A DNA stretch of 63,343 bases, counting the filler, from Blastocystis sp. subtype 4 (Eukaryota), in assembly GCF_000743755.1 (NCBI RefSeq). It is 45 parts of 45 records of this genome, joined end to end, with 100 filler letters (N's around TTAATTAATTAA, not from the genome) between each part and the next. Parts side by side here need not be neighbours in the genome. Positions count along the whole stretch, not along the records: positions 21,812 to 23,131 come from NW_014568682.1; 44 more parts are not named here. One strand, given 5' to 3'. The position numbers were made by a program, and so were the translations under genes. Position 1 is the stretch's first letter. Every line of letters begins with the position of its first letter. The notes beneath the pieces are model-generated. The model was not told where the DNA came from. It saw only the letters and a program-made list of their open reading frames with translations, and did not search any database. Shown here one piece after another: positions 1 to 63,343 of the stretch.

Positions 1-133
1 GATATCTGTGGTAATGTCTCCAAGATCATTAGAAGCACGAATCCGAACAGACAAATAGAAAGGAGAATCAGGTATTCCAGAAATCACTCCATTGGATGAA
101 TTGAGAGTGAAAGTGTTGGGAAGGAAACCACTA

Positions 134-1370
134 TCAAGAGAATAGAATGGATTGTCTCCTGTGATTGATGGAGTTGTAGAGAACATGGTACCAACACCAA
201 TGTGATAAAGAGACTGAGGATATGAAAATGAAGACAATGAGAGCATTACAGTGAAGTGAAGTGTGAAGAATACTGTTGATACAACATTCATAGCTCGAAG
301 AGTCAGTGTTTGGTTTGTCACAGATTGAATTATTCATATTCAAACCAAGAGGAAGAGAACCATTAACCACTGTCACAGATGGACTGTTACCACTGAGAGA
401 AGGAGATATGGAGAAATACACATTTCTGTTCAAGAGATAATGAGTTTGATTATAGGTGAAAGAGACAGGAGAGAGAACAATGATACTGATGGATACTGTG
501 ACAACACCAGCTTGATTCTGAGCATAGATTTGATAGGAAGTCAGAGGACTCTCTGATGTTGGAATACCAGAGATTTCTCCATTCGTTTCATTCAGGAATA
601 ATCCAGCAGGAAGAGATGCAGATCTCAGGAACCAATTCTCAACAATGTTGGTATACGATGGAGTTCCTGTGGAACATAACACTCCAACAACGAATTGGAA
701 GACTTGATTTGAATAGTGAACATTCTCAGGGAATGAAATGGTACATTGATCAGAATGAATCTCACTGAGAGATCCCGAAACACATTCTCGATATCTGTAT
801 CCTCTGTAACCATAAGGACAACGAGCAACTGAGATTTCACCATTCTTAACAGCAGGAAACTCATTCACTCCTGGACAGATATCTCCCATTGGCTTGCAAT
901 AAGCCATATGAATGGAATCGATTGGGAATGAGGATGAAACTGTTGTTTCCCATCGATACTTCTGAAATCCAATCAATCCAATAGGCATCGAAATCTGAGG
1001 TTTGGTTCGATTATTCAGTGTATATGAAGAAATGTCTCTGACAGTGATTCGACTTGCTACAAAGTCAGTGGAACTGTGATAACCAAAGAGAATGAAACCA
1101 AAAGAAGACACTTGGGATCCTGTCAGAATGTTGAATGAGTTCCATTTTTCCTTCCAGATTCTCAACAGCCCATTCAATATAGGTTCCAATCGTGTTTAGG
1201 AATTGGCCTGTTGTATAAGGATCCAGATCCATGATATCATGAATATCACCAGATAGAAGAGATGTTGAATCTAGTTGAATGAAAGAATCAACAACAGTAG
1301 AACAGTCTTCAACTCATCAAACACAACAGGATCAGAAGAAGAACCACTCAAAGGACGATGAATCTCGAAA
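134..1370 (-). pseudogene. Ig-like (He_PIG) surface protein family fragment, disrupted
   Basis: LPAGLFLNETNGEISGIP Ig motif and CPYGYRGYRYREC segment, homologous to 52740-53929; frame breaks near 1190 and near 330. Confidence 0.7.
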
Positions 1371-1470
1371 NNNNNNNNNNNNNNNNNNNNNNNNNNNNNN
1401 NNNNNNNNNNNNNNTTAATTAATTAANNNNNNNNNNNNNNNNNNNNNNNNNNNNNNNNNNNNNNNNNNNN
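1371..1470. other. Artificial contig spacer N44-TTAATTAATTAA-N44 (first of 44 copies)
   Basis: The same 100-nt block recurs every 1.3-1.5 kb; TTAATTAATTAA gives stops in all six frames. Confidence 0.99.
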
Positions 1471-2815
1471 TGGAATGATGAGGGTATTGAAGAGAGTGAA
1501 GAGGAGAGTGAGGAGATGGAGATGAGTGTTGAGGAAGAAGAAGAGAGTGAAGAAGACGAGGAGGAGGAGGAAAAGGAAAAGAAGGAGGAAAAGGAAAAGA
1601 AGGAGAAGGAGGAAGAGAAGGAGGAAGAGAAGGAGGAAGAGAAGAACAATGAAGATGACAATGAAGAAACTTCTTCAAGTGAAGATGAATGGGAGATTGG
1701 AGTACTTCTTATCCTCATCTCTGATTTTTAGTTAACAGAAGAACAACGAGAAGCAATGAAACGAGAAGATGAAGCGATTGCACACATCATTCGAATGAGA
1801 CAAGAACAAGGACGTCTTCGTAAGACAGGTAATACTGAACTCCTGAATTATAAATCCCGTGTCATCGATCTGATTGAAACATTCCTAACTAAACAACCTA
1901 CACACAGTGTGACTGCCTTCCTGGTTGTATCACTTGCTGAAGTAGCCGAGACTCAATTGGTAGAGATGAAAGAGAGAGATGATATGTAGCATGAGAAGAA
2001 TGAATTAACACTCAGTGGACGAGTGATGAATATTTTGAAGAATAAGGTGACTAAGAATTGTATGATTCCTCTGGAAGTCGTCCACAACCAGAGTTCAATG
2101 AACGACCTAATGACTCGTTTAGTTCAGTTGAGTAAGCAAGTGCCTCTGGCTGACCCAATTCGACGCAAACAAATCTTACTGTGTAACGCTTCTTGTCTAT
2201 GTCTCTTCTTGAAGTCTCTCCAGCATCATGCTGTCAATTCTAAGAATACAGCAAAGGATCTGGAAGTAGCTCGAACACTGATCACAGATACAGTAGGAAA
2301 CGCTCTTGAAGACTTCTTGGAGAAGCGGTCTCATCTCAGCCAAGCCTTCTTCGAGACCATGTTCAGTCGTTATCCTCTTCTCTGTGTCACATTTGTGCCT
2401 ATGCTACAGAAACAGATCATTGAAGGGAACAGCAACAATTACAAGCGATTGGAACTGGTATCGTTACTCACTTGTCTGATCCAGAATGCTCGCAGTGCTG
2501 TGTTCACTATGACAGTTCCTGCCCTTCTTAATTACAAGAATCAGTTGAGTCTGGTGAAGACATGGGCACAGGATAAGTTGGAGAATCGTGAGAAAGAAGG
2601 ATATGAGGACTTTAGGAAACAACCAAGACGCAAAACTCTGAATGCATATTGCAAGGCCTATGAGACTCTGATTAGTACACCTGTCGACAAGACTACCAAA
2701 ACACGTCCTCATAAAGAAGGAAAAACAGAGAAGAAACGAACTATCCAAAGTAAAGAGGGAAAGAAGAATTCTGGAAATGGAAAGAAGGGACTATTGAATG
2801 GAGAGAAGAAGGAAC
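1471..2815 (+). CDS. MYBBP1A / Pol5 (DNA polymerase phi family) nucleolar protein, C-terminal part
   Basis: Acidic tract followed by EDEAIAHII...YKSRVIDLIETFLTKQP and a Lys-rich tail; two 30-nt GT-AG introns (1702-1731, 1960-1989) join three same-frame ORFs. Confidence 0.7.
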
Positions 2816-2915
2816 NNNNNNNNNNNNNNNNNNNNNNNNNNNNNNNNNNNNNNNNNNNNTTAATTAATTAANNNNNNNNNNNNNNNNNNNNNNNNNNNNN
2901 NNNNNNNNNNNNNNN

Positions 2916-4259
2916 AGTGGAATCATCGAAACTGACAGTATTCCAATCACTTGACACATCACTCTGTATCACCTTCCAATCTGTGTATTCAATCTGGAAA
3001 GGGAAATATGTTGAAAACACACTTGATACATAGATAGGTGAATAATTCTGACCATTCATTGTCATGATATCCAACTCCATTTCTCCATAATCAACAGTCA
3101 GAGTGTAACCACTTCCAGTCTGCCATCCATCTCCAAATGAATCAGCTCCTTGGAATGTGTAGATTCCATCATTCAAACAGAAATCAACATAGAAATAAGC
3201 ACTCGATACAGGGAATTTGTCTACAGATCTCAATACAGTTCCTGAGGTTCCTCTTCCTTCATACAATTTCCATGAGTTCTCATCTTTATTAGCGTCAGCT
3301 CTGATACGAACAGTCATCAATCCCTTGCCTCCAGTACATATTGAAACTGATAGAGAGATAGAATCAGTCACATCTCCTCCAGTCATCTTAGTAGCAGTGA
3401 TGGTGTAAGTTTGAGCACTACTCTCAACAGTGGCAGTACCTGAAATCCAACCAGTATGAGGATCCAACACAATACCAGCAGGAAGAGAAGGATTGATTCT
3501 GAAGTTCATATAACCATCTCCATTCTCAGGAATCACTTCAGACATCTCAACATTCTTGAATACAGTGACTGAAGAATCATAAGTGAAGTTAGGAATATCA
3601 ACCAACACATTATCAGCAAACAGATCCAGAGATTGAACTCTCCAATCACAAGAAGAAGGATTACCAGTACCAAAGTTCTCAAACTTGAATTGATTGTAAG
3701 GAGTATTGTTAGAGAAATAGATCTTATTCTTCTGACCAGGAGTTGAATAAGTGAGACCAGTGACTTCCTTCAGAAGTGTCCACTCATCTGTTCCCAAGTT
3801 ACGACCATACAAATTGAATTGGGTCGTCTCTTGGCCAATATAGATTGATGATGAAGAATAATAGTTCTGAATCTGAACAGAACTGATCCATTCACGACGA
3901 TTGTTTGATAGAGTCACTATGAAAGTATTTTCAGTGCAGGTTGAATAATAAATGGCACTTCCATAATACATATCGAAAGGACTTGTTGTAGTTCGAATTA
4001 GTCCAGTAGCTGTAATAGTGTATTCCCAGATATGAGATTCAGATTGTTCTGATGACATCAAACGAACCATTGCATCGAAATAGGATGTGGTGTAACTGTC
4101 AGTAATAGCAACAATCGCAACGCAATAGCAATCGTGTTACTTCCAGATTCAAGGAATGTAACTGGACTCGTTACTGTTGAAGTTTGCATTTGTTTACCTG
4201 GAAGAGTCACAACATAGTACTTCAAATCAGTATATGAATTGTCAACAGTGGATGAAGTG
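2916..4259 (-). CDS. Ig-like surface protein family, segment B (discoidin/galactose-binding-like domain + He_PIG Ig domain), fragment
   Basis: NNRREWISSVQIQN, PSLPAGIVLDPHTGWISGTAT, DSFGDGW; small indel near 4120. Confidence 0.8.
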
Positions 4260-4359
4260 NNNNNNNNNNNNNNNNNNNNNNNNNNNNNNNNNNNNNNNNN
4301 NNNTTAATTAATTAANNNNNNNNNNNNNNNNNNNNNNNNNNNNNNNNNNNNNNNNNNNN

Positions 4360-5702
4360 AATATGGAATTGTTGCTTATCTGAATGGAGTTGAAGTGTAT
4401 CGAGATAACATGTCTGATGGACAACCATCAATTGATACTCTCGCTACTGCCAGTTACATTTCCTCTGATTATCATGGAGTCATTCGTCCTGCTTCTGATG
4501 TGAGTGAATCGAATGTGTTGTCTGTTGAAGTCCATTTCACAGATTCAAATCATGAAGAGATCATTCAATTCAATGGATTCTTATCTCTATTGGCTGGAAT
4601 GAACTCAACCAACAATTGCTTCGTTTATCCTTATACCACGGTCTCTGCTTCTACTGGTTTTACTAATCCTGATTATTCTGTCACTTGGACCCGAACTTCT
4701 TCTGCTTCTGCTTCCACATCTTCTCTTCCTGCCACCATCACCTATGGCTTCTCTGGATCTACTAAACCTATGATCAATTCTATGCGTATCTGGCCATATT
4801 CCAGTGCTTCTATGAATGTCCGTTCTTTCACATTAGAAGGATCTATGTCAACTACATCATCCTGGGAAATGATTTCTTCAGTCTCTGATGCTGAATACAC
4901 TGGTTATCAGTGGCAACAGTGGGATAGAGTGCAATTGGCTCCGCAGTATTCATTACTGAGATTTAGAGCTCAATCCGCTCAGTCTATATCTGCTTATCTT
5001 TATGAGATTCAGTTCATGATCTGTAATCGTCAGATTCCTTCAGTGATCGATTATCAAGAGGCATCATACTCATATATGCAATACTATGATTATGTCAGTA
5101 TTATTCCTCAATCCTATGGATACTATGGTTGTTCAATCTCACCTTCTCTTCCTGATGGAGTGAGTATTGATCCTGATTCCTGTATTATCTCCGGACGATC
5201 CAATGTGGTTTCTCCAATGACTTCCTATCAAGTAACGGCTCAGATGGAAACAACTCAAAGTCAAGCCACAATTAGTCTTGCTTTCATGGAATGTGCTGGT
5301 ACTTATTACAAGATTGTTCGAACATACAAGACCAGTCCTCAGAGTGAATTCTTCAGAATTCGTGATTCATCCAATGATAACATTGTGTATCAGATTCAAT
5401 CTGGTCATTCTCATCCTGCCAGTCAAGATTGGACTCATTATCTCTGTATCACTGTTGATCGATTTGATGTGATTTTTGATTCCACTTCCACCTACTGGAC
5501 TTCCGATTCTTATTTCTATATGTATTCTCTGTTACCTGATGGTGAAGAGGAGATGGTTCTGAAAGGACGATATGATTCTTTTGAGGGTAATGAACACGAT
5601 ATATATCTTCGTCGTCCTTCTATCAATCATTCAGAACAATGGTATTATAAGATGGGTGAAGTGCCTACCAATTGGTTTGGTGATGATACATCAGGTTGGT
5701 CT
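4360..5702 (+). CDS. Ig-like surface protein family, segment A, fragment
   Basis: YLNGVEVYRDNM, PSLPDGVSIDPDSCIISG, EQWYYKMGEVPTNWFGDD; open across the contig. Confidence 0.8.
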
Positions 5703-5802
5703 NNNNNNNNNNNNNNNNNNNNNNNNNNNNNNNNNNNNNNNNNNNNTTAATTAATTAANNNNNNNNNNNNNNNNNNNNNNNNNNNNNNNNNNNNNNNNNN
5801 NN

Positions 5803-6186
5803 GAATCGAAAGGATTATGGGAAGAGTATTCAGAGAACAACGAGTCTCTTGTTCGAGCCTTATGTGAAGGACGAGTGAATGAGTTGAAGAATCTGTTTGA
5901 AGTGAAGTTGGAGATTATGCATACAATAAGCGAGTGTTCTGGTTCTCAAATTGTACCTGATGCTTTGTATAAGGTGATGAAAGCAACGAATGATCTGGAA
6001 GGAGTTGTGGGTTGTATTGTAGCTGGAGCAGGTGGATTTGATTCGTTTTATTGTCTCTATGATGACAGAAAGACACAAAGAAAGGCATTTGAAGCTTTGT
6101 GGAATCAGTGTGATTGTTCAGTTTCATCAATTCGAGACAATTCACAAGGACTTCAAATCACTTCTAGTGAAATGAATTGTGGTTAG
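5803..6186 (+). CDS. Phosphomevalonate kinase (ERG8-type GHMP kinase), C-terminal part
   Basis: GVVGCIVAGAGGFDS matches the GHMP C-terminal motif of ERG8-type enzymes. Confidence 0.7.
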   Translation, partial: ESKGLWEEYSENNESLVRALCEGRVNELKNLFEVKLEIMHTISECSGSQIVPDALYKVMKATNDLEGVVGCIVAGAGGFDSFYCLYDDRKTQRKAFEALWNQCDCSVSSIRDNSQGLQITSSEMNCG

Positions 6187-6900
6187 ATGATTTTGTTACA
6201 AACAGACCAATCATAAGCATTAGCAACAAAACGACCCTTATAACGACTCTTAAGACGAGCACTTGACTGCATCTGCTTATAGCGAACAGTTTTGCTATTC
6301 AAGTAACTTATAAGACCAAGTTCACGCTTCTTCTTCACAATCATCATACGTCGAAGGCGTCTATAGATAAACACAAACCAACAACACTCACCTCTGCTTA
6401 CATGTCATTGATGAAACGTTGCATAGGTTTGATAACAGACTGAAATCCATTGTCCAGGATAACACTCTGTTCAGATTCACAGGTTCAGAAGATATACTGA
6501 CGTCTAACGAGTCAGTTGTCTCTGAAGAAACAAGTGGAGTAACTACAGCAACCGGATTGGTTGATGGAATGGAAATATTCGGTACTGTAAGTTCATTACT
6601 TGTTTCAATAGTCTCAAGATCCGTAATATCTGATGAATATTGAGGTGAGTCTGGTAATTCCAAAGAAGGAACTTTCAGAACATCATCACTCATATCAGAA
6701 ACTGGGTCTGGATAATCACTTATATCAATAATTGGATCAGAGAATGAACAATCACGAGTAGAATCAATAGTCTGGTAAACATTACACAAGGGAGACTCAA
6801 CTAGACTACGGTACTCGTTCTCGTAAGGTTCGGTCAAAAACACCCGTCGAACTCAATTCGCCAAACAGGTCGTTTTCGCTCTCATAGATAGTATTCGTAC
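6183..6900 (-). CDS. CCT-motif protein (acidic Ser/Pro-rich region followed by a basic CCT-like C-terminus); 5' end uncertain
   Basis: A 31-nt intron (6361-6391) joins two ORFs into KQRRLRRMMIVKKKRELG...KTVRYKQMQSSARLKSRYKGRFV, resembling the CCT consensus K.IRY..RK..A..RPR.KGRF. Confidence 0.65.
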
Positions 6901-7267
6901 AGAAATCCAACATCTCTGATCTTAGGACCAAAAAGAATGTGTCATCATGTTCGTTAGTTACAATCATCACAGTTTTCTTCTGCCACCGGGGATGAAAAAC
7001 CGTGAATATCGTCTTGAAAGAATCGCGGTTATAATGAGTATTCTTCAATGTCCCCTTTGAGGTGGATAAAAACTATCAATAATTGGTCTATTACCATTTA
7101 CAGAAGGAAATATGGTCATCGACATAAAATGACTTCACATCTAGTATTCATCCAATCAAAGACTGGANNNNNNNNNNNNNNNNNNNNNNNNNNNNNNNNN
7201 NNNNNNNNNNNTTAATTAATTAANNNNNNNNNNNNNNNNNNNNNNNNNNNNNNNNNNNNNNNNNNNN

Positions 7268-8060
7268 ATTGAGCTTACAGAACTAAGGAACACCCTTCAT
7301 GAATGATTTCCATGTAAAGAGTGTTGAAATGGCTGATTCAACAAAACATGAAGAAGGAAATGCAGTAATTCTGTTTTCAGGAAACATGAAGGATACAAGA
7401 TGAAAGTGAATTTGAAGAAAGGAATAAAGGGAAGAGAGTGATCTATCGAGAGAATAACACAGTGTTTATGAAACCCTGATTTGTGAATGATATAGCAGAA
7501 GGAGAGTTCACAGAAAGGGATAGATAGGACTGTGATAAGGAAAGAATGTTTGTATGAAAAGAGAGGTCTATTTATCGAATTGGATGATAAAGAAGTGGAA
7601 TTGAGTCATTGTTTCTATGGGAACAGAATCTTGGTAAGTGTTTTGAAGAAGAGTGAACAAATCGATGCAAATGGAATACTCTTTCCATATCCCAATACAT
7701 TGCTGATCGAAAACATAAGAAGGAATCTGTTATTAGTATGAGAATGGTGTATGTTTGAAGAAGTATCGATATAAGAATGATGAAAGATTGTTACTGATAT
7801 ACGAGTTCAAAGGAGACGAAATGATTGAATATGATGATAAGAGGAAACGAGTATATCAAGGATAATATGTATTAGACAAGACTATGGGTTTTGTTAGGAA
7901 TGGTGAAGGGAGTGATGGTGAATCTGCTTTGTATATTGGTCATTTTGAAATGGAATGAGAAGTGGTGAAAGGAGCTTGTATTGTGATGGATATCAACAGT
8001 ATATTGGTGAATGATCAAGGAAAGGAGTATGATAAGAATGGAAATGTAATGAAATAGCAA
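7268..8060 (+). pseudogene. Degenerate N-terminal (MORN-like) part of an LRR-family gene
   Basis: Fragments such as EMIEYDDKRKRVYQG and GFVRNGEG with stops and frameshifts; similar in style to 56741 onward. Confidence 0.4.
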
Positions 8061-8585
8061 ACTTGAATAATGAGAACAACAATGATCCTTGCAAGACTAC
8101 TGTCTTTGTTTTGGGTATAGTTCTCTTGATCTTTGTTTATACCCATAACGATTATTATGTGGAGCTGATCATTTGTTTCCTTCTACAACTGACTAACTTG
8201 GCAATTTGGTATTTCTTAGGTAGTATATTATATGGAAGCATGTCAATAAGTGATTTGCCAAGTTGTTATACTCATATGCATTGTACATTTGCTCATATTT
8301 GAATTGCATAGTATATAACGGAGGAGATAGTTACTAATCAAACAGACTGATAATGATTTGGCATTTCTGTTAACGATAAAGCCACTTTGACAGTTTGGTG
8401 AGTGGATAACATAATGATTACTAATTCATTACATCGATAGTGTATTCTTATCTATCATGAAGTTCCTCTATTCATTCCTTATGAAAACAGGTTTAACTGA
8501 ATGGAATGGAGTTGTGTATTATGTTGGTAATGATGTGAGGATAAGAATGTGTTATTGAAAAGGATTAGTGAAAGAAATGAAAACA

Positions 8586-8663
8586 AGAACGGTCATATCT
8601 AGTGGAAAGCGCCCTAACCCGTCTGATCTAGGAAGCTAAGTCATTACGAGTTGAGTTAGTACC
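8586..8663 (+). rRNA. 5S rRNA, 5' two-thirds, truncated by contig end
   Basis: ACGGTCATATC...AAAGCGCCCTAACCCGTCTGATCTAGGAAGCTAAG...GTTAGTAC follows the eukaryotic 5S pattern; TAGTGG/TCATTA and CCTA/TAGG can pair. Confidence 0.85.
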
Positions 8664-8763
8664 NNNNNNNNNNNNNNNNNNNNNNNNNNNNNNNNNNNNN
8701 NNNNNNNTTAATTAATTAANNNNNNNNNNNNNNNNNNNNNNNNNNNNNNNNNNNNNNNNNNNN

Positions 8764-9549
8764 TAGTTGTGTTGAATCTCTGATTATTGATGATCATTTC
8801 AATCCTGATATATCATCATTGATATTGAACTATTCATTGATATCATTGAAACGAATTGACATAGGAAATCGTTGTTTTGATAAAGTGACTCGATTTGAGA
8901 TTGATGGATTGAATGAATTGAAGACTATCAGCATTGGAAGCGATAGTTTCAATTGTATTAGTCCCATTAGAAAACGTATGAATTGTTTGATAATGAATTG
9001 TGATCGATTAAGTGTTATTCACATAGGAGATCATTCACTCTATTACTATAAATCATTTGAATTGAAGAATCTTCCTTCTCTCCTTTCCATTCAATTGGAT
9101 AATGATGCATTCTGTTTTTGTCATTGGATAGTATTTGAGAGTATGAATGATTGAATGAATGATGAGTGAGATCTGATTCGACTTCAATCCATCACTCTTC
9201 GATATGAGACATTTTTTGGTTATTCTAGGACTATTGAATCAAATGAATTGATAATGAAGAGTATGAATGATACTGATGATTGATTGATGAGATCTCCCTT
9301 CTCTATCTACATTCAAAGGATATGGTAACAATTTCTGGGGTATAGGCAAAGTGCAATTGGATAGTAATGATTGATGATTGAATTTGAACTAGACATTCCA
9401 TCACTCACTGAAGATGGAATAAAAATGAATGGATCTGCATTCTTCTGTGTGGGAAAATTGGATAGTTCGAGTATGATTGATTGATTGATAAAGAATGAGA
9501 TGCTGATTCTCTTGATCAATTCATTCGACGAAAAAGTTGCAAGCTATGA
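8764..9549 (+). CDS. LRR protein family 1 (BspA-like), C-terminal part
   Basis: LKRIDIGNRCF and NLPSLLSIQL repeats; introns 9141-9170, 9261-9291, 9364-9392, 9471-9499; stop at 9547-9549. Confidence 0.75.
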
Positions 9550-10029
9550 ATGCATTAATCATTCTCCAATCTCAGATCCTTTTAGTGTCATTCTGCTATC
9601 CTCATGAATCAGCTGCTAGTTGTTAATTATATACTAATGAATTCATCCTCTTTGTCTATGATCAATCACAGTCTTATCACCCACACTCCATAAACATAGT
9701 ACTGAGTTGTTACATATCATTCGATTACTGTCAAAAGAATAAGTGGCTTGATTCATAACTGGCTAAGGTATGAGAATAATTGATCAACAGAATCACTGTC
9801 TTCCCAGAAATTTCTTCTTATTCGGTCAAAATACCTAATATAACCATTATATCATTGAAGTTGATCTTTTAGGCTAGTTTTAGTTGAAATAATGAAAATA
9901 ACGTAATAGGATCAAAATAGGAAGATTGATACCTGTTCAAAATAGGGATTAAAGGTGGTTATATTGATGAAGGTCCCATTAGTTTCAAGACCCCAAATTC
10001 TGTTGTTCCCACAAATAACTAGGCTACGA

Positions 10030-10101
10030 ATGGCTTTTGTTGCTCCTGCTGAACACGACGAGGTTGTCTGTGCCCTCGCTACTCTCTTGCTTGCTGATGG
10101 T
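10030..10101 (+). CDS. RPLP1: 60S acidic ribosomal protein P1, N-terminus
   Basis: MAFVAPAEHDEVVCALATLLLADG resembles the P1 N-terminal ELAC.YAALIL.D motif. Confidence 0.65.
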
Positions 10102-10201
10102 NNNNNNNNNNNNNNNNNNNNNNNNNNNNNNNNNNNNNNNNNNNNTTAATTAATTAANNNNNNNNNNNNNNNNNNNNNNNNNNNNNNNNNNNNNNNNNNN
10201 N

Positions 10202-10309
10202 CCAGATTCCGTCAAGAGAGATTAGGAGATGATAAGATGAGAGAATTGAGGAAAGAACTGATGAAAGAGATTGAAAGAAGAAATGGAATTGTGATATCTC
10301 CTGTTTGTT
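10202..10309 (+). CDS. 3' end of a DUF1647-like gene (paralogue of 55385-56072) with its GU-rich element
   Basis: RFRQE...LMKEIERRNGIVI followed by T-CTCC-TGTTTGTT. Confidence 0.7.
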
Positions 10310-10426
10310 ATCAATGAATGAAGATGATTTGATGTGAGTATGTTGAACAACTCCATTGTATTCAAACAATCATATCAAAAGAAGAATGTTGTTTCATTAA
10401 ACCATTCCAAAGAATCTGCAATACTA

Positions 10427-11222
10427 TCAAAATCTTCGATTCCGTTGAATCTTTGGAAACAATTGTTTCCAGACTCTATCATTGTGTTGTTTTATCGTTT
10501 CACGATATTGTAGATTGCATTCAAATACACTACTATAGTTTGTTGTTCTCATGAGTCTGGCTAGATGATTGTAGTCATTGAATTGAATAGAACAGGGACC
10601 AATACTCAACTGCTCTGATACTTCGATCCTCAGGAGAATAAGGATGAGTTGTGTTTGGATGACAAGGTAACTCATTGGCTCGAGTCCAACAATACTGAAT
10701 ATCATTATTCCTAGCATCAAATCCAATGTTCTCTCTAGCCATCATCCTAGGAGAAGGAACAAAAAGAGGAATAGCTGTAGTGATTAGATCAGCAATGTAA
10801 TAGGATAACATGGCATAAGGAAAGAGAATAGCTGCTTTGAATCGATTGATATCATTCAACTCAAAGGATCTACGAATGATTTCCTGAATTCGAAGAATTG
10901 AACAATTGAATCCATATGATTGACAAGCTGCAGTATCATTGGATCCATACTTAGGTCTTCTTTTGAATATTTGAAAGGAGCAAAGAGATAATGATTGTAT
11001 TCAGATTGATATACTGTTGGAGGTTCATATCCAAAAACACTTGAAGCAATGATATAGGGAACATGCTTTCCAGAATAGTAATTGATATACTCAGCATTAT
11101 ATCTCCCTTCTGCCATCACAATCACAGGAGTATCTGGCTTTTCAAACATCCACTTATAGAGACTATGATTATCTCTTTCATTACATCATTTTGATGGTAA
11201 AACGATGTGCTGGAATGAATAT
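10427..11222 (-). pseudogene. Disrupted paralogue of the glycosyltransferase-like gene at 26218
   Basis: MFEKPDTPVIVMA and INRFKAAILFPYAMLSYY nearly identical to that gene, but split over three frames with deletions. Confidence 0.75.
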
Positions 11223-11668
11223 CTGGAGTGAAGAAGAGAAGATGACTTGATGATCGATGAATAATATGTACTGAAAACTCAGTTCATCATTACACTTTTG
11301 AAATCCTAACGATATCCATAGATAGAGATAGGATATGAATAGGAATAGAAACAGAATTGGAAAGAATGAAACATGAACTCTAATGAAAGATGATAGGTCT
11401 GAATAATCGCATCAACTGATACACCTCTATTACTAATGATTGTTATGTATTTCATATTAATAAACAAATAGTACTAAAACTGATTACATGATCTTGTTGT
11501 GAGATTGAAATGAATAGCAGGAGAATGAGTGACTCGATAGATTCGTTGATGAATAGAACTACTCAAAGNNNNNNNNNNNNNNNNNNNNNNNNNNNNNNNN
11601 NNNNNNNNNNNNTTAATTAATTAANNNNNNNNNNNNNNNNNNNNNNNNNNNNNNNNNNNNNNNNNNNN

Positions 11669-13001
11669 ATGGAGAAATGGAGTGATTGGAGATTTGTCGA
11701 CTTCATCCACTGTTGAGAATTCATATATTGATTTGAAGTACTATGTTGTGACTCTTCCAGGTAAACAAATGCAGACTTCAACAGTAACGAGTCCAGTGAC
11801 ATTCCTTCAATCTGGAAGTAACACGATTGCTATTGCCATTGTTGCTATTGCTGACAGTTACACCACATCCTGCCTTCAGAACAATCTGAATCTCATATCT
11901 GGGAATTCACTGCTACATCTACTGGAATCAGTGGAACTGCTGTTAGTCCTTTCGATATGTATCATGGAACAACTATCCTTTCTTCATCCTGTACTGAGAA
12001 TTCTCTGATTGTGACTCTATCAAACAATCGTCGTGAATGGATCAGTTCTGTTCAGATTCAGATTCCTTATTACTCTGGTAGAGATCAATGGATAACTCAA
12101 TTCGTTCTGTATGGTCGTAACTCAGATACAGATGAATGGACACTTCTAACCAATGTGACTGGTCTCACTTATTCGTTTGCTGGTCAGAAGAGAAGAGTCT
12201 ATTTCCCTAACAATACTCCTTACAATCAATTCAAGTTTGAGAACTTTACTTCTGGTAATCCTTGTGATTGGAGAATTCAATCTCTGGATCTGTTTGCTGA
12301 TAATGTGTTGGTTGATATTCCTAACTTCACTTATGATTCTACTTCAGTCACTGTATTCAAGTATGTTGAGATGTCTGAAGTGATTCCTCAGAATGGAGAT
12401 GGTTACATGAACTTCAGAATCAATCCTTCTCTTCCTGCTGGTATTGTGTTGGATCCTTCTGGTTGGATCTCAGGTACTGCCACTTCTGAGAGTACTACTC
12501 AAACCTACACTATCACTGCTACTAAGATGACTGGAGGAGATGTGACTGCCACTATCTCTCTCAGTTACAGCATGTACTGGAGGCAAGGGGTTGATGACTG
12601 TTCGTTTTAGAGCTGATAGTTTTCCGGCTGAGAATTCATGGAAGCTGTATGAAGGAAGAGGAACCACAGGAGCTGTGTTGAGATCTGTAAGCGAGTTCCC
12701 TGTGAAGAATGCTTATTACTATGTTGATTTCTGTTTGAATGATGGAATCTACACATTCCAAGGAGCTGATTCATATGGAGATGGTTGGGATAATGGAAGT
12801 GGTTACACTCTGACTGTTGATATGGGAGAGATGGAGTTGGATATGAATGAAGTACCGAACACTGGTATGAAGCCTGTGATTGTGACCACTGTGTTCTCAA
12901 CGTATTTCCCTTTCCAGATTGAATACACAGATTGGAAGGTGATACAGAGTGATGTGTCAAGTGATTGGAATAGTGTGAGTTTCGATGATTCCACTTGGAA
13001 C
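11669..13001 (+). pseudogene. Ig-like surface protein family, segment B, frameshifted copy
   Basis: Same motifs as the other segment-B copies; deletions shift the frame near 11870 and 12565. Confidence 0.75.
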
Positions 13002-13558
13002 NNNNNNNNNNNNNNNNNNNNNNNNNNNNNNNNNNNNNNNNNNNNTTAATTAATTAANNNNNNNNNNNNNNNNNNNNNNNNNNNNNNNNNNNNNNNNNNN
13101 NCTTCATCATTACCATCTTATCAATATCAATCAATTCGATGTCTTTCTGTCGTATATCAAGTGATAATTGATCATAGAAAGAGTAGGAAGAAAAGAAATC
13201 CGAGAATCCTTGTAAAACAACACTGAACAGAATCACAAGATTAAGAATCATTCTAGAATCACATGTTTGAATTCTCTATATTACTCCCTCTAATGATAGA
13301 CCAGTAGATCATAACATTTGATTGATATCAAAGCATTATCCATTTCCATATGAATGTGTATTTGTCTTCTCTTTCTCATTGTCATTCTATCAGTTATCAC
13401 AGATTCATTGTAACAATAGAAATGGATAGAATCAACAGAAATGATTGTGAGAAATGAATAGATAGTTGATGAGATTCTATTGACAATAGAATAAGAGAAG
13501 AATGATACTAAGTGTTGAAGATGAAAGAAATGATAGTATGAAATGGAATATTGGTTTA

Positions 13559-14104
13559 TTAGAATGAAATCAAGAACTGAATATCGATATTGGAATGAAT
13601 TCTATCATTATGAACAATGGTTGATAGTCTCAATTTGGATTCAAACATTGATAGATAATCATTGAAACTGTAGTTTCCATTTGGTATAACCACATTGCTA
13701 ATTGTACTATCACCATCACTCACTACTAGCTTGTTATTCGTATCATTGACTGAATATTGTTTGACAATGTTAATACCACTCATTTGATCATCTTCAATTC
13801 CTAGAATGTTCTTGATTTGATGAGCATTTGAGAAATCAATGGATTGAAAATCAGTGATATGAACTTTGTAAGTATCTTTCCCTGATATCACTAGATTGAA
13901 TATTGCATTTCCAGTATTGAGTTTATCCATCAATTGATTGATATCCCATGTTCCTGGATTGAATATGATTTGAGCACCATCAATAACAACAATCTGAGTG
14001 GATGTGATATTGTGTATTTTGGCATCTGCAAGAAGAGATAATCGAGTGATATAACTGTTGTTAGGGAGTTGAATATCATTATTGAAATTGTAGTATATGG
14101 ATTG
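13559..14104 (-). CDS. Polinton/Maverick-like minor capsid (penton-like) protein, 5'-truncated
   Basis: Frame is open from 14104: ...KIHNITSTQIVVIDGAQIIFNPGTWDINQLMDKLN...IKNILGI...VVIPNGNYSFNDY; the I.PG.Y/W and ILG motifs are typical of penton proteins; intronless. Confidence 0.5.
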   Translation of the reverse strand, partial: QSIYYNFNNDIQLPNNSYITRLSLLADAKIHNITSTQIVVIDGAQIIFNPGTWDINQLMDKLNTGNAIFNLVISGKDTYKVHITDFQSIDFSNAHQIKNILGIEDDQMSGINIVKQYSVNDTNNKLVVSDGDSTISNVVIPNGNYSFNDYLSMFESKLRLSTIVHNDRIHSNIDIQFLISF

Positions 14105-14149
14105 TTAATAGGAATGGTGATGTTTGTGATATTGATGAGATTGAGTTGA

Positions 14150-14509
14150 ATGACATCTTTGTACAATGTGAAGACAACGAATACAGTAGTAGCTCGAAAT
14201 GATTCAGGACCAAAGAATATCATTGTTGAAGCAGGATACTATGATCAAGAACCATTAGAAGAGATGTTTGATTCATATCTAACATTCACAGAAGATGATA
14301 TCCACATCCTTCTGGTCCTGCTTATGATTTAGTATTTCAACAAGCACCTGATTTGAGTCGAATATTGGGATTTGATGAAATTCAGGCAAGTGGTGTTAAA
14401 GGAAAAGGATCAGTAGATGTATCAAATGGATTGAATTGTATTCGAATCTACAGTAATCTGGTAAAGCAGATGATATCATTTGAAACAAGTCCATTAGTGG
14501 ATTGTATGA
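14150..14509 (+). pseudogene. Polinton/Maverick-like minor capsid (penton) protein, frameshifted
   Basis: LYNV...IIVEAGYYDQ...(frameshift at about 14297-14330)...LSRILGF...VDVSNGLNCIRIYSNLV follows the penton motif order. Confidence 0.6.
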
Positions 14510-14609
14510 NNNNNNNNNNNNNNNNNNNNNNNNNNNNNNNNNNNNNNNNNNNNTTAATTAATTAANNNNNNNNNNNNNNNNNNNNNNNNNNNNNNNNNNN
14601 NNNNNNNNN

Positions 14610-15935
14610 GGTTCATCATCTTTCGCTGCTTCTCGTCGATCAATTCATGAGAAGGAAGAGGAAGCAAAACGTCAATCTCAGCGAGATGAAGCTGAGTTGA
14701 GTAAGAATACTCCTGATGCTTCCAATGAGAATGGTGCATTGACTACAGAGGAGACGAAGGTTGCTGGTAAGATGTCATGGGATGTGTATAGTTTCTATCT
14801 GAAGGCTTTTGGTCGGATTCTAATGAGTATTGTGATCTTTGGATTCCTAGCGGCTGCTATTTTCTATGTACTCTCTCAATTCAAGTTGGCTGATTGGTCA
14901 GGCGAAGAGTCGTGTGTTACCTTCGATGAGGAATGTAAGGAGAAGACAAATGGATACATTCAGAGTTATTTCACTCTCATTATGCTCTATGCTGCCTTCA
15001 CTATTCTACGAGTGATTCTATTCATCCCAGGTCGTATTCGTGCTGCTCAGAAGGTACATGATCGATTAGCTGATGTTATTATTGATGCTCCTGTGGCTTT
15101 CCATGATGTAACCCCTGTGGGTCGTATTCTGAATCGATTTAATAAGGATATGTCAACTGTGGATGCAGAACTTCCTCATAGCTTAACTATGTTCCTTCAA
15201 CAGGTTTTCTTGTTACTCTCTGATTGTCTCTGTATCATTTTCTCTACTAATGGATGGATGGCTGTGGTTCTAGTGCCTGTATTCATCGTGTATTACATTA
15301 TTCAGAATTCCTTCCGACGTTCCAATACGGATATTCAGCGAATTGAGTCTCTCACTCGAACTCCTATCTTTTCTGACTTCCAAGGTGTCTTGTTGGGATC
15401 ACCTTCAATTCGTGCATATGGCCATCAGGAACGTTTCATTGATGGTATTGAGAAGAAGCTTGATACAAACAACAATTGTATGTTGATCTTCCAATGGGCC
15501 TCAGCGTGGCTAATGGTCCGATCGGATTGTATTGCGGCTATAATGTCATTCCTGATTGCTGTGATTGCGATTCTGGGTCCTTCTTTCATGAGTGCTGCTA
15601 TGCTGGGTCTGGCACTGACTTCGAGTTCCAGTCTGAGTAATCAGATGAAGCAAATGGTTCGTATGTTGGCTCAGACAGAAGCTCAGATGAACGCTGTGGA
15701 GCGTATCAAGGAATATATTGATACTGTAAAGCCAGAGCCTCCCATGATTACTGATGTGCGTCCTCCTCAGGACTGGCCTAATGAGGGTCGCATTGAATAC
15801 AAGAACGCAAAGCTGCGCTATCGTGATGGTCCTCTAGTGATGAAGGGAGTGAACCTTACCATCAATCCTCATGAGAAGGTTGGTGTCGTGGGTCGTACAG
15901 GTGCTGGAAAGTCAACAATGATGATTGCTTTGTTC
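14610..15935 (+). CDS. ABC transporter, ABCC/MRP subfamily (second TMD and start of NBD2)
   Basis: FHDVTPVGRILNRFNKD, AVERIKEY, WPNEGRI, Walker A GRTGAGKS. Confidence 0.95.
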
Positions 15936-16035
15936 NNNNNNNNNNNNNNNNNNNNNNNNNNNNNNNNNNNNNNNNNNNNTTAATTAATTAANNNNNNNNN
16001 NNNNNNNNNNNNNNNNNNNNNNNNNNNNNNNNNNN

Positions 16036-17443
16036 ATTGGGTGATAGTAATACATATTTGAAATGGCAAAATCAAAGATATACAATGCCTGTTCCTGTAG
16101 TTGTATATGCAGATTTTGAATGTTGTATTGATAAAGACAAACAACATAAACCTATTCTATTATCATGTGTTACTGTATCAAAGATTGATAATGTGAAAAC
16201 AGAATACAAAGTGTTTCATGCTGAACATGAAGATGAAAGAGATTTGATACCATTCATTGATTATCTGATACATATTAAACAAGATGCTTCTTCCTATTTG
16301 TTTGATGAGACAAATCTGGAATGGAATGTTGATGTTGAAAAGGATTATGATAATACTAGTATATGTCCATTTTGTAATTGTGGTATTGGTTTCAAAGATG
16401 AAGTTGATCATAATAAGATAAGAATGAGTAGTTGTAGTAAGGATATCTATTTCAAAGAAGGTGAAATTGAAGAATTGATGAAAAGAAGAGGAGATGCAAT
16501 GAATTGGTATGCAGATGAATTAGAGAAACGTCGTAATGCTGATCCATTCTATCAAAAGCAAGTCCGTATGAAATTCCTTGAAACAATGGTTTTGGATGGT
16601 AGAGCAAATGATAAACAAGAGAATGAGTATGAACAATTGAAGAAAGAAACACGATTAGCAGAACGTGTCAAAGTGAGACATCATGCTCATGTATCAGGAG
16701 AATACAGTAATGGTGAATGTGTACGTTATTATAAAGCAGGAGAATACATTTGTACATGTTGTGATAAATGCAATTTGCAATTATCATTCAACAAGAAGTA
16801 TTACAAACTTCCTGTGTATTTCCATAATGGTATGCGTTATGATAATGCTTATATCATGAGACTATTAGGTAAGTATAAGGCTTTACATCCAAAAGCAGGC
16901 AAAATTGAAGAGATTCCTAGTTCAATGGATAAGGAAATGATGATTGAAATGAATGGTATTCAATTCAAAGATTCATACAAAATGATTTCTGCTCCTTTGA
17001 AACGTATTGTGAGTGATACTCTTGGAAATGATTTGGAGAATTATCGTTATACAAAACGATTATTGAAAGAGTATTTGGAAGATCATAACAAATCATATGA
17101 TCCAAAATTCATTGAATTGATGACTCGCAAAGAACCAATGTTCTATGGTTTGATTACATCTTACAAATCTCTATCAACCAGACACATTCCAAAACAAGAA
17201 GAATGTTATGATGATTTGTCACAATCATTTATGTGTAATGAAGATTATGAACATATGAGATTGTTATGGAAGACATTTCATATTCGTAATTGGGGTGAGT
17301 ATTATGAATTGTACAATCTGTTGGATGTGACATTACTTGCAGATTGTTTTGAACATTTCCGAGATTCAACTATGAAATCCTTTGGTGTTGATTCTGCTCA
17401 TTATCTAACAACACCTCAAATGTCATATTCATTGTTTCTGAAG
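16036..17443 (+). CDS. Protein-primed family B DNA polymerase of Polinton/Maverick type (exonuclease region with endonuclease VII-like Zn module), fragment
   Basis: YADFE, CPFC...KVRHHAHVSG...CDKCNL, YFHNGMRYD, FKDSY, YNLLDVTLLADCFEHFR, DSAHYLTTP; intronless, very AT-rich, open across the contig. Confidence 0.9.
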
Positions 17444-17999
17444 NNNNNNNNNNNNNNNNNNNNNNNNNNNNNNNNNNNNNNNNNNNNTTAATTAATTAAN
17501 NNNNNNNNNNNNNNNNNNNNNNNNNNNNNNNNNNNNNNNNNNNATAAAATGATGATTTGAATGGGATACGTTGAATGAGAGATTATCAGAGATGACACAA
17601 TTCATATTCAAATCATGATGATTCGATATAGAATGAGATGTGTTGTGGATGGTTTGAGTTGATGAATAGGAGTACAATCAATCACTTCAATCTATCTCAT
17701 GTATTCACATAGGATATGAATGATATCATCAATATAATACACACCATTCTCTCTTATCCACTTATCATCCTATTCATCACCACAATTGTCATTGTTTTCA
17801 TCATTCAATCCTCTCTACTTCCATTATGAACAATGAATGAAATGATATGATATGAAACTCAGCATCCATGATTCAAGAATGAATGACAAGATTGTTTCAT
17901 TCATTATTAACAAATACAATCAATACCTTAGTATATTACACAACTAGCTGATAACCTTTTATTGAAATGAATGATAGGTTGAAGATTAGAAGAATCTGA

Positions 18000-18867
18000 T
18001 TCTTGTGGACTACTCTCTTTCTTTGGTACATTTCTACTTTGTCGAATGAACTGATGAAGAGATCCAGCATCTCAATCATTATTGATCAATCAACCATACT
18101 AGTACTATTCAACTGCCACACATTATTGAATGAATCATCCAACTTTATTCCATCTTCAGTGAGTGATGGAATATCTAATTCAAATTCAATCATCAATAAT
18201 CACTCTCCAATTGAACTTTGCCTATCCTATTGAAATTGACGATGCCATCAATTCGAGATAGAGAAGGAAGATCTAATCAATCAATCATCATTATCACTCA
18301 TACTCTTCATTATCAATTCATTCGATTCAACAGTACTACCATCACCACCAAAAGCATATGATCCATCAGTGATGGATTGAAGTCTAGTCAGATCTTATTT
18401 ATCATTCATTCAATCATTCATACTCTCAAATACTATCCTATGACAATAACTGAATACATACCAGCCCAATTCAATGAATATGAGTGAAGGGAGATTCTTA
18501 CATTCAAATGATTCATACCTACTACATGAATCCCTTCCAATGTGGATCTCTCTTAACTGATAACAATTCATTATCAAACATTTGCTTCCTTCTCTAGGAC
18601 TATTATTGAGAGAGAAACATTTCCATCCAATGCTGATAGTCTCCAATCCATTCAATCCATCAATCACAAATTGATTCACTTTCTCCATACAAGCATACCT
18701 AATGTCAATTCGTTTCAATGATATCAATGAATAGTTCAATATCAATGATGATATATCAGGATTGAAAAGATCAGCAATAATCAGAGATTCAATACAACTA
18801 GTAACAATCAATTCACAATCATCAATCCATTTCATTCTCATATCATCATTAACATCAATAATAACAT
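18000..18867 (-). CDS. LRR protein family 1, C-terminal part
   Basis: MKWIDDCELIVTSCIESL, LRR units and the same intron pattern as 8764-9549. Confidence 0.75.
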
Positions 18868-18967
18868 NNNNNNNNNNNNNNNNNNNNNNNNNNNNNNNNN
18901 NNNNNNNNNNNTTAATTAATTAANNNNNNNNNNNNNNNNNNNNNNNNNNNNNNNNNNNNNNNNNNNN

Positions 18968-19046
18968 GATAAGATGAGAGAATTGAGGAAAGAACTGATG
19001 AAAGAGATTGAAAGAAGAAATGGAATTGTGATATCTCTTGTTTGTT
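18968..19046 (+). CDS. 3' end of a DUF1647-like paralogue with its GU-rich element
   Basis: KMRELRKELMKEIERRNGIVI followed by T-CTCT-TGTTTGTT. Confidence 0.65.
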
Positions 19047-20390
19047 ATCAATGAATGAAGATGATTTGATGTGGAATTGATGTGAATATGAACAATAGAA
19101 CTGATTCTTAACCAATTCCGTCATTCGATTGTGTTACCACAACAGAATGATTAAGCAAACAGTGTTATCGAATGAATGCATCATTTCAGAATGTGATCAA
19201 CAGATCAAGTTACACAAGAATATCCAACTGTTAATGTACGCAGTAGAGAATGAAATGGAATCACAGCTAGTGTGATTATGATTAATAGTCATTAGATGGA
19301 TGAGTAATTATACTAAATACCAATTGAGCAGAATATAATGAGAAACGAGAATACTTATCCTAACAATGGATATATAAGATATTGTAATTGTTTTCCAAAT
19401 CAATTAGTACTATTCTTAATTCATTATTATATTCATAATGACAAAACACTATGTTATATGAGCTCTTAGATGCGCTGGAGAGAACAGAAAGTAATTTGGA
19501 TACGAAATGATCATTGGATTCTTTTCAAGAAAGCCTTCACCAAATGGATTGACATTTGTTCCTATCAACTGTGTGATACTAGATTTGCAAATAACTACTC
19601 TATTGAAGGGGGAATGAACGAAAATGGATGAAAGAAGAGAATTGAAAGACAATAGAACTATGCAACTGGAGACAATACTACTTGGTGCTAGAAGTTGTTA
19701 TTCTTGCTATTGATATCTTTAGAGCCGCATTCAAATAACATCTCATTAAGACAAATCTATCATCAGTAGAAGGGAAGATGGTTGGATTCAATCATCAAAA
19801 TGTTGTTCTGATATTGTTAATGATTTCGTTGGTAGTATCATGAATAATAGTAAGATTAAAACCTTTACTACAAGTGAACACCAAAGTCTTGGACACTTGT
19901 TGAAATAGTCACATAGTACAAATCTGTAGTATTATCCATTGTGGGATTCTTGGAGTAATAAGAAAGTGATAACTTATGTCTCCTGCCTCTCGATGAGGAG
20001 GAATTCACTTTCTATGCTGATTGGCATCCTGATGAGTTCGAGGAGATCACTACTACCAAACAGAGATACTCAGAAATCATTACTCCTATTCCCTCTACTG
20101 TTCCTGTGTACAACAATTCAAATCTCCGTTATCTGATGCCCTCAATGTGTTAATCATTCCTTGTGAACCTATCCAACTCAGACTTCCAATCACTTCTTCT
20201 GAAACGAATGCCAATTATGGAGGAATTGCTGGATATGCATTTGGAATTGAACCACTTCATTCATCTGTTTGTTCACAATCACTCTCAACANNNNNNNNNN
20301 NNNNNNNNNNNNNNNNNNNNNNNNNNNNNNNNNNTTAATTAATTAANNNNNNNNNNNNNNNNNNNNNNNNNNNNNNNNNNNNNNNNNNNN

Positions 20391-21711
20391 GAAGTAGGGA
20401 ATGATCCTCTAGCAGCCTGAGACCAACCTGATGTATCATCACCAAACCAATTGTTAGGCACTTCACCCATCTTATAATACCATTGTTCTAAAACACTGAT
20501 AGAAGGACGACGAAGATAGTGAGTATGAACATTGCCTTGATAACTGTCATATCGTCCTTTCAGAACCATCTCCTCTTCATCATCAGGAAGCAGAGCATAC
20601 ATATAGAAATACGAACCAGAATACCAATAGGTGAAGGTGGAATAGAATGTGACATCAAATCGATCCACAGAAATACAGAGATAATGAGTCCAATTTATAT
20701 TAGCAACTTGATTATGGTCTGGTTGAATCTCAAAGAGAATATCATTGTTGGATGAATCACGAATACTGAAATACTCACTATGTGGATTTCCTTTATTCGT
20801 TCTGAGAATCTTGTAGAATAATCCTGAACAGTCATTGAATGCAATAATAAGTGAAGCCTGAAGTTGAATAGATCCTATGACTGATGTGACTAGATATGAA
20901 GTTGAAGGAGTGGTAACAGTTGATATTCCAGAAATAATGCATGTGTTGGGATCAATGGACACTCCGTCAGGAAGTGCAGGTGAGATTGAACAACCACTTA
21001 GACCATGCATTGTAGGTGAAATATTCACTTCCTCATATTTAATATAATAGGAATACTGAGTTTGAGGATAAGAAATAATGGTAGGAGGAATACGATTACA
21101 AACAAGGAGCTGGAATTCATACACCTCTACAGATTTCGATTGAACATTGAATCGAATCCGAGAATACTTGGGAAGTGCTGTAATTAAATCCCATTGAGCC
21201 CATATGTTAGCTGTATAAGAGTGATCAGAAACAGTTAAAACGGTTTCCCAATTTGATAGTGTTGACATTGCACCATCAATCGAAAAACTCTTAGGACTTA
21301 ACAAGTAGTATGTATAGGGCCACAAACGGAATGAATTAATTAGAGGAAGAGAAGAACCTGATATCTCAAAAGTGAGTGAACCAGGAGGAGAAGAGAGATA
21401 GGCTGCTGTAGCATGTGTATATGATATAGCATTGACAGGATTTGTGAATCCTGTAGCAGTAACAGTTAACTCATTTGGAACGACAAAACAATTGTTTGTT
21501 GAACTCATACCAGCCATTAATGAGATGAATCCATCAAATTCAATATAGGCAGAATAATTCATACTCAGAGGATGGACTTCAACAGCGATAATATTCGACA
21601 CAGTCACATCAGTAGCAGGACGAATGAGTCCATGATAACCATACGATGTATAGCTTCCTGTAGCTACAGTACTGTTTGTTGGTGTTCCATCAGCCATGTT
21701 ATCTCGATACA
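20391..21711 (-). CDS. Ig-like surface protein family, segment A, fragment
   Basis: YRDNMADG, PALPDGVSIDPNTCIISG, QWYYKMGEVP. Confidence 0.8.
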
Positions 21712-21811
21712 NNNNNNNNNNNNNNNNNNNNNNNNNNNNNNNNNNNNNNNNNNNNTTAATTAATTAANNNNNNNNNNNNNNNNNNNNNNNNNNNNNNNNN
21801 NNNNNNNNNNN

Positions 21812-23131
21812 TTGTTGAATGAAGTGATTATTGGTGAGAATAGTCTGAGTTCATTGAGTCATTCGTGAGGAATTGAGTGTTGATTGATGACTAGATACAC
21901 AGTGAATAATTGGGATTCATATTTGAGTATTCCTTTGTATGTAACTGCACTGACTGTAACTGCCAATTCATGTAATGAAGATAGCATTAATGTCATTGAT
22001 CTGAGTTCATTCAAGTTTCTTCGAAGTGTTGTGATTGGTAATAGCTGTTTCAAGTATGTTCGGATATTCTCGATAGTTGGACTCAATTGGCTTGAATCAG
22101 TCAGTATTGGCACTTACAGTTTTGGGAGTGATGGTTCATTATGGGAGGGCAGTGAATTCAAGATTGTGAATTGTCCACAATTGAAGAGCTTGAGTATTGG
22201 ATATCGTTCATTTGGTCGATACAATGGATTTGAATTGTCTGAGTTGCCTCAACTGATATCTGTTGTAATGAGCAGTCTGTATGATTATGGTTGTTTTCGA
22301 TATGCTCGTAAAGCAGTATTCAGAGGTATGAATGATGGAAGAGATGGATTGTAGACTTGCCATCATTGGAGACTATTGATCTAGGAAATACTGCCTTCCA
22401 GTGGCTAGAATCTGCTGTATTTGAAAGTATGTGATAATAGGAATTGAACATATCAGATCTTCCTAAGTTGACAGTGTTACGATTACGAGAATATTGCTTT
22501 GTTGGTTCGACTTCTACAAAGATAACTGATGTAATTCCCTATTACTATAAGAATACTCTTATCATGAGGAGTATGTATGTTAACAGTTCTAATCATCAGA
22601 TCTACCATCTTTGAGGACACTAAGCATTAGTTATGATGTATTTAGGAATATGGGTTTTGTAACGTTAGAAAGTAACACATTTGGAACTATCAAACAATAG
22701 ATGTTCGATCACCTCTCACTATTGAAGTATCTGGTTCTAATCATTTCCAATACACTCACACTCTTGAAGTGAATAGTTGATGATTGTATTGTTGATTGAG
22801 ATGTAGATGCATCTAGTCTTGCTCAGTTGATATCATCCAAAAGTGTTTATGTGAAAGCAACAGGTGAAGTGATTGATCTCAGTTCAATTCCATTATCAGT
22901 TGAGGATCTGAGGTTTGAGGATTATTCTCAAGTGGATTCAACTGTTCTATCATTCAATCTGTCTCCATTCTCTCATCTCAAATCCGTCACTATTGGAGAT
23001 GACTCTTTTGATTCACCAATTGAGTTCATAGTCAATGGACTGAATGAATTGATTTCAATTCATATTGGAATGAACTCATTCACAAGAAGCAGAATGTCTC
23101 GTGCTGAAAGATGGAGTCGAGAGTTTCATGT
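21812..23131 (+). CDS. LRR protein family 2 (BspA-like), internal fragment with six tiny introns
   Basis: LRSVVIGNSCF and LESVSIG repeats; introns include 21865-21894 and 22326-22354. Confidence 0.75.
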
Positions 23132-23231
23132 NNNNNNNNNNNNNNNNNNNNNNNNNNNNNNNNNNNNNNNNNNNNTTAATTAATTAANNNNNNNNNNNNN
23201 NNNNNNNNNNNNNNNNNNNNNNNNNNNNNNN

Positions 23232-23899
23232 GCTTCTGTTCAATGGCATTATTGAAGTCAGATCCGAAGGCCAGATGAGTAATTGACACATCATCCAACT
23301 TGATGTGATACTTCTCAGCACGCTCCTCCAAAAGTTCACTGATACGCTCAGAAACCTTTTCTCGTTCTGTTAACAACTGTTCGGCGTTGTATTGAGCTAC
23401 TACTGCCTTCATGATCTCATTACCAAGAGAAGGAAGCACACGATCACGATAATCAGGACCTACTTCACGATGAATTGTCGACAAATGATCCAAATCAGGA
23501 TGTGTCAACACTCGAAGAGAAATGCCCACTGTTTGCAAATCCTTTGTACCAGTCTCTGTAGAGATCTCACGAGGAGTGGTACGAATATCATAAATGTAAG
23601 GGTACTTACACTTCACCAAACCAACCATTTCCTACCTGAATCAGAGGAATTCGGAAATGAGTTCCCTCAGCAACTGTTTTAGGCAATACTCCACGGAAAC
23701 GATCGAAGATGACAGCTCGTTCGCCTCCATCAACTACAATCATTACATTTCCAGTCTAATCAAAATCTACCATCGTAAATACACTGATCGAAACAGACCA
23801 AACCGGCTCCAATACCAATGGACCATTTTGCTACCTTTGTTAACTAGAATTCATTATAGAACGTTCAAACAATCCTACCATACGAGCAGCCTCTGCCAT
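23232..23899 (-). CDS. PHB1: Prohibitin 1, 5' part
   Basis: Spliced: MAEAARMLTKVAKW...[18 protein letters not shown]...[22 protein letters not shown]...GTKDLQ; introns 23844-23878, 23734-23770, 23605-23635. Confidence 0.9.
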
Positions 23900-23919
23900 G
23901 CTTGCTTTCAATCGTTAGT

Positions 23920-23927
23920 AACAAACA
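23920..23927 (-). promoter_or_regulatory. GU-rich polyadenylation element (TGTTTGTT) of RPS6
   Basis: Exact motif 32 nt after the RPS6 stop. Confidence 0.65.
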
Positions 23928-23959
23928 AATGTCATGATTACTGTGGCAATTCCATCCTT

Positions 23960-24597
23960 TTACGCCTTGGAAAGTCTCTTCGACACACGAGCGCTCTTTC
24001 TCTCCTTGTTCAGTTGCTCCAGACGCTGTTTGTACTCAGCAGCCTCCACACGAGCCTTCTCCATAGCAGCCTTCTTCTCAGCCAGACGAGCACGCTTGTG
24101 GCACAACACACGATGAGTCACCAGACGCTGGATCTTTGGAGCCTTGTCTCGCTTGTGACCATTATGTTCGAAGGTACGACGAATCACGAACTTGCGAACA
24201 TCATCCTCCTTCGTCAGACCAAACAACTTGCGAATGTGACTAGCTCTCTTAGGACCCAGACGACGGGGCTTTGCAGATGCTTCGTCTGTCAGACCCGGAA
24301 TCTCCTGTTCACCCTTCTTCACAATCATCAAGTTCAGAACACAAATGTCCGAACCCACAATACAACCACGAACAGACTTGCGCTTTCTCTCACCCTATAC
24401 ATCATTCCCTTCCATTGAGAACAACATCACGACGCGCACGATAACAAGAACTGCCGTCAGCAAGAAGGAGACGCACACGATGGTTGCAAAGAACACCTTG
24501 CTTCATAGGGAATCCCTGCTTATCGTTTCCTCCAGTAATGCTACTTCCTCAACCAAACCAACTAAACACTACCGGAAAACATAACCCTTGAATTCAT
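23960..24597 (-). CDS. RPS6: 40S ribosomal protein S6, 3' part
   Basis: [53 protein letters not shown]; introns 24541-24572 and 24395-24425. Confidence 0.97.
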
Positions 24598-25566
24598 NNN
24601 NNNNNNNNNNNNNNNNNNNNNNNNNNNNNNNNNNNNNNNNNTTAATTAATTAANNNNNNNNNNNNNNNNNNNNNNNNNNNNNNNNNNNNNNNNNNNNGTT
24701 CTTGCAACTGGAAGAAAATCACTTAAGAGTTCCTTGATCTATCAGTTTCCAGAGAGTGAAGGTGGTGATAAAACGGATTTGCTGATTGAAGTGCTTGATA
24801 GTCACTATTTCCAGTTTTTGATATCCAGTTAAGATACGAATGAAATCCCTCTCATTGACATATGATTCTTTTGAAAGCGGTGCAAGCATTATTTCCATTG
24901 AACACTAAGTAATCAAGCCCATTCATTTGAAGGAAAGTGACATGATAATAGATATTAGATAATGAGTTCATTAACAAACACATCGACTTAGTGTCTTCCT
25001 CCATGACTATTCACATACAAAGCTCCTGCGCTTTGGTTACCAGACACTTCACTGACTCCTCTTCCACTTGACCATGCAGAACTCATTTCAGACGCAGCTG
25101 GAGAATCACGAATAATACCAGGAGAACTGTATCCTCTCGAAGCTGCTGCAGCACCATCATAGGATCCGTTAGACTTACTCATTCTCAATTGACAATTCTT
25201 TCGATAAGATTATTATGATTCATTTCAATATCACTGAAATCAACTGAAATCAACGGTCATGCTGAACATCAATCCTTTTCTCTCACGTATTCTATCCATC
25301 CTTCTCATATCTATTACTATTCACGAACTAGTACTCTCAATTCTGTGTTACTCTTGATCGAACAGTAGTAATAACAGTGATAATACTACTAGGATTTCAT
25401 CTAACAGACTTCGTTCAAGAGTTCCTTCAATATCCCAGTAACTAAACAAATGGGTATCTGTTATTGAGGCGAGGCATACTTGGTTGTTTTATTTGAAAGG
25501 TCTATCATTCATAACAATAGAAAGAAGTAGCTCGATTCTCAGTTGGCTTCACTTAAATTGTAGTTA

Positions 25567-26014
25567 TTAATGAAGAAGTTGGTTTTCCTCCTTGGATAAT
25601 GAAAGTGATGATATCAATGAAGATAGAAATAGAAATAAATCCACCTCCATTCTCAGCATTGGTTGAATAGGAAGTGATCCTGAGATAATGGAGAGAGTAG
25701 AGACTTTGGTGAGAGTGGGAGTGATAGAGAAGGATAATCCTTGACCAATGATGAGATTGGTTTGAGGATATGAGATGAGAGATGAAATGATCTCAATTGT
25801 AATCGAAATAGAATCCATCCCACTTCCATTCTGCATTGATTGAATAAGAGGTGATTGATTTGACAGTGGTTGGAGTTCCATGAATCTCTCCTGTGAGTGG
25901 ATCCAATGTCAATCCATCAGGAAGAGTCTGAGAAGAAAGATACCATCTCTGAACAGTATTGATGAATGAAGGAATTCCTGTAGATGCAAATCGTCATGCA
26001 ACAATAGAAGTGTA
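25567..26014 (-). pseudogene. Degenerate Ig-like surface protein fragment
   Basis: LPDGLTLDPLTGEI and IISGSLP remnants with frameshifts. Confidence 0.6.
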
Positions 26015-26217
26015 NNNNNNNNNNNNNNNNNNNNNNNNNNNNNNNNNNNNNNNNNNNNTTAATTAATTAANNNNNNNNNNNNNNNNNNNNNNNNNNNNNN
26101 NNNNNNNNNNNNNNGATTCCTTCAATTATTGAATTAGGATAATCCTACTATTGAATGATTTCTATCTGATGAAGAATTCAATTGAATTGTGAGAAATGTT
26201 CATATTATTAATTAGAG

Positions 26218-27455
26218 ATGACAGGTTTTCGTTTGATTCTATTTCCAGTCATCTATATTCTTACACTTGTTTCTCTTTTCATCTATGGATCATTCAATGA
26301 TGGGAGATCGATTCAATCTGAATCTGTAACAAGGGATTCACCAAAACATCTCCTCTTCTTCCCTGATATCCATGTTGGAACAACAAATGACTTAGCAATG
26401 ACTCTTCATTCTTATGGTCACTCTCTCTATCTTTTCAATAAGAGATGTACTCTTCCTCGGTATTCAACTGTCTATGATTCAATCATTTCTCCAGAAAGGT
26501 ATTTGTCCTCACAACATCATTATGGTGAGATTATCATTCCCAATACAACCATTTGTAATCAAGCAGAGTGTAAATGGTTTAGCATGAAATATGTGAATCG
26601 AATATGGCCTCTCTTTGAAAATGATCCTATCTTCAGAGAGGCTGATGCGATAATTTGCATGTTCTATCCTTCTCATTGTCAGAACTATCTTGTCTTCAAC
26701 AAAACCACAATCTTCATTCCTGCTCATCGATTCTCTCTTAAGCGTTGTCCTGAAGCCGATATCAGAAATCTCTACAAATGGATGTTTGAAAAACCAGATG
26801 CTCCTGTGATTGTGATGGCAGCAGGGAGATATGATGCTGAGTATATCAATTACTATTCTGGTAAACAAGTGCCTTATATCATTGCTTCTAGTGTTCTTGG
26901 ATATGAACCTCCAAAGAAATATGATCCTGAATTCTCTGATTTCATCTTTGCTCCATTCAAGTTTCTCAAACGAGGACCCGAATTCAGATCCAATATCACA
27001 TCTGCTTGTCATTCTCAGGGTTTCAATTGTTCAGTGGTTCGTATCAATGAGGTACTTCATCGACCTTTTGAATTGCCAGATATCAATCGATTCAAAGCAG
27101 CTATTCTCTTTCCTTATGCCATGTTATCCTATTACATTGCTGATCTAATCACTACAGCTATTCCTCTTTTTGTTCCTTCTCCTAGGATGATGGCTAGAGA
27201 GAANATTGGATTTGATGCTAGGAATAATGATATTCAGTATTGTTGGACTCGAGCCAATGAGTTACCTCGTCATCCAAACACAACTCATCCTTATTCTCCT
27301 GAGGATCGAAGTATCAGAGCAGTTGAGTATTGGACACAATATGCTTCATTCTATACTCCCTGTTCTATTCAATTCAATGACTACAATCATCTAGCCAGAC
27401 TCATGAGAACAACAAACTATAGTAGTGTATTTGAATGCAATCTACAATATCGTGA
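26218..27455 (+). CDS. Type II membrane glycosyltransferase-like protein of unknown specificity
   Basis: N-terminal hydrophobic anchor, DIHVG motif, long luminal domain with KAAILFPY and TAIPLFVPSP (GT-B-like by eye). Confidence 0.45.
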
Positions 27456-27696
27456 NNNNNNNNNNNNNNNNNNNNNNNNNNNNNNNNNNNNNNNNNNNNT
27501 TAATTAATTAANNNNNNNNNNNNNNNNNNNNNNNNNNNNNNNNNNNNNNNNNNNNACATTTGCATTCTTCTTGATTATGAATAGAACTGCTTCTTTTGGT
27601 TCATTCATTTTCTCTGCTTTTGAACTGTATTCTTCAGGAGAATACACTTTGAATAAATCAAATAGTTAATGACTCTAAGATGAATGGGATTGAACA

Positions 27697-27845
27697 ATGA
27701 GTTCGTTTAGCCATTTGAACGTAGATGCAGTTCGTATAAGTGATATGCGTTCGGTTCAGTTTGATGTGCGTGATCGTTATGGTGAAGTAGTGTCAATCGC
27801 TTCAGATATCTACATCAACATCCAATTTACATATTCAACAAACAG
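27697..27845 (+). pseudogene. C-terminal fragment of a Polinton-like penton protein
   Basis: MRSVQFDVRDRYGEVVSIASDIYINIQF matches the penton C-terminal pattern i.i.l.D..G..v......i.l.f. Confidence 0.5.
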
Positions 27846-27999
27846 ATTCTACTACATTTGTTTATTGTGTTTTAATTTGACTCATTTTGCATTATCCACT
27901 ATGGTGTCGAACGAACAGATCAAGAAAATGAGCATCTTAATAATTATCAATTCACAATCATACTCGAACTGTTCAATTCTCTTACACCATTGAAAGCAC

Positions 28000-28870
28000 T
28001 ATTCAATTGTATTCCTTCATCAGCGAGAGATGGAATGTCTAGTTTAAAAACAGTCACAAACATCACTCTCCAATATTACCTTCCGTATACCCAAGAAATT
28101 GCAACCATCTCCTTTGAATAGAGATAGAGAAGGAAGATCTCATCAATCAATCATCACCATCATTCAAACTCTTTATTGTCAATACAATCGAGTCAGTTGT
28201 CTTATAATCGCCTTGAAGAGCTCCCTCCCTTAGAATGATGGACTGAAGTCGAGTCAGATCTCATTTATAAGTCATACAACCATTCATACTCTCAAATATA
28301 ATCGAATGACACTTAAAGAATGCATATTTACCCAATTGAATGGAGATGAGAGAAGGAAGATTCTTCAATTCAAATGATTCGTACCAATAGAATAAACATC
28401 TTCCAATGTGGATTTCTTTTAATTCATCACAGTTCATTATCACACATTTGCTTCCTCTTCTTGTCTCCTCGCTGACCACTCTCACCCATGCATATTGATC
28501 CAATTGAATGGATTTCAGAGAATGGAGATTATTCAATTCAAAGGATTCATACCAATAGAATGATATGTATCCAAAGTGGATTTGTTTCAATTGATCACAA
28601 TTCATTATCAAACATGAGCTTCCTCGATTATTCTCATTATCGAGATAGAAACTTTTCTCGCCAATGTCTATAGTCTCCAGTATATTCAATCCATCAATCA
28701 CAAATCGATTCACTTTATCAAAACAACGATTTCCAATTTCAATTTGTTTCAATGATATCAATGAATTGTTGAATATCAATGATGATATATCAGGATTGAA
28801 ATGATCATCAATAATCAGAGATTCAATACAACTAGTAACAATCAATTCACAATCATCAATCCATTTCATT
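28000..28870 (-). CDS. LRR protein family 1 with an internally duplicated LRR block
   Basis: RGSSCLIMNCDQL...YESFEL block occurs twice; family intron pattern follows. Confidence 0.7.
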
Positions 28871-28970
28871 NNNNNNNNNNNNNNNNNNNNNNNNNNNNNN
28901 NNNNNNNNNNNNNNTTAATTAATTAANNNNNNNNNNNNNNNNNNNNNNNNNNNNNNNNNNNNNNNNNNNN

Positions 28971-30290
28971 TATGAATGAAGCAACTATGATTAACTGGGC
29001 ATTTGAAGCGAATAGCATGACAAGTGTGTTGAATGCTCCAGTTGGAATAAGCAAGTTGATGATTGGTGACAATTGTTGTGATGAAGTCAATTTCACTTCT
29101 CTGGATCTGAGTCGATTTGTTCATTTGAAGTCATTGGTGATTGGAAAGAACTCTCTGAATGAGATTGTGACAATCACAGGTGTTGAATATGAATTGTTGA
29201 ATGAAGTGATTATTGGTGAGAATAGTCTGAGTTCATTGAGTCATTCGTGAGGAATTGAGTGTTAATTGATGACTAGATACACAGTGAATAATCGCAATAC
29301 CTTGTTGAGTATTCCTTGGGATGTAACTGCACTGACTGTAACTGCCAATTCATGTAATGATAATACCATTAATGTGGTTGATTTGAGTTCATTCAAATTT
29401 GTTCGAAGTGTTGTGATTGGTGATAGCTGTTTCCAGTATGTTCAGATATTCTCGATAGTGGGACTCAATTGGCTTGAATCAGTCAGTATTGGTTCTTCCA
29501 GTTTTGGGGGTACTGGTTCATTATGGAAGGGTAGTGAGTTGAAGATTGTGAATTGTCCACAATTGAAGAGTTTGAGTATTAGAGCTGTTTCATTTGTTCG
29601 ATACAATTGGTTTGAATTGTCTGAGTTGCCTCAACTGAAATCTGTTGTAATGACTAGTAATGCTTATCATGGTTGTTTTCGATATGCTTGTAATGCAGTA
29701 TTCAGAGGTATGAATGATGGAAGAGATGGATTGTAGACTTGCCATCATTGGAGACTATTGATCTAGGAGATGGTGCCTTCCAATATGCAGAATATGTAGT
29801 ATTTGAAAGTATGTGATAATAGGAATTGAACATATCAGATCTTCCTAAGTTGACAGTGTTACTATTACAGACTTGGTGCTTGGAAGGTTCGACTTCTACA
29901 AAGACAATTGATGTAATTCCCTATTACTATAAGAATACTCTTATCATGAGGAGTATGTATGTTAACAGTTCTAATCATCAGATCTAGTGATGATGTGTTT
30001 GAGAATATGGGTTTTGTAAGGTTAGAAAGTATCACATTTGGAAGTATCAAACAATAGATGTTAGATCACCTCTCAATATTGAAGTATCTGGTTCTAATCA
30101 TTTCCAATACACTCACACTGTTGAAGTGAATAGTTGATGATTGGATTGTTGATTGAGATGTAGATGCATCTAGTCTTGTTCAGTTGATATTATCCAGAAG
30201 TGTTTATGTGAAAGCAACAGGTGAAGTGATTGATCTCAGTTCAATTCCATTATCAGTTGAGGATCTGAGGTTTGAGGATTATTCTCAAGT
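28971..30290 (+). CDS. LRR protein family 2, paralogue or allele of 21812-23131; possibly disrupted
   Basis: Collinear with 21812-22930; lacks 25 nt of exon near 29985. Confidence 0.7.
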
Positions 30291-30390
30291 NNNNNNNNNN
30301 NNNNNNNNNNNNNNNNNNNNNNNNNNNNNNNNNNTTAATTAATTAANNNNNNNNNNNNNNNNNNNNNNNNNNNNNNNNNNNNNNNNNNNN

Positions 30391-31197
30391 TGTGATCTGG
30401 TTCACATACTCCTGATCTCCATTCTTCATCTTGATAATATCATGCTTAAGCTGAGTGTTCTTCAAAATACGCAAATCAGGAGTTACACTGGATACATCAC
30501 CTGAGTATGTATGAAGAGTTAGATCACATCGAACAATCGAACATTCATCCTTATTGATAGCCAGATTAGAAGAAGTTCCACCAGATGTAGTATAGATTCC
30601 TGAACCATCCGATGCCATCTGGAAGAACTCATCTGGTTCAACGAATGTCAAATCTGCTTTCAACATCTTCAGATTGATGAAAGATGGACTGTTACATCCT
30701 GCCAAAACTTGACTTAAAGGAACATTCAGATCGAAATCCCATTCAGTATCACTATGTTTTGTCAATGGGATATCTCCAGTAAAGATACTTGATCCACTAC
30801 TATTGTACCCAAATTCGGTCAGACCAACAGCCTGATCATGAGCATTCTTGGTTGTGAACAATTGGGTCAACACATTTCGTGCTTGACCAATGTACTGAGA
30901 TTCATCCTGTAATACAACATTCATAACCTCATTATTCTCATTGATGTACTGATAGTTCACTGTACTGTTCTTCACAATGCCTGCAGGTTGTTGAGCTGCA
31001 TATGCAACAATTGAAGCCTTACTGGACTGAGAAGCAGTGAATTTCACACGCACTTTGAATGTGAAGTAGCTGTTGTAGAGATCATAGAGATGATCATCCT
31101 GTGTGCTGGATAGTTGGACAGTGTATTGATTAACACTGTTGAAAGGATGTGGAGTAGTAGTGAGTGTTCTGTTCTCAAATAGATGAACAAGCGACAT
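30391..31197 (-). CDS. Polinton/Maverick-like double jelly-roll major capsid protein, N-terminal part
   Basis: YTVQL...DHLYDLYNSYFTFKVRV, FDLNVPLSQVLAGC, LKADLTF, SIVRCDLTL follow the strand pattern of Polinton-type MCPs; intronless. Confidence 0.6.
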
Positions 31198-31254
31198 TTC
31201 TTTACTATAGTAAGAGAAAAAGATGCAAAGTGTTTTTTACTTTGAATAAGTAAA

Positions 31255-31686
31255 ATGAATGATCCATTAGAGTTTAGTCCATGGCAAAACAATCCTTTAG
31301 ATTGGATGACAAGAGAATTGAACAAGAAGAATGCGAAATTGAAAGGATATACGATATAACAAATCTGTTCCATTTGATAGAATCTTCAAGTATGACACAA
31401 ATGTTGTTACAAAGAATCCAGCATCTGTCAATTACATGAAACCATTCTCCTTTGATCTTACATACACAAAGATGAACACCGAAAGACCAAAACTCGTTGA
31501 CAAGTATGTGAACAATTCTACTAACAAACGATTAAGAATCGCTGATAGGATGAGGAAAATGGTTGGAGATGTGAAAGTGAATCGAGCTGTTGATATGTCG
31601 AATATACCTTCTGAAGAACAAGATAAGGTATTGAAGATTCTTGGTATGACTGAATCTCAACTCAAGGATACTCCTCCAGAGAACTA
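31255..31686 (+). CDS. Hypothetical virus-element gene divergent from the capsid gene; one frameshift near 31350
   Basis: MNDPLEFSPWQNNPLDW...KG then a second frame RYNKSVPFDRIFKY...MKPFSF open to the contig end; intronless. Confidence 0.45.
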
Positions 31687-31786
31687 NNNNNNNNNNNNNN
31701 NNNNNNNNNNNNNNNNNNNNNNNNNNNNNNTTAATTAATTAANNNNNNNNNNNNNNNNNNNNNNNNNNNNNNNNNNNNNNNNNNNN

Positions 31787-32321
31787 CTCAAATCGAGAAC
31801 TTCCTTCAGGACTTATTTCAGGTGGAGCTGTTCTTTCTCGCAATTCTCCTAATAGTCACAAATTCTGGAAATCCTGTTATCGGTACATGCAGATTAGAAA
31901 TCAACGTGATGATCAAGGTGGAATGATTCCTATTCGCTCGTTCTTTGATCGATTAGGTTTGTTCAATTTCAAATGGTTGAGTAGTAATTGGTTCTTTGCC
32001 CACAATGGAATTGGGGAGAATGGAATCTTCTTTGATGCATCCAATTGTTATCGTAGTTCTGTAGTAGTGAATGGTCCTATTCGTTTTGTTCATGGTTCTC
32101 CTGATGTTTGTGAGTTGATGAATGGTCGTTCAAATGAATTTGTGAATCGAAGTCGAATCTATTATTCTCGAGGTACTTGCAGTTGTACCAATGAAGAGAA
32201 GAATGTATTGTTTGATATGAAGGAGTTGCGAGAGCGAGTTTGTTCTGTGACTCTTCCTTCTTATCGATGGAATGAATTTGCTTCTTATCCTTCTCGTGAT
32301 TTGTTTTGGCCTCGAGATTGA
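31787..32321 (+). CDS. Hypothetical protein, C-terminal part
   Basis: Open frame ending TGA at 32319-32321 with TGTTTGTT at 32330-32337. Confidence 0.55.
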
Positions 32322-33219
32322 GTTTCTTTTGTTTGTTTTGATAATTAATGGTGGGGCCAAGCTGTTTGGAGAGTAGGCGTGCATACCACCATAACCCATT
32401 ACCACCCCATAGTAGATCAAATATGTGTATGACTTGATGCATTGAACATACAGTGAATGACACCCTAAATATGGTTGATTGTGATGATAGGTGAGATATT
32501 AGGCTATAAACGATCAGAAGGAATACTTATTAACTCTTTCGGATAAACTGAGAGAACGTAATAACATATACCATTTTTATATTGTCTATTCGTCGTATTT
32601 ATCATAAAATTATCTGCGAATCAAATTACTGCTACTATAATCATACAGTTGTAGTAGTGAGGAAGACGAGACGTTAGAAACACTATATTTACTTAGAAAA
32701 TGATGGTATCAGACCTTCACTTGCGTTATCATTCCATATACTTCTGTTATCATTTCAGTTCATAAGAATAGATGAATGAGATTTGGTTTCAATCAGAGAT
32801 TCGTTTCTTCTCAAATCATTTCAACAATCCATAATCCTACTCATTTCCAATTCAATTCATACTAATTGATTTAGAATAATGAATGATGATCGAATTCATG
32901 AAAGTGTAATCGAATTGGTTCCTAGTAGTGTTTCTCCTTGTGACTGTTGTTCAAGAATATCAATATCATTGAATTTGAGTAATTATGAGATTACTGTTGG
33001 TTGTTATGATGAATTTGATATTTTGGATAGTTGTGGTATGCTTCCGTTTGAAAGAAACGCATATCGATTGAAATTGAATACGAATAGTATCAGAAAACCT
33101 TCTTCTATTGAATCTGACTNNNNNNNNNNNNNNNNNNNNNNNNNNNNNNNNNNNNNNNNNNNNTTAATTAATTAANNNNNNNNNNNNNNNNNNNNNNNNN
33201 NNNNNNNNNNNNNNNNNNN

Positions 33220-34513
33220 TATCGTACTGACAATCCCTTTACATCTGTTACTGCACATCCACGACATCCCAACAACAGCATCACACAACCCAACTGATGA
33301 ATATCCTGACTCTGTAACTCCTGCTGATTGTTCCTTGGTTCCAACACATCCATCACACCCACACTTCCAATTCGATAACGGTTCCGTGTTGTCTCCAACA
33401 CATGACGACAATCTACCACACGACAAGACAAACCATAAGCATGAATGGCTTGTATGGCTGATAGAAGCTGTATTAGAATACACCACAATACATCTTCAGC
33501 AATAGGAGCACTTCCAACAACAGCATTCTAACACATTATCTCCTTTCATCATTCTTACCTTCAAAAAACGATCATATAAGGAGATAGCCGAGGGATAGTA
33601 ATCATGAACAAAGAACACAGCACCATTACTCAGATAACAGTCATGTAGAGAGATAATACTTGGATGAATCAGCTTATTCCATCGATTTGTTACTCCCGTC
33701 TATTTCAGATCTCTCTCTCATTCTTACCACCATCTCATTATTTGTACGAACTCTTTCCACACGACGTAGTGCATAACACACACCATCAGTTGAATCGATC
33801 ACTTTGTATAGAGAACTCAGATAACCAAATGAACCAGTTACAAGCTCTCTTCCAGCAGTATCCAACACTCTATTCTCATATCACCAATCTATCCTCACTT
33901 CATCGAGTGATATCGTTGTGGGATTTGTTTGTATCGAGGATCATTTGGAGCTTCTTGAGCAAGAAGTGTCTTCGCCTATCTCTCACATACTCTCATAACA
34001 AACTACTTCACGTTCATAAAGCTGACATAGTTGAGGATGAATGAAGATTGTTTGAACAGTACGACGTTGAGGTACATTCATGAAGAAAGGAGACTCACTT
34101 ACAGCAGGAGGAAGATTCATCCCGCTTGCCTATTCACCATTTCACTTCCTTTCCAGTCATACGGGATTCATTCCAGCTTCTTGAAACACTTCGTTTCCTG
34201 ACTGTGACTAACTATCATTTCTCATAAACAAATTGACTTTATACAGTGAACTAGAACCATAGCCAAGAGGAAAAAACCTACACTTCACCTCACCCAACAC
34301 CTCTCACCAGTCACTCCTGACAACGAATTTTGTGTCTATGAAATTATTCATAATCAATGAAAATACTATATTGGAGCTTATAGGAGGAATGAACGGTGTT
34401 GCTTCCGAAGTCAATGTTTTCTTGAATCCTTGTGGTAGAAATGGATTTGCAGATTTTACTTTCTGAATCCTAAATAATTCCCCAAAATATACTTACTGTT
34501 AGTGAAAACTCTG
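33220..34513 (-). CDS. PAN3: PAN3 pseudokinase subunit of the PAN2-PAN3 deadenylase, multi-exon fragment
   Basis: SFGYLSSLYKV...DGVCYALRRV, WCILIQLLSAIQAIH..GL, RYRIGSVGVMDVL; PAM2-like LTSEATPFIP near 34385-34415. Confidence 0.85.
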
Positions 34514-34613
34514 NNNNNNNNNNNNNNNNNNNNNNNNNNNNNNNNNNNNNNNNNNNNTTAATTAATTAANNNNNNNNNNNNNNNNNNNNNNNNNNNNNNN
34601 NNNNNNNNNNNNN

Positions 34614-35540
34614 ATGGAATGATTGAATATGAAGGACTATTCAAAGATGATGTTATTATTGATGTTAATGATGATATGAGAATGAAATGGATTGATGACT
34701 GTGAATTGATTGTTACTAGTTGTATTGAATCTCTGATTATTGATGATCATTTCAATCGACCTGATATATCATCATTGATATTGAACAATTCATTGATATC
34801 ATTGAAACAAATTGAGATAGGAAATGATTGTTTTAAGAATGTGAATCGATTTGAGACTGATGGATTGAATGAATTGAAGAGTTTGGTTATTGGAAAGAAC
34901 AGCTTCTGTCTTGATTGGGTTAATAGAGAAGGAAGCAAATGTTTGATAATGAATTGTGATCAATTGAGTGATACTCACGTTGGAGAGAATTCATTCAAGT
35001 ATTATGAATCATTAGAATTGAAGACTCTTCCTTCTCTGATGTCCATTGAAATGGATGGTTTTGTATTTGAGTGGTGTCATAGGATAGTATTTGAGAGTAT
35101 GAATGATTGAATGAATGATGAATGAGATCTTATTCGACTTCAATCTATCATTCTTGGATATCAGATTCTTGATGGTGATTTACATACTGCTGAATCAAAT
35201 GAATTGATAATGAAGAGTACAAATGATGTTGATGATTGATTGATTAGATCTTCCTTCTCTATCTACATTCAAAGGAGATGGTAACAATTTCTTCTACATA
35301 GGCAAAGTGATATTGGAAAGTGATGATTGATGATTGTATCTGAACTAGACATTCCATCACTCACTGATGAAGGAATAATGATGGGCGACAATGTTTTTAG
35401 TAATGTGAAAGAATTAATCTGCTCAAGTATGATTAAATGAATTGATAATGATTAAGATGCTGATTCTCTCGATCGATTCATTCAACAAAAGACAAAGAAT
35501 AATAATAAGGAACAAAATAAGAAATGTGTAATAATCTAAT
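34614..35540 (+). CDS. LRR protein family 1, C-terminal part
   Basis: MIEYEGLFKDD, MKWIDDCELIV, LRR units, family introns. Confidence 0.75.
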
Positions 35541-36006
35541 GAAGTCAATATACTTGTTAATTAGAATAAGGATTTGAATGTTTCAAGTACAAATTGGAAG
35601 CAGACAAACTGTCACAAACGTGAGCCTCCAACCCTGGATAGCTATAAAGGGAAGTGGTAGCAGACAAATCAGTCATGAAAAAGCCCATACCAAAAAGGCA
35701 AATAGCCATAAAGAAGCTCGAAAGGGCAAGCATTTTGATAACAAATTGGAAACATATCCAACCAATTTCATGTCAAATGATGGATACTTGACATCTTTCT
35801 TCTCTCACATAACAACATGTGAACCATCTTCTCGAGTACTAACTGTAAGAGGATTATACTTATTAGATTTGCTAATTCGTGTATCATCCTTCTTTCTGAA
35901 AGTGCCNNNNNNNNNNNNNNNNNNNNNNNNNNNNNNNNNNNNNNNNNNNNTTAATTAATTAANNNNNNNNNNNNNNNNNNNNNNNNNNNNNNNNNNNNNN
36001 NNNNNN

Positions 36007-37260
36007 ATCAGGAATGTGACTCAATTTCGATTCAGGAACTGCCACAAATGAATCATCTCCTGGTTTCTTCCAGGTCAGCATCATTCCAAATGTCATCATA
36101 CGGACCGCAAAGTATTCAACTTGGATTGGATAGTATCCTTTCTTATTGAATGTTATTGATCCTTCCTTTGCTGTCATCTCATTGTAACATTTCCAATTGT
36201 TGATCAGTAGATTACCCATAACCATCATTCTTGCCCCATCTCGATTCTCCAACTTAAACACATAATCACCAGAAATGTCCACTTCAATGAAACCACTCCA
36301 TTTCACATAAACCATACGATACATAAACAACTCATGAAGACTGGGATTCCAAGCATGACCTAAAGGCAATTCAGGATGATAGATCGAATCATCCACTGTA
36401 TCAGCAAACTTCAAAATGACATCTAAAAAGTATGTCATTCCACAAATCTGAGGAGTAAGAAGTCGATAATACTTCGCTTTCAATCCACTCACAGGAACAA
36501 CTCCCACAGTCACATGAATGGTTGTGGTTGTTGAACCCAAAGGACCTGAAGCAGTGATCACATAATCCTCAGAGGAATACAAGGAAGATGAACCACTAAT
36601 CACTCCAGAAACTGAATTGATAGAGATTCCTACTGGAAATGGAGGAGAAACAGTAAATGAAGTGATATAAGAACCACGCATACAAGGACGAGTGGTCTCA
36701 ATTGTTCCAGATATGAATGTGGTGATATCTCTTTCCTCAAATGAAGGAGCCATTCCTCCCACAAATGTCACAGTATCATCAATTGTTGTTAGTGGAAATC
36801 CTGCTTCAGGGGAAGAATACTGAACCAACAGACGAGCTAAATAAGAACTACTGAAATACAGTCGCATCAAATGACGACCAGTTGTGAGATAGATGGTTGC
36901 ATTCTGCATTCCGCTACTTCGAGAAATACGGATCAGTGGTGTAGTTGCTGTATCAAAGTACAATATCACTGATGCCATACAAGTGATATGGAACACATAA
37001 TCAGCTGAAGGACCAATATTCAGATATCCAGTAATACTTGCAGAGAAATAGGTCTTGATTCGTTCGATCATCCAGACCAGGCCAAGTGTGTGTCAGTTTA
37101 TGTGAATCATACTTATCTTCCAGATCCAATGTCTTCAGATTGGAACAGGATTCTCCCATCATATTGCTATAGAACCAATCTTCATAATAGGGGATCGTCC
37201 CAGCCATAGAGTAATAACAAGCAACTAAACCAGGAATCATGGCTTTAGATGGAACTAACA
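36007..37260 (-). CDS. PA14 / He_PIG Ig / PA14 surface protein fragment (frameshift near 37075)
   Basis: GLVACYY, GLKAKYY, VKWSGFI...GDYVF...RDGARM...GYYPIQVEYF (PA14 pattern); PFPVGISINSVSGVISG (Ig). Confidence 0.75.
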
Positions 37261-37397
37261 ATCATTCATTATTCCTTCTATCTACGTTGGAAGTTTANNN
37301 NNNNNNNNNNNNNNNNNNNNNNNNNNNNNNNNNNNNNNNNNTTAATTAATTAANNNNNNNNNNNNNNNNNNNNNNNNNNNNNNNNNNNNNNNNNNNN

Positions 37398-38684
37398 AAG
37401 TATCATCACCAAACCAATTGGTAGGCACTTCACCCATCTTATAATACCATTGTTCTGAATGATTGATAGAAGGACGACGAAGATAATGAGTATGAACATT
37501 GCTTTGGTAATTATCATATCGACCCTTCACAACCATCTCCTCTTCACCATCAGGTAACAGAGCATACATGTAATAATATGAATCAGACATCCAATAAGTA
37601 GATGTGGAATAGAAGGTGACATCAAATCGCTCGACAGTAATACACAAATATGTTTCCCAATCAAGATAAGCAGGATGAGTATGACCAGATTGAATCTCAT
37701 AGAGAATGTTATCATTGGATGAATCACGAATTCTGAAATACTCATTCTGAGGACTACTTTCGTAAGTTCGAACAATCTTGTAATAGGCACCAGTACATTC
37801 GGTAAATGCAATACTGATTGAAGTCTGAAGTGAGGTTGTTCCCATTGTTGATGTAATCTGATAGGATGTCGATGGAGAGGCAACAGTTGAAACTCCAGAA
37901 ATGATACAGGTATTGGCATCCATTGTCACACCAGAAGGAAGTGCAGGAGAGATAGTACAGCCACTGTAACCATACATTGTTGGTGCAATACTCACTTGTT
38001 CATAGGTACTGTAGAAGGAATACTGATTTTGAGGATAGGATATACTGGTAGGAGGAGCACGATTACAAACAAGGAATTGGAGCTCATAAACATACACACT
38101 TCCAGACTGTGATGATTGAGCATTGAATCGAATCAAAGGATACTTGGGAAGTACACTCACTAAATCCCATTGAGCCCATGTACTTGATTCATATGTTTGT
38201 TCAGAAATTGAGAAAACAGTCTGCCAACTAGATGTTGTTGACATGGCACCTTCAATTGAAAACATTCTAGGACTTAAGGTGGGACTTGTATAAGGCCACA
38301 CACGGAAAGAATTGATTTGAGGAATGGATCCTGAAATCTCAAAAGTGAGTGAACCAGGAGGAAAAGAGAGATAGGCTGCTGTATTTCGCGTAAACGTTAT
38401 AGCATAGGTAGGATTTGTAAATCCTGTAGTTGTAACAGCCATATCATTTGGAACGACAAAACAATTGTTTGTTGAACTCAAACCAGCCATGAGCGAGAGG
38501 AATCCATCAAATTGAATGAATCTAGTAGTTGTAAGATCCATAGGATGGACTTCAACAGCCAAAACACTCGATACGGTCACATCATTAGCAGGACGAATGA
38601 GTCCATGATAACCATACGATGTATAGCTTCCTGTAGCTACAGTACTGTTTGTTGGTGTTCCATCAGCCATGTTATCTCGATACA
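37398..38684 (-). CDS. Ig-like surface protein family, segment A, fragment
   Basis: Close paralogue of 20391-21711 and 58090-59339. Confidence 0.8.
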
Positions 38685-38784
38685 NNNNNNNNNNNNNNNN
38701 NNNNNNNNNNNNNNNNNNNNNNNNNNNNTTAATTAATTAANNNNNNNNNNNNNNNNNNNNNNNNNNNNNNNNNNNNNNNNNNNN

Positions 38785-40071
38785 AGAACTTGTCATCACA
38801 ATCGTGTATTGACCAAGAGGCAAACACAATGTTTCATCCCAAGAACCCTCAGCAGTACTATGGAAAACAGAACTAGTCGAAGAACGAATACTCACTCCTT
38901 CACCTTCCACACCTCCTTCACGATGAATTGAAATCACAGTTCCAACACAAGTTTCAATTGAAATACTGATCACAGAAGAAACAATCTGTTCCATGATCCA
39001 TCCTGACACAGTATATTCATTCGTTCCAGTTACAAAACTAGTACCTTCAATACGACAGTCTGAACTAAGTCTCAATCCATCAGGAAGAACAGGAGTACTA
39101 CTACAATTCACAAAACCACTCACACCAGGAACAATCGATACAACTTCAACACCTCGCATGATTGAATATGAATTCTTAGGATATTCAATTGAAGAAGGAA
39201 CCATTTGAGAACATATCATAGGATACAAACCACTCAATCCAATCGAACTACCTGAAGATCCCATTTGGATTGTATAGTAGCCATATGTGGCATCTGAAGA
39301 TACAGAATTCGTTGTATAATAAGTCTTAGCATTGTATCCACTCATACTAATCGAACCCACTTCAGTCATCTCACTTCCACTCGACATTGAACCACTCCAC
39401 ATAAAACTCGTAGGAGCAATTGTTGTATCTGAACCCACTCCAAACTTCCATCCATTAACAATCACTCTCAAATCACTCCATGAATATGAAACACTCATCA
39501 AATCAGATGTGGTAGAGAATACAGTATTCATATTCATATCCGTCAAATCACTTGTACTTCCATGAGGACTTGTCACACTATACTCAGACAACATATAACA
39601 ATTAGAGTTCACAGAAGCACTTGCCATCTGAGATAGAATAGCTTCGAAAGTCACTTCACGAGATTCATTACTTGTGAAATGAAGTTCAACAGCAATCACA
39701 GCAGTAGGATTCAGAAGATCCATTCCAGAACGAACCACACCACGAACTACTTCAGAATTATAACTATTAGTAGCCAATGTAGTCGCATCAACCAATCCAT
39801 CAGCCATGTTATCACGATATACTTCAATTCCATTCACATAAATGATCACACCTGAGATATAACGCACACGAAGATCATAAGCAGCCAGATTCGTCATTAC
39901 TCTCACACTTGTTCGGAAGTACTGAGTTCCACTAGCACTTTCAGTCCAATTACCTTTGATGTATTCATCCCATCCATCTACAATGGCAGACACTTCAGTC
40001 CAATCAGCTTGAGGTGCGTTCAGAGAAAACTGCCATGCAGTCAAGGGAGTAATTGGAGCATAAAGAGAAAG
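38785..40071 (-). CDS. Ig-like surface protein family, divergent segment A-type fragment
   Basis: GVIIYVNGIEVYRDNM, AVELHF, PVLPDGLRL. Confidence 0.7.
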
Positions 40072-40171
40072 NNNNNNNNNNNNNNNNNNNNNNNNNNNNN
40101 NNNNNNNNNNNNNNNTTAATTAATTAANNNNNNNNNNNNNNNNNNNNNNNNNNNNNNNNNNNNNNNNNNNN

Positions 40172-40440
40172 AACAACTAATAGTATAGGTGATTAACGAA
40201 GAGGTCTCAACAGGAGTTCCATAAATTGTGTCATTTGCAAAAAGAATACCAGCAGGCAAAGCAGGAGTAGTAGAAAAGCGGGAACAGGCAGATTTGCAAG
40301 AGAAACTGTTATAAACTCCAACTGTCATCACATTTGTCTTCGATCCACATGAAACATAACTATTGCCAACTAAACTCAAACAAACAAACAAAAGTAACTT
40401 GAAAGGATTAGTATCACCAAAAGCAACAGAAAGGAAATCA
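40172..40440 (-). CDS. N-terminus of an Ig-like protein (signal peptide and first Ig domain)
   Basis: Hydrophobic LLLFVCLSLVG followed by PALPAGILF..DTIYGTP. Confidence 0.5.
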
Positions 40441-41554
40441 TACGATATCGGAAATCATACTCATGTTAGCATACATAATACCGCCACTTTGAAGATGGTA
40501 ATAGGATGAATGAATCCCACGGGAATTATTCAATAGTAGCGATCCTTTAATACAGTCAACACCGAATCCATGAACCAGTTATCAATCTGATTAGTTGTAT
40601 GAATGGCTGGGAGATGGATGATACAAACACTGCTTTCATCCAGATTCAACAGTTCAATGATAAGAATAAGAATGATTGATGAATGTGATTATGGATGAAG
40701 AATGGTAGAGTAGATTTGATCTTAACAGAAAGTGTGTAAGAACAAGTCAGGTATATTGGAAGTGCAAAATCACTATCCAGAATCATCCTATTCGCTTCCA
40801 AAGCCTTGAATGAGAAGATACGATCAAATCAATGAATAGTTTATTCATTTCTTCAACGGTATTCAAGTAACTAGTAGTAGTAATCTGACGCATGTTACAT
40901 ATTGTTTAGAACCAGACAAACCGTTGCAAACATGGGCCTCTAACCCTGGGTAGCTATACAGGGAAGAGGATAGCAGACAAAGAAGCCACGAAATGCAGAC
41001 AAAAAGGCCCATAAACAAGCTCGAAAATACAGACATCTTGATCATAATTTGGAAACATATTCAACCCATTTCAACTCAAATCATGGGCAAGAATGTAGCA
41101 CAAAAGTTTTGCATCTATTATCATAATAGTCAACAATGACTAACAATGAAGCACAAAATCTTTGTTGCTTGTTTTCTATCAGTGATATACAATGATATGA
41201 GATGTTGAAGGTTCAATAATACATGAAAGATTTTGAGATTAATAAACAGTATGAGATTTCCTAATGATATGATTCAACGATACATTTCAGAAATGATAAG
41301 TCACATATTCACAAACTATCAAACAACACACTCTACTCATATACCAAATCCATTCATCATTGATGATAAACTACTCTATACAATGATTCAAAACTATGGA
41401 CAACATCTTAGTCCATATCCATCTTCATCATAATCAAATTCATCACAATCATACNNNNNNNNNNNNNNNNNNNNNNNNNNNNNNNNNNNNNNNNNNNNTT
41501 AATTAATTAANNNNNNNNNNNNNNNNNNNNNNNNNNNNNNNNNNNNNNNNNNNN

Positions 41555-42862
41555 TCTCTTTCAATCCAACTCCACCTTGAATCACAATAGACTCAACACA
41601 ACAACAAATCTCATTCAATTCATTCATTCTTGATATCCACAATACTGATGAATACAGAGACAACAAGTGTTCAGAAGGAGGAATACAACTATTAACAGTG
41701 ATTAAGTATTCAAGAGAATCAGCATCTTTATCATTATCAATCAATCAATAATACTTGAACAAATCAATTCTTTCACTTCACCAAAGTATCCTCTCATCGG
41801 AATGCCTTCTAGACTAAGGGATGGGATATCTAGTTCAAACACAATCATATTCATCACTTTCAACTCTCACTTTTCCAATATTGCAGAAATTCCATCCATT
41901 CATTTCACATAGACAAGGAAGATCTGATCAACTAACCCTATTTTTCAACTCTCACTTTTCCAATATTGCAGAAATTCCATCCATATCCTTTCATTTCACA
42001 TAGACAAGGAAGATCTGATCAACTAACCCTATTATCATCAACCCATACCTTTCATTATCAATTCATTTGATTCAACTGTTTTCTCATCACCTTCAAAAGT
42101 CCATGGTCCAAGATACAATGATGATAATAGAATAAGATCTAATTCATCACTCAATCATCATTCCAACTCTCTAATACCACAGAATGACAATACTTAAGGA
42201 CATTAGCACCCAATCGAAGTGATAGAAGAGAAGGGAGATTCTTACATACAAATGATTCATAATAACAGAATGATNAACTCTCTAATACCACAGAATGACA
42301 ATACTTAAGGACATTAGCACCCAATCGAAGTGATAGAAGAGAAGGGAGATTCTTACATACAAATGATTCATAATAACAGAATGAATCATATCCAATCTGG
42401 ATTTCTTTCAACTGATTACAATTCATTATCAAACATTCACTCCCTATTCTTGTAGATTTAGTATCTAAGACCCTCCTTACAATCTTCACACTCTTCAATT
42501 CATTTAATCCATCTATCACAAATCGATTCACTTTCCTCAAACACCCATTTCCAATCTCAAGTCTCTCAACTCCTCCTATACAATCATTATCATATACTTT
42601 CCAATTCATTCCACTTCTTAATCGAACACCATATTCACCATCCTTCCATCTTCCTCTTCTTATCACTTCTCCTTTCTCATTCAATTCTTATACATATCCA
42701 TGTCTGTGTCCTTTCCTCCAATGACCTACATACAATACACTCTTTCCATCACTTCTCTATTCTATTCCTTTCCCTCTTCCAACAAATCCTTTCTTTGGAT
42801 TTCTTTCAAATCCTCCTTCATATACTCTCATTCCTTTCTTATCATATTCAATCATCAAATCT
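41555..42862 (-). pseudogene. MORN-like + LRR family 1-related gene fragment with local duplications
   Basis: GRWKDGEY and RLEIGNGCLRKVNRFVIDGLNEL; duplications at about 41858-42033 and 42165-42384. Confidence 0.55.
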
Positions 42863-43389
42863 NNNNNNNNNNNNNNNNNNNNNNNNNNNNNNNNNNNNNN
42901 NNNNNNTTAATTAATTAANNNNNNNNNNNNNNNNNNNNNNNNNNNNNNNNNNNNNNNNNNNNCAGACCGACTCCAATTACAACGAATCCATTCCATCTTG
43001 TTCTGGAATTGCTCATTTTGTTCTCTTTTTATTCATCTATTCTATTCTATTTCATTCATTCTCACTTATTTCAAATGAAAGATGTATGATTTTGATCTCT
43101 AATATAAGTAGTGGACCAGTTGGTTTGGTGTAACCACTTTATGGTCTTCTGAACGAATGATAGATTCACTGTAATCATGTTTTGTTTCAGCTATCGTCAA
43201 CTGTGTTAAGTTCACAGTAGTATTCTATTTCTAGCGATATTTCTACTGGTCGTAGATTCTCTAATTGTCTAATACTTGAGAAATCAGATGAACAAGATGA
43301 TTGACTGTGGTGCTAATACTTCTGCGTGGAGAGATTATAATCAATAAAGAAGGAGTGTAAATCAGTATATGGCACAACAAAGAGATGGT

Positions 43390-44238
43390 TGTTTATCCTT
43401 CAGGTGAATGAATTGGTCAAACGAATCAGCATCTCAATCATTATCAATCCATCAATCATACTAGAAATATCGTAATTTCTCGTTTTATCGAATGTACCTA
43501 TCAGTTGTATTTTATCTTTAGTGAGTGATGGAATGTCTAAGTTAAATACAATCATCAATCATCACTTTCCAATGTCACTTGCCCTATATAATTGAAGTTA
43601 CCGCCATTTCCTTTGATTAGAGATAGAGAAGGGAGATCTCATCAGTCAATCATCACTATCATGCATACTTCTCATTATCAGTTCATTCGATTCAACATCC
43701 TCTCCACTACCATCAAGAGCATATAATCCAAGAGTGATGGATTGAAGTTGAGTCAGATCTCATTCATCATTCATTCAATTATTCATACTCTCAAATACTA
43801 TCCTATGACACCAATAGAATACATATTTATCCAATTGAATAGATATGAGAGAAAACAGATTATTCAATTCAAATGATTCATACCACCAATAGAATGACTG
43901 ATATCCAATGTGGATTTCACTCAATTGATCACAATTCATTATCAAACATTTGCTTCCTTCAATCTTCTCATCAAGATTGAAGCTATTCTTTCCAATGCTG
44001 ATAGTCTTCAATTCATTCAATCCATCAATCTCAAATCGAGTCACATTCTTAAAACAATCATTTCCAATGTCAATTTGTTTCAATGATATCAATGAATTGT
44101 TCAATATCAATGATGATATATCAGGATTGAAACCATCATCAATAATCAAAGATTCAATACAACTAGTAACAATCAATTCACAATCATCAATCCATTTCAT
44201 TCTCATATCATCATTAACATCAATAATAACATCATCTT
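43390..44238 (-). CDS. LRR protein family 1, C-terminal part
   Basis: Same framework and introns as the other copies. Confidence 0.75.
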
Positions 44239-44338
44239 NNNNNNNNNNNNNNNNNNNNNNNNNNNNNNNNNNNNNNNNNNNNTTAATTAATTAANNNNNN
44301 NNNNNNNNNNNNNNNNNNNNNNNNNNNNNNNNNNNNNN

Positions 44339-45607
44339 TCATCGAAACTGACAGTATTCCAATCACTTGACACATCATTCTGTATCACCTTCCAATCTGT
44401 GTATTCAATTTGGAAAGGGAAATATGTTGAGAACACACTTGATACATAGATCGGTTTGTAATTCTGACCATTCATTGTCATCATATCCAACTCTATCTCT
44501 CCATAATCCACAGTCAGAGTGTAACCAGATCCAACCTGCCACCCATCTCCCCATGAATCAGCTCCTTCAAATGTGTAGATTCCATCATTCAAACAGAAAT
44601 CAACATAGTAATAAGCACTTGATACAGGAAATGGAGATACTGACTGAAGAACAGTTCCTGAAGTTCCTCTTCCTTCATACAGTTTCCATGAATTCTCACT
44701 AGGTAGACCATCAGCTCTGATACGAACAGTCATCAATCCCTTGCCTCCAGTACATACTGAAACTGATAGAGAGATAGTATCAGTCACATCTCCTCCACTC
44801 ATCTTAGTAGCAGTGATGGTGTAAGTTTGAGTAGTACTCTCAGAAGTGGCAGTACCTGAAATCCAACCAGTATAAGGATCCAACACAATACCAGCAGGAA
44901 GAGAAGGATTGATTCTGAAGTTCATGTAACGATCTCCATTCTGAGGAATCACTTCAGACATCTCAATATACTTGTATATAGTGATTGAAGTATCATAAGT
45001 GAAGTTAGGAATATCAGCCAACACATTATCAGCAAACAGATCCAGAGATTGAACATACCAAGTGCAAGAAGAAGGATTACCAGAACCAAAGTTCTCAAAC
45101 TTGAATTGATTATAAGGAGTATTGTTAGAGAAATAGATTCTTCTCTTCTGAGCTATGGTAGAATAAGTGACACCAGTGACTTCCTTCAGAAGTGTCCATT
45201 CATCTGTTCCCAAGTTACGACCATACAATTTGAATTGAGTTGCCACCTGATTGCTGTATGTTACCGAGTAATAATTCTGAATCTGAACAGAACTGATCCA
45301 TTCACGACGATTGTTTGATAGGACCAAAGTCAGAGAATTATCAGTACATATATTGTAATATACATTGCTACTATAAAACATATCAAATGGACCAGTTGCA
45401 ACTCCAATCATTCCAGTAGATGAAGCAGTGTATTCCCAGATATGAGATTCAGATTGTTCTGATGACATCAAACGAACAACGGCATCGAAATAGGATGTGG
45501 TGTAACTATCAGCAATAGCAACAATCGCAATAGCAATCGTGTTACTTCCAGATTGAAGGAATGTCACTGGACTCGTTACTGTTGAAGTTTGCATTTGTTT
45601 GCCTGGA
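44339..45607 (-). CDS. Ig-like surface protein family, segment B, fragment
   Basis: Open across the contig; family motifs. Confidence 0.8.
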
Positions 45608-46317
45608 NNNNNNNNNNNNNNNNNNNNNNNNNNNNNNNNNNNNNNNNNNNNTTAATTAATTAANNNNNNNNNNNNNNNNNNNNNNNNNNNNNNNNNNNNN
45701 NNNNNNNCTTTCTATTCTTATCATTCTCATTATTCTAATCATCATCATTCTCATCATTCTATCAAAGAAGAAGAAACATACTCTACCAAAGAAGTCAATA
45801 GAAGAACTGAAATCTGTTGAGAATCGTATTCCAAATCCATCTCATTCTGTATAATCAATCATTTGTTATTTCAACTCTTTGTTCACATTCATATCTTCAT
45901 TCTTATTCATCACAATTCATTCCATTATCAATCATCTCAGTACATTCTATCACACATATTCTCATTCAATAACAATCATATTCATCTCTCTTATCATCAT
46001 CAATCCTATCATCTCAATCATTCTATGTCACAACACATTCTATCATTCTTCAATACAACACATGAATACAAGATCGATTGAATAGAGTGATACAAATCTC
46101 ATTCAATCCATTCTTCTAACTCCTAATCAATCATTGTAAACTACTAATAACAAGAATCTCTATTGGGATCAACACACTATCTACGAATCGAATCAGATTG
46201 GAATGTATGATAGTGAATAAAGAGATTGAGTTAAGCATCATTCAACTATTCTTTGTTTTGTTCTCTCAATTCAACATTCATTTCAATCAACTAGATCCTT
46301 ATCTCAACTTCAAGAAT

Positions 46318-47007
46318 TCAATTCTTATACAATCCTATCTTTCTTTGATAGAGCCCAACTCTTCTGTTGAATGAATTGATCAAGACAATCAGCATCTCAT
46401 TCATTATTAACCAATCAATCATACTTGAACTCTCCAACTCTTTCACTTCAATGAAGGGACTGTATTTCATCTCAATTCCATTCTGAGTCAGTTTACAAAT
46501 ATCTATCTCAAATACAATCATCAATTATCACTCTCTAATCTCACTCTACCAATGAAGTAGAAACCAGCCCAGTATCCTTTCAATACAGAGAGAGAAGGAA
46601 GATCTCATCAATCAATCTCATTTCCTCACAATACTCCTCATTATCAATGAATTCTTATTAATTGTACTTATATCACCAGCTAGAGCCCATTCTCCAAGAA
46701 TAATCGATTCTAATTGAGGAAGATCTTATTCATCATTCATACAATCACTCATACTCTCAAATACTATTGAATGACAATTTCGAAATGAATCACGTCTCAT
46801 TTCAAGAGTGGTTAAAGAAGAAAGATTTGATAGATTGAATGTCTCTTCATCCTTTCCAACTCCTCCTTTAATCACAATACACTTAACACAACGAGAAATC
46901 TGTTCCAGTTCATTGATTGTTGATATCCACAATACTGATGAATACAGAGACAACAAATCTTGAGAAGGAGGAAGATTACTATTGAATATGATAAATGATT
47001 CAAGAGC
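46318..47007 (-). CDS. LRR family 1-related gene, last exons
   Basis: SLYSSVLWIS, NLSSLTTLEM, HSIVFE followed by family-type introns. Confidence 0.55.
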
Positions 47008-47107
47008 NNNNNNNNNNNNNNNNNNNNNNNNNNNNNNNNNNNNNNNNNNNNTTAATTAATTAANNNNNNNNNNNNNNNNNNNNNNNNNNNNNNNNNNNNN
47101 NNNNNNN

Positions 47108-47852
47108 CTTCTTTGCCTCTATTCTTAACATCTTCATCGTTCATCTACCTCCTGTCTTTCCTTTCATTTCAGAACGGAGTTCATAGATTACATGAACATC
47201 CTTATTTGTCTCCTCCATCATAAACAGTGCGAACAGCAAAGCAATACCAGCAACTCCTCCAGCGAAATACAGAGGGAATGAATAATTCTTTGAACCCAAG
47301 AAACCACCAATCGCAGGACCAATAATGAATGCAGCCGAAATAACAGCTTCTTGCACTGTCAAAAATCTGTTTCGATCTTCCACAGAAGTACAATCAGCAA
47401 TCAAACTACACATTCATATGTCACATATACTCATACGCCTGTGTTACAATTGGAGAACCAGCAAACAATCCAGTTAAACAACGCCAAAAGATCAACGTCC
47501 AAATATTCTTTGACACTCCCTGCAAGATAGCTCCTAATACCATTACTCACTCATCAAGCACTTTACCGAAACAGGAACCCATGAGAGAGAGAATGAAGAA
47601 GAGTTTTCGTCCATACAAATCACTTCCACTTCCCATAATAAGAAGACCTTGGTATTAACAGCCTGATTTACACATACTAATCATCTGGGTAAAACAATAC
47701 CCACTAAACAACACTCCCTCTTGCATAGAACTAGCTCCTAGCGATGCAGAAAGATACGGAAGAATGGGAACAACAATGGAATAACCCATAACATCCATGA
47801 AGACGGTAATATAACCCAAAATCAGATTACGAGTTCTGTTTGATCCACTCAT
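47108..47852 (-). CDS. MFS transporter (DHA1/TetA-like), N-terminal half, with introns
   Basis: VFMDVMGYSIVVPILPY, GSDLYGRK, RCLTGLFAG, IAD...EDR, FIIGPAIGGFL. Confidence 0.88.
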
Positions 47853-49085
47853 CTATACAACAACAAGAATCACTCGATTGTAAAGAAAATAGTACACCAG
47901 ATCACTACGAAAACGGAGAATTGCTGTTTGAAACCATATTCTACAGTGGTAACGGTTATGGACTCTATTTGGCGGGAGAGAAATTGTTAGGAGTAGATGA
48001 AATAATATTGGAGTTGTTATTCAAGAATCCTTAACGATATGAATATGATACCCTTTATTGATTTGTTCTATGGTCTATGTTGAATCGATAAAAGCTGAAA
48101 TGACGGAGCTCACTATCCTCAACCGTTAATATGTATATGAGTTGGTTAATAGGTAATGAATAATACTCTGGTTATCATTAACTGCTTGAGACGATCATTG
48201 GTCATAGAGTCCGATCTATTTTATAACGAGGTGTTAGTAATGATTCTTATGAACTTGATCTCTATCCTCCTATTAATAAGAATGATGTATGGAAGTATTC
48301 TGATTCATATCATTCTCTCTGGAATGCCAATTCATTCAATGATAATCAATGGATATCAATCATTCTTGGATCTTCTTCTATCACTTCATACAATACTCAG
48401 TACTTCAGGAAATCATTCAATGGAATCNNNNNNNNNNNNNNNNNNNNNNNNNNNNNNNNNNNNNNNNNNNNTTAATTAATTAANNNNNNNNNNNNNNNNN
48501 NNNNNNNNNNNNNNNNNNNNNNNNNNNTATCGATGATGAGGTAGATGATTATGATATGATGAGTGTTGGTGTGAAAGTGTATGATGATAGTGTTACAAAT
48601 GATCCAGTAGAAGAAACAGAGAATAAGGGAAAGGCATACAAATGATTGAATGGTGTAGGAGGATTTCGAACTCAAGCAGTTAGTTGTGGTAAGTTGCGTG
48701 CTGCTAGAACAAAGAGATTGGCATTGTAGCATGATAATGTTTTGCTGTTGTTTTGTTGTTGTTAGTCACTTGTTAACTGTACAATCAATTAGGTCAGATG
48801 TTTGATTCTGCTTTGTTCACAGCATTTGGACCATTTACATCACCATTTAGTCTCACCTTGGACTTCAGTTCAAAGATGTAGGGTGCTCTGAACCGCTGCC
48901 TCAAGCCTCCAGTGCATATCCTACTTGTACACATATTGGTTTATTCTTCTTTCTGTTATCGCTCTCTTATTCATGGCCCTATGTATATTTGGATTAGTTC
49001 GTAAAGACTACATAAAGGAATAAAGTGTTGATTACAAAAAACAAATCAAAAGAAACTAGGGTTGCTTATCACAAGGCCATGACTG

Positions 49086-49788
49086 TTAAATAGAAGCCTC
49101 CGGAACAGAAGACACATATGTCTGCTGCGACTGGAGTGAAGAGTCAACTGGATGAGAACCTACAACTGGGATAGTCGCTAACTCAACAGTAGTTGTTCGT
49201 ACTGACTCACTGCCCTCTGGAGCCGATGTCACAATCTGGATGGACTCAACACACTCCGAAATTTCTTTCGAGACTTCATCATCCTTTGATTCGCCAGACT
49301 TCACATCCTCTTTCATTTCAGTCGATGGCTTATCGCTCATAGGGAGTTCCAACACATTCACCTTTCCGAACTGTTTCGAGTTGGGCATAGCAATGATGAA
49401 ACACATCACAACAAATGCCAGGAAGGAGACGACCATACATGAATAGTACGTAGCATCCCGATTCGCTGAATAGATGGCAGACAGTACCATTGGACTCACA
49501 ATCAACGAGATCTGCTGACAAGAATTGTTCCATGAGAGAACCTTTCCTTGTACCTCAGGAGCATTTGTCGTACTAATAATCGAAGAAGAAGTTGGAGCTG
49601 CCAAAAAATAACCAACAACAAGAATTAACGTGCCTATAATCACAACCACAATATTCGGCATAGACATCAGAAGATAACCTATCATCTCCAGAACAATACC
49701 AAATTGAGCCACATATGGAATAGGAACACCCCGAGTGCGAACAATGTAGCCATATAAGAAAGCTTGTTGGAGACATGATACTACACCC
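49086..49788 (-). CDS. MFS transporter, C-terminal part
   Basis: PTSSSIIS...PEVQGKVLSWN..CQQISLIVSP transmembrane pattern with an acidic tail. Confidence 0.75.
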
Positions 49789-49888
49789 NNNNNNNNNNNN
49801 NNNNNNNNNNNNNNNNNNNNNNNNNNNNNNNNTTAATTAATTAANNNNNNNNNNNNNNNNNNNNNNNNNNNNNNNNNNNNNNNNNNNN

Positions 49889-51148
49889 TCCAGGTAAACA
49901 AATGCAAACTTCAACAGTAACGAGTCCAGTGACATTCCTTCAATCTGGAAGTAACACGATTGCTATTGCGATTGTTGCTATTGCTGATACTCAACTCACA
50001 TCCTATTTCGATGCAATGGTTCGTTTGATGTCATCAGAACAATCTGAATCTCATATCTGGGAATTCACTGCTACATCTACTGGAATGTATGAAACTGCTA
50101 CTTATCCTTTCGATATGTATTCTGGAACATGCATATATAGCTATGACTGTAATTCTAATTCTCTGATTGTGACTCTATCAAACAATCGTCGTGAATGGAT
50201 CAGTTCTGTTCAGATTCAGAACTCTGTTTTCTCATCACAAAGCAATCGATGGGCTACTGAGTTCATTCTGTATGGTCGTAACTCAGATACAGATGAATGG
50301 ACATTTCTGACCAATGTAACTGGTCTCACTTATTCGTTTGCTGGTCAGAAGAGAAGAATCTATTTCCCTAACAATACTCCTTATAATCAATTCAAGTTTG
50401 AGAACTTTGGTTCTGGTGATTCTTCTTCCTGTACCTGGTGGTATATTCAATCTCTGGATCTGTTTGCTGATAATGTGTTGGCTGATATTCCTGATTTCAC
50501 TTATGATTCTTCAGTCACTTTAGTCAAGTATATTAAGATGTCTGAAGTGATTCCTGAGAATGGAGATGGTTACATGAACTTCAGAATCAATCCTTCTCTT
50601 CCTGATGGTATTGTTATCGATCCTTCTGGTTGGATTTCAGGTACTGCCACTTCTGGAAATGGTACTCAAACCTACACCATCACTGCTACTAAGATAAGTG
50701 GAGGAGATGTGACTGATACTATCTCTCTATCAGTTACAATATGTACTGGAGGCAAGGGATTGATGACGGTTCGTATCAGAACTGATAATTGGCCCTATGA
50801 GTATTCATGGAAACTGTATGAAGGAAGAGGAACCTCAGGAACTGTGTTGAGATCTTTAGAACAATTCTCTTTATCGAATGCTTATTACTATGTTGATTTC
50901 TGTTTGAATGATGGTATCTACACATTTGAAGGAAAGGATTCATATGGAGATGGTTGGGCTAATGGAAGTGGTTACACTCTGACTGTTGATTATGGAGAGA
51001 TGGAGTTGGATATCATGACAATGAATGGTCAGAATTATTCACCAATCTATGTATCAACTGTGTTCTCAACATATTTCCCTTTCCAAATTGAATACACAGA
51101 TTGGAAGGTGATACAGAGTGATGTGTCAAGTGATTGGAATACTGTCAG
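49889..51148 (+). CDS. Ig-like surface protein family, segment B, fragment
   Basis: Open across the contig; family motifs. Confidence 0.8.
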
Positions 51149-51248
51149 NNNNNNNNNNNNNNNNNNNNNNNNNNNNNNNNNNNNNNNNNNNNTTAATTAA
51201 TTAANNNNNNNNNNNNNNNNNNNNNNNNNNNNNNNNNNNNNNNNNNNN

Positions 51249-52573
51249 AGATTCAAATCATGAAGAGATCATTCAATTCAATGGATTCTTATCTCTATTG
51301 GCTGGAATGACTTCAACCAACAATTGCTTCGTTTATCCTTATCCTATGACTTCCTCTTACTGTAGCTGGATAGATGAAGGTGATGTTGATGATCCTTTTG
51401 GTGATAATAATACTGATGATCCTTTTGATGAAGGTAATGTTGATGATCCTTTTGGTGATAATAACACTAATGATCCTTTTGATGAAGGTAATGTTGATGA
51501 TCCTTTTGGTGATGGGGGAGATAATGAACCTGATGATGACTCTATCAACGCTTTTGATTGGAATATTACCACAGCAACAGATAAGTTGCCAGAAACAGGT
51601 TCAGCCTTCATTTATTTTTCTGGCCCAAACATTCCACTCATCAATTCTTATCGATTGTTTCATGATCCTATTTCTTCATCTCCTTCTACTTTCTTCTTTG
51701 AGGGATCAGTTTGTTCAGCAGATTACAGCACATGTGAGGATAATGATTTCCTTTTCTCTCCATATGATGTTGTGTACAGATCAGTCGGCTGGAAACAGTT
51801 TGATCTTGTTTCTACTCCTAAAAGATATAATCGTCTTCGATTCACTAATCGTAAGTATCTTGAGGAAGTTGTGATACATGAACTTCAATTCCTTGTTTGT
51901 AATCGTCCTGCGAATAGTATTGAGTATCCTGAAACAGAATACTCATTCTACAAGGATTATCAGATCTCTATTAGTCCGATTCAATATGGATACAGTGATT
52001 GTTCGATTCAGCCTTCACTTCCTGATGGAATGAGTATTGATCCCACCACTTGTATCATCTCTGGTGTATCTCATTCTCTCGGTTCACAACAGTATACTGT
52101 CACATCAACAATGGTCACTCCTCCCATTCAATCTATTCTCAATCTCACATTCATTCACTGTTCTGGAAGTGTCTACAGAATTGAACGAGCATATATGGAC
52201 GATCCTGAGAGAGAGTATTTGAGTATTCGTGATACATCTAATGAGAGTATTATCTATCAGATCAATTCAGGTCATTCATATCCTGCCAATACTGATTTGA
52301 CATATTATCTGTGTATCACTGTGGATCGATTTGATGTTACCTTCTATTCCACTTCTACCTATTGGTCATCTGGTTCATATTATTACATGTATGCTCTGTT
52401 ACCTGATGGTGAAGAGGAAATGGTTCTGAAAGGACGATATGATGCAAAGCAGAATAATGTTCATCATCATTATGTTCGTCGTCCTGTTATCAATCATTCA
52501 GAACAATGGTATTATAAGATGGGTGAAGTGCCTACCAATTGGTTTGGTGATGATACATCAGGTTGGTCTCAGG
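51249..52573 (+). CDS. Ig-like surface protein family, segment A with an acidic repeat insertion
   Basis: Ends match 4360-5702; the middle is divergent. Confidence 0.8.
51373..51513 (+). repeat. Coding minisatellite, five 27-bp units with 54-bp higher-order period (DEGNVDDPF / GDNNTDDPF)
   Basis: GATCCTTTTG recurs every 27 bp. Confidence 0.95.
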
Positions 52574-52739
52574 NNNNNNNNNNNNNNNNNNNNNNNNNNN
52601 NNNNNNNNNNNNNNNNNTTAATTAATTAANNNNNNNNNNNNNNNNNNNNNNNNNNNNNNNNNNNNNNNNNNNNTGATTAGAATCAAACCATTTGTCTTGT
52701 TTGAAGTGTACAATACAAATCTAACAACAAACAATCATC

Positions 52740-53929
52740 TTAAACCTTTATCTGTTTTCCAGATCCCTTCTTTGACATTGTCTTCGTAGACTTCGTAGAC
52801 TTTGAAGATTTCTTTCCCTTCACACCACCTATTGCTTTCGCTTTCGATCCAACTCTCATCAAGAGGAATACAACAATAACAACAATCACAATCACCACAA
52901 TCACAATCAATACAATAGCGAATATGGGCATACAGAATCCAGATGCCTTCTGCCATTCTCCATCTTCACTTCCCAACACACAAGCACGCTTCACATAACT
53001 ACCCTGAAAAGCACAATCATACTCAGCCACTTCACCAACATCAGTCATAGGGAACACACCTTCTGCAACACATCGTCCTTTTCGTACTACAATTGATAGT
53101 GTTGCTTGAGTGGCTCCTGATTGATTCTCAGCATACACAGTGAAATATGTCAAGTCCATAGTATCAATAGGATTACCAGAGATCTCACCAGTCTGGGCAT
53201 TCAGACTCAATCCATCAGGAAGGAACACTCCAGTATCAATATACCAACGCTCCACAATATTCATCACCAAAGGAACACCTGTAGTCACTTGTGTACCCAT
53301 TACAAACATGTATTGTGATGCTTGATAACGAGCATTGGTCACAATGATCCATCTTCACTTCACCCAACACACCATTCGAACACTCACGATATGAATAACC
53401 TCTGTAACCCTCAGGACAAGAAGAAGGAGAGATTTGACCTTCACCCACTGAAGGATAGTTGTCAATTCCAGGACATACAGATCCTGTTGCCTTACAATAG
53501 GCCATATGAACAGAACCCAGAGTTGTTGTAGTTGAACCAGTATCAGTAACCTCCCATCGATATCTACGGAATCCAGCCAGAGCCACAGGAACAGAGATCT
53601 GAGGCTTTGTTCGAGAAGTCACAGTCTGATCCATTGCACGTAGTATTGTCACTGGTTCATCATCTTCATCATCAGGATTGTAGTTAGCAATGATATCAAA
53701 GCCCCATGAACTGACTGTGGTTCCTCCAACCAAGTTGAATGAGTTCCATTTGCTTCCAACCAGATTCTCAACAGTCCATTCAATATAGGTTCCAATAGCA
53801 TTAGATAGCTCACCAACAGTGTAAGGATCAAGATCCATGATTCCAGAAAGAGTACCAGAATTTAGATCAGTGGATTCCAGTGAAGAATAAGAATCAACAA
53901 CAGTAGAACAGTCTTCAACTCCAAATACT
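52740..53929 (-). CDS. Ig-like surface protein family, C-terminus: Cys-rich segments, Ig domain, single TM helix, Lys-rich tail (frameshift near 53340)
   Basis: LPDGLSLNAQTGEISG, IFAIVLIVIVVIVIVVIVVFLL, KGKKSSKSTK; TAA followed 6 nt later by TGTTTGTT (52733-52726). Confidence 0.8.
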
Positions 53930-54029
53930 NNNNNNNNNNNNNNNNNNNNNNNNNNNNNNNNNNNNNNNNNNNNTTAATTAATTAANNNNNNNNNNNNNNN
54001 NNNNNNNNNNNNNNNNNNNNNNNNNNNNN

Positions 54030-55284
54030 GAAACTGACAGTATTCCAATCACTTGACACATCATCACTCTGTATCACCTTCCAATCTGTGTATTCAATCT
54101 GGAAAGGGAAATACGTTGAGAACACAGTGGTCACATAGATCGGTTTGTAATCCTGTCTACTCATTTCCATGATATCCAACTCCATTTCTCCCAAATCAAC
54201 AGTCAGAGTGTAACCACTTCCTGTCCCCCAACCATCTCCATATGAATCAGCTCCTTCAAATGTGTAGATTCCATCATCCAAACAGAAATCAACATAGTAA
54301 TAAGCACTTGATACAGGGAACTCACTTACAGATCTCAGCACAGTTCCTGTGGTTCCTCTTCCTTCATACAGTTTCCATGAATTCTCACTAGGTAGACCAT
54401 CGGCTCTGATACGGAATGTCATCAGTCCCTTGCCTCCAGTACATATTGAAACTGATAGAGAGATAGTAACAGTCACATCTCCTCCAGTCATCTTAGTAGC
54501 AGTGATGGTATAGGTTTGAGCAGCACTTTCAGAAGTGGCAGTACCTGAGATCCAACCAGTGTGAGGATCCAACACAATACCATCAGGAAGAGAAGGATTG
54601 ATTCTGAAGTTCATATAACCATCTCCATTCTCAGGAATCACTTCAGACATCTCAATATCCTTGAATACACTGATTGAAGAATCATAAGTGAAGTTAGGAA
54701 TATCAGCCAACACATTATCAGCAAACAGATCCAGAGATTGAACATACCAAGTGCAAGAAGAATCACCAGTAGCAAAGTTCTCAAACTTGAATTGATTGTA
54801 AGGAGTATTGTTAGCCAAATAAATCTTTCTCTTCTGACCAGGAGTGGAATAAGTGAGACCAGTAACTTCCTTCAGAAGTGTCCATTCATCTGTTCCCAAG
54901 TTACGACCATACAGATTGAATTGAGTTGCCTTACTATTGCTATATGTTGCTGTGTAATAATTCTGAATCTGAACAGAACTGATCCATTCACGACGATTGT
55001 TTGATAGAGTCACAATCAGAGAATTATCAACACAGGATGAATAATAGATGTAGGTTCCAAAATACATATCGAAAGGATAAGTAGCAGTTCCATACATTCC
55101 AGTAGATGTAGCAGTGTATTCCCAGATATGAGATTCAGATTGTTCTGAAGGCATCAAACGAACAACTGCATCGAAATAGGATGTAGTGTAACTGTCAGCA
55201 ATAGCAACAATCGCAATAGCAATCGTGTTACTTCCAGATTGAAGGAATGTCACTGGACTCGTTACTGTTGAAGTTTGCATTTGT
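54030..55284 (-). CDS. Ig-like surface protein family, segment B, fragment
   Basis: Open across the contig; family motifs. Confidence 0.8.
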
Positions 55285-55384
55285 NNNNNNNNNNNNNNNN
55301 NNNNNNNNNNNNNNNNNNNNNNNNNNNNTTAATTAATTAANNNNNNNNNNNNNNNNNNNNNNNNNNNNNNNNNNNNNNNNNNNN

Positions 55385-56113
55385 TCTGTCTTTGAATACA
55401 TTCACAAGGTTCATTTGGCAATGAATTCCTCTTCCAAACTCTTCTATCGCAAATTCAATTTCCGAAATGCTCCTTCATGGATGAATATCTTCAACCGTAA
55501 GACTCTGGGAGGATATTCATGGAAGGTGATTGGATATATGGATTTGTTGTTTGAATGGAAAGCATTAGGAGCATGGATTGATGCTGGATCGATTGTATAT
55601 GATGGAGTGGATGTTGAATTTGGATATGCAAAGAAGGAAGGAATGTATGCTCCCGTATCTCCTGGAACTGTGAAACAATGGACTCACCCAGGAATGATTA
55701 GGTTTGTTGAGAAGACTGGAATGACAAATAAAGTGAATCTAACAGAAGGAAACTGTTCAAGTGGTCACTTCTTCATGGACTTTACAAACAAGACAGCAGT
55801 TGATATCATCTTCAAACCATTTCTTCAATGTGCTTATACAATGAAATGTATTACTCCAAAAGGATCAGATAGGAGAAATCATCGTCAAGAGCAAGCTGGT
55901 CTCACCATATTCCTTCACAATGCTCATCTTATGTATTCAGCTGTTGGTAAGTATTCTCATAGAGCCAGATTCCGTCAAGAGAAATTGGGACAGAAGAAGA
56001 TGAGGCATTTGAGGAAACAACTGATGAAAGAGATTGAAAGAAGAAATGGAATTGTGATATCTCTTGTTTGCTATTTCTCAATCGAAGAGTCGAATAATCT
56101 GGAGGAGGATTAA
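55385..56113 (+). CDS. DUF1647-like (putative glycosyltransferase) protein, C-terminal part; true end may be 56060
   Basis: YSWK, WIDAG, CAYTMKCITPKGSDRRNHRQEQ. Confidence 0.6.
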   Translation, partial: SVFEYIHKVHLAMNSSSKLFYRKFNFRNAPSWMNIFNRKTLGGYSWKVIGYMDLLFEWKALGAWIDAGSIVYDGVDVEFGYAKKEGMYAPVSPGTVKQWTHPGMIRFVEKTGMTNKVNLTEGNCSSGHFFMDFTNKTAVDIIFKPFLQCAYTMKCITPKGSDRRNHRQEQAGLTIFLHNAHLMYSAVGKYSHRARFRQEKLGQKKMRHLRKQLMKEIERRNGIVISLVCYFSIEESNNLEED

Positions 56114-56738
56114 TGAGTAGATGTTAGTATGTATTCACAACAGAATTGATTCTGAGTACTTCCGTTAGTGTGATTGTATCCTACAACAGAATGATTAGCG
56201 GTGTAATCAAATGTTACATCACTTCAAAATATGATAAGCGAAATCAGGTTGCACAATAATTCATAATTAATCGAAGCAGTAAATGCAACGTAGAATGAAC
56301 AAACTGTTCAGATACAAGGCAGATATAGTTTGGATTGGCGAATACCTATTAATCTTCATATCGTTGGTGTCACAGTACTTACAAAGAGAATCAACATATT
56401 AATTGGGATTTGCTGTAATGAATTAGAAGGAAAGATAATGCAGTGAACAAGATGTATTGATCATTAGATAGTATCTGTCAGATGGATTTGAATGAACAAG
56501 AGGTTGATAATGTGATGAGATGATTAGTGGATAGAAAGGGTTGTATCATCAATAGTCCTTTCTATCATTGTTTGTGATTGTTTGAATAGAATCAAAGAGT
56601 TGAAATAACAAATGATTGATTATACAGAATGAGATGGANNNNNNNNNNNNNNNNNNNNNNNNNNNNNNNNNNNNNNNNNNNNTTAATTAATTAANNNNNN
56701 NNNNNNNNNNNNNNNNNNNNNNNNNNNNNNNNNNNNNN

Positions 56739-57709
56739 GTTTGAAGAAGTATTGTGGTTGTTATTATGATGGATTGAAGAATGGATATGGATTATTGTAT
56801 GATCGAAATGGAATGATTGAATATGAAGGATTATTCAGAGATGATGTTATTATTGATTTTAATGATGATGTTGTTATTGTTAATGATGATATGAGAGTGA
56901 AACGTGATGGTTGTGAACTGACTGTTACTAGTTGTGTTGAATCTCTGATTATTGCTGATGATTTCAATCGACCTGATATATCATCATTGACATTGAACTA
57001 TTCATTGATATCATTGAAACGAATTGTGATTGGACATTATTGTTTTGAGAATGTGAGTCAATTTGTGATTGATGGATTGAATAAACTGGAGACTATCATC
57101 ATTGGATGGAGGTGTTTCTCTCTCTGTAATGGTCCTAAAGAAGGAAGCAAATGTTTGATAATGAATTGTGATCGATTGAAACAAATCCACATTTGTAAGT
57201 ATTCATTCATGTATTATGAATCACTTGAATTGAAGAATCTTCCTTCTCTCATATCCATTCAATTGGACTGGTATGTATTCAGTTGTTGTCATTCAATAGT
57301 ATTTGAGAGTATGAATGATTGAATGAATAATGAATGAGATCTGATTCGACTTCAATCCATCACTCTTGGATCACAGACTCTATGTGGTGATGGTAGTACT
57401 GTTGAATGGAATGAGTTAGTAATGAAGAGTATGAATGATACTGATGATTGATTGATCAGATCTTCCTTCTCTATCTCGAATTGATGGCATTGTCAATTTC
57501 AGTAGGATAGGTAAAGTGATATTGGATAGTAATGATTGATGATTGGATTTGAATTAGATATTCCATCACTCACTGAAGATGGAATAAAGTTGGATGATTC
57601 ATTCAATAATGTGTGGCAGTTGAATAGTACTAGTATGGTTGACTGATCAATAATGATTGAGATGCCGGATCTCTTCATCAGTTCATTCGATAAAGTAAAA
57701 TATACCTAA
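56739..57709 (+). CDS. MORN-like + LRR protein family 1, C-terminal part
   Basis: YCGCYYDGLKNGYGLLYDRNG..EYEGLF (MORN-like) followed by LRR units and family introns. Confidence 0.75.
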
Positions 57710-58089
57710 GAGAGTAGTCTACAAGAATCAGATCCTTCTGATCTTTAACTTATCATTCATTTCAATAAAAGGTTATCAGCTAGTTGTGTAATATACTAAG
57801 GTATTGATTGTATTTGTTAATAATGAAGAAACAATTTTGTCATTTATTCTTGGATCATGGATGCTGCGTGATTCATATCATATCATATCATTCATTGTTC
57901 ATAATGGAAGAAGAGAGGATTGAATGATGAAAACAATGAGAATTGTGATGATGGATACGATTATAAATGGATTAAAGAGATTGATGAGGNNNNNNNNNNN
58001 NNNNNNNNNNNNNNNNNNNNNNNNNNNNNNNNNTTAATTAATTAANNNNNNNNNNNNNNNNNNNNNNNNNNNNNNNNNNNNNNNNNNNN

Positions 58090-59339
58090 CAACCTGATGT
58101 ATCATCACCAAACCAATTGTTAGGTACTTCACCCATCTTATAATACCATTGTTCTGAATGATTGATAGAAGGACGACGAAGATAGTGACTAATCACATTG
58201 TTTTGATAACCATCATATCGTCCTTTCAGAACCATTTCCTCTTCACCCTCAGGTAACAGAGAATACATGTAGAAATAGGAATTCGAGTACCATGCAATTG
58301 CTGTGGTATCAAGAGTGATATCAAATCGCTCGACAGTGATACACAGATACGTTTCCCAATCTGTATCAGCAGTATGAGAATGACCAGATTGAATCTCAAA
58401 AAGAATGTTATCATTTGATGAATCACGAATTCTGAAATACTCATTCTGAGGACTGGTCTTGTAAGTTCGAACAATCTTGTAGAATGTCCCAATACATTCA
58501 TTAAAGGTTATACTAATAGTAGTTTGAAGTTGGCTTGTTCCTATCGTAGATGTAATCTGATAAGATGTTGATGGAGAAGCAACAGTTGCTGTTCCAGAAA
58601 TGATACAATATCTGGATCAAGTGTCACACCATCAGGAAGTGGTGGAGAGATAGAACAATCAGTATAACCAAACATAGTGGGAACGATATTGACTACATCA
58701 TAGTCCTTGTAGAACGAATATTGGCTTTGAGGATAGGATACACTCGTTGGAACAGGACGATTACAGACAAGGAATTGGAGCTCATGCACATAAATGGCTC
58801 CTTCCTGAGATGTTTGAGCATTGAATCGAATTAGAGGGTACTTGGGAAGTGTACTCACTAAATCCCATTGAGCCCATGTACTTGATTCATAAACTTGTCC
58901 AGAAATGAGTATAATAGTATTCCAATCAGATGATGTGGATGTTGCACCTTCAATCGAAAAACTACTTGGTCCATTTGTCGGGTGTGTATAAGGCCATAAA
59001 CGAAAAGAGTTGATTTGAGGAATAGATCCAGATATCTCGAAAGTGAGTGAACCAGGAGGAGAAGAGATATAGGCTCCAGTATTTCTCGAAAACGCTACAG
59101 CATAACTCGGATTCTCAAATCCAGTTGATGTAGCTATGACTTCATTTGGAACAACGAAACAATTGTTTGAAGAACTCAAACCAGCCATGAGTGAGATGAA
59201 TCCATCAAACTGAATTTGTCCAGAGGTTGAAAGATCCACAGGATGGACTTCAACAGCCAGAATACTTGACACAGTCACCTCATTAGCACTGCGAATGATT
59301 CCATGATAGTCATAGGATGAATAGCTTCCTGTAGCCACA
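58090..59339 (-). pseudogene. Ig-like surface protein family, segment A, frameshifted near 58610
   Basis: Paralogue of 37398-38684; frame changes after LPDGVTLDPD. Confidence 0.7.
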
Positions 59340-59439
59340 NNNNNNNNNNNNNNNNNNNNNNNNNNNNNNNNNNNNNNNNNNNNTTAATTAATTAANNNNN
59401 NNNNNNNNNNNNNNNNNNNNNNNNNNNNNNNNNNNNNNN

Positions 59440-59671
59440 ACCTACAAAGTCACTTCTGTTCTTCATTTTCACCTCTTCCCATTCTAGCATATTCAACAAT
59501 CTCAACAGGAGCAACAGTTGCTAAATCTAAACGAATCAAATAATCTATGCCTCTGTCTTTTATCCAGTTCATGAACTCAGTCACATTATCTCTTTCTTGC
59601 TTCACATTTTGTTGTAGAGATGCTTACCACACTGCAACAAGCAAAAGCAAGCAAATGAACAATGAAGCCAT
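59440..59671 (-). CDS. N-terminus of a possible SET-domain (LSMT-like) protein with a hydrophobic leader
   Basis: MASLFICLLLLVA, then EFMNWIKDRG...VEIVEYARMGRG across putative tiny introns. Confidence 0.35.
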
Positions 59672-59715
59672 TCAATGAATGGAACAAACAAAACCAATTT
59701 GAATAGACCATCTCC

Positions 59716-60600
59716 TTAGTGAAGGGCAGCGGAGATAAATCCAGTAATCTTTTGAATATGATGACTCTTCACACTACAATTGCAAGCAAACACGGGACAA
59801 GGAGAATCACTCTCAAAAGCAAACGGTCGTCCCTCCTCTCCCAGCTTCATTTCAACATTTCCTTCTTTAAGAACTGTTCTATTCCTCAAAATGAAATGAT
59901 CCTTTCATACAATTCCTTCTCGATGTCTTCGTATACAGTTTGATTATCAGCACATCCAAACAGATCTGATTTGTTGATAGCGAGAAGAAGTGGACAAGGA
60001 TGAGTAACAAAGGAAGGATTCACAAAGAGGTCATACAATTCCCTATGACTCATTATCCAATATTACTATCAACTCTGCAATAGCCTTCACATCATAACTA
60101 GTTCCATCAACCATATAAACAATAGCAGCTGTATGCGATAAGAACTCGTTGATATCTCTAATAATGATGCAATTTAACGAATCCCACTGGCTTGATCCCA
60201 ATTTTCCAGGGATATCAACAATCTTACCAATAACACGTTTTGCATCTTTGCCTTTCGTAAACCTTCCAACTCCAGCATTTGTAATTGATGCAATATTAAC
60301 TTTGGTTGTAGCTGCTTGAGGAGGTACTTGTTGAGTAACCTCGATTGTACTGTCTTCATTCGCATATACCGAAATATTATAAAAGAGAGAAGTCTTTCCA
60401 CTTCCGCACGGACCTAACAGTACGATGGAATCGCCATGAATCGTCAGATGCCTTCTGTCCCGTGTTTTACAGAACACACGAACTGCAAGTATCAATAACA
60501 AAGATAAAGAACATACGAGCAATCAATGCAACAACGAGTAAATAGAACCCCGTAAGAGCAGTCATAAGTGTGATACCAAACGCTTGTTGCTACAGATCAA
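59716..60600 (-). CDS. SRPRB: Signal recognition particle receptor beta subunit (5' end approximate)
   Basis: N-terminal TM, IVLLGPCGSGKTSLF, VDIPG, AIVYMVDG, LLLAINKSDL; several tiny introns; stop at 59718-59716. Confidence 0.8.
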
Positions 60601-60780
60601 ATACCAGTTTATCGAAATACATCAGTCACATGGAAGAAAGACGCTACATTAAATTGAACGTAATAGAATCCTGTGAGTAANNNNNNNNNNNNNNNNNNNN
60701 NNNNNNNNNNNNNNNNNNNNNNNNTTAATTAATTAANNNNNNNNNNNNNNNNNNNNNNNNNNNNNNNNNNNNNNNNNNNN

Positions 60781-62015
60781 GTAACGAGTCCAGTGACATT
60801 CCTTCAATCTGGAAGTAACACGATTGCTATTGCCATTGTTGCTATTACTGACAGTTACACCACATCCTATTTCGATGCAATGGTTCGTTTGATGCCTTCA
60901 GAACAATCTGAATCTCATATCTGGGAATACACTGCAACTATGTCTGGAATGTATGGAGCTGCTACTTATCCTTTTGAAATGTATTACGGAAACAACATCT
61001 ATTCTTCTTCCTGTAGCAGTAACTCTCTGACTTTGACTCTATCAAACAATCGTCGTGAATGGATCAGTTCGATTCTGATTCAGAATTATTGGTCTTCATC
61101 ATCATACGCTGGTCAGGAGGCAACTCAATTCAAATTGTATGGTCGTAACTTGGGAACAGATGAATGGACACTTCTGAAGGAAGTCACTGGTCTCACTTAT
61201 TCAACTGCTGGTCAGAAGAAGAGAATCTATCTGTCTAACAATACTCCTTACAATCAATTCAAGTTTGAGAACTTTGGTTCTGGTAATCCTTCTTCTTGTG
61301 CTTGGAGAGTTCAGACATTGGATCTGTATGCTGATAGCACATTGACTGATATTCCTAACTTCACTTATGATTCTTCAATCACTGTATTCAAGAATATTGA
61401 GATGTCTGAAGTGATTCCTGAGAATGCGGATCGTTATATGAACTTCAGAATCAATCCTTCTCTTCCTGAGGGTATTGTGTTGGATCCTCACACTGGTTGG
61501 ATTTCAGGTACTGCCACTGCTGAGAGTGCTGTTCAAACCTACACCATCACTGCTACTAAGATGACTGGAGGAGATGTGACTGTTACTATAACGTTTGGAG
61601 TCGTAGTATGTACTGATGGCAGGGGTCTGATGACTGTTCGATTCAGAGGTGATTCTTATGCCAATGAGAATTCATGGAAGCTGTATGAAGGAAGAGGAAC
61701 ATCAGGAACTGTGTTGAGATCTGTTAGCGAGTTCCCTGTAGCGGATGCACACTACTATGTTGATTTCTGTTTGAATGATGGAATCTACACATTGGAAGCA
61801 GCTGATTCATGGGGAGATGGATGGCAGGCTGGATCTGGTTACACTCTGACTGTGGATTTGGGAGAGATGGAGTTGGATATCATGGCATTGAGTAGTGGAA
61901 CGAAACCCGTGACTACATCAACTGTGTTCTCAACATATTTCCCTTTCCAGATTGAATACACGAATTGGAAGGTGATACAGAGTGATGTGTCAAGTGATTG
62001 GAATACTGTCAGTTT
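60781..62015 (+). CDS. Ig-like surface protein family, segment B, fragment
   Basis: Open across the contig; family motifs. Confidence 0.8.
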
Positions 62016-62556
62016 NNNNNNNNNNNNNNNNNNNNNNNNNNNNNNNNNNNNNNNNNNNNTTAATTAATTAANNNNNNNNNNNNNNNNNNNNNNNNNNNNN
62101 NNNNNNNNNNNNNNNGGACTATTGATGATACAACTCTTTCTATCCACTAATGGCAATATCCAGGATCGAAACACCAATAACATAATCAACTCCATTTCCT
62201 CTTCAGTACTTCCTATTCACCGTTATCATATCTCTTTTCACTTTATCATATCCAATAGACCGACTCGATGAAAATAACATAAATAACTTGATTGAATGTT
62301 AGAGAGAAGAAAATGACTCGACAGCATGAAGGAAGGCAATATTCATGGTAAATGTTGCCAAACCATGTTGCCCTTATCTACAGAATAGAAATGAAAGACT
62401 TCCGATGAAGCAAGAATGATTTCCAAGAAGTGACTCTGATGGTTTGTATTATTTAATCATTCTGTTGACTGTTATCATAATAGACATTGTTTTGCAAAAA
62501 TGACATTATTACTTCCTATTCAAGGTAACTGGATCATAAAGTCTCTATTCTATTAG

Positions 62557-63343
62557 GATAATAAAAATAGATGAGACTATGGTAATGGATACTGCAGAAT
62601 TAATATCAGATAAGATGAATGGAGTAGAATGGAGAATGAAGTGGAAAGAGTACTTGAAAGAGAGTGTATTGAATGATAATAAGAATTGTATGTTGAGTTT
62701 GAATGTTGATAAAGGAGAAATGAGAGGAGTATGTAAGAGAGGAGAAGAAGTGATAGAAGTGAAAGAGAATGAGAATGAAGTGGAATTGAAGATCGAATCT
62801 GTGTTGAATGAGTTGAAGAAGGGGGATCCAATCTCATTCCCTCCTTCTACCACTCTCATTCTCATTCAAACATCTGAGATCACTCGAGGTGAATCAGATG
62901 AATGTGGAGATGAGTTCATGAAGATTATGTTCACAGGAGTATCAGGTGAAGAGGAATGTGAGGTGAGAGTGAGTGATGCTTCAAACAAGACAAATGGTTT
63001 GATTCTAATCAATTCACTCAGTTCATCTTCAATCTACTGTCTCAATCCTGGTTACTATTACATTGGTTGTAAAGGAGCTGGTATTATCAATATCCGATAT
63101 CTTGATGTCACTCCTGATAATGAGTACAATGTGAATCATGATCTTACTGAGTATCCTCACTGGAAGGTATTGCTATTGGAAAAGACTGAGGTAACATACA
63201 CTACTGTTCCTCAGTCTCACAAGAAGCCTGGTTTTGATAAGAACAAACCTCTTACTGGAAAGCCTGCTTATCCTTCAGATCCCACTTATGAACACTCTGA
63301 TTTCACTTGTGATCAGAATGGTTATCTGAGTTATCTGAGCAAG
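62557..63343 (+). CDS. Hypothetical protein, long exon open to the window end (absent from the ORF track)
   Basis: Stop-free frame MVMDTAELISDK...CDQNGYLSYLSK after a putative intron at 62525-62556. Confidence 0.5.

Follow-up and report, generated by a model that had tools for sequence, protein, structure and literature searches.

Paralogous LRR genes of Blastocystis subtype 4 that vary in one loop per repeat, and a copy destroyed by strand-specific C-to-G change

The window, i.e., the whole 63,343-nt stretch of Blastocystis sp. subtype 4 DNA that was analysed, is made up of contigs of ~1.3 kb joined by N linkers (47 pieces were counted). Two of these separate contigs carry related fragments of a long LRR gene, copy A and copy B, which are 89.8% identical over 1123 bases. 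Each fragment is truncated at both contig ends, so neither gene is complete and the two are not neighbours. All six introns of copy A have GT..AG ends, and the long-read gene model P0257 supports all six positions, its protein being joined at each one. The contigs of an RNA run (X20) were unspliced throughout, with zero splice joints, and have no bearing on expression. The features are listed below.

Copy A, 21812..23131, plus strand: internal fragment of a long LRR gene, limited by the contig ends; 380 codons, seven exons, open frame
Intron 1 of A, 21865..21894, plus strand: 30 nt, one difference from B
Main exon of A, 21895..22325, plus strand: five repeats, with differences from B at 33 of 143 residues
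Variable loop of repeat 1 (A), 21959..21988, plus strand: 3′ of the first beta strand of the repeat
Variable loop of repeat 2 (A), 22037..22066, plus strand
Variable loop of repeat 3 (A), 22109..22138, plus strand: in-frame indels between copies
Variable loop of repeat 4 (A), 22199..22228, plus strand
Variable loop of repeat 5 (A), 22271..22312, plus strand: highest diversity (pi 0.39 in 22262-22291); in-frame indels
Intron 2 of A, 22326..22354, plus strand: 29 nt, identical in B
Variable loop of repeat 6 (A), 22384..22413, plus strand
Intron 3 of A, 22427..22456, plus strand: 30 nt, identical in B
Variable loop of repeat 7 (A), 22486..22515, plus strand
Intron 4 of A, 22571..22599, plus strand: 29 nt, identical in B
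Variable loop of repeat 8 (A), 22629..22658, plus strand
Intron 5 of A, 22672..22700, plus strand: 29 nt, two differences from B
Variable loop of repeat 9 (A), 22730..22762, plus strand
Intron 6 of A, 22776..22806, plus strand: 31 nt, one difference from B
3′ exon of A, 22807..23131, plus strand: nearly invariant, common to all copies
Copy B, 28971..30290, plus strand: paralogous fragment
Six introns of B, 29247-29276, 29708-29736, 29809-29838, 29953-29981, 30029-30057, and 30133-30163, plus strand
Site of a 25-nt deletion in B, 29984..29985, plus strand: directly 3′ of intron 4; A 22603-22627 is missing, giving a frameshift with stops

The long-read protein P0160 is intact at the site of the deletion in B, and the deletion junction was found in none of 47 related loci; the frameshift of B is therefore either strain-specific or an assembly error.

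As the earlier note had claimed, the six introns of A and B are nearly identical, differing at 4 of 178 bases, and its count of differing residues in the main exon was reproduced, with the differences clustered along the exon (window variance of 7.3 vs. 2.5 in 5000 permutations; p = 0.0002). Over all aligned exon bases, 87 of 916 differ between the two copies (Fisher p = 0.0005 against the introns). The contrast is, however, not specific to introns, since fourfold sites of the pair (5/102) and intron sites (4/178) differ at similar rates (p = 0.29). Much of the pS of the pair sits in loop codons that were hit more than once, and clean fourfold sites resemble the introns, so that the introns sample a low background and are not specially frozen. 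They appear frozen because introns 2-6 are located in the conserved half of the repeat, away from the loops that are putatively under selection. The note had also proposed diversifying selection, against which it would have counted a dS as high as dN together with tiny introns that are generally this conserved. The first half of this combination was found in the pair (pS 8.9%, pN 9.7%, ratio 1.10, p = 0.89; gene-wide dN/dS 1.05-1.10), and diversifying selection across the whole pair was not borne out; when sites were divided by class, the loops exceeded 1, and the proposal retains moderate support for loop codons only.

Homologues of the main exon were found in 313 of 324 candidates. The closest named ones are Blastocystis subtype 4 proteins, and the sequencing runs that contain the DNA include mouse and rat gut metagenomes. 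Copy number was judged from the long-read proteins of another strain and from contig depth. Ten distinct haplotypes were verified, consisting of eight long-read proteins (different contigs, one strain), A, and P0173; they are 72-85% identical over codons 19-183, and seven of them match haplotypes present on 7-22 metagenome contigs each. The main-exon ORF of A was unchanged on 24 other contigs and that of B on 7 other contigs and in P0160. A and B are members of a dispersed set of paralogues, at least ten in number, of a long Blastocystis subtype 4 LRR gene, and these are stable between isolates. More than 4 kb of additional coding sequence lies upstream in the full gene. As judged by eye, several long-read copies have upstream proteins that differ at only a few of 420 residues, and 3.6 kb of upstream sequence is 99.9% identical between locus L012 and three other loci, to which assembler collapse may contribute. 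Over 21874-22810, runs X1 and X3 contain a shorter, more diverged paralogue in which the terminal exon follows immediately on intron 6 (loose end at 22810).

Other families were also seen in the window. A second LRR family, in which the repeats occur with MORN, is found at 8764-10101, 17544-18867, 27556-28870, 34614-35906, 41555-42862, 42963-44238, 45708-47007, and 56739-57989; by eye, its introns are likewise conserved and its loops variable, and the member at 27556-28870 is internally duplicated. Intron-free, AT-rich ORFs at 16036-17443, 30391-31686, and 13102-14509 gave the impression of a B-family polymerase fragment and of virus or Polinton-type structural genes.

The 47 related DNA loci that were compared comprised 20 normal, 20 C-to-G, and 7 mixed loci. 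The 20 C-to-G loci carry a pseudogene copy that lies in a C-to-G tract. Full-length C-to-G copies have G at 155-156 positions where A has C and have no C where A has G. At 1059 sites invariant in normal copies, scored in 16 loci with 4 partial or flank-mixed C-to-G loci left out, 123 of 140 C were replaced by G, 8 by T, and 8 were unchanged; none of 211 G became C, and other bases were altered at 1-4%. The direction of change is fixed as C to G by the 29 stop codons in the reading frame of this copy. The tract is 4.1 kb long (L022 2712-6879) and contains 82 C vs. ~1290 G between normal flanks. It passes the LRR stop into a downstream stretch whose coding sense is on the opposite strand; the physical strand on which C became G stays the same there, and the tract stops at the point where homology is lost. 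The opposite-strand neighbour has a motif that resembles the end of a phosphatase 2C. All sequence contexts were hit, GC the least (TC, 91/100; AC, 39/48; CC, 15/18; GC, 11/23).

The divergence of the dead copy from 14 normal copies at sites other than C was 5.6-8.4%, equal to that among normal copies (mean 6.2%), which indicates either a burst or a bias in rate that clearly exceeds one order of magnitude, and not ageing; slow decay was ruled out on these grounds. A sequencing or assembly artefact was also ruled out, given that the copy occurs in 20 loci under different assembly accessions and in all four runs examined, one of them from mouse gut. Only 8 variable sites were present among the 16 loci, which, together with the occurrence in four of four runs, suggests that the copy may derive from a single event and have been amplified later. 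A strand-specific C-to-G process destroyed one copy of the gene, and the tract is real. Two groups of paralogous long-ORF fragments, 71-89% identical, were also observed in the window, the first at 2916-4259, 11669-13001, 44339-45607, 49889-51148, 54030-55284, and 60781-62015 and the second at 4360-5702, 20391-21711, 37398-38684, 51249-52573, and 58090-59339; a putative Ig domain (PF05345) is present in one member, and similar sequence flanks the C-to-G locus.

Diversity was counted in 22 copies, namely A, B, and the 20 normal loci, leaving out the 7 mixed and 20 C-to-G loci; the normal loci are short-read assemblies, many of them probably chimeric, so that trees and pairwise counts are pseudo-replicated. 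In this set, pi was 0.9-1.1% in introns vs. 7.8% in exons, 1.8% at clean fourfold sites, and 2.3% at exon bases no more than 15 nt away from an intron, and none of 42 fourfold sites of the 3′ exon was variable. Each repeat has a single peak of variation, covering the loop that follows the first strand together with the five residues past a conserved Phe, and a mask of these positions outscored all 379 circular shifts. The site classes were defined on the repeat motif once the alignment was already known. Loops had a pN of 12-16% and a pN/pS of 1.6-1.8, with a bootstrapped difference pN minus pS whose interval lies above zero, and the framework had a pN/pS of about 0.6. A codon likelihood computed per repeat gave an omega of 1.5-2 for loops (lnL 3.1 above omega 1) and about 0.5 for the framework (lnL 6.5 better than omega 1). 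With a conservative minimal-change count, the ratios were 1.27-1.34 for loops (p = 0.2-0.3) and 0.6 for the framework (p = 0.02). Indels in the exons keep the frame in all 20 normal loci. Taken as a whole, the copies combine low background divergence with amino-acid change centred on the loops and purifying selection on the framework; positive selection in the loops would fit these values and has moderate support. The pattern is a real case of a known evolutionary mode, in an undescribed family.

The assignment of the repeats to an LRR subclass rests on Pfam, phmmer, and Foldseek. Pfam LRR_8 was above cut-off in P0001 (60.8 bits) and P0257 (51.6 bits), and the isolated main exon of A gave no match in a Pfam search. 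LRR_5 barely passed in one protein, P0190 (27.9 vs. a cut-off of 27.7 bits), and was not found by Pfam in P0257 or P0001; LRR_8 and LRR_EndoS score higher. The predicted structure of P0257 is a regular beta solenoid (pLDDT 76) with two beta strands per repeat and variable loops between the strands; a single-sequence fold of P0001 was poor (pLDDT 53) and was excluded. Foldseek matches were LRR proteins (TLR7/8/9, CroV588), with a TM of only ~0.15 over the full length. In the predicted solenoid, the variable loops would share one edge, as follows from the repeat geometry, and they may have a role in binding. With regard to the putative role as receptor or antigen in an arms race that the note had proposed, no signal peptide, membrane segment, or hydrophobic segment >1.7 was found in the available parts of P0190, P0257, and P0188, the true N-terminus of which lies outside them; in P0125, which is distantly related, the N-terminus includes a hydrophobic stretch. 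Relatives from other subtypes join the same repeats to a kinase, to MORN, or to a probable signal peptide and a Thr-rich stalk, and these varied partners suggest that the LRR array is likely a portable binding module.

The verified haplotypes share identical segments across different long-read paralogues, and the nearest neighbour changes from repeat to repeat. A PHI-like test on the ten haplotypes gave p = 0.04, although with protein only it is a weak test. In the DNA loci, 32% of informative site pairs 10-19 nt apart were incompatible; this spacing is too short for assembler joins, although recurrent mutation may contribute to the incompatibility. We consider it probable that A and B come from a set of ten or more stable paralogues that are near-identical save for one loop per repeat, conversion homogenising the copies and diversifying selection keeping the predicted binding loops distinct. 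Gene conversion, as judged from the sequences, would continually homogenise the copies, diversifying selection would retain the loop differences, and the retained loops would line one edge of the predicted beta solenoid and provide a repertoire of binding surfaces. A separate strand-specific C-to-G process acts on the same LRR family, having killed one copy and likely shaped the 5′ exons of intact ones.

The alternative that comes closest, which we nevertheless regard as unlikely, holds that the loops simply lack constraint and readily acquire indels and multi-base changes, that the 30-nt introns are held by splicing constraint, and that there is no positive selection. It is consistent with the gene-wide ratio of 1.10, with the non-significant loop ratio of 1.3 in the conservative count, with a synonymous diversity that is also raised in loops (7-10%), and with the main text of PMC10690189, according to which almost all introns of human subtypes are ~30 nt. 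The pN of loops is, however, several times the neutral 1-2% seen at introns and clean fourfold sites, the codon likelihood prefers an omega above 1, and the indels remain in frame. As for splicing, all 12 intron C of A read G in the C-to-G copy, albeit a dead one.

Our early impression was that the exons are free mosaics of 10-17 recurring cassettes per repeat, and programmed or very fast cassette shuffling per strain or cell, in the style of VLR, vlsE, or VSG, was initially favoured. In its favour, 313 clusters were found, and among the matches listed (120 of 313 homologues, leaving out the mis-spliced model P0007), all 121 six-module combinations, i.e., those of A, B, and 119 exon proteins, were distinct, with near-zero linkage between modules. 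Contigs that are part normal and part C-to-G, however, switch within C-free windows of 22-66 nt, as expected for assembler joins, which suggests that most singleton haplotypes are likely chimeras. Moreover, whole haplotypes are unchanged on 7-24 contigs and in the long-read genome, contigs with a single loop share one low depth (42-45) below a much deeper conserved intron, as paralogues would, and no cassette array was found in the 47 loci, each of which gave one match. Fast mosaic shuffling was dropped given the C-free switch points and the stable haplotypes in contigs and long-read proteins, and we now think it improbable; the 313 apparent mosaics are probably for the most part assembly chimeras, through which metagenome assemblies would inflate the LRR family ~thirty-fold.

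There is similarly little to recommend the idea that loop diversity arises mainly from the C-to-G mutator itself. Among normal copies, minor alleles are indeed C to G at 15 of 189 C vs. G to C at 7 of 286 G (p = 0.007), but these minor G alleles may stem from chimeras with the dead copy, C/G changes account for 22 of 200 biallelic sites with transitions predominating, and 9 of the 91 differences from A to B are C to G. An allelic origin of A and B at a single locus, or an artefact of assembly, would agree with both being small unplaced contigs and with the diploidy of Blastocystis reported in the main text of PMC10690189, but either is very improbable and largely refuted by the ten or more haplotypes spread over separate contigs of a single long-read assembly and by the recurrence of both ORFs in other assemblies.

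With conversion and diversifying selection as the preferred reading of A and B, the C-to-G process can be considered in its own right, including in intact copies, the 5′ exons of which are poor in C.

Nearly C-free 5′ exons with open frames, L011 1-2100 and L012 1-1210: C content climbs gradually toward the 3′ end

The three 5′ exons of the intact gene contain 514 codons with no stop, ~23 stops being expected per 228 shuffled codons. They have almost no fourfold C, and Pro, Gln, His, Thr, and Ala make up 1-2% of residues vs. ~20% elsewhere. TCA codons, in which C to G produces a stop, were kept (0.045 vs. 0.047 per codon), whereas other C codons fell from 0.363 to 0.095 per codon (p = 0.0004). 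The C-to-G process likely shaped the 5′ exons of intact copies. A genome-wide C-to-G bias was ruled out, 25 long ORFs of the window having similar fourfold C and G. Other C-depleted tracts in the window were noted at 42391-42860 and 45811-46150 (minus strand) and at 62531-62830 (plus strand), the first of which corresponds to the 5′ region of a MORN-LRR gene that has a long open frame. At 23232-24597 (minus strand) lie what are presumably ribosomal protein S6-like and prohibitin-like genes; by eye, the introns of these housekeeping genes are rich in G and almost devoid of C when read on the sense strand.

Comparison with known systems places both parts of these results. The BspA/TpLRR proteins of Trichomonas and Entamoeba are an expanded LRR family of gut protists, with a G-x-x-x-F motif after the strand and Pfam LRR_5. 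The Blastocystis family is likewise an expanded gut-protist LRR family with the same motif after the strand, but LRR_5 is marginal or missing in its proteins and does not dominate the repeats. Lamprey VLR and Borrelia vlsE have variable cassettes between conserved spacers, and the Blastocystis genes too alternate variable units with conserved spacers; they differ in that their haplotypes are stable across hosts and in that no cassette archive was found in the 47 loci. In MHC class I, the introns of paralogues are more alike than the exons, with conversion set against selection. PMC3213168 describes the same for primate L/M opsins, where paralogue introns are more alike than exons and synonymous sites, and, in gibbons, gene conversion is opposed by selection on exons. 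Both differ from the present case in that their introns are long; those of Blastocystis are 30 nt, and identity extends through the 5′ and 3′ exons in ten or more copies. In the plant NLR family RPP8, as described in 10.1101/694240, LRR paralogues exchange sequence via intergenic gene conversion and their diversity requires balancing selection, much as in the reading proposed here for the Blastocystis family. In the latter, no NB-ARC domain was seen, and the LRR geometry differs, with two beta strands per repeat in the model.

Fungal RIP inactivates repeated genes by C-to-T change. The Blastocystis process also inactivated a repeated gene, but the change is C to G (123 sites vs. 8 C to T). APOBEC kataegis, which involves UNG and REV1 according to passages of PMC4303225, resembles the tract in that cytosine mutation is strand-coordinated within a bounded, kilobase-sized stretch. 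In Blastocystis, however, ~88% of C were converted, C to G outnumbers C to T 15-fold, all contexts were hit, and the change is germ-line and fixed, so that the tract exceeds known deamination/REV1 chemistry in completeness and purity. The nearest known chemistry is nonetheless the one in which single-stranded DNA is deaminated, the uracil excised, and the site bypassed by REV1 (same passages of PMC4303225), and by analogy the cause is probably loss of cytosine in long single-stranded DNA followed by REV1-type bypass. We put forward, as a tentative proposal only, that repeated LRR genes are the target of a C-to-G hypermutator directed at particular loci and at one strand, in effect RIP with transversions: one pass would convert about nine-tenths of the C on a 4-kb strand and could kill the copy, and milder or repeated passes filtered by selection would lead to the near C-free 5′ halves. 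Beside variable LRR receptors maintained through conversion, this could form a possible protist immune system.

A search of the openly accessible literature returned no report on Blastocystis LRR families or C-to-G tracts. The main text of PMC10690189 contains no mention of 'leucine' or 'gene conversion', and that of PMC5608401 none of leucine, LRR, BspA, skew, or antigenic. No eukaryote is commoner in the human gut than Blastocystis, and paralogues that vary at one predicted surface are defined candidates for what Blastocystis recognises or for what recognises Blastocystis. A near-complete, one-strand, heritable C-to-G conversion goes far beyond ordinary kataegis and matters more than the repertoire; the tract would indicate new genome-defence or repair chemistry in a stramenopile.

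What the first reader, a model, noticed from the sequence alone, without database searches (positions are those of the whole stretch)
44339..45607. Ig-like surface proteins with constant framework and Tyr/Ser-rich, length-variable loops
Seen: six segment-B copies (contigs at 2916, 11669, 44339, 49889, 54030, 60781) are nearly identical in framework but differ at fixed sites. After the IQ motif: NYYSSSSIYIGQETTQF / IPYYSGRDQWITQF / NYYSVTYSNQVATQF / NSVFSSQSNRWATEF / NYYTATYSNSKATQF / NYWSSSSYAGQEATQF. They also vary around PF(D/E)M and in R.D....E.SW. Inferred: a diversified binding repertoire (antigenic variation, or recognition of glycans, bacteria or viruses) with CDR-like loops.
Basis: partly seen in the sequence, partly recalled or inferred. 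Interest (0 to 1): 0.72.

Follow-up and report, generated by a model that had tools for sequence, protein, structure and literature searches.

The report
Variable lectin-like surface repertoire in Blastocystis
The human gut protist Blastocystis carries dozens of copies of a large predicted surface protein whose scaffold stays nearly constant while loops predicted to lie on one face of two modules (one with a predicted sugar-binding fold) differ and form a patchwork between copies, likely giving it an inherited library of binders for gut sugars or bacteria.

Summary
The six contigs are the middle third of ~1,650-aa predicted surface proteins of Blastocystis subtype 4, from the He_PIG 'putative Ig' family reported in 2011 as candidate adhesins. 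The variable loops are not in the Ig-like domain. They lie in a predicted CBM32/F5-8C (discoidin) domain (Z 14-17) and a second small beta-sandwich. In 28 paralogues, 25 of 29 hypervariable sites sit in loops inferred to be at one end of these domains, none at the other end. Copies are real paralogues: two match long-read proteins at 100%. They are patchworks (p=0.0005), and silent divergence falls about 14-fold with distance from the loops, as expected if gene conversion homogenises the scaffold while loop differences persist. Loop-wide pN/pS is about 1; site models favour positive selection but recombination inflates them. The repertoire is largely shared between two assemblies, so fast rearrangement is unlikely. 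Ligands and expression are untested. Best reading: an inherited, recombination-shuffled binder repertoire, likely for glycans.

The parts
44341..45606 (-). Open frame, 422 aa: middle segment (about aa 717-1140) of a ~1,650-aa predicted type I membrane protein
   Evidence: full-length relatives 71-86% identical
45451..45606 (-). End of near-invariant module C2 (probably a jelly-roll, weak lead); the contig breaks here, likely because C2 is ~95% identical among paralogues
45019..45450 (-). Module D2 (aa ~53-196): predicted CBM32 / F5-8 type C / discoidin fold, carrying most variable loops
   Evidence: VIA Z 17.0 (7nsn), 15.7 (3nng), 14.6 (2v72, rmsd 2.4 over 130); Foldseek TMt 0.74 to 2v72; Pfam F5_F8_type_C in 13 of 24 homologues at E<=1, best 5.9e-5
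45391..45426 (-). Variable loop V1 (aa 61-72), before PF(D/E)M
45340..45375 (-). Variable loop V2 (aa 78-89), after PF(D/E)M; contains invariant Cys87
45241..45276 (-).
45055..45063 (-). Variable patch V5 (aa 182-184) beside invariant Cys181 and near-invariant Trp183
44755..45015 (-). He_PIG 'putative Ig' domain (aa ~198-284): low-variability spacer
   Evidence: Pfam PF05345 34.5 bits, aa 223-283; 2 of 29 hypervariable sites
44413..44754 (-). Module E2 (aa 285-398): predicted eight-strand beta-sandwich without a clear solved relative; four variable loops V6-V9 (aa 300-303, 324-331, 349-358, 377-384) on alternate strand connections
44341..44412 (-). Start of near-invariant module C3; second contig break point
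2916..4259 (-). Segment-B paralogue, +5 bp frameshift near its 5' end
11669..13001 (+). Segment-B paralogue, -25 bp and -2 bp frameshifts
49889..51148 (+). Segment-B paralogue, 419 of 419 residues identical to long-read protein P0247
54030..55284 (-). Segment-B paralogue, best long-read match 88.5%
60781..62015 (+). Segment-B paralogue, 411 of 411 residues identical to long-read protein P0223
4360..5702 (+). Segment A of the same family (C1 end, D1, Ig1, E1); further copies at 20391-21711 (-), 37398-38684 (-), 51249-52573 (+), 58090-59339 (-)
52674..53929 (-). Segment C of the family (D3, Cys-rich links, Ig3, transmembrane helix, Lys-rich tail), in two frames

Best explanation
These contigs are pieces of a family of about 30 inherited Blastocystis subtype 4 genes for large predicted surface proteins whose predicted lectin-fold and small beta-sandwich modules carry variable loops inferred to lie on one face, and gene conversion between copies likely keeps the scaffold uniform while shuffling the loops, so that the family likely works as a fixed library of binders for glycans on mucus, bacteria or food. 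Shown: the paralogues, the layout (signal peptide, three repeats of E-C-D-Ig, transmembrane helix and Lys-rich tail in most), the loop variation, the patchwork, the silent-site gradient, the sharing between two assemblies. Predicted: the folds. Inferred: which end the loops face (strand order, no coordinates seen), conversion as the cause of the patchwork, selection keeping loops different. Untested: surface location, ligand, expression pattern.
For: Fold: D2 matches CBM32/F5-8C at Z 14-17. Position: 25 of 29 sites with entropy >=2 bits lie in 87 loop residues at one inferred end of D2 and E2; 0 lie in 37 residues at the other end. CBM32 sugar sites lie in loops at the edge of the sandwich (PMC3313936, passages). 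The three loops randomised in CBM32-based nanoCLAMP binders (817-820, 838-844, 931-935 of 807-946; PMC10404686, passages) fall at offsets like V1, V2 and V5; this is by offset only. Conserved N-glycan sequons (32 of 34 rows) are at aa 161 and 201, away from that face; variable-end positions carry one in at most 3 of 34. Conversion: nearby sites are more compatible than distant ones (0.39 within 30 bp against 0.57 overall, 101 sites, six window copies, p=0.0005; proteins p=0.005-0.02). Close paralogues carry different V3 loops in near-identical backgrounds. L001 and L002 share an identical tract over V1-V2 spanning 90 polymorphic sites. C2 is 95% identical among 20 paralogues while D1 is 47%. 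Fourfold silent divergence is 0.52, 0.13, 0.12, 0.048, 0.037 at 1-2, 3-5, 6-10, 11-20 and >20 codons from a hypervariable site (the first bin has only 5 columns). Site models: LRT 97 (12 sequences) and 30 (7 intact) with rate variation; 57.1 against 1.8-38.8 in 17 of 17 mosaic null simulations. The same positions vary in 57 distant-subtype proteins (Spearman 0.55). Stability: 18 of 25 named subtype 4 fragments are >=99% identical to a long-read protein.
Against: No ligand was tested, and the canonical CBM32 galactose residues (His, Trp/Tyr, Arg, Asn, Phe) are not visible as invariant columns in D2. Discoidin folds also bind proteins and lipids (DDR, factor V, muskelin among the hits). Tree-free pN/pS in the loops is 1.07 (CI 0.85-1.37), or 0.81 and 0.91 when loops are defined by structure; sites chosen from distant subtypes give 1.2-1.4 with intervals spanning 1. 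Mosaic nulls alone gave LRT up to 38.8, so the site-model p-values are far too small; multi-base changes and loop misalignment were not simulated. Tyr is not enriched at the most variable sites (6.7%). The He_PIG domain also has pN/pS 0.85. In higher-GC subtypes the sampled paralogues show no homogenised C2 (56-57% identity in the two largest groups). Mosaics in the long-read set could partly come from polishing. Four of six window copies have no full identical long-read match among those retrieved.
Confidence: 0.58

Rival explanations
1. Immune-driven antigenic diversity: the loops differ because they are the surfaces most exposed to host secretory antibodies, and cells may express one or a few copies at a time, as with Giardia VSP or var genes (recalled).
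For: Multi-copy dispersed family with broken copies, patchwork recombination, site-level omega above 1, predicted surface location.
Against: Variation is confined to one inferred end of each module, where this fold binds ligands, while other exposed loops and whole C modules are almost invariant and would be shared epitopes. Most copies are unchanged between two assemblies. The variable end is nearly free of sequons.
Confidence: 0.2
2. Neutral loops plus self-limiting conversion: surface loops tolerate change, diverged patches escape conversion for mechanical reasons, and no binding diversity is selected.
For: Loop-wide pN/pS about 1; raised silent divergence also follows if mismatches block conversion; broken copies are common (2 of 6 in the window, 3 of 6 metagenome loci with stops).
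Against: It does not explain why loops at the other end stay conserved (0 of 29 sites), why the same positions vary in distant subtypes, or why the real LRT exceeds 17 of 17 mosaic nulls.
Confidence: 0.13
3. Cell-cell or self/non-self recognition: the variable faces bind other Blastocystis cells or a virus of the protist rather than glycans of host or bacteria.
For: Discoidin folds also bind proteins (one search hits); cadherin-like annotations; constant/variable cassette layout.
Against: Two assemblies share most copies unchanged, whereas kin tags usually differ between strains (recalled); no direct evidence.
Confidence: 0.06
4. Assembly artefact: the variants are chimeras or alleles produced by short-read assembly of a collapsed repeat.
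For: Contigs break at the same constant blocks; Blastocystis strains appear diploid (PMC10690189, Results part 1).
Against: Two copies are 100% identical over 411 and 419 residues to long-read proteins, and the finding's copy is identical over residues 5-256 to metagenome protein P0138. Long-read paralogues lie on about 15 different large contigs. DNA divergence of 11-18% is too high for alleles when whole copies match at 100% between assemblies.
Confidence: 0.03

Closest known systems
Blastocystis IPR008009 (He_PIG) / cadherin-like genes, 26 in subtype 7 (Denoeud et al. 2011, PMC3129679; passages and supplement search seen)
   Same: Same family: He_PIG domain, predicted membrane proteins, proposed adhesins of likely bacterial origin. 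The supplement lists IPR008979 13 times and IPR000421 once, in the rows seen beside IPR008009 (their meaning, galactose-binding-like and F5/8C, is recalled).
   Different: The passages seen do not describe the threefold E-C-D-Ig layout, one-face hypervariable loops, near-invariant C modules, patchwork recombination or alternative tails.
CBM32 / F5-8 type C (discoidin) modules of gut bacterial glycosidases, and F-type lectins
   Same: Predicted fold of D2 (Z 14-17 for CBM32/F5-8C, 12.6-12.8 for fucolectins); variable residues fall in the loops where these folds bind.
   Different: 9-18% identity; canonical galactose residues not conserved as a set; here a eukaryote multiplies and shuffles the module in about 30 genes, with no glycosidase attached.
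nanoCLAMP antibody mimetics (engineered NagH CBM32-2; PMC10404686, passages seen)
   Same: Constant CBM32 scaffold with variable loops at similar offsets.
   Different: Engineered by library selection; the Blastocystis set is natural and also varies a fourth, length-variable loop (V3) and a second module.
Variant surface antigen families of parasites (Giardia VSP, Plasmodium var/rif, trypanosome VSG and MASP; recalled, search listing only)
   Same: Dispersed multigene surface family, pseudogenes, segmental recombination.
   Different: Much smaller family, variation limited to loops at one end, large invariant exposed modules, copies stable between assemblies; exclusive expression not shown.
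Diversity-generating retroelements (recalled)
   Same: Variable residues on a lectin-like fold with a constant frame.
   Different: No adenine-restricted change: variable-end columns are polymorphic at A 62/74, C 38/50, G 31/51, T 52/86; variation is spread over nine stretches.

Membership tests
Blastocystis He_PIG (IPR008009) adhesin-candidate family | PF05345 He_PIG above the curated cut-off | tested here: met
   34.5 bits against cut-off 24; three stretches in typical full-length members
Blastocystis He_PIG (IPR008009) adhesin-candidate family | Blastocystis origin, signal peptide and membrane anchor | tested here: met
   Top named hits are Blastocystis subtype 4 / BT1; hydrophobic N-terminus and C-terminal helix in most full-length members by hydropathy
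Blastocystis He_PIG (IPR008009) adhesin-candidate family | Surface location and adhesion | not testable with these tools
   Only proposed in PMC3129679
CBM32 / F5-8 type C / discoidin | Beta-sandwich fold of the family | tested here: met
   Predicted model, Z 17.0/15.7/14.6, rmsd 2.3-2.5 over 130-138 residues
CBM32 / F5-8 type C / discoidin | Pfam PF00754 match at the curated cut-off | tested here: inconclusive
   13 of 24 homologues match at E<=1, best 5.9e-5; the window's own D2 has no match; full-length scores 13-15 bits against cut-off 28.2
Canonical galactose-binding CBM32 | Conserved His, aromatic, Arg, Asn, Phe motif | tested here: not met
   No invariant His or Arg in V2 or V3; motif from PMC3313936; mapped by offset, not by residue-level superposition
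CBM32 / lectin | Carbohydrate binding | not testable with these tools
   Needs binding assays
Immunoglobulin-superfamily receptor with CDR loops | Hypervariable loops lie on the Ig-fold domain | tested here: not met
   2 of 29 hypervariable sites in the He_PIG domain, 27 in modules D and E
Antigenic-variation system | Multi-copy variant surface family with recombination and broken copies | tested here: met
Antigenic-variation system | Mutually exclusive expression with switching | tested here: inconclusive
   Only assembled contigs of bulk runs were available, and RNA status of the best run is a guess
Diversity-generating retroelement target | Adenine-specific variation in one variable region | tested here: not met
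CBM60/CBM36-like module (for E2) | Fold match standing clear of background | tested here: inconclusive
   Best Z 6.7 to 2xhh, rmsd 2.8 over 91 residues, tied with unrelated sandwiches; no Foldseek hit at E<=0.001

The most novel reading that the evidence does not exclude
Blastocystis subtype 4 has evolved a natural antibody-mimetic library on a bacterial-type CBM32 scaffold. Gene conversion through near-invariant spacer modules recombines loop cassettes among about 30 genes, giving a combinatorial, positively selected set of binders. The same variable head is mounted on different tails (membrane anchor, long Ig stalk, or a papain-like domain that looks inactive) and is used to pick particular gut bacteria or host glycans, which would offer a molecular basis for subtype-specific links between Blastocystis and the microbiome.
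Probability: 0.3. Interest if true: 0.8.

Novelty: new variant of a known kind. Interest (0 to 1): 0.56.

Why it matters
Blastocystis is described as the most common eukaryote of the human gut, and how it attaches, feeds and persists is poorly known. This family was listed in 2011 as 'Ig-domain adhesin candidates' and, in the papers I could search, not dissected since. Placing the diversity on a lectin-type fold makes a concrete test possible: 140-residue modules from about 30 paralogues can be expressed and screened on glycan arrays and gut bacteria. It is also a clean natural case of a constant scaffold with conversion-shuffled loops, on the fold that engineers chose for nanoCLAMP binders.

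Tried and rejected
Ciliate genetic code: not needed, frames are open under the standard code. Whole-genome search: no genome is held for this window. Sequence search of PDB gave nothing useful. Fold search for module E gave no clear relative; Atlas hits for E and C are unnamed clusters, with GH2/beta-galactosidase sugar-binding domains only at 0.82-0.83 for C. The first null simulation ran at one fifth of the real divergence and was dropped in favour. Expression: runs were contigs only; run X1 holds copy-specific loops of the 60781 copy at 100% and pieces of other variants, but its RNA status is a guess and depth cannot rank genes; X11 and X12 laid nothing, which is no proof of absence. Strain-specific absence of copies is not claimed, because the clustering missed at least one identical pair (P0133 and P0007). 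The profile search of 1.84 billion representatives never ran, so the range outside Blastocystis is open; the named full-coverage hits are all Blastocystis, but most hits are unnamed. Literature searches found no paper describing loop hypervariability or conversion in this family; find-searches in PMC5608401, PMC10690189 and PMC12129017 showed no discussion of it. The listing shows version 1 of the Lind preprint mentions immunoglobulin once and adhesion twice; I could not read that version or its supplements. Subscription papers were not searched. A search for theory on divergence peaks found nothing relevant, so that idea is recalled. Rows dropped: L025, L020, L002 and L031 from the domain alignments because of stop codons; six rows above 95% identity and four with short or no match before the entropy count.

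Full report
What the window is. It is 45 contigs of about 1.2-1.4 kb joined by N spacers; no genome is held for it. The finding's contig carries an open frame at 44341-45606 (minus strand, 422 aa). Its closest named relatives are Blastocystis subtype 4 and strain BT1 proteins of 1,365-1,662 aa at 74-83% identity, with subtype 1 proteins at about 44-45%. I did not determine the window's source. Two named subtype 4 proteins (P0121, P0130) match window copies apart from gaps, so that named set may not be independent of the window.

The observation. All six loops are as quoted. Identity to the first copy is 72-85%, and DNA identity among the six is 82-89%. Two copies are frameshifted. The six contigs all cover residues about 690-1145 of a full-length protein; five others cover about 190-650 and two cover the C-terminal part. 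They break at the same places, likely because those blocks are nearly the same in all copies and collapse in short-read assembly.

Anatomy. Typical members have a hydrophobic N-terminus, three repeats of modules I call E, C, D and He_PIG, Cys-rich links, one transmembrane helix and a Lys-rich tail. The repeat homology of D1 and E0 to D2 and E2 is weak by profile and rests partly on motifs seen by eye. Among 20 long-read paralogues mean identity is C2 95%, C3 91%, Ig2 79%, E2 76%, D2 73%, D3 70%, D1 47%. An AlphaFold2 model of the finding's segment (pLDDT 81) matches CBM32 and F5/8 type C domains over aa 44-196 at Z 17.0, 15.7 and 14.6, F-type lectins at 12.6-12.8 and DDR2 at 12.8 (Foldseek agrees). 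Module E folds as a beta-sandwich (pLDDT 81) with no clear solved relative (best Z 6.7). He_PIG is aa 223-283.

Where the variation is. In 28 paralogues under 95% identity, 29 sites reach 2 bits. I split loops by alternate strand connections from the model's secondary structure. No coordinates were available, I had already seen the entropy profile, and the two N-terminal loops of D were assigned partly from recalled CBM32 topology. Fifteen sites fall in D loops at one end, ten in E loops at one end, none in the 37 residues at the other ends, two in strands and two in He_PIG (p=2e-8). CBM32 sugar sites lie in loops at the sandwich edge, with a His/Tyr/Arg/Asn/Phe motif (PMC3313936, passages). 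By offset V2, V3 and V5 take those places, but the motif is not conserved here. The nanoCLAMP library loops (PMC10404686, passages) have offsets like V1, V2 and V5. V3 has 31 versions of 10-14 residues in the subtype 4 set, 25 of them among 32 long-read gene models. It is 20% Tyr and 21% Ser, but the most variable sites overall are Ser/Ala/Thr-rich with 6.7% Tyr. The same positions vary in 57 proteins of distant subtypes (Spearman 0.55).

Real and stable. Copies 49889 and 60781 are identical to long-read proteins over 419 and 411 residues, and the finding's copy equals metagenome protein P0138 over residues 5-256. Of 25 named subtype 4 fragments, 18 are at least 99% identical to a long-read protein, 3 are 97-98% and 4 are under 90%. 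The repertoire is therefore inherited and mostly shared, not remade in each isolate. Copies 2916, 11669, 44339 and 54030 have no full long-read twin among those retrieved, but retrieval was incomplete.

How diversity is made. Informative sites close together are more compatible than distant ones in the six window copies (0.39 within 30 bp, 0.47 within 100 bp, 0.57 overall; p=0.0005) and in 27 proteins (p=0.005-0.02). Six close paralogues that differ by 0-4 residues per 50 over most of the first repeat carry different V3 and E loops in different combinations. L001 and L002 share an identical tract across V1-V2. Silent divergence at fourfold sites is 0.25 in variable-end loops against 0.04-0.05 in He_PIG and the C ends, and falls from 0.52 to 0.037 with distance from hypervariable sites. 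This is the pattern expected when conversion homogenises a scaffold and loop differences resist it (theory recalled). It is not adenine-specific, so not a diversity-generating retroelement. In higher-GC subtypes the sampled paralogues are old throughout (C2 56-57% in the two largest groups), so the homogenised state may be recent and subtype 4-like, although long metagenome contigs favour unique copies.

Selection. Tree-free pN/pS is 1.07 (0.85-1.37) in variable windows and 0.52 in the framework; 0.81 and 0.91 in structure-defined loops; and 1.2-1.4, intervals spanning 1, at sites chosen from distant subtypes (six window copies alone give 1.1 and 0.45). My own M1a/M2a fits on 12 DNA sequences give 7% of sites at omega 5.3, LRT 146; with rate variation LRT 97, and 30 for seven intact copies. 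Mosaic null data gave 1.8-38.8 in 17 runs against 57.1 for the real data in the same reduced pipeline. Positive selection at some loop sites is likely, not proven.

Mechanism. Most likely the cell displays a set of about 150-kDa-plus rods, each with several variable binding faces held on constant spacers; different copies recognise different glycans on mucus, bacteria or food, and conversion between dispersed copies makes new loop combinations over evolutionary time. Immune-driven diversity remains a serious rival. It fits less well with large invariant exposed modules and a nearly sequon-free variable end, but exclusive expression could not be tested.

Alternative tails. The same head is joined in some gene models to extra He_PIG repeats plus a membrane helix (P0009, P0212, P0243) or to a Pro/Thr linker, an LRR-like stretch (by eye) and a Peptidase_C1 domain without a membrane helix (P0229, P0238, P0253, P0268). 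A distant homologue has that domain at its N-terminus (P0298). The catalytic Cys position appears to read Ser in both (motif recalled). These are gene models, not confirmed transcripts.

What is known. Denoeud et al. 2011 (PMC3129679; passages; supplement search) reported 26 IPR008009 genes in subtype 7 as adhesin candidates of likely bacterial origin, and their table already lists IPR008979 13 times. For Gentekaki 2017 (PMC5608401) I saw passages; for Lind et al. I saw the preprint outline, Results part 1, one further section and term searches (PMC10690189), and passages of the journal version (PMC12129017); none of it discusses this family's variation. Version 1 of the preprint and its supplements were not readable and may bear on novelty. 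The scan's own index held no related note.

Verdict. A known family with an apparently undescribed organisation: one-face hypervariable loops on a lectin-type fold, a conversion-homogenised scaffold and a stable inherited repertoire. New variant of a known kind; interest 0.56.

Noticed in passing
P0229, P0238, P0253, P0268 (C-terminal), P0298 (N-terminal); not in the window: The variable binding head is fused in gene models to a papain-like Peptidase_C1 domain whose catalytic Cys position appears to be Ser, via Pro/Thr-rich and LRR-like stretches; it occurs at opposite ends in different lineages.
   Followed up: partly
window 51249-52573: Segment-A copy with four to five acidic GDNNTDDPFDE-like repeats inserted in the first variable loop of module D1; identical over 441 residues to long-read protein P0242.
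   Followed up: partly
window 16037-17443: 469-aa low-GC open frame that by eye resembles a protein-primed family B DNA polymerase of a Polinton-like element (recalled); no Pfam, PHROG or useful PDB hit.
   Followed up: partly
window 30391-31684 and 13562-14104: Intron-free frames of unknown kind, possibly from the same sort of mobile or viral element; no Pfam hit for the two scanned and only one weak unnamed PHROG hit.
   Followed up: partly
window 8765-9151, 18413-18865, 21884-22351, 28264-28869, 29266-29733, 34616-35107, 42154-42687, 43778-44236, 56741-57319: Many near-duplicate leucine-rich, BspA-like fragments (label recalled; no Pfam hit for the one scanned): a second expanded family that also fragments the assembly.
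   Followed up: no
window 36007-37092: PA14 domain plus weak He_PIG protein, another candidate glycan-binding surface protein.
   Followed up: no
window 38785-40071: Distant member of the same family (about 31% identity to P0005) without a close match in the retrieved set.
   Followed up: no
window 10202-11568 and 26115-27455: Two related copies of an unannotated protein with a hydrophobic N-terminus, one broken into frames; glycosyltransferase-like by eye, no Pfam hit.
   Followed up: no
L002 and L020 codon 322, L007 codon 48 (finding's numbering); L025, L031: Stop codons in metagenome copies, two at the same codon: broken copies are common in this family.
   Followed up: partly
L017:203-6446: Two family members lie tail to tail and appear to overlap on opposite strands in one metagenome contig; L016 shows an inverted partial copy. 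Could be an inverted duplication or an assembly error.
   Followed up: no
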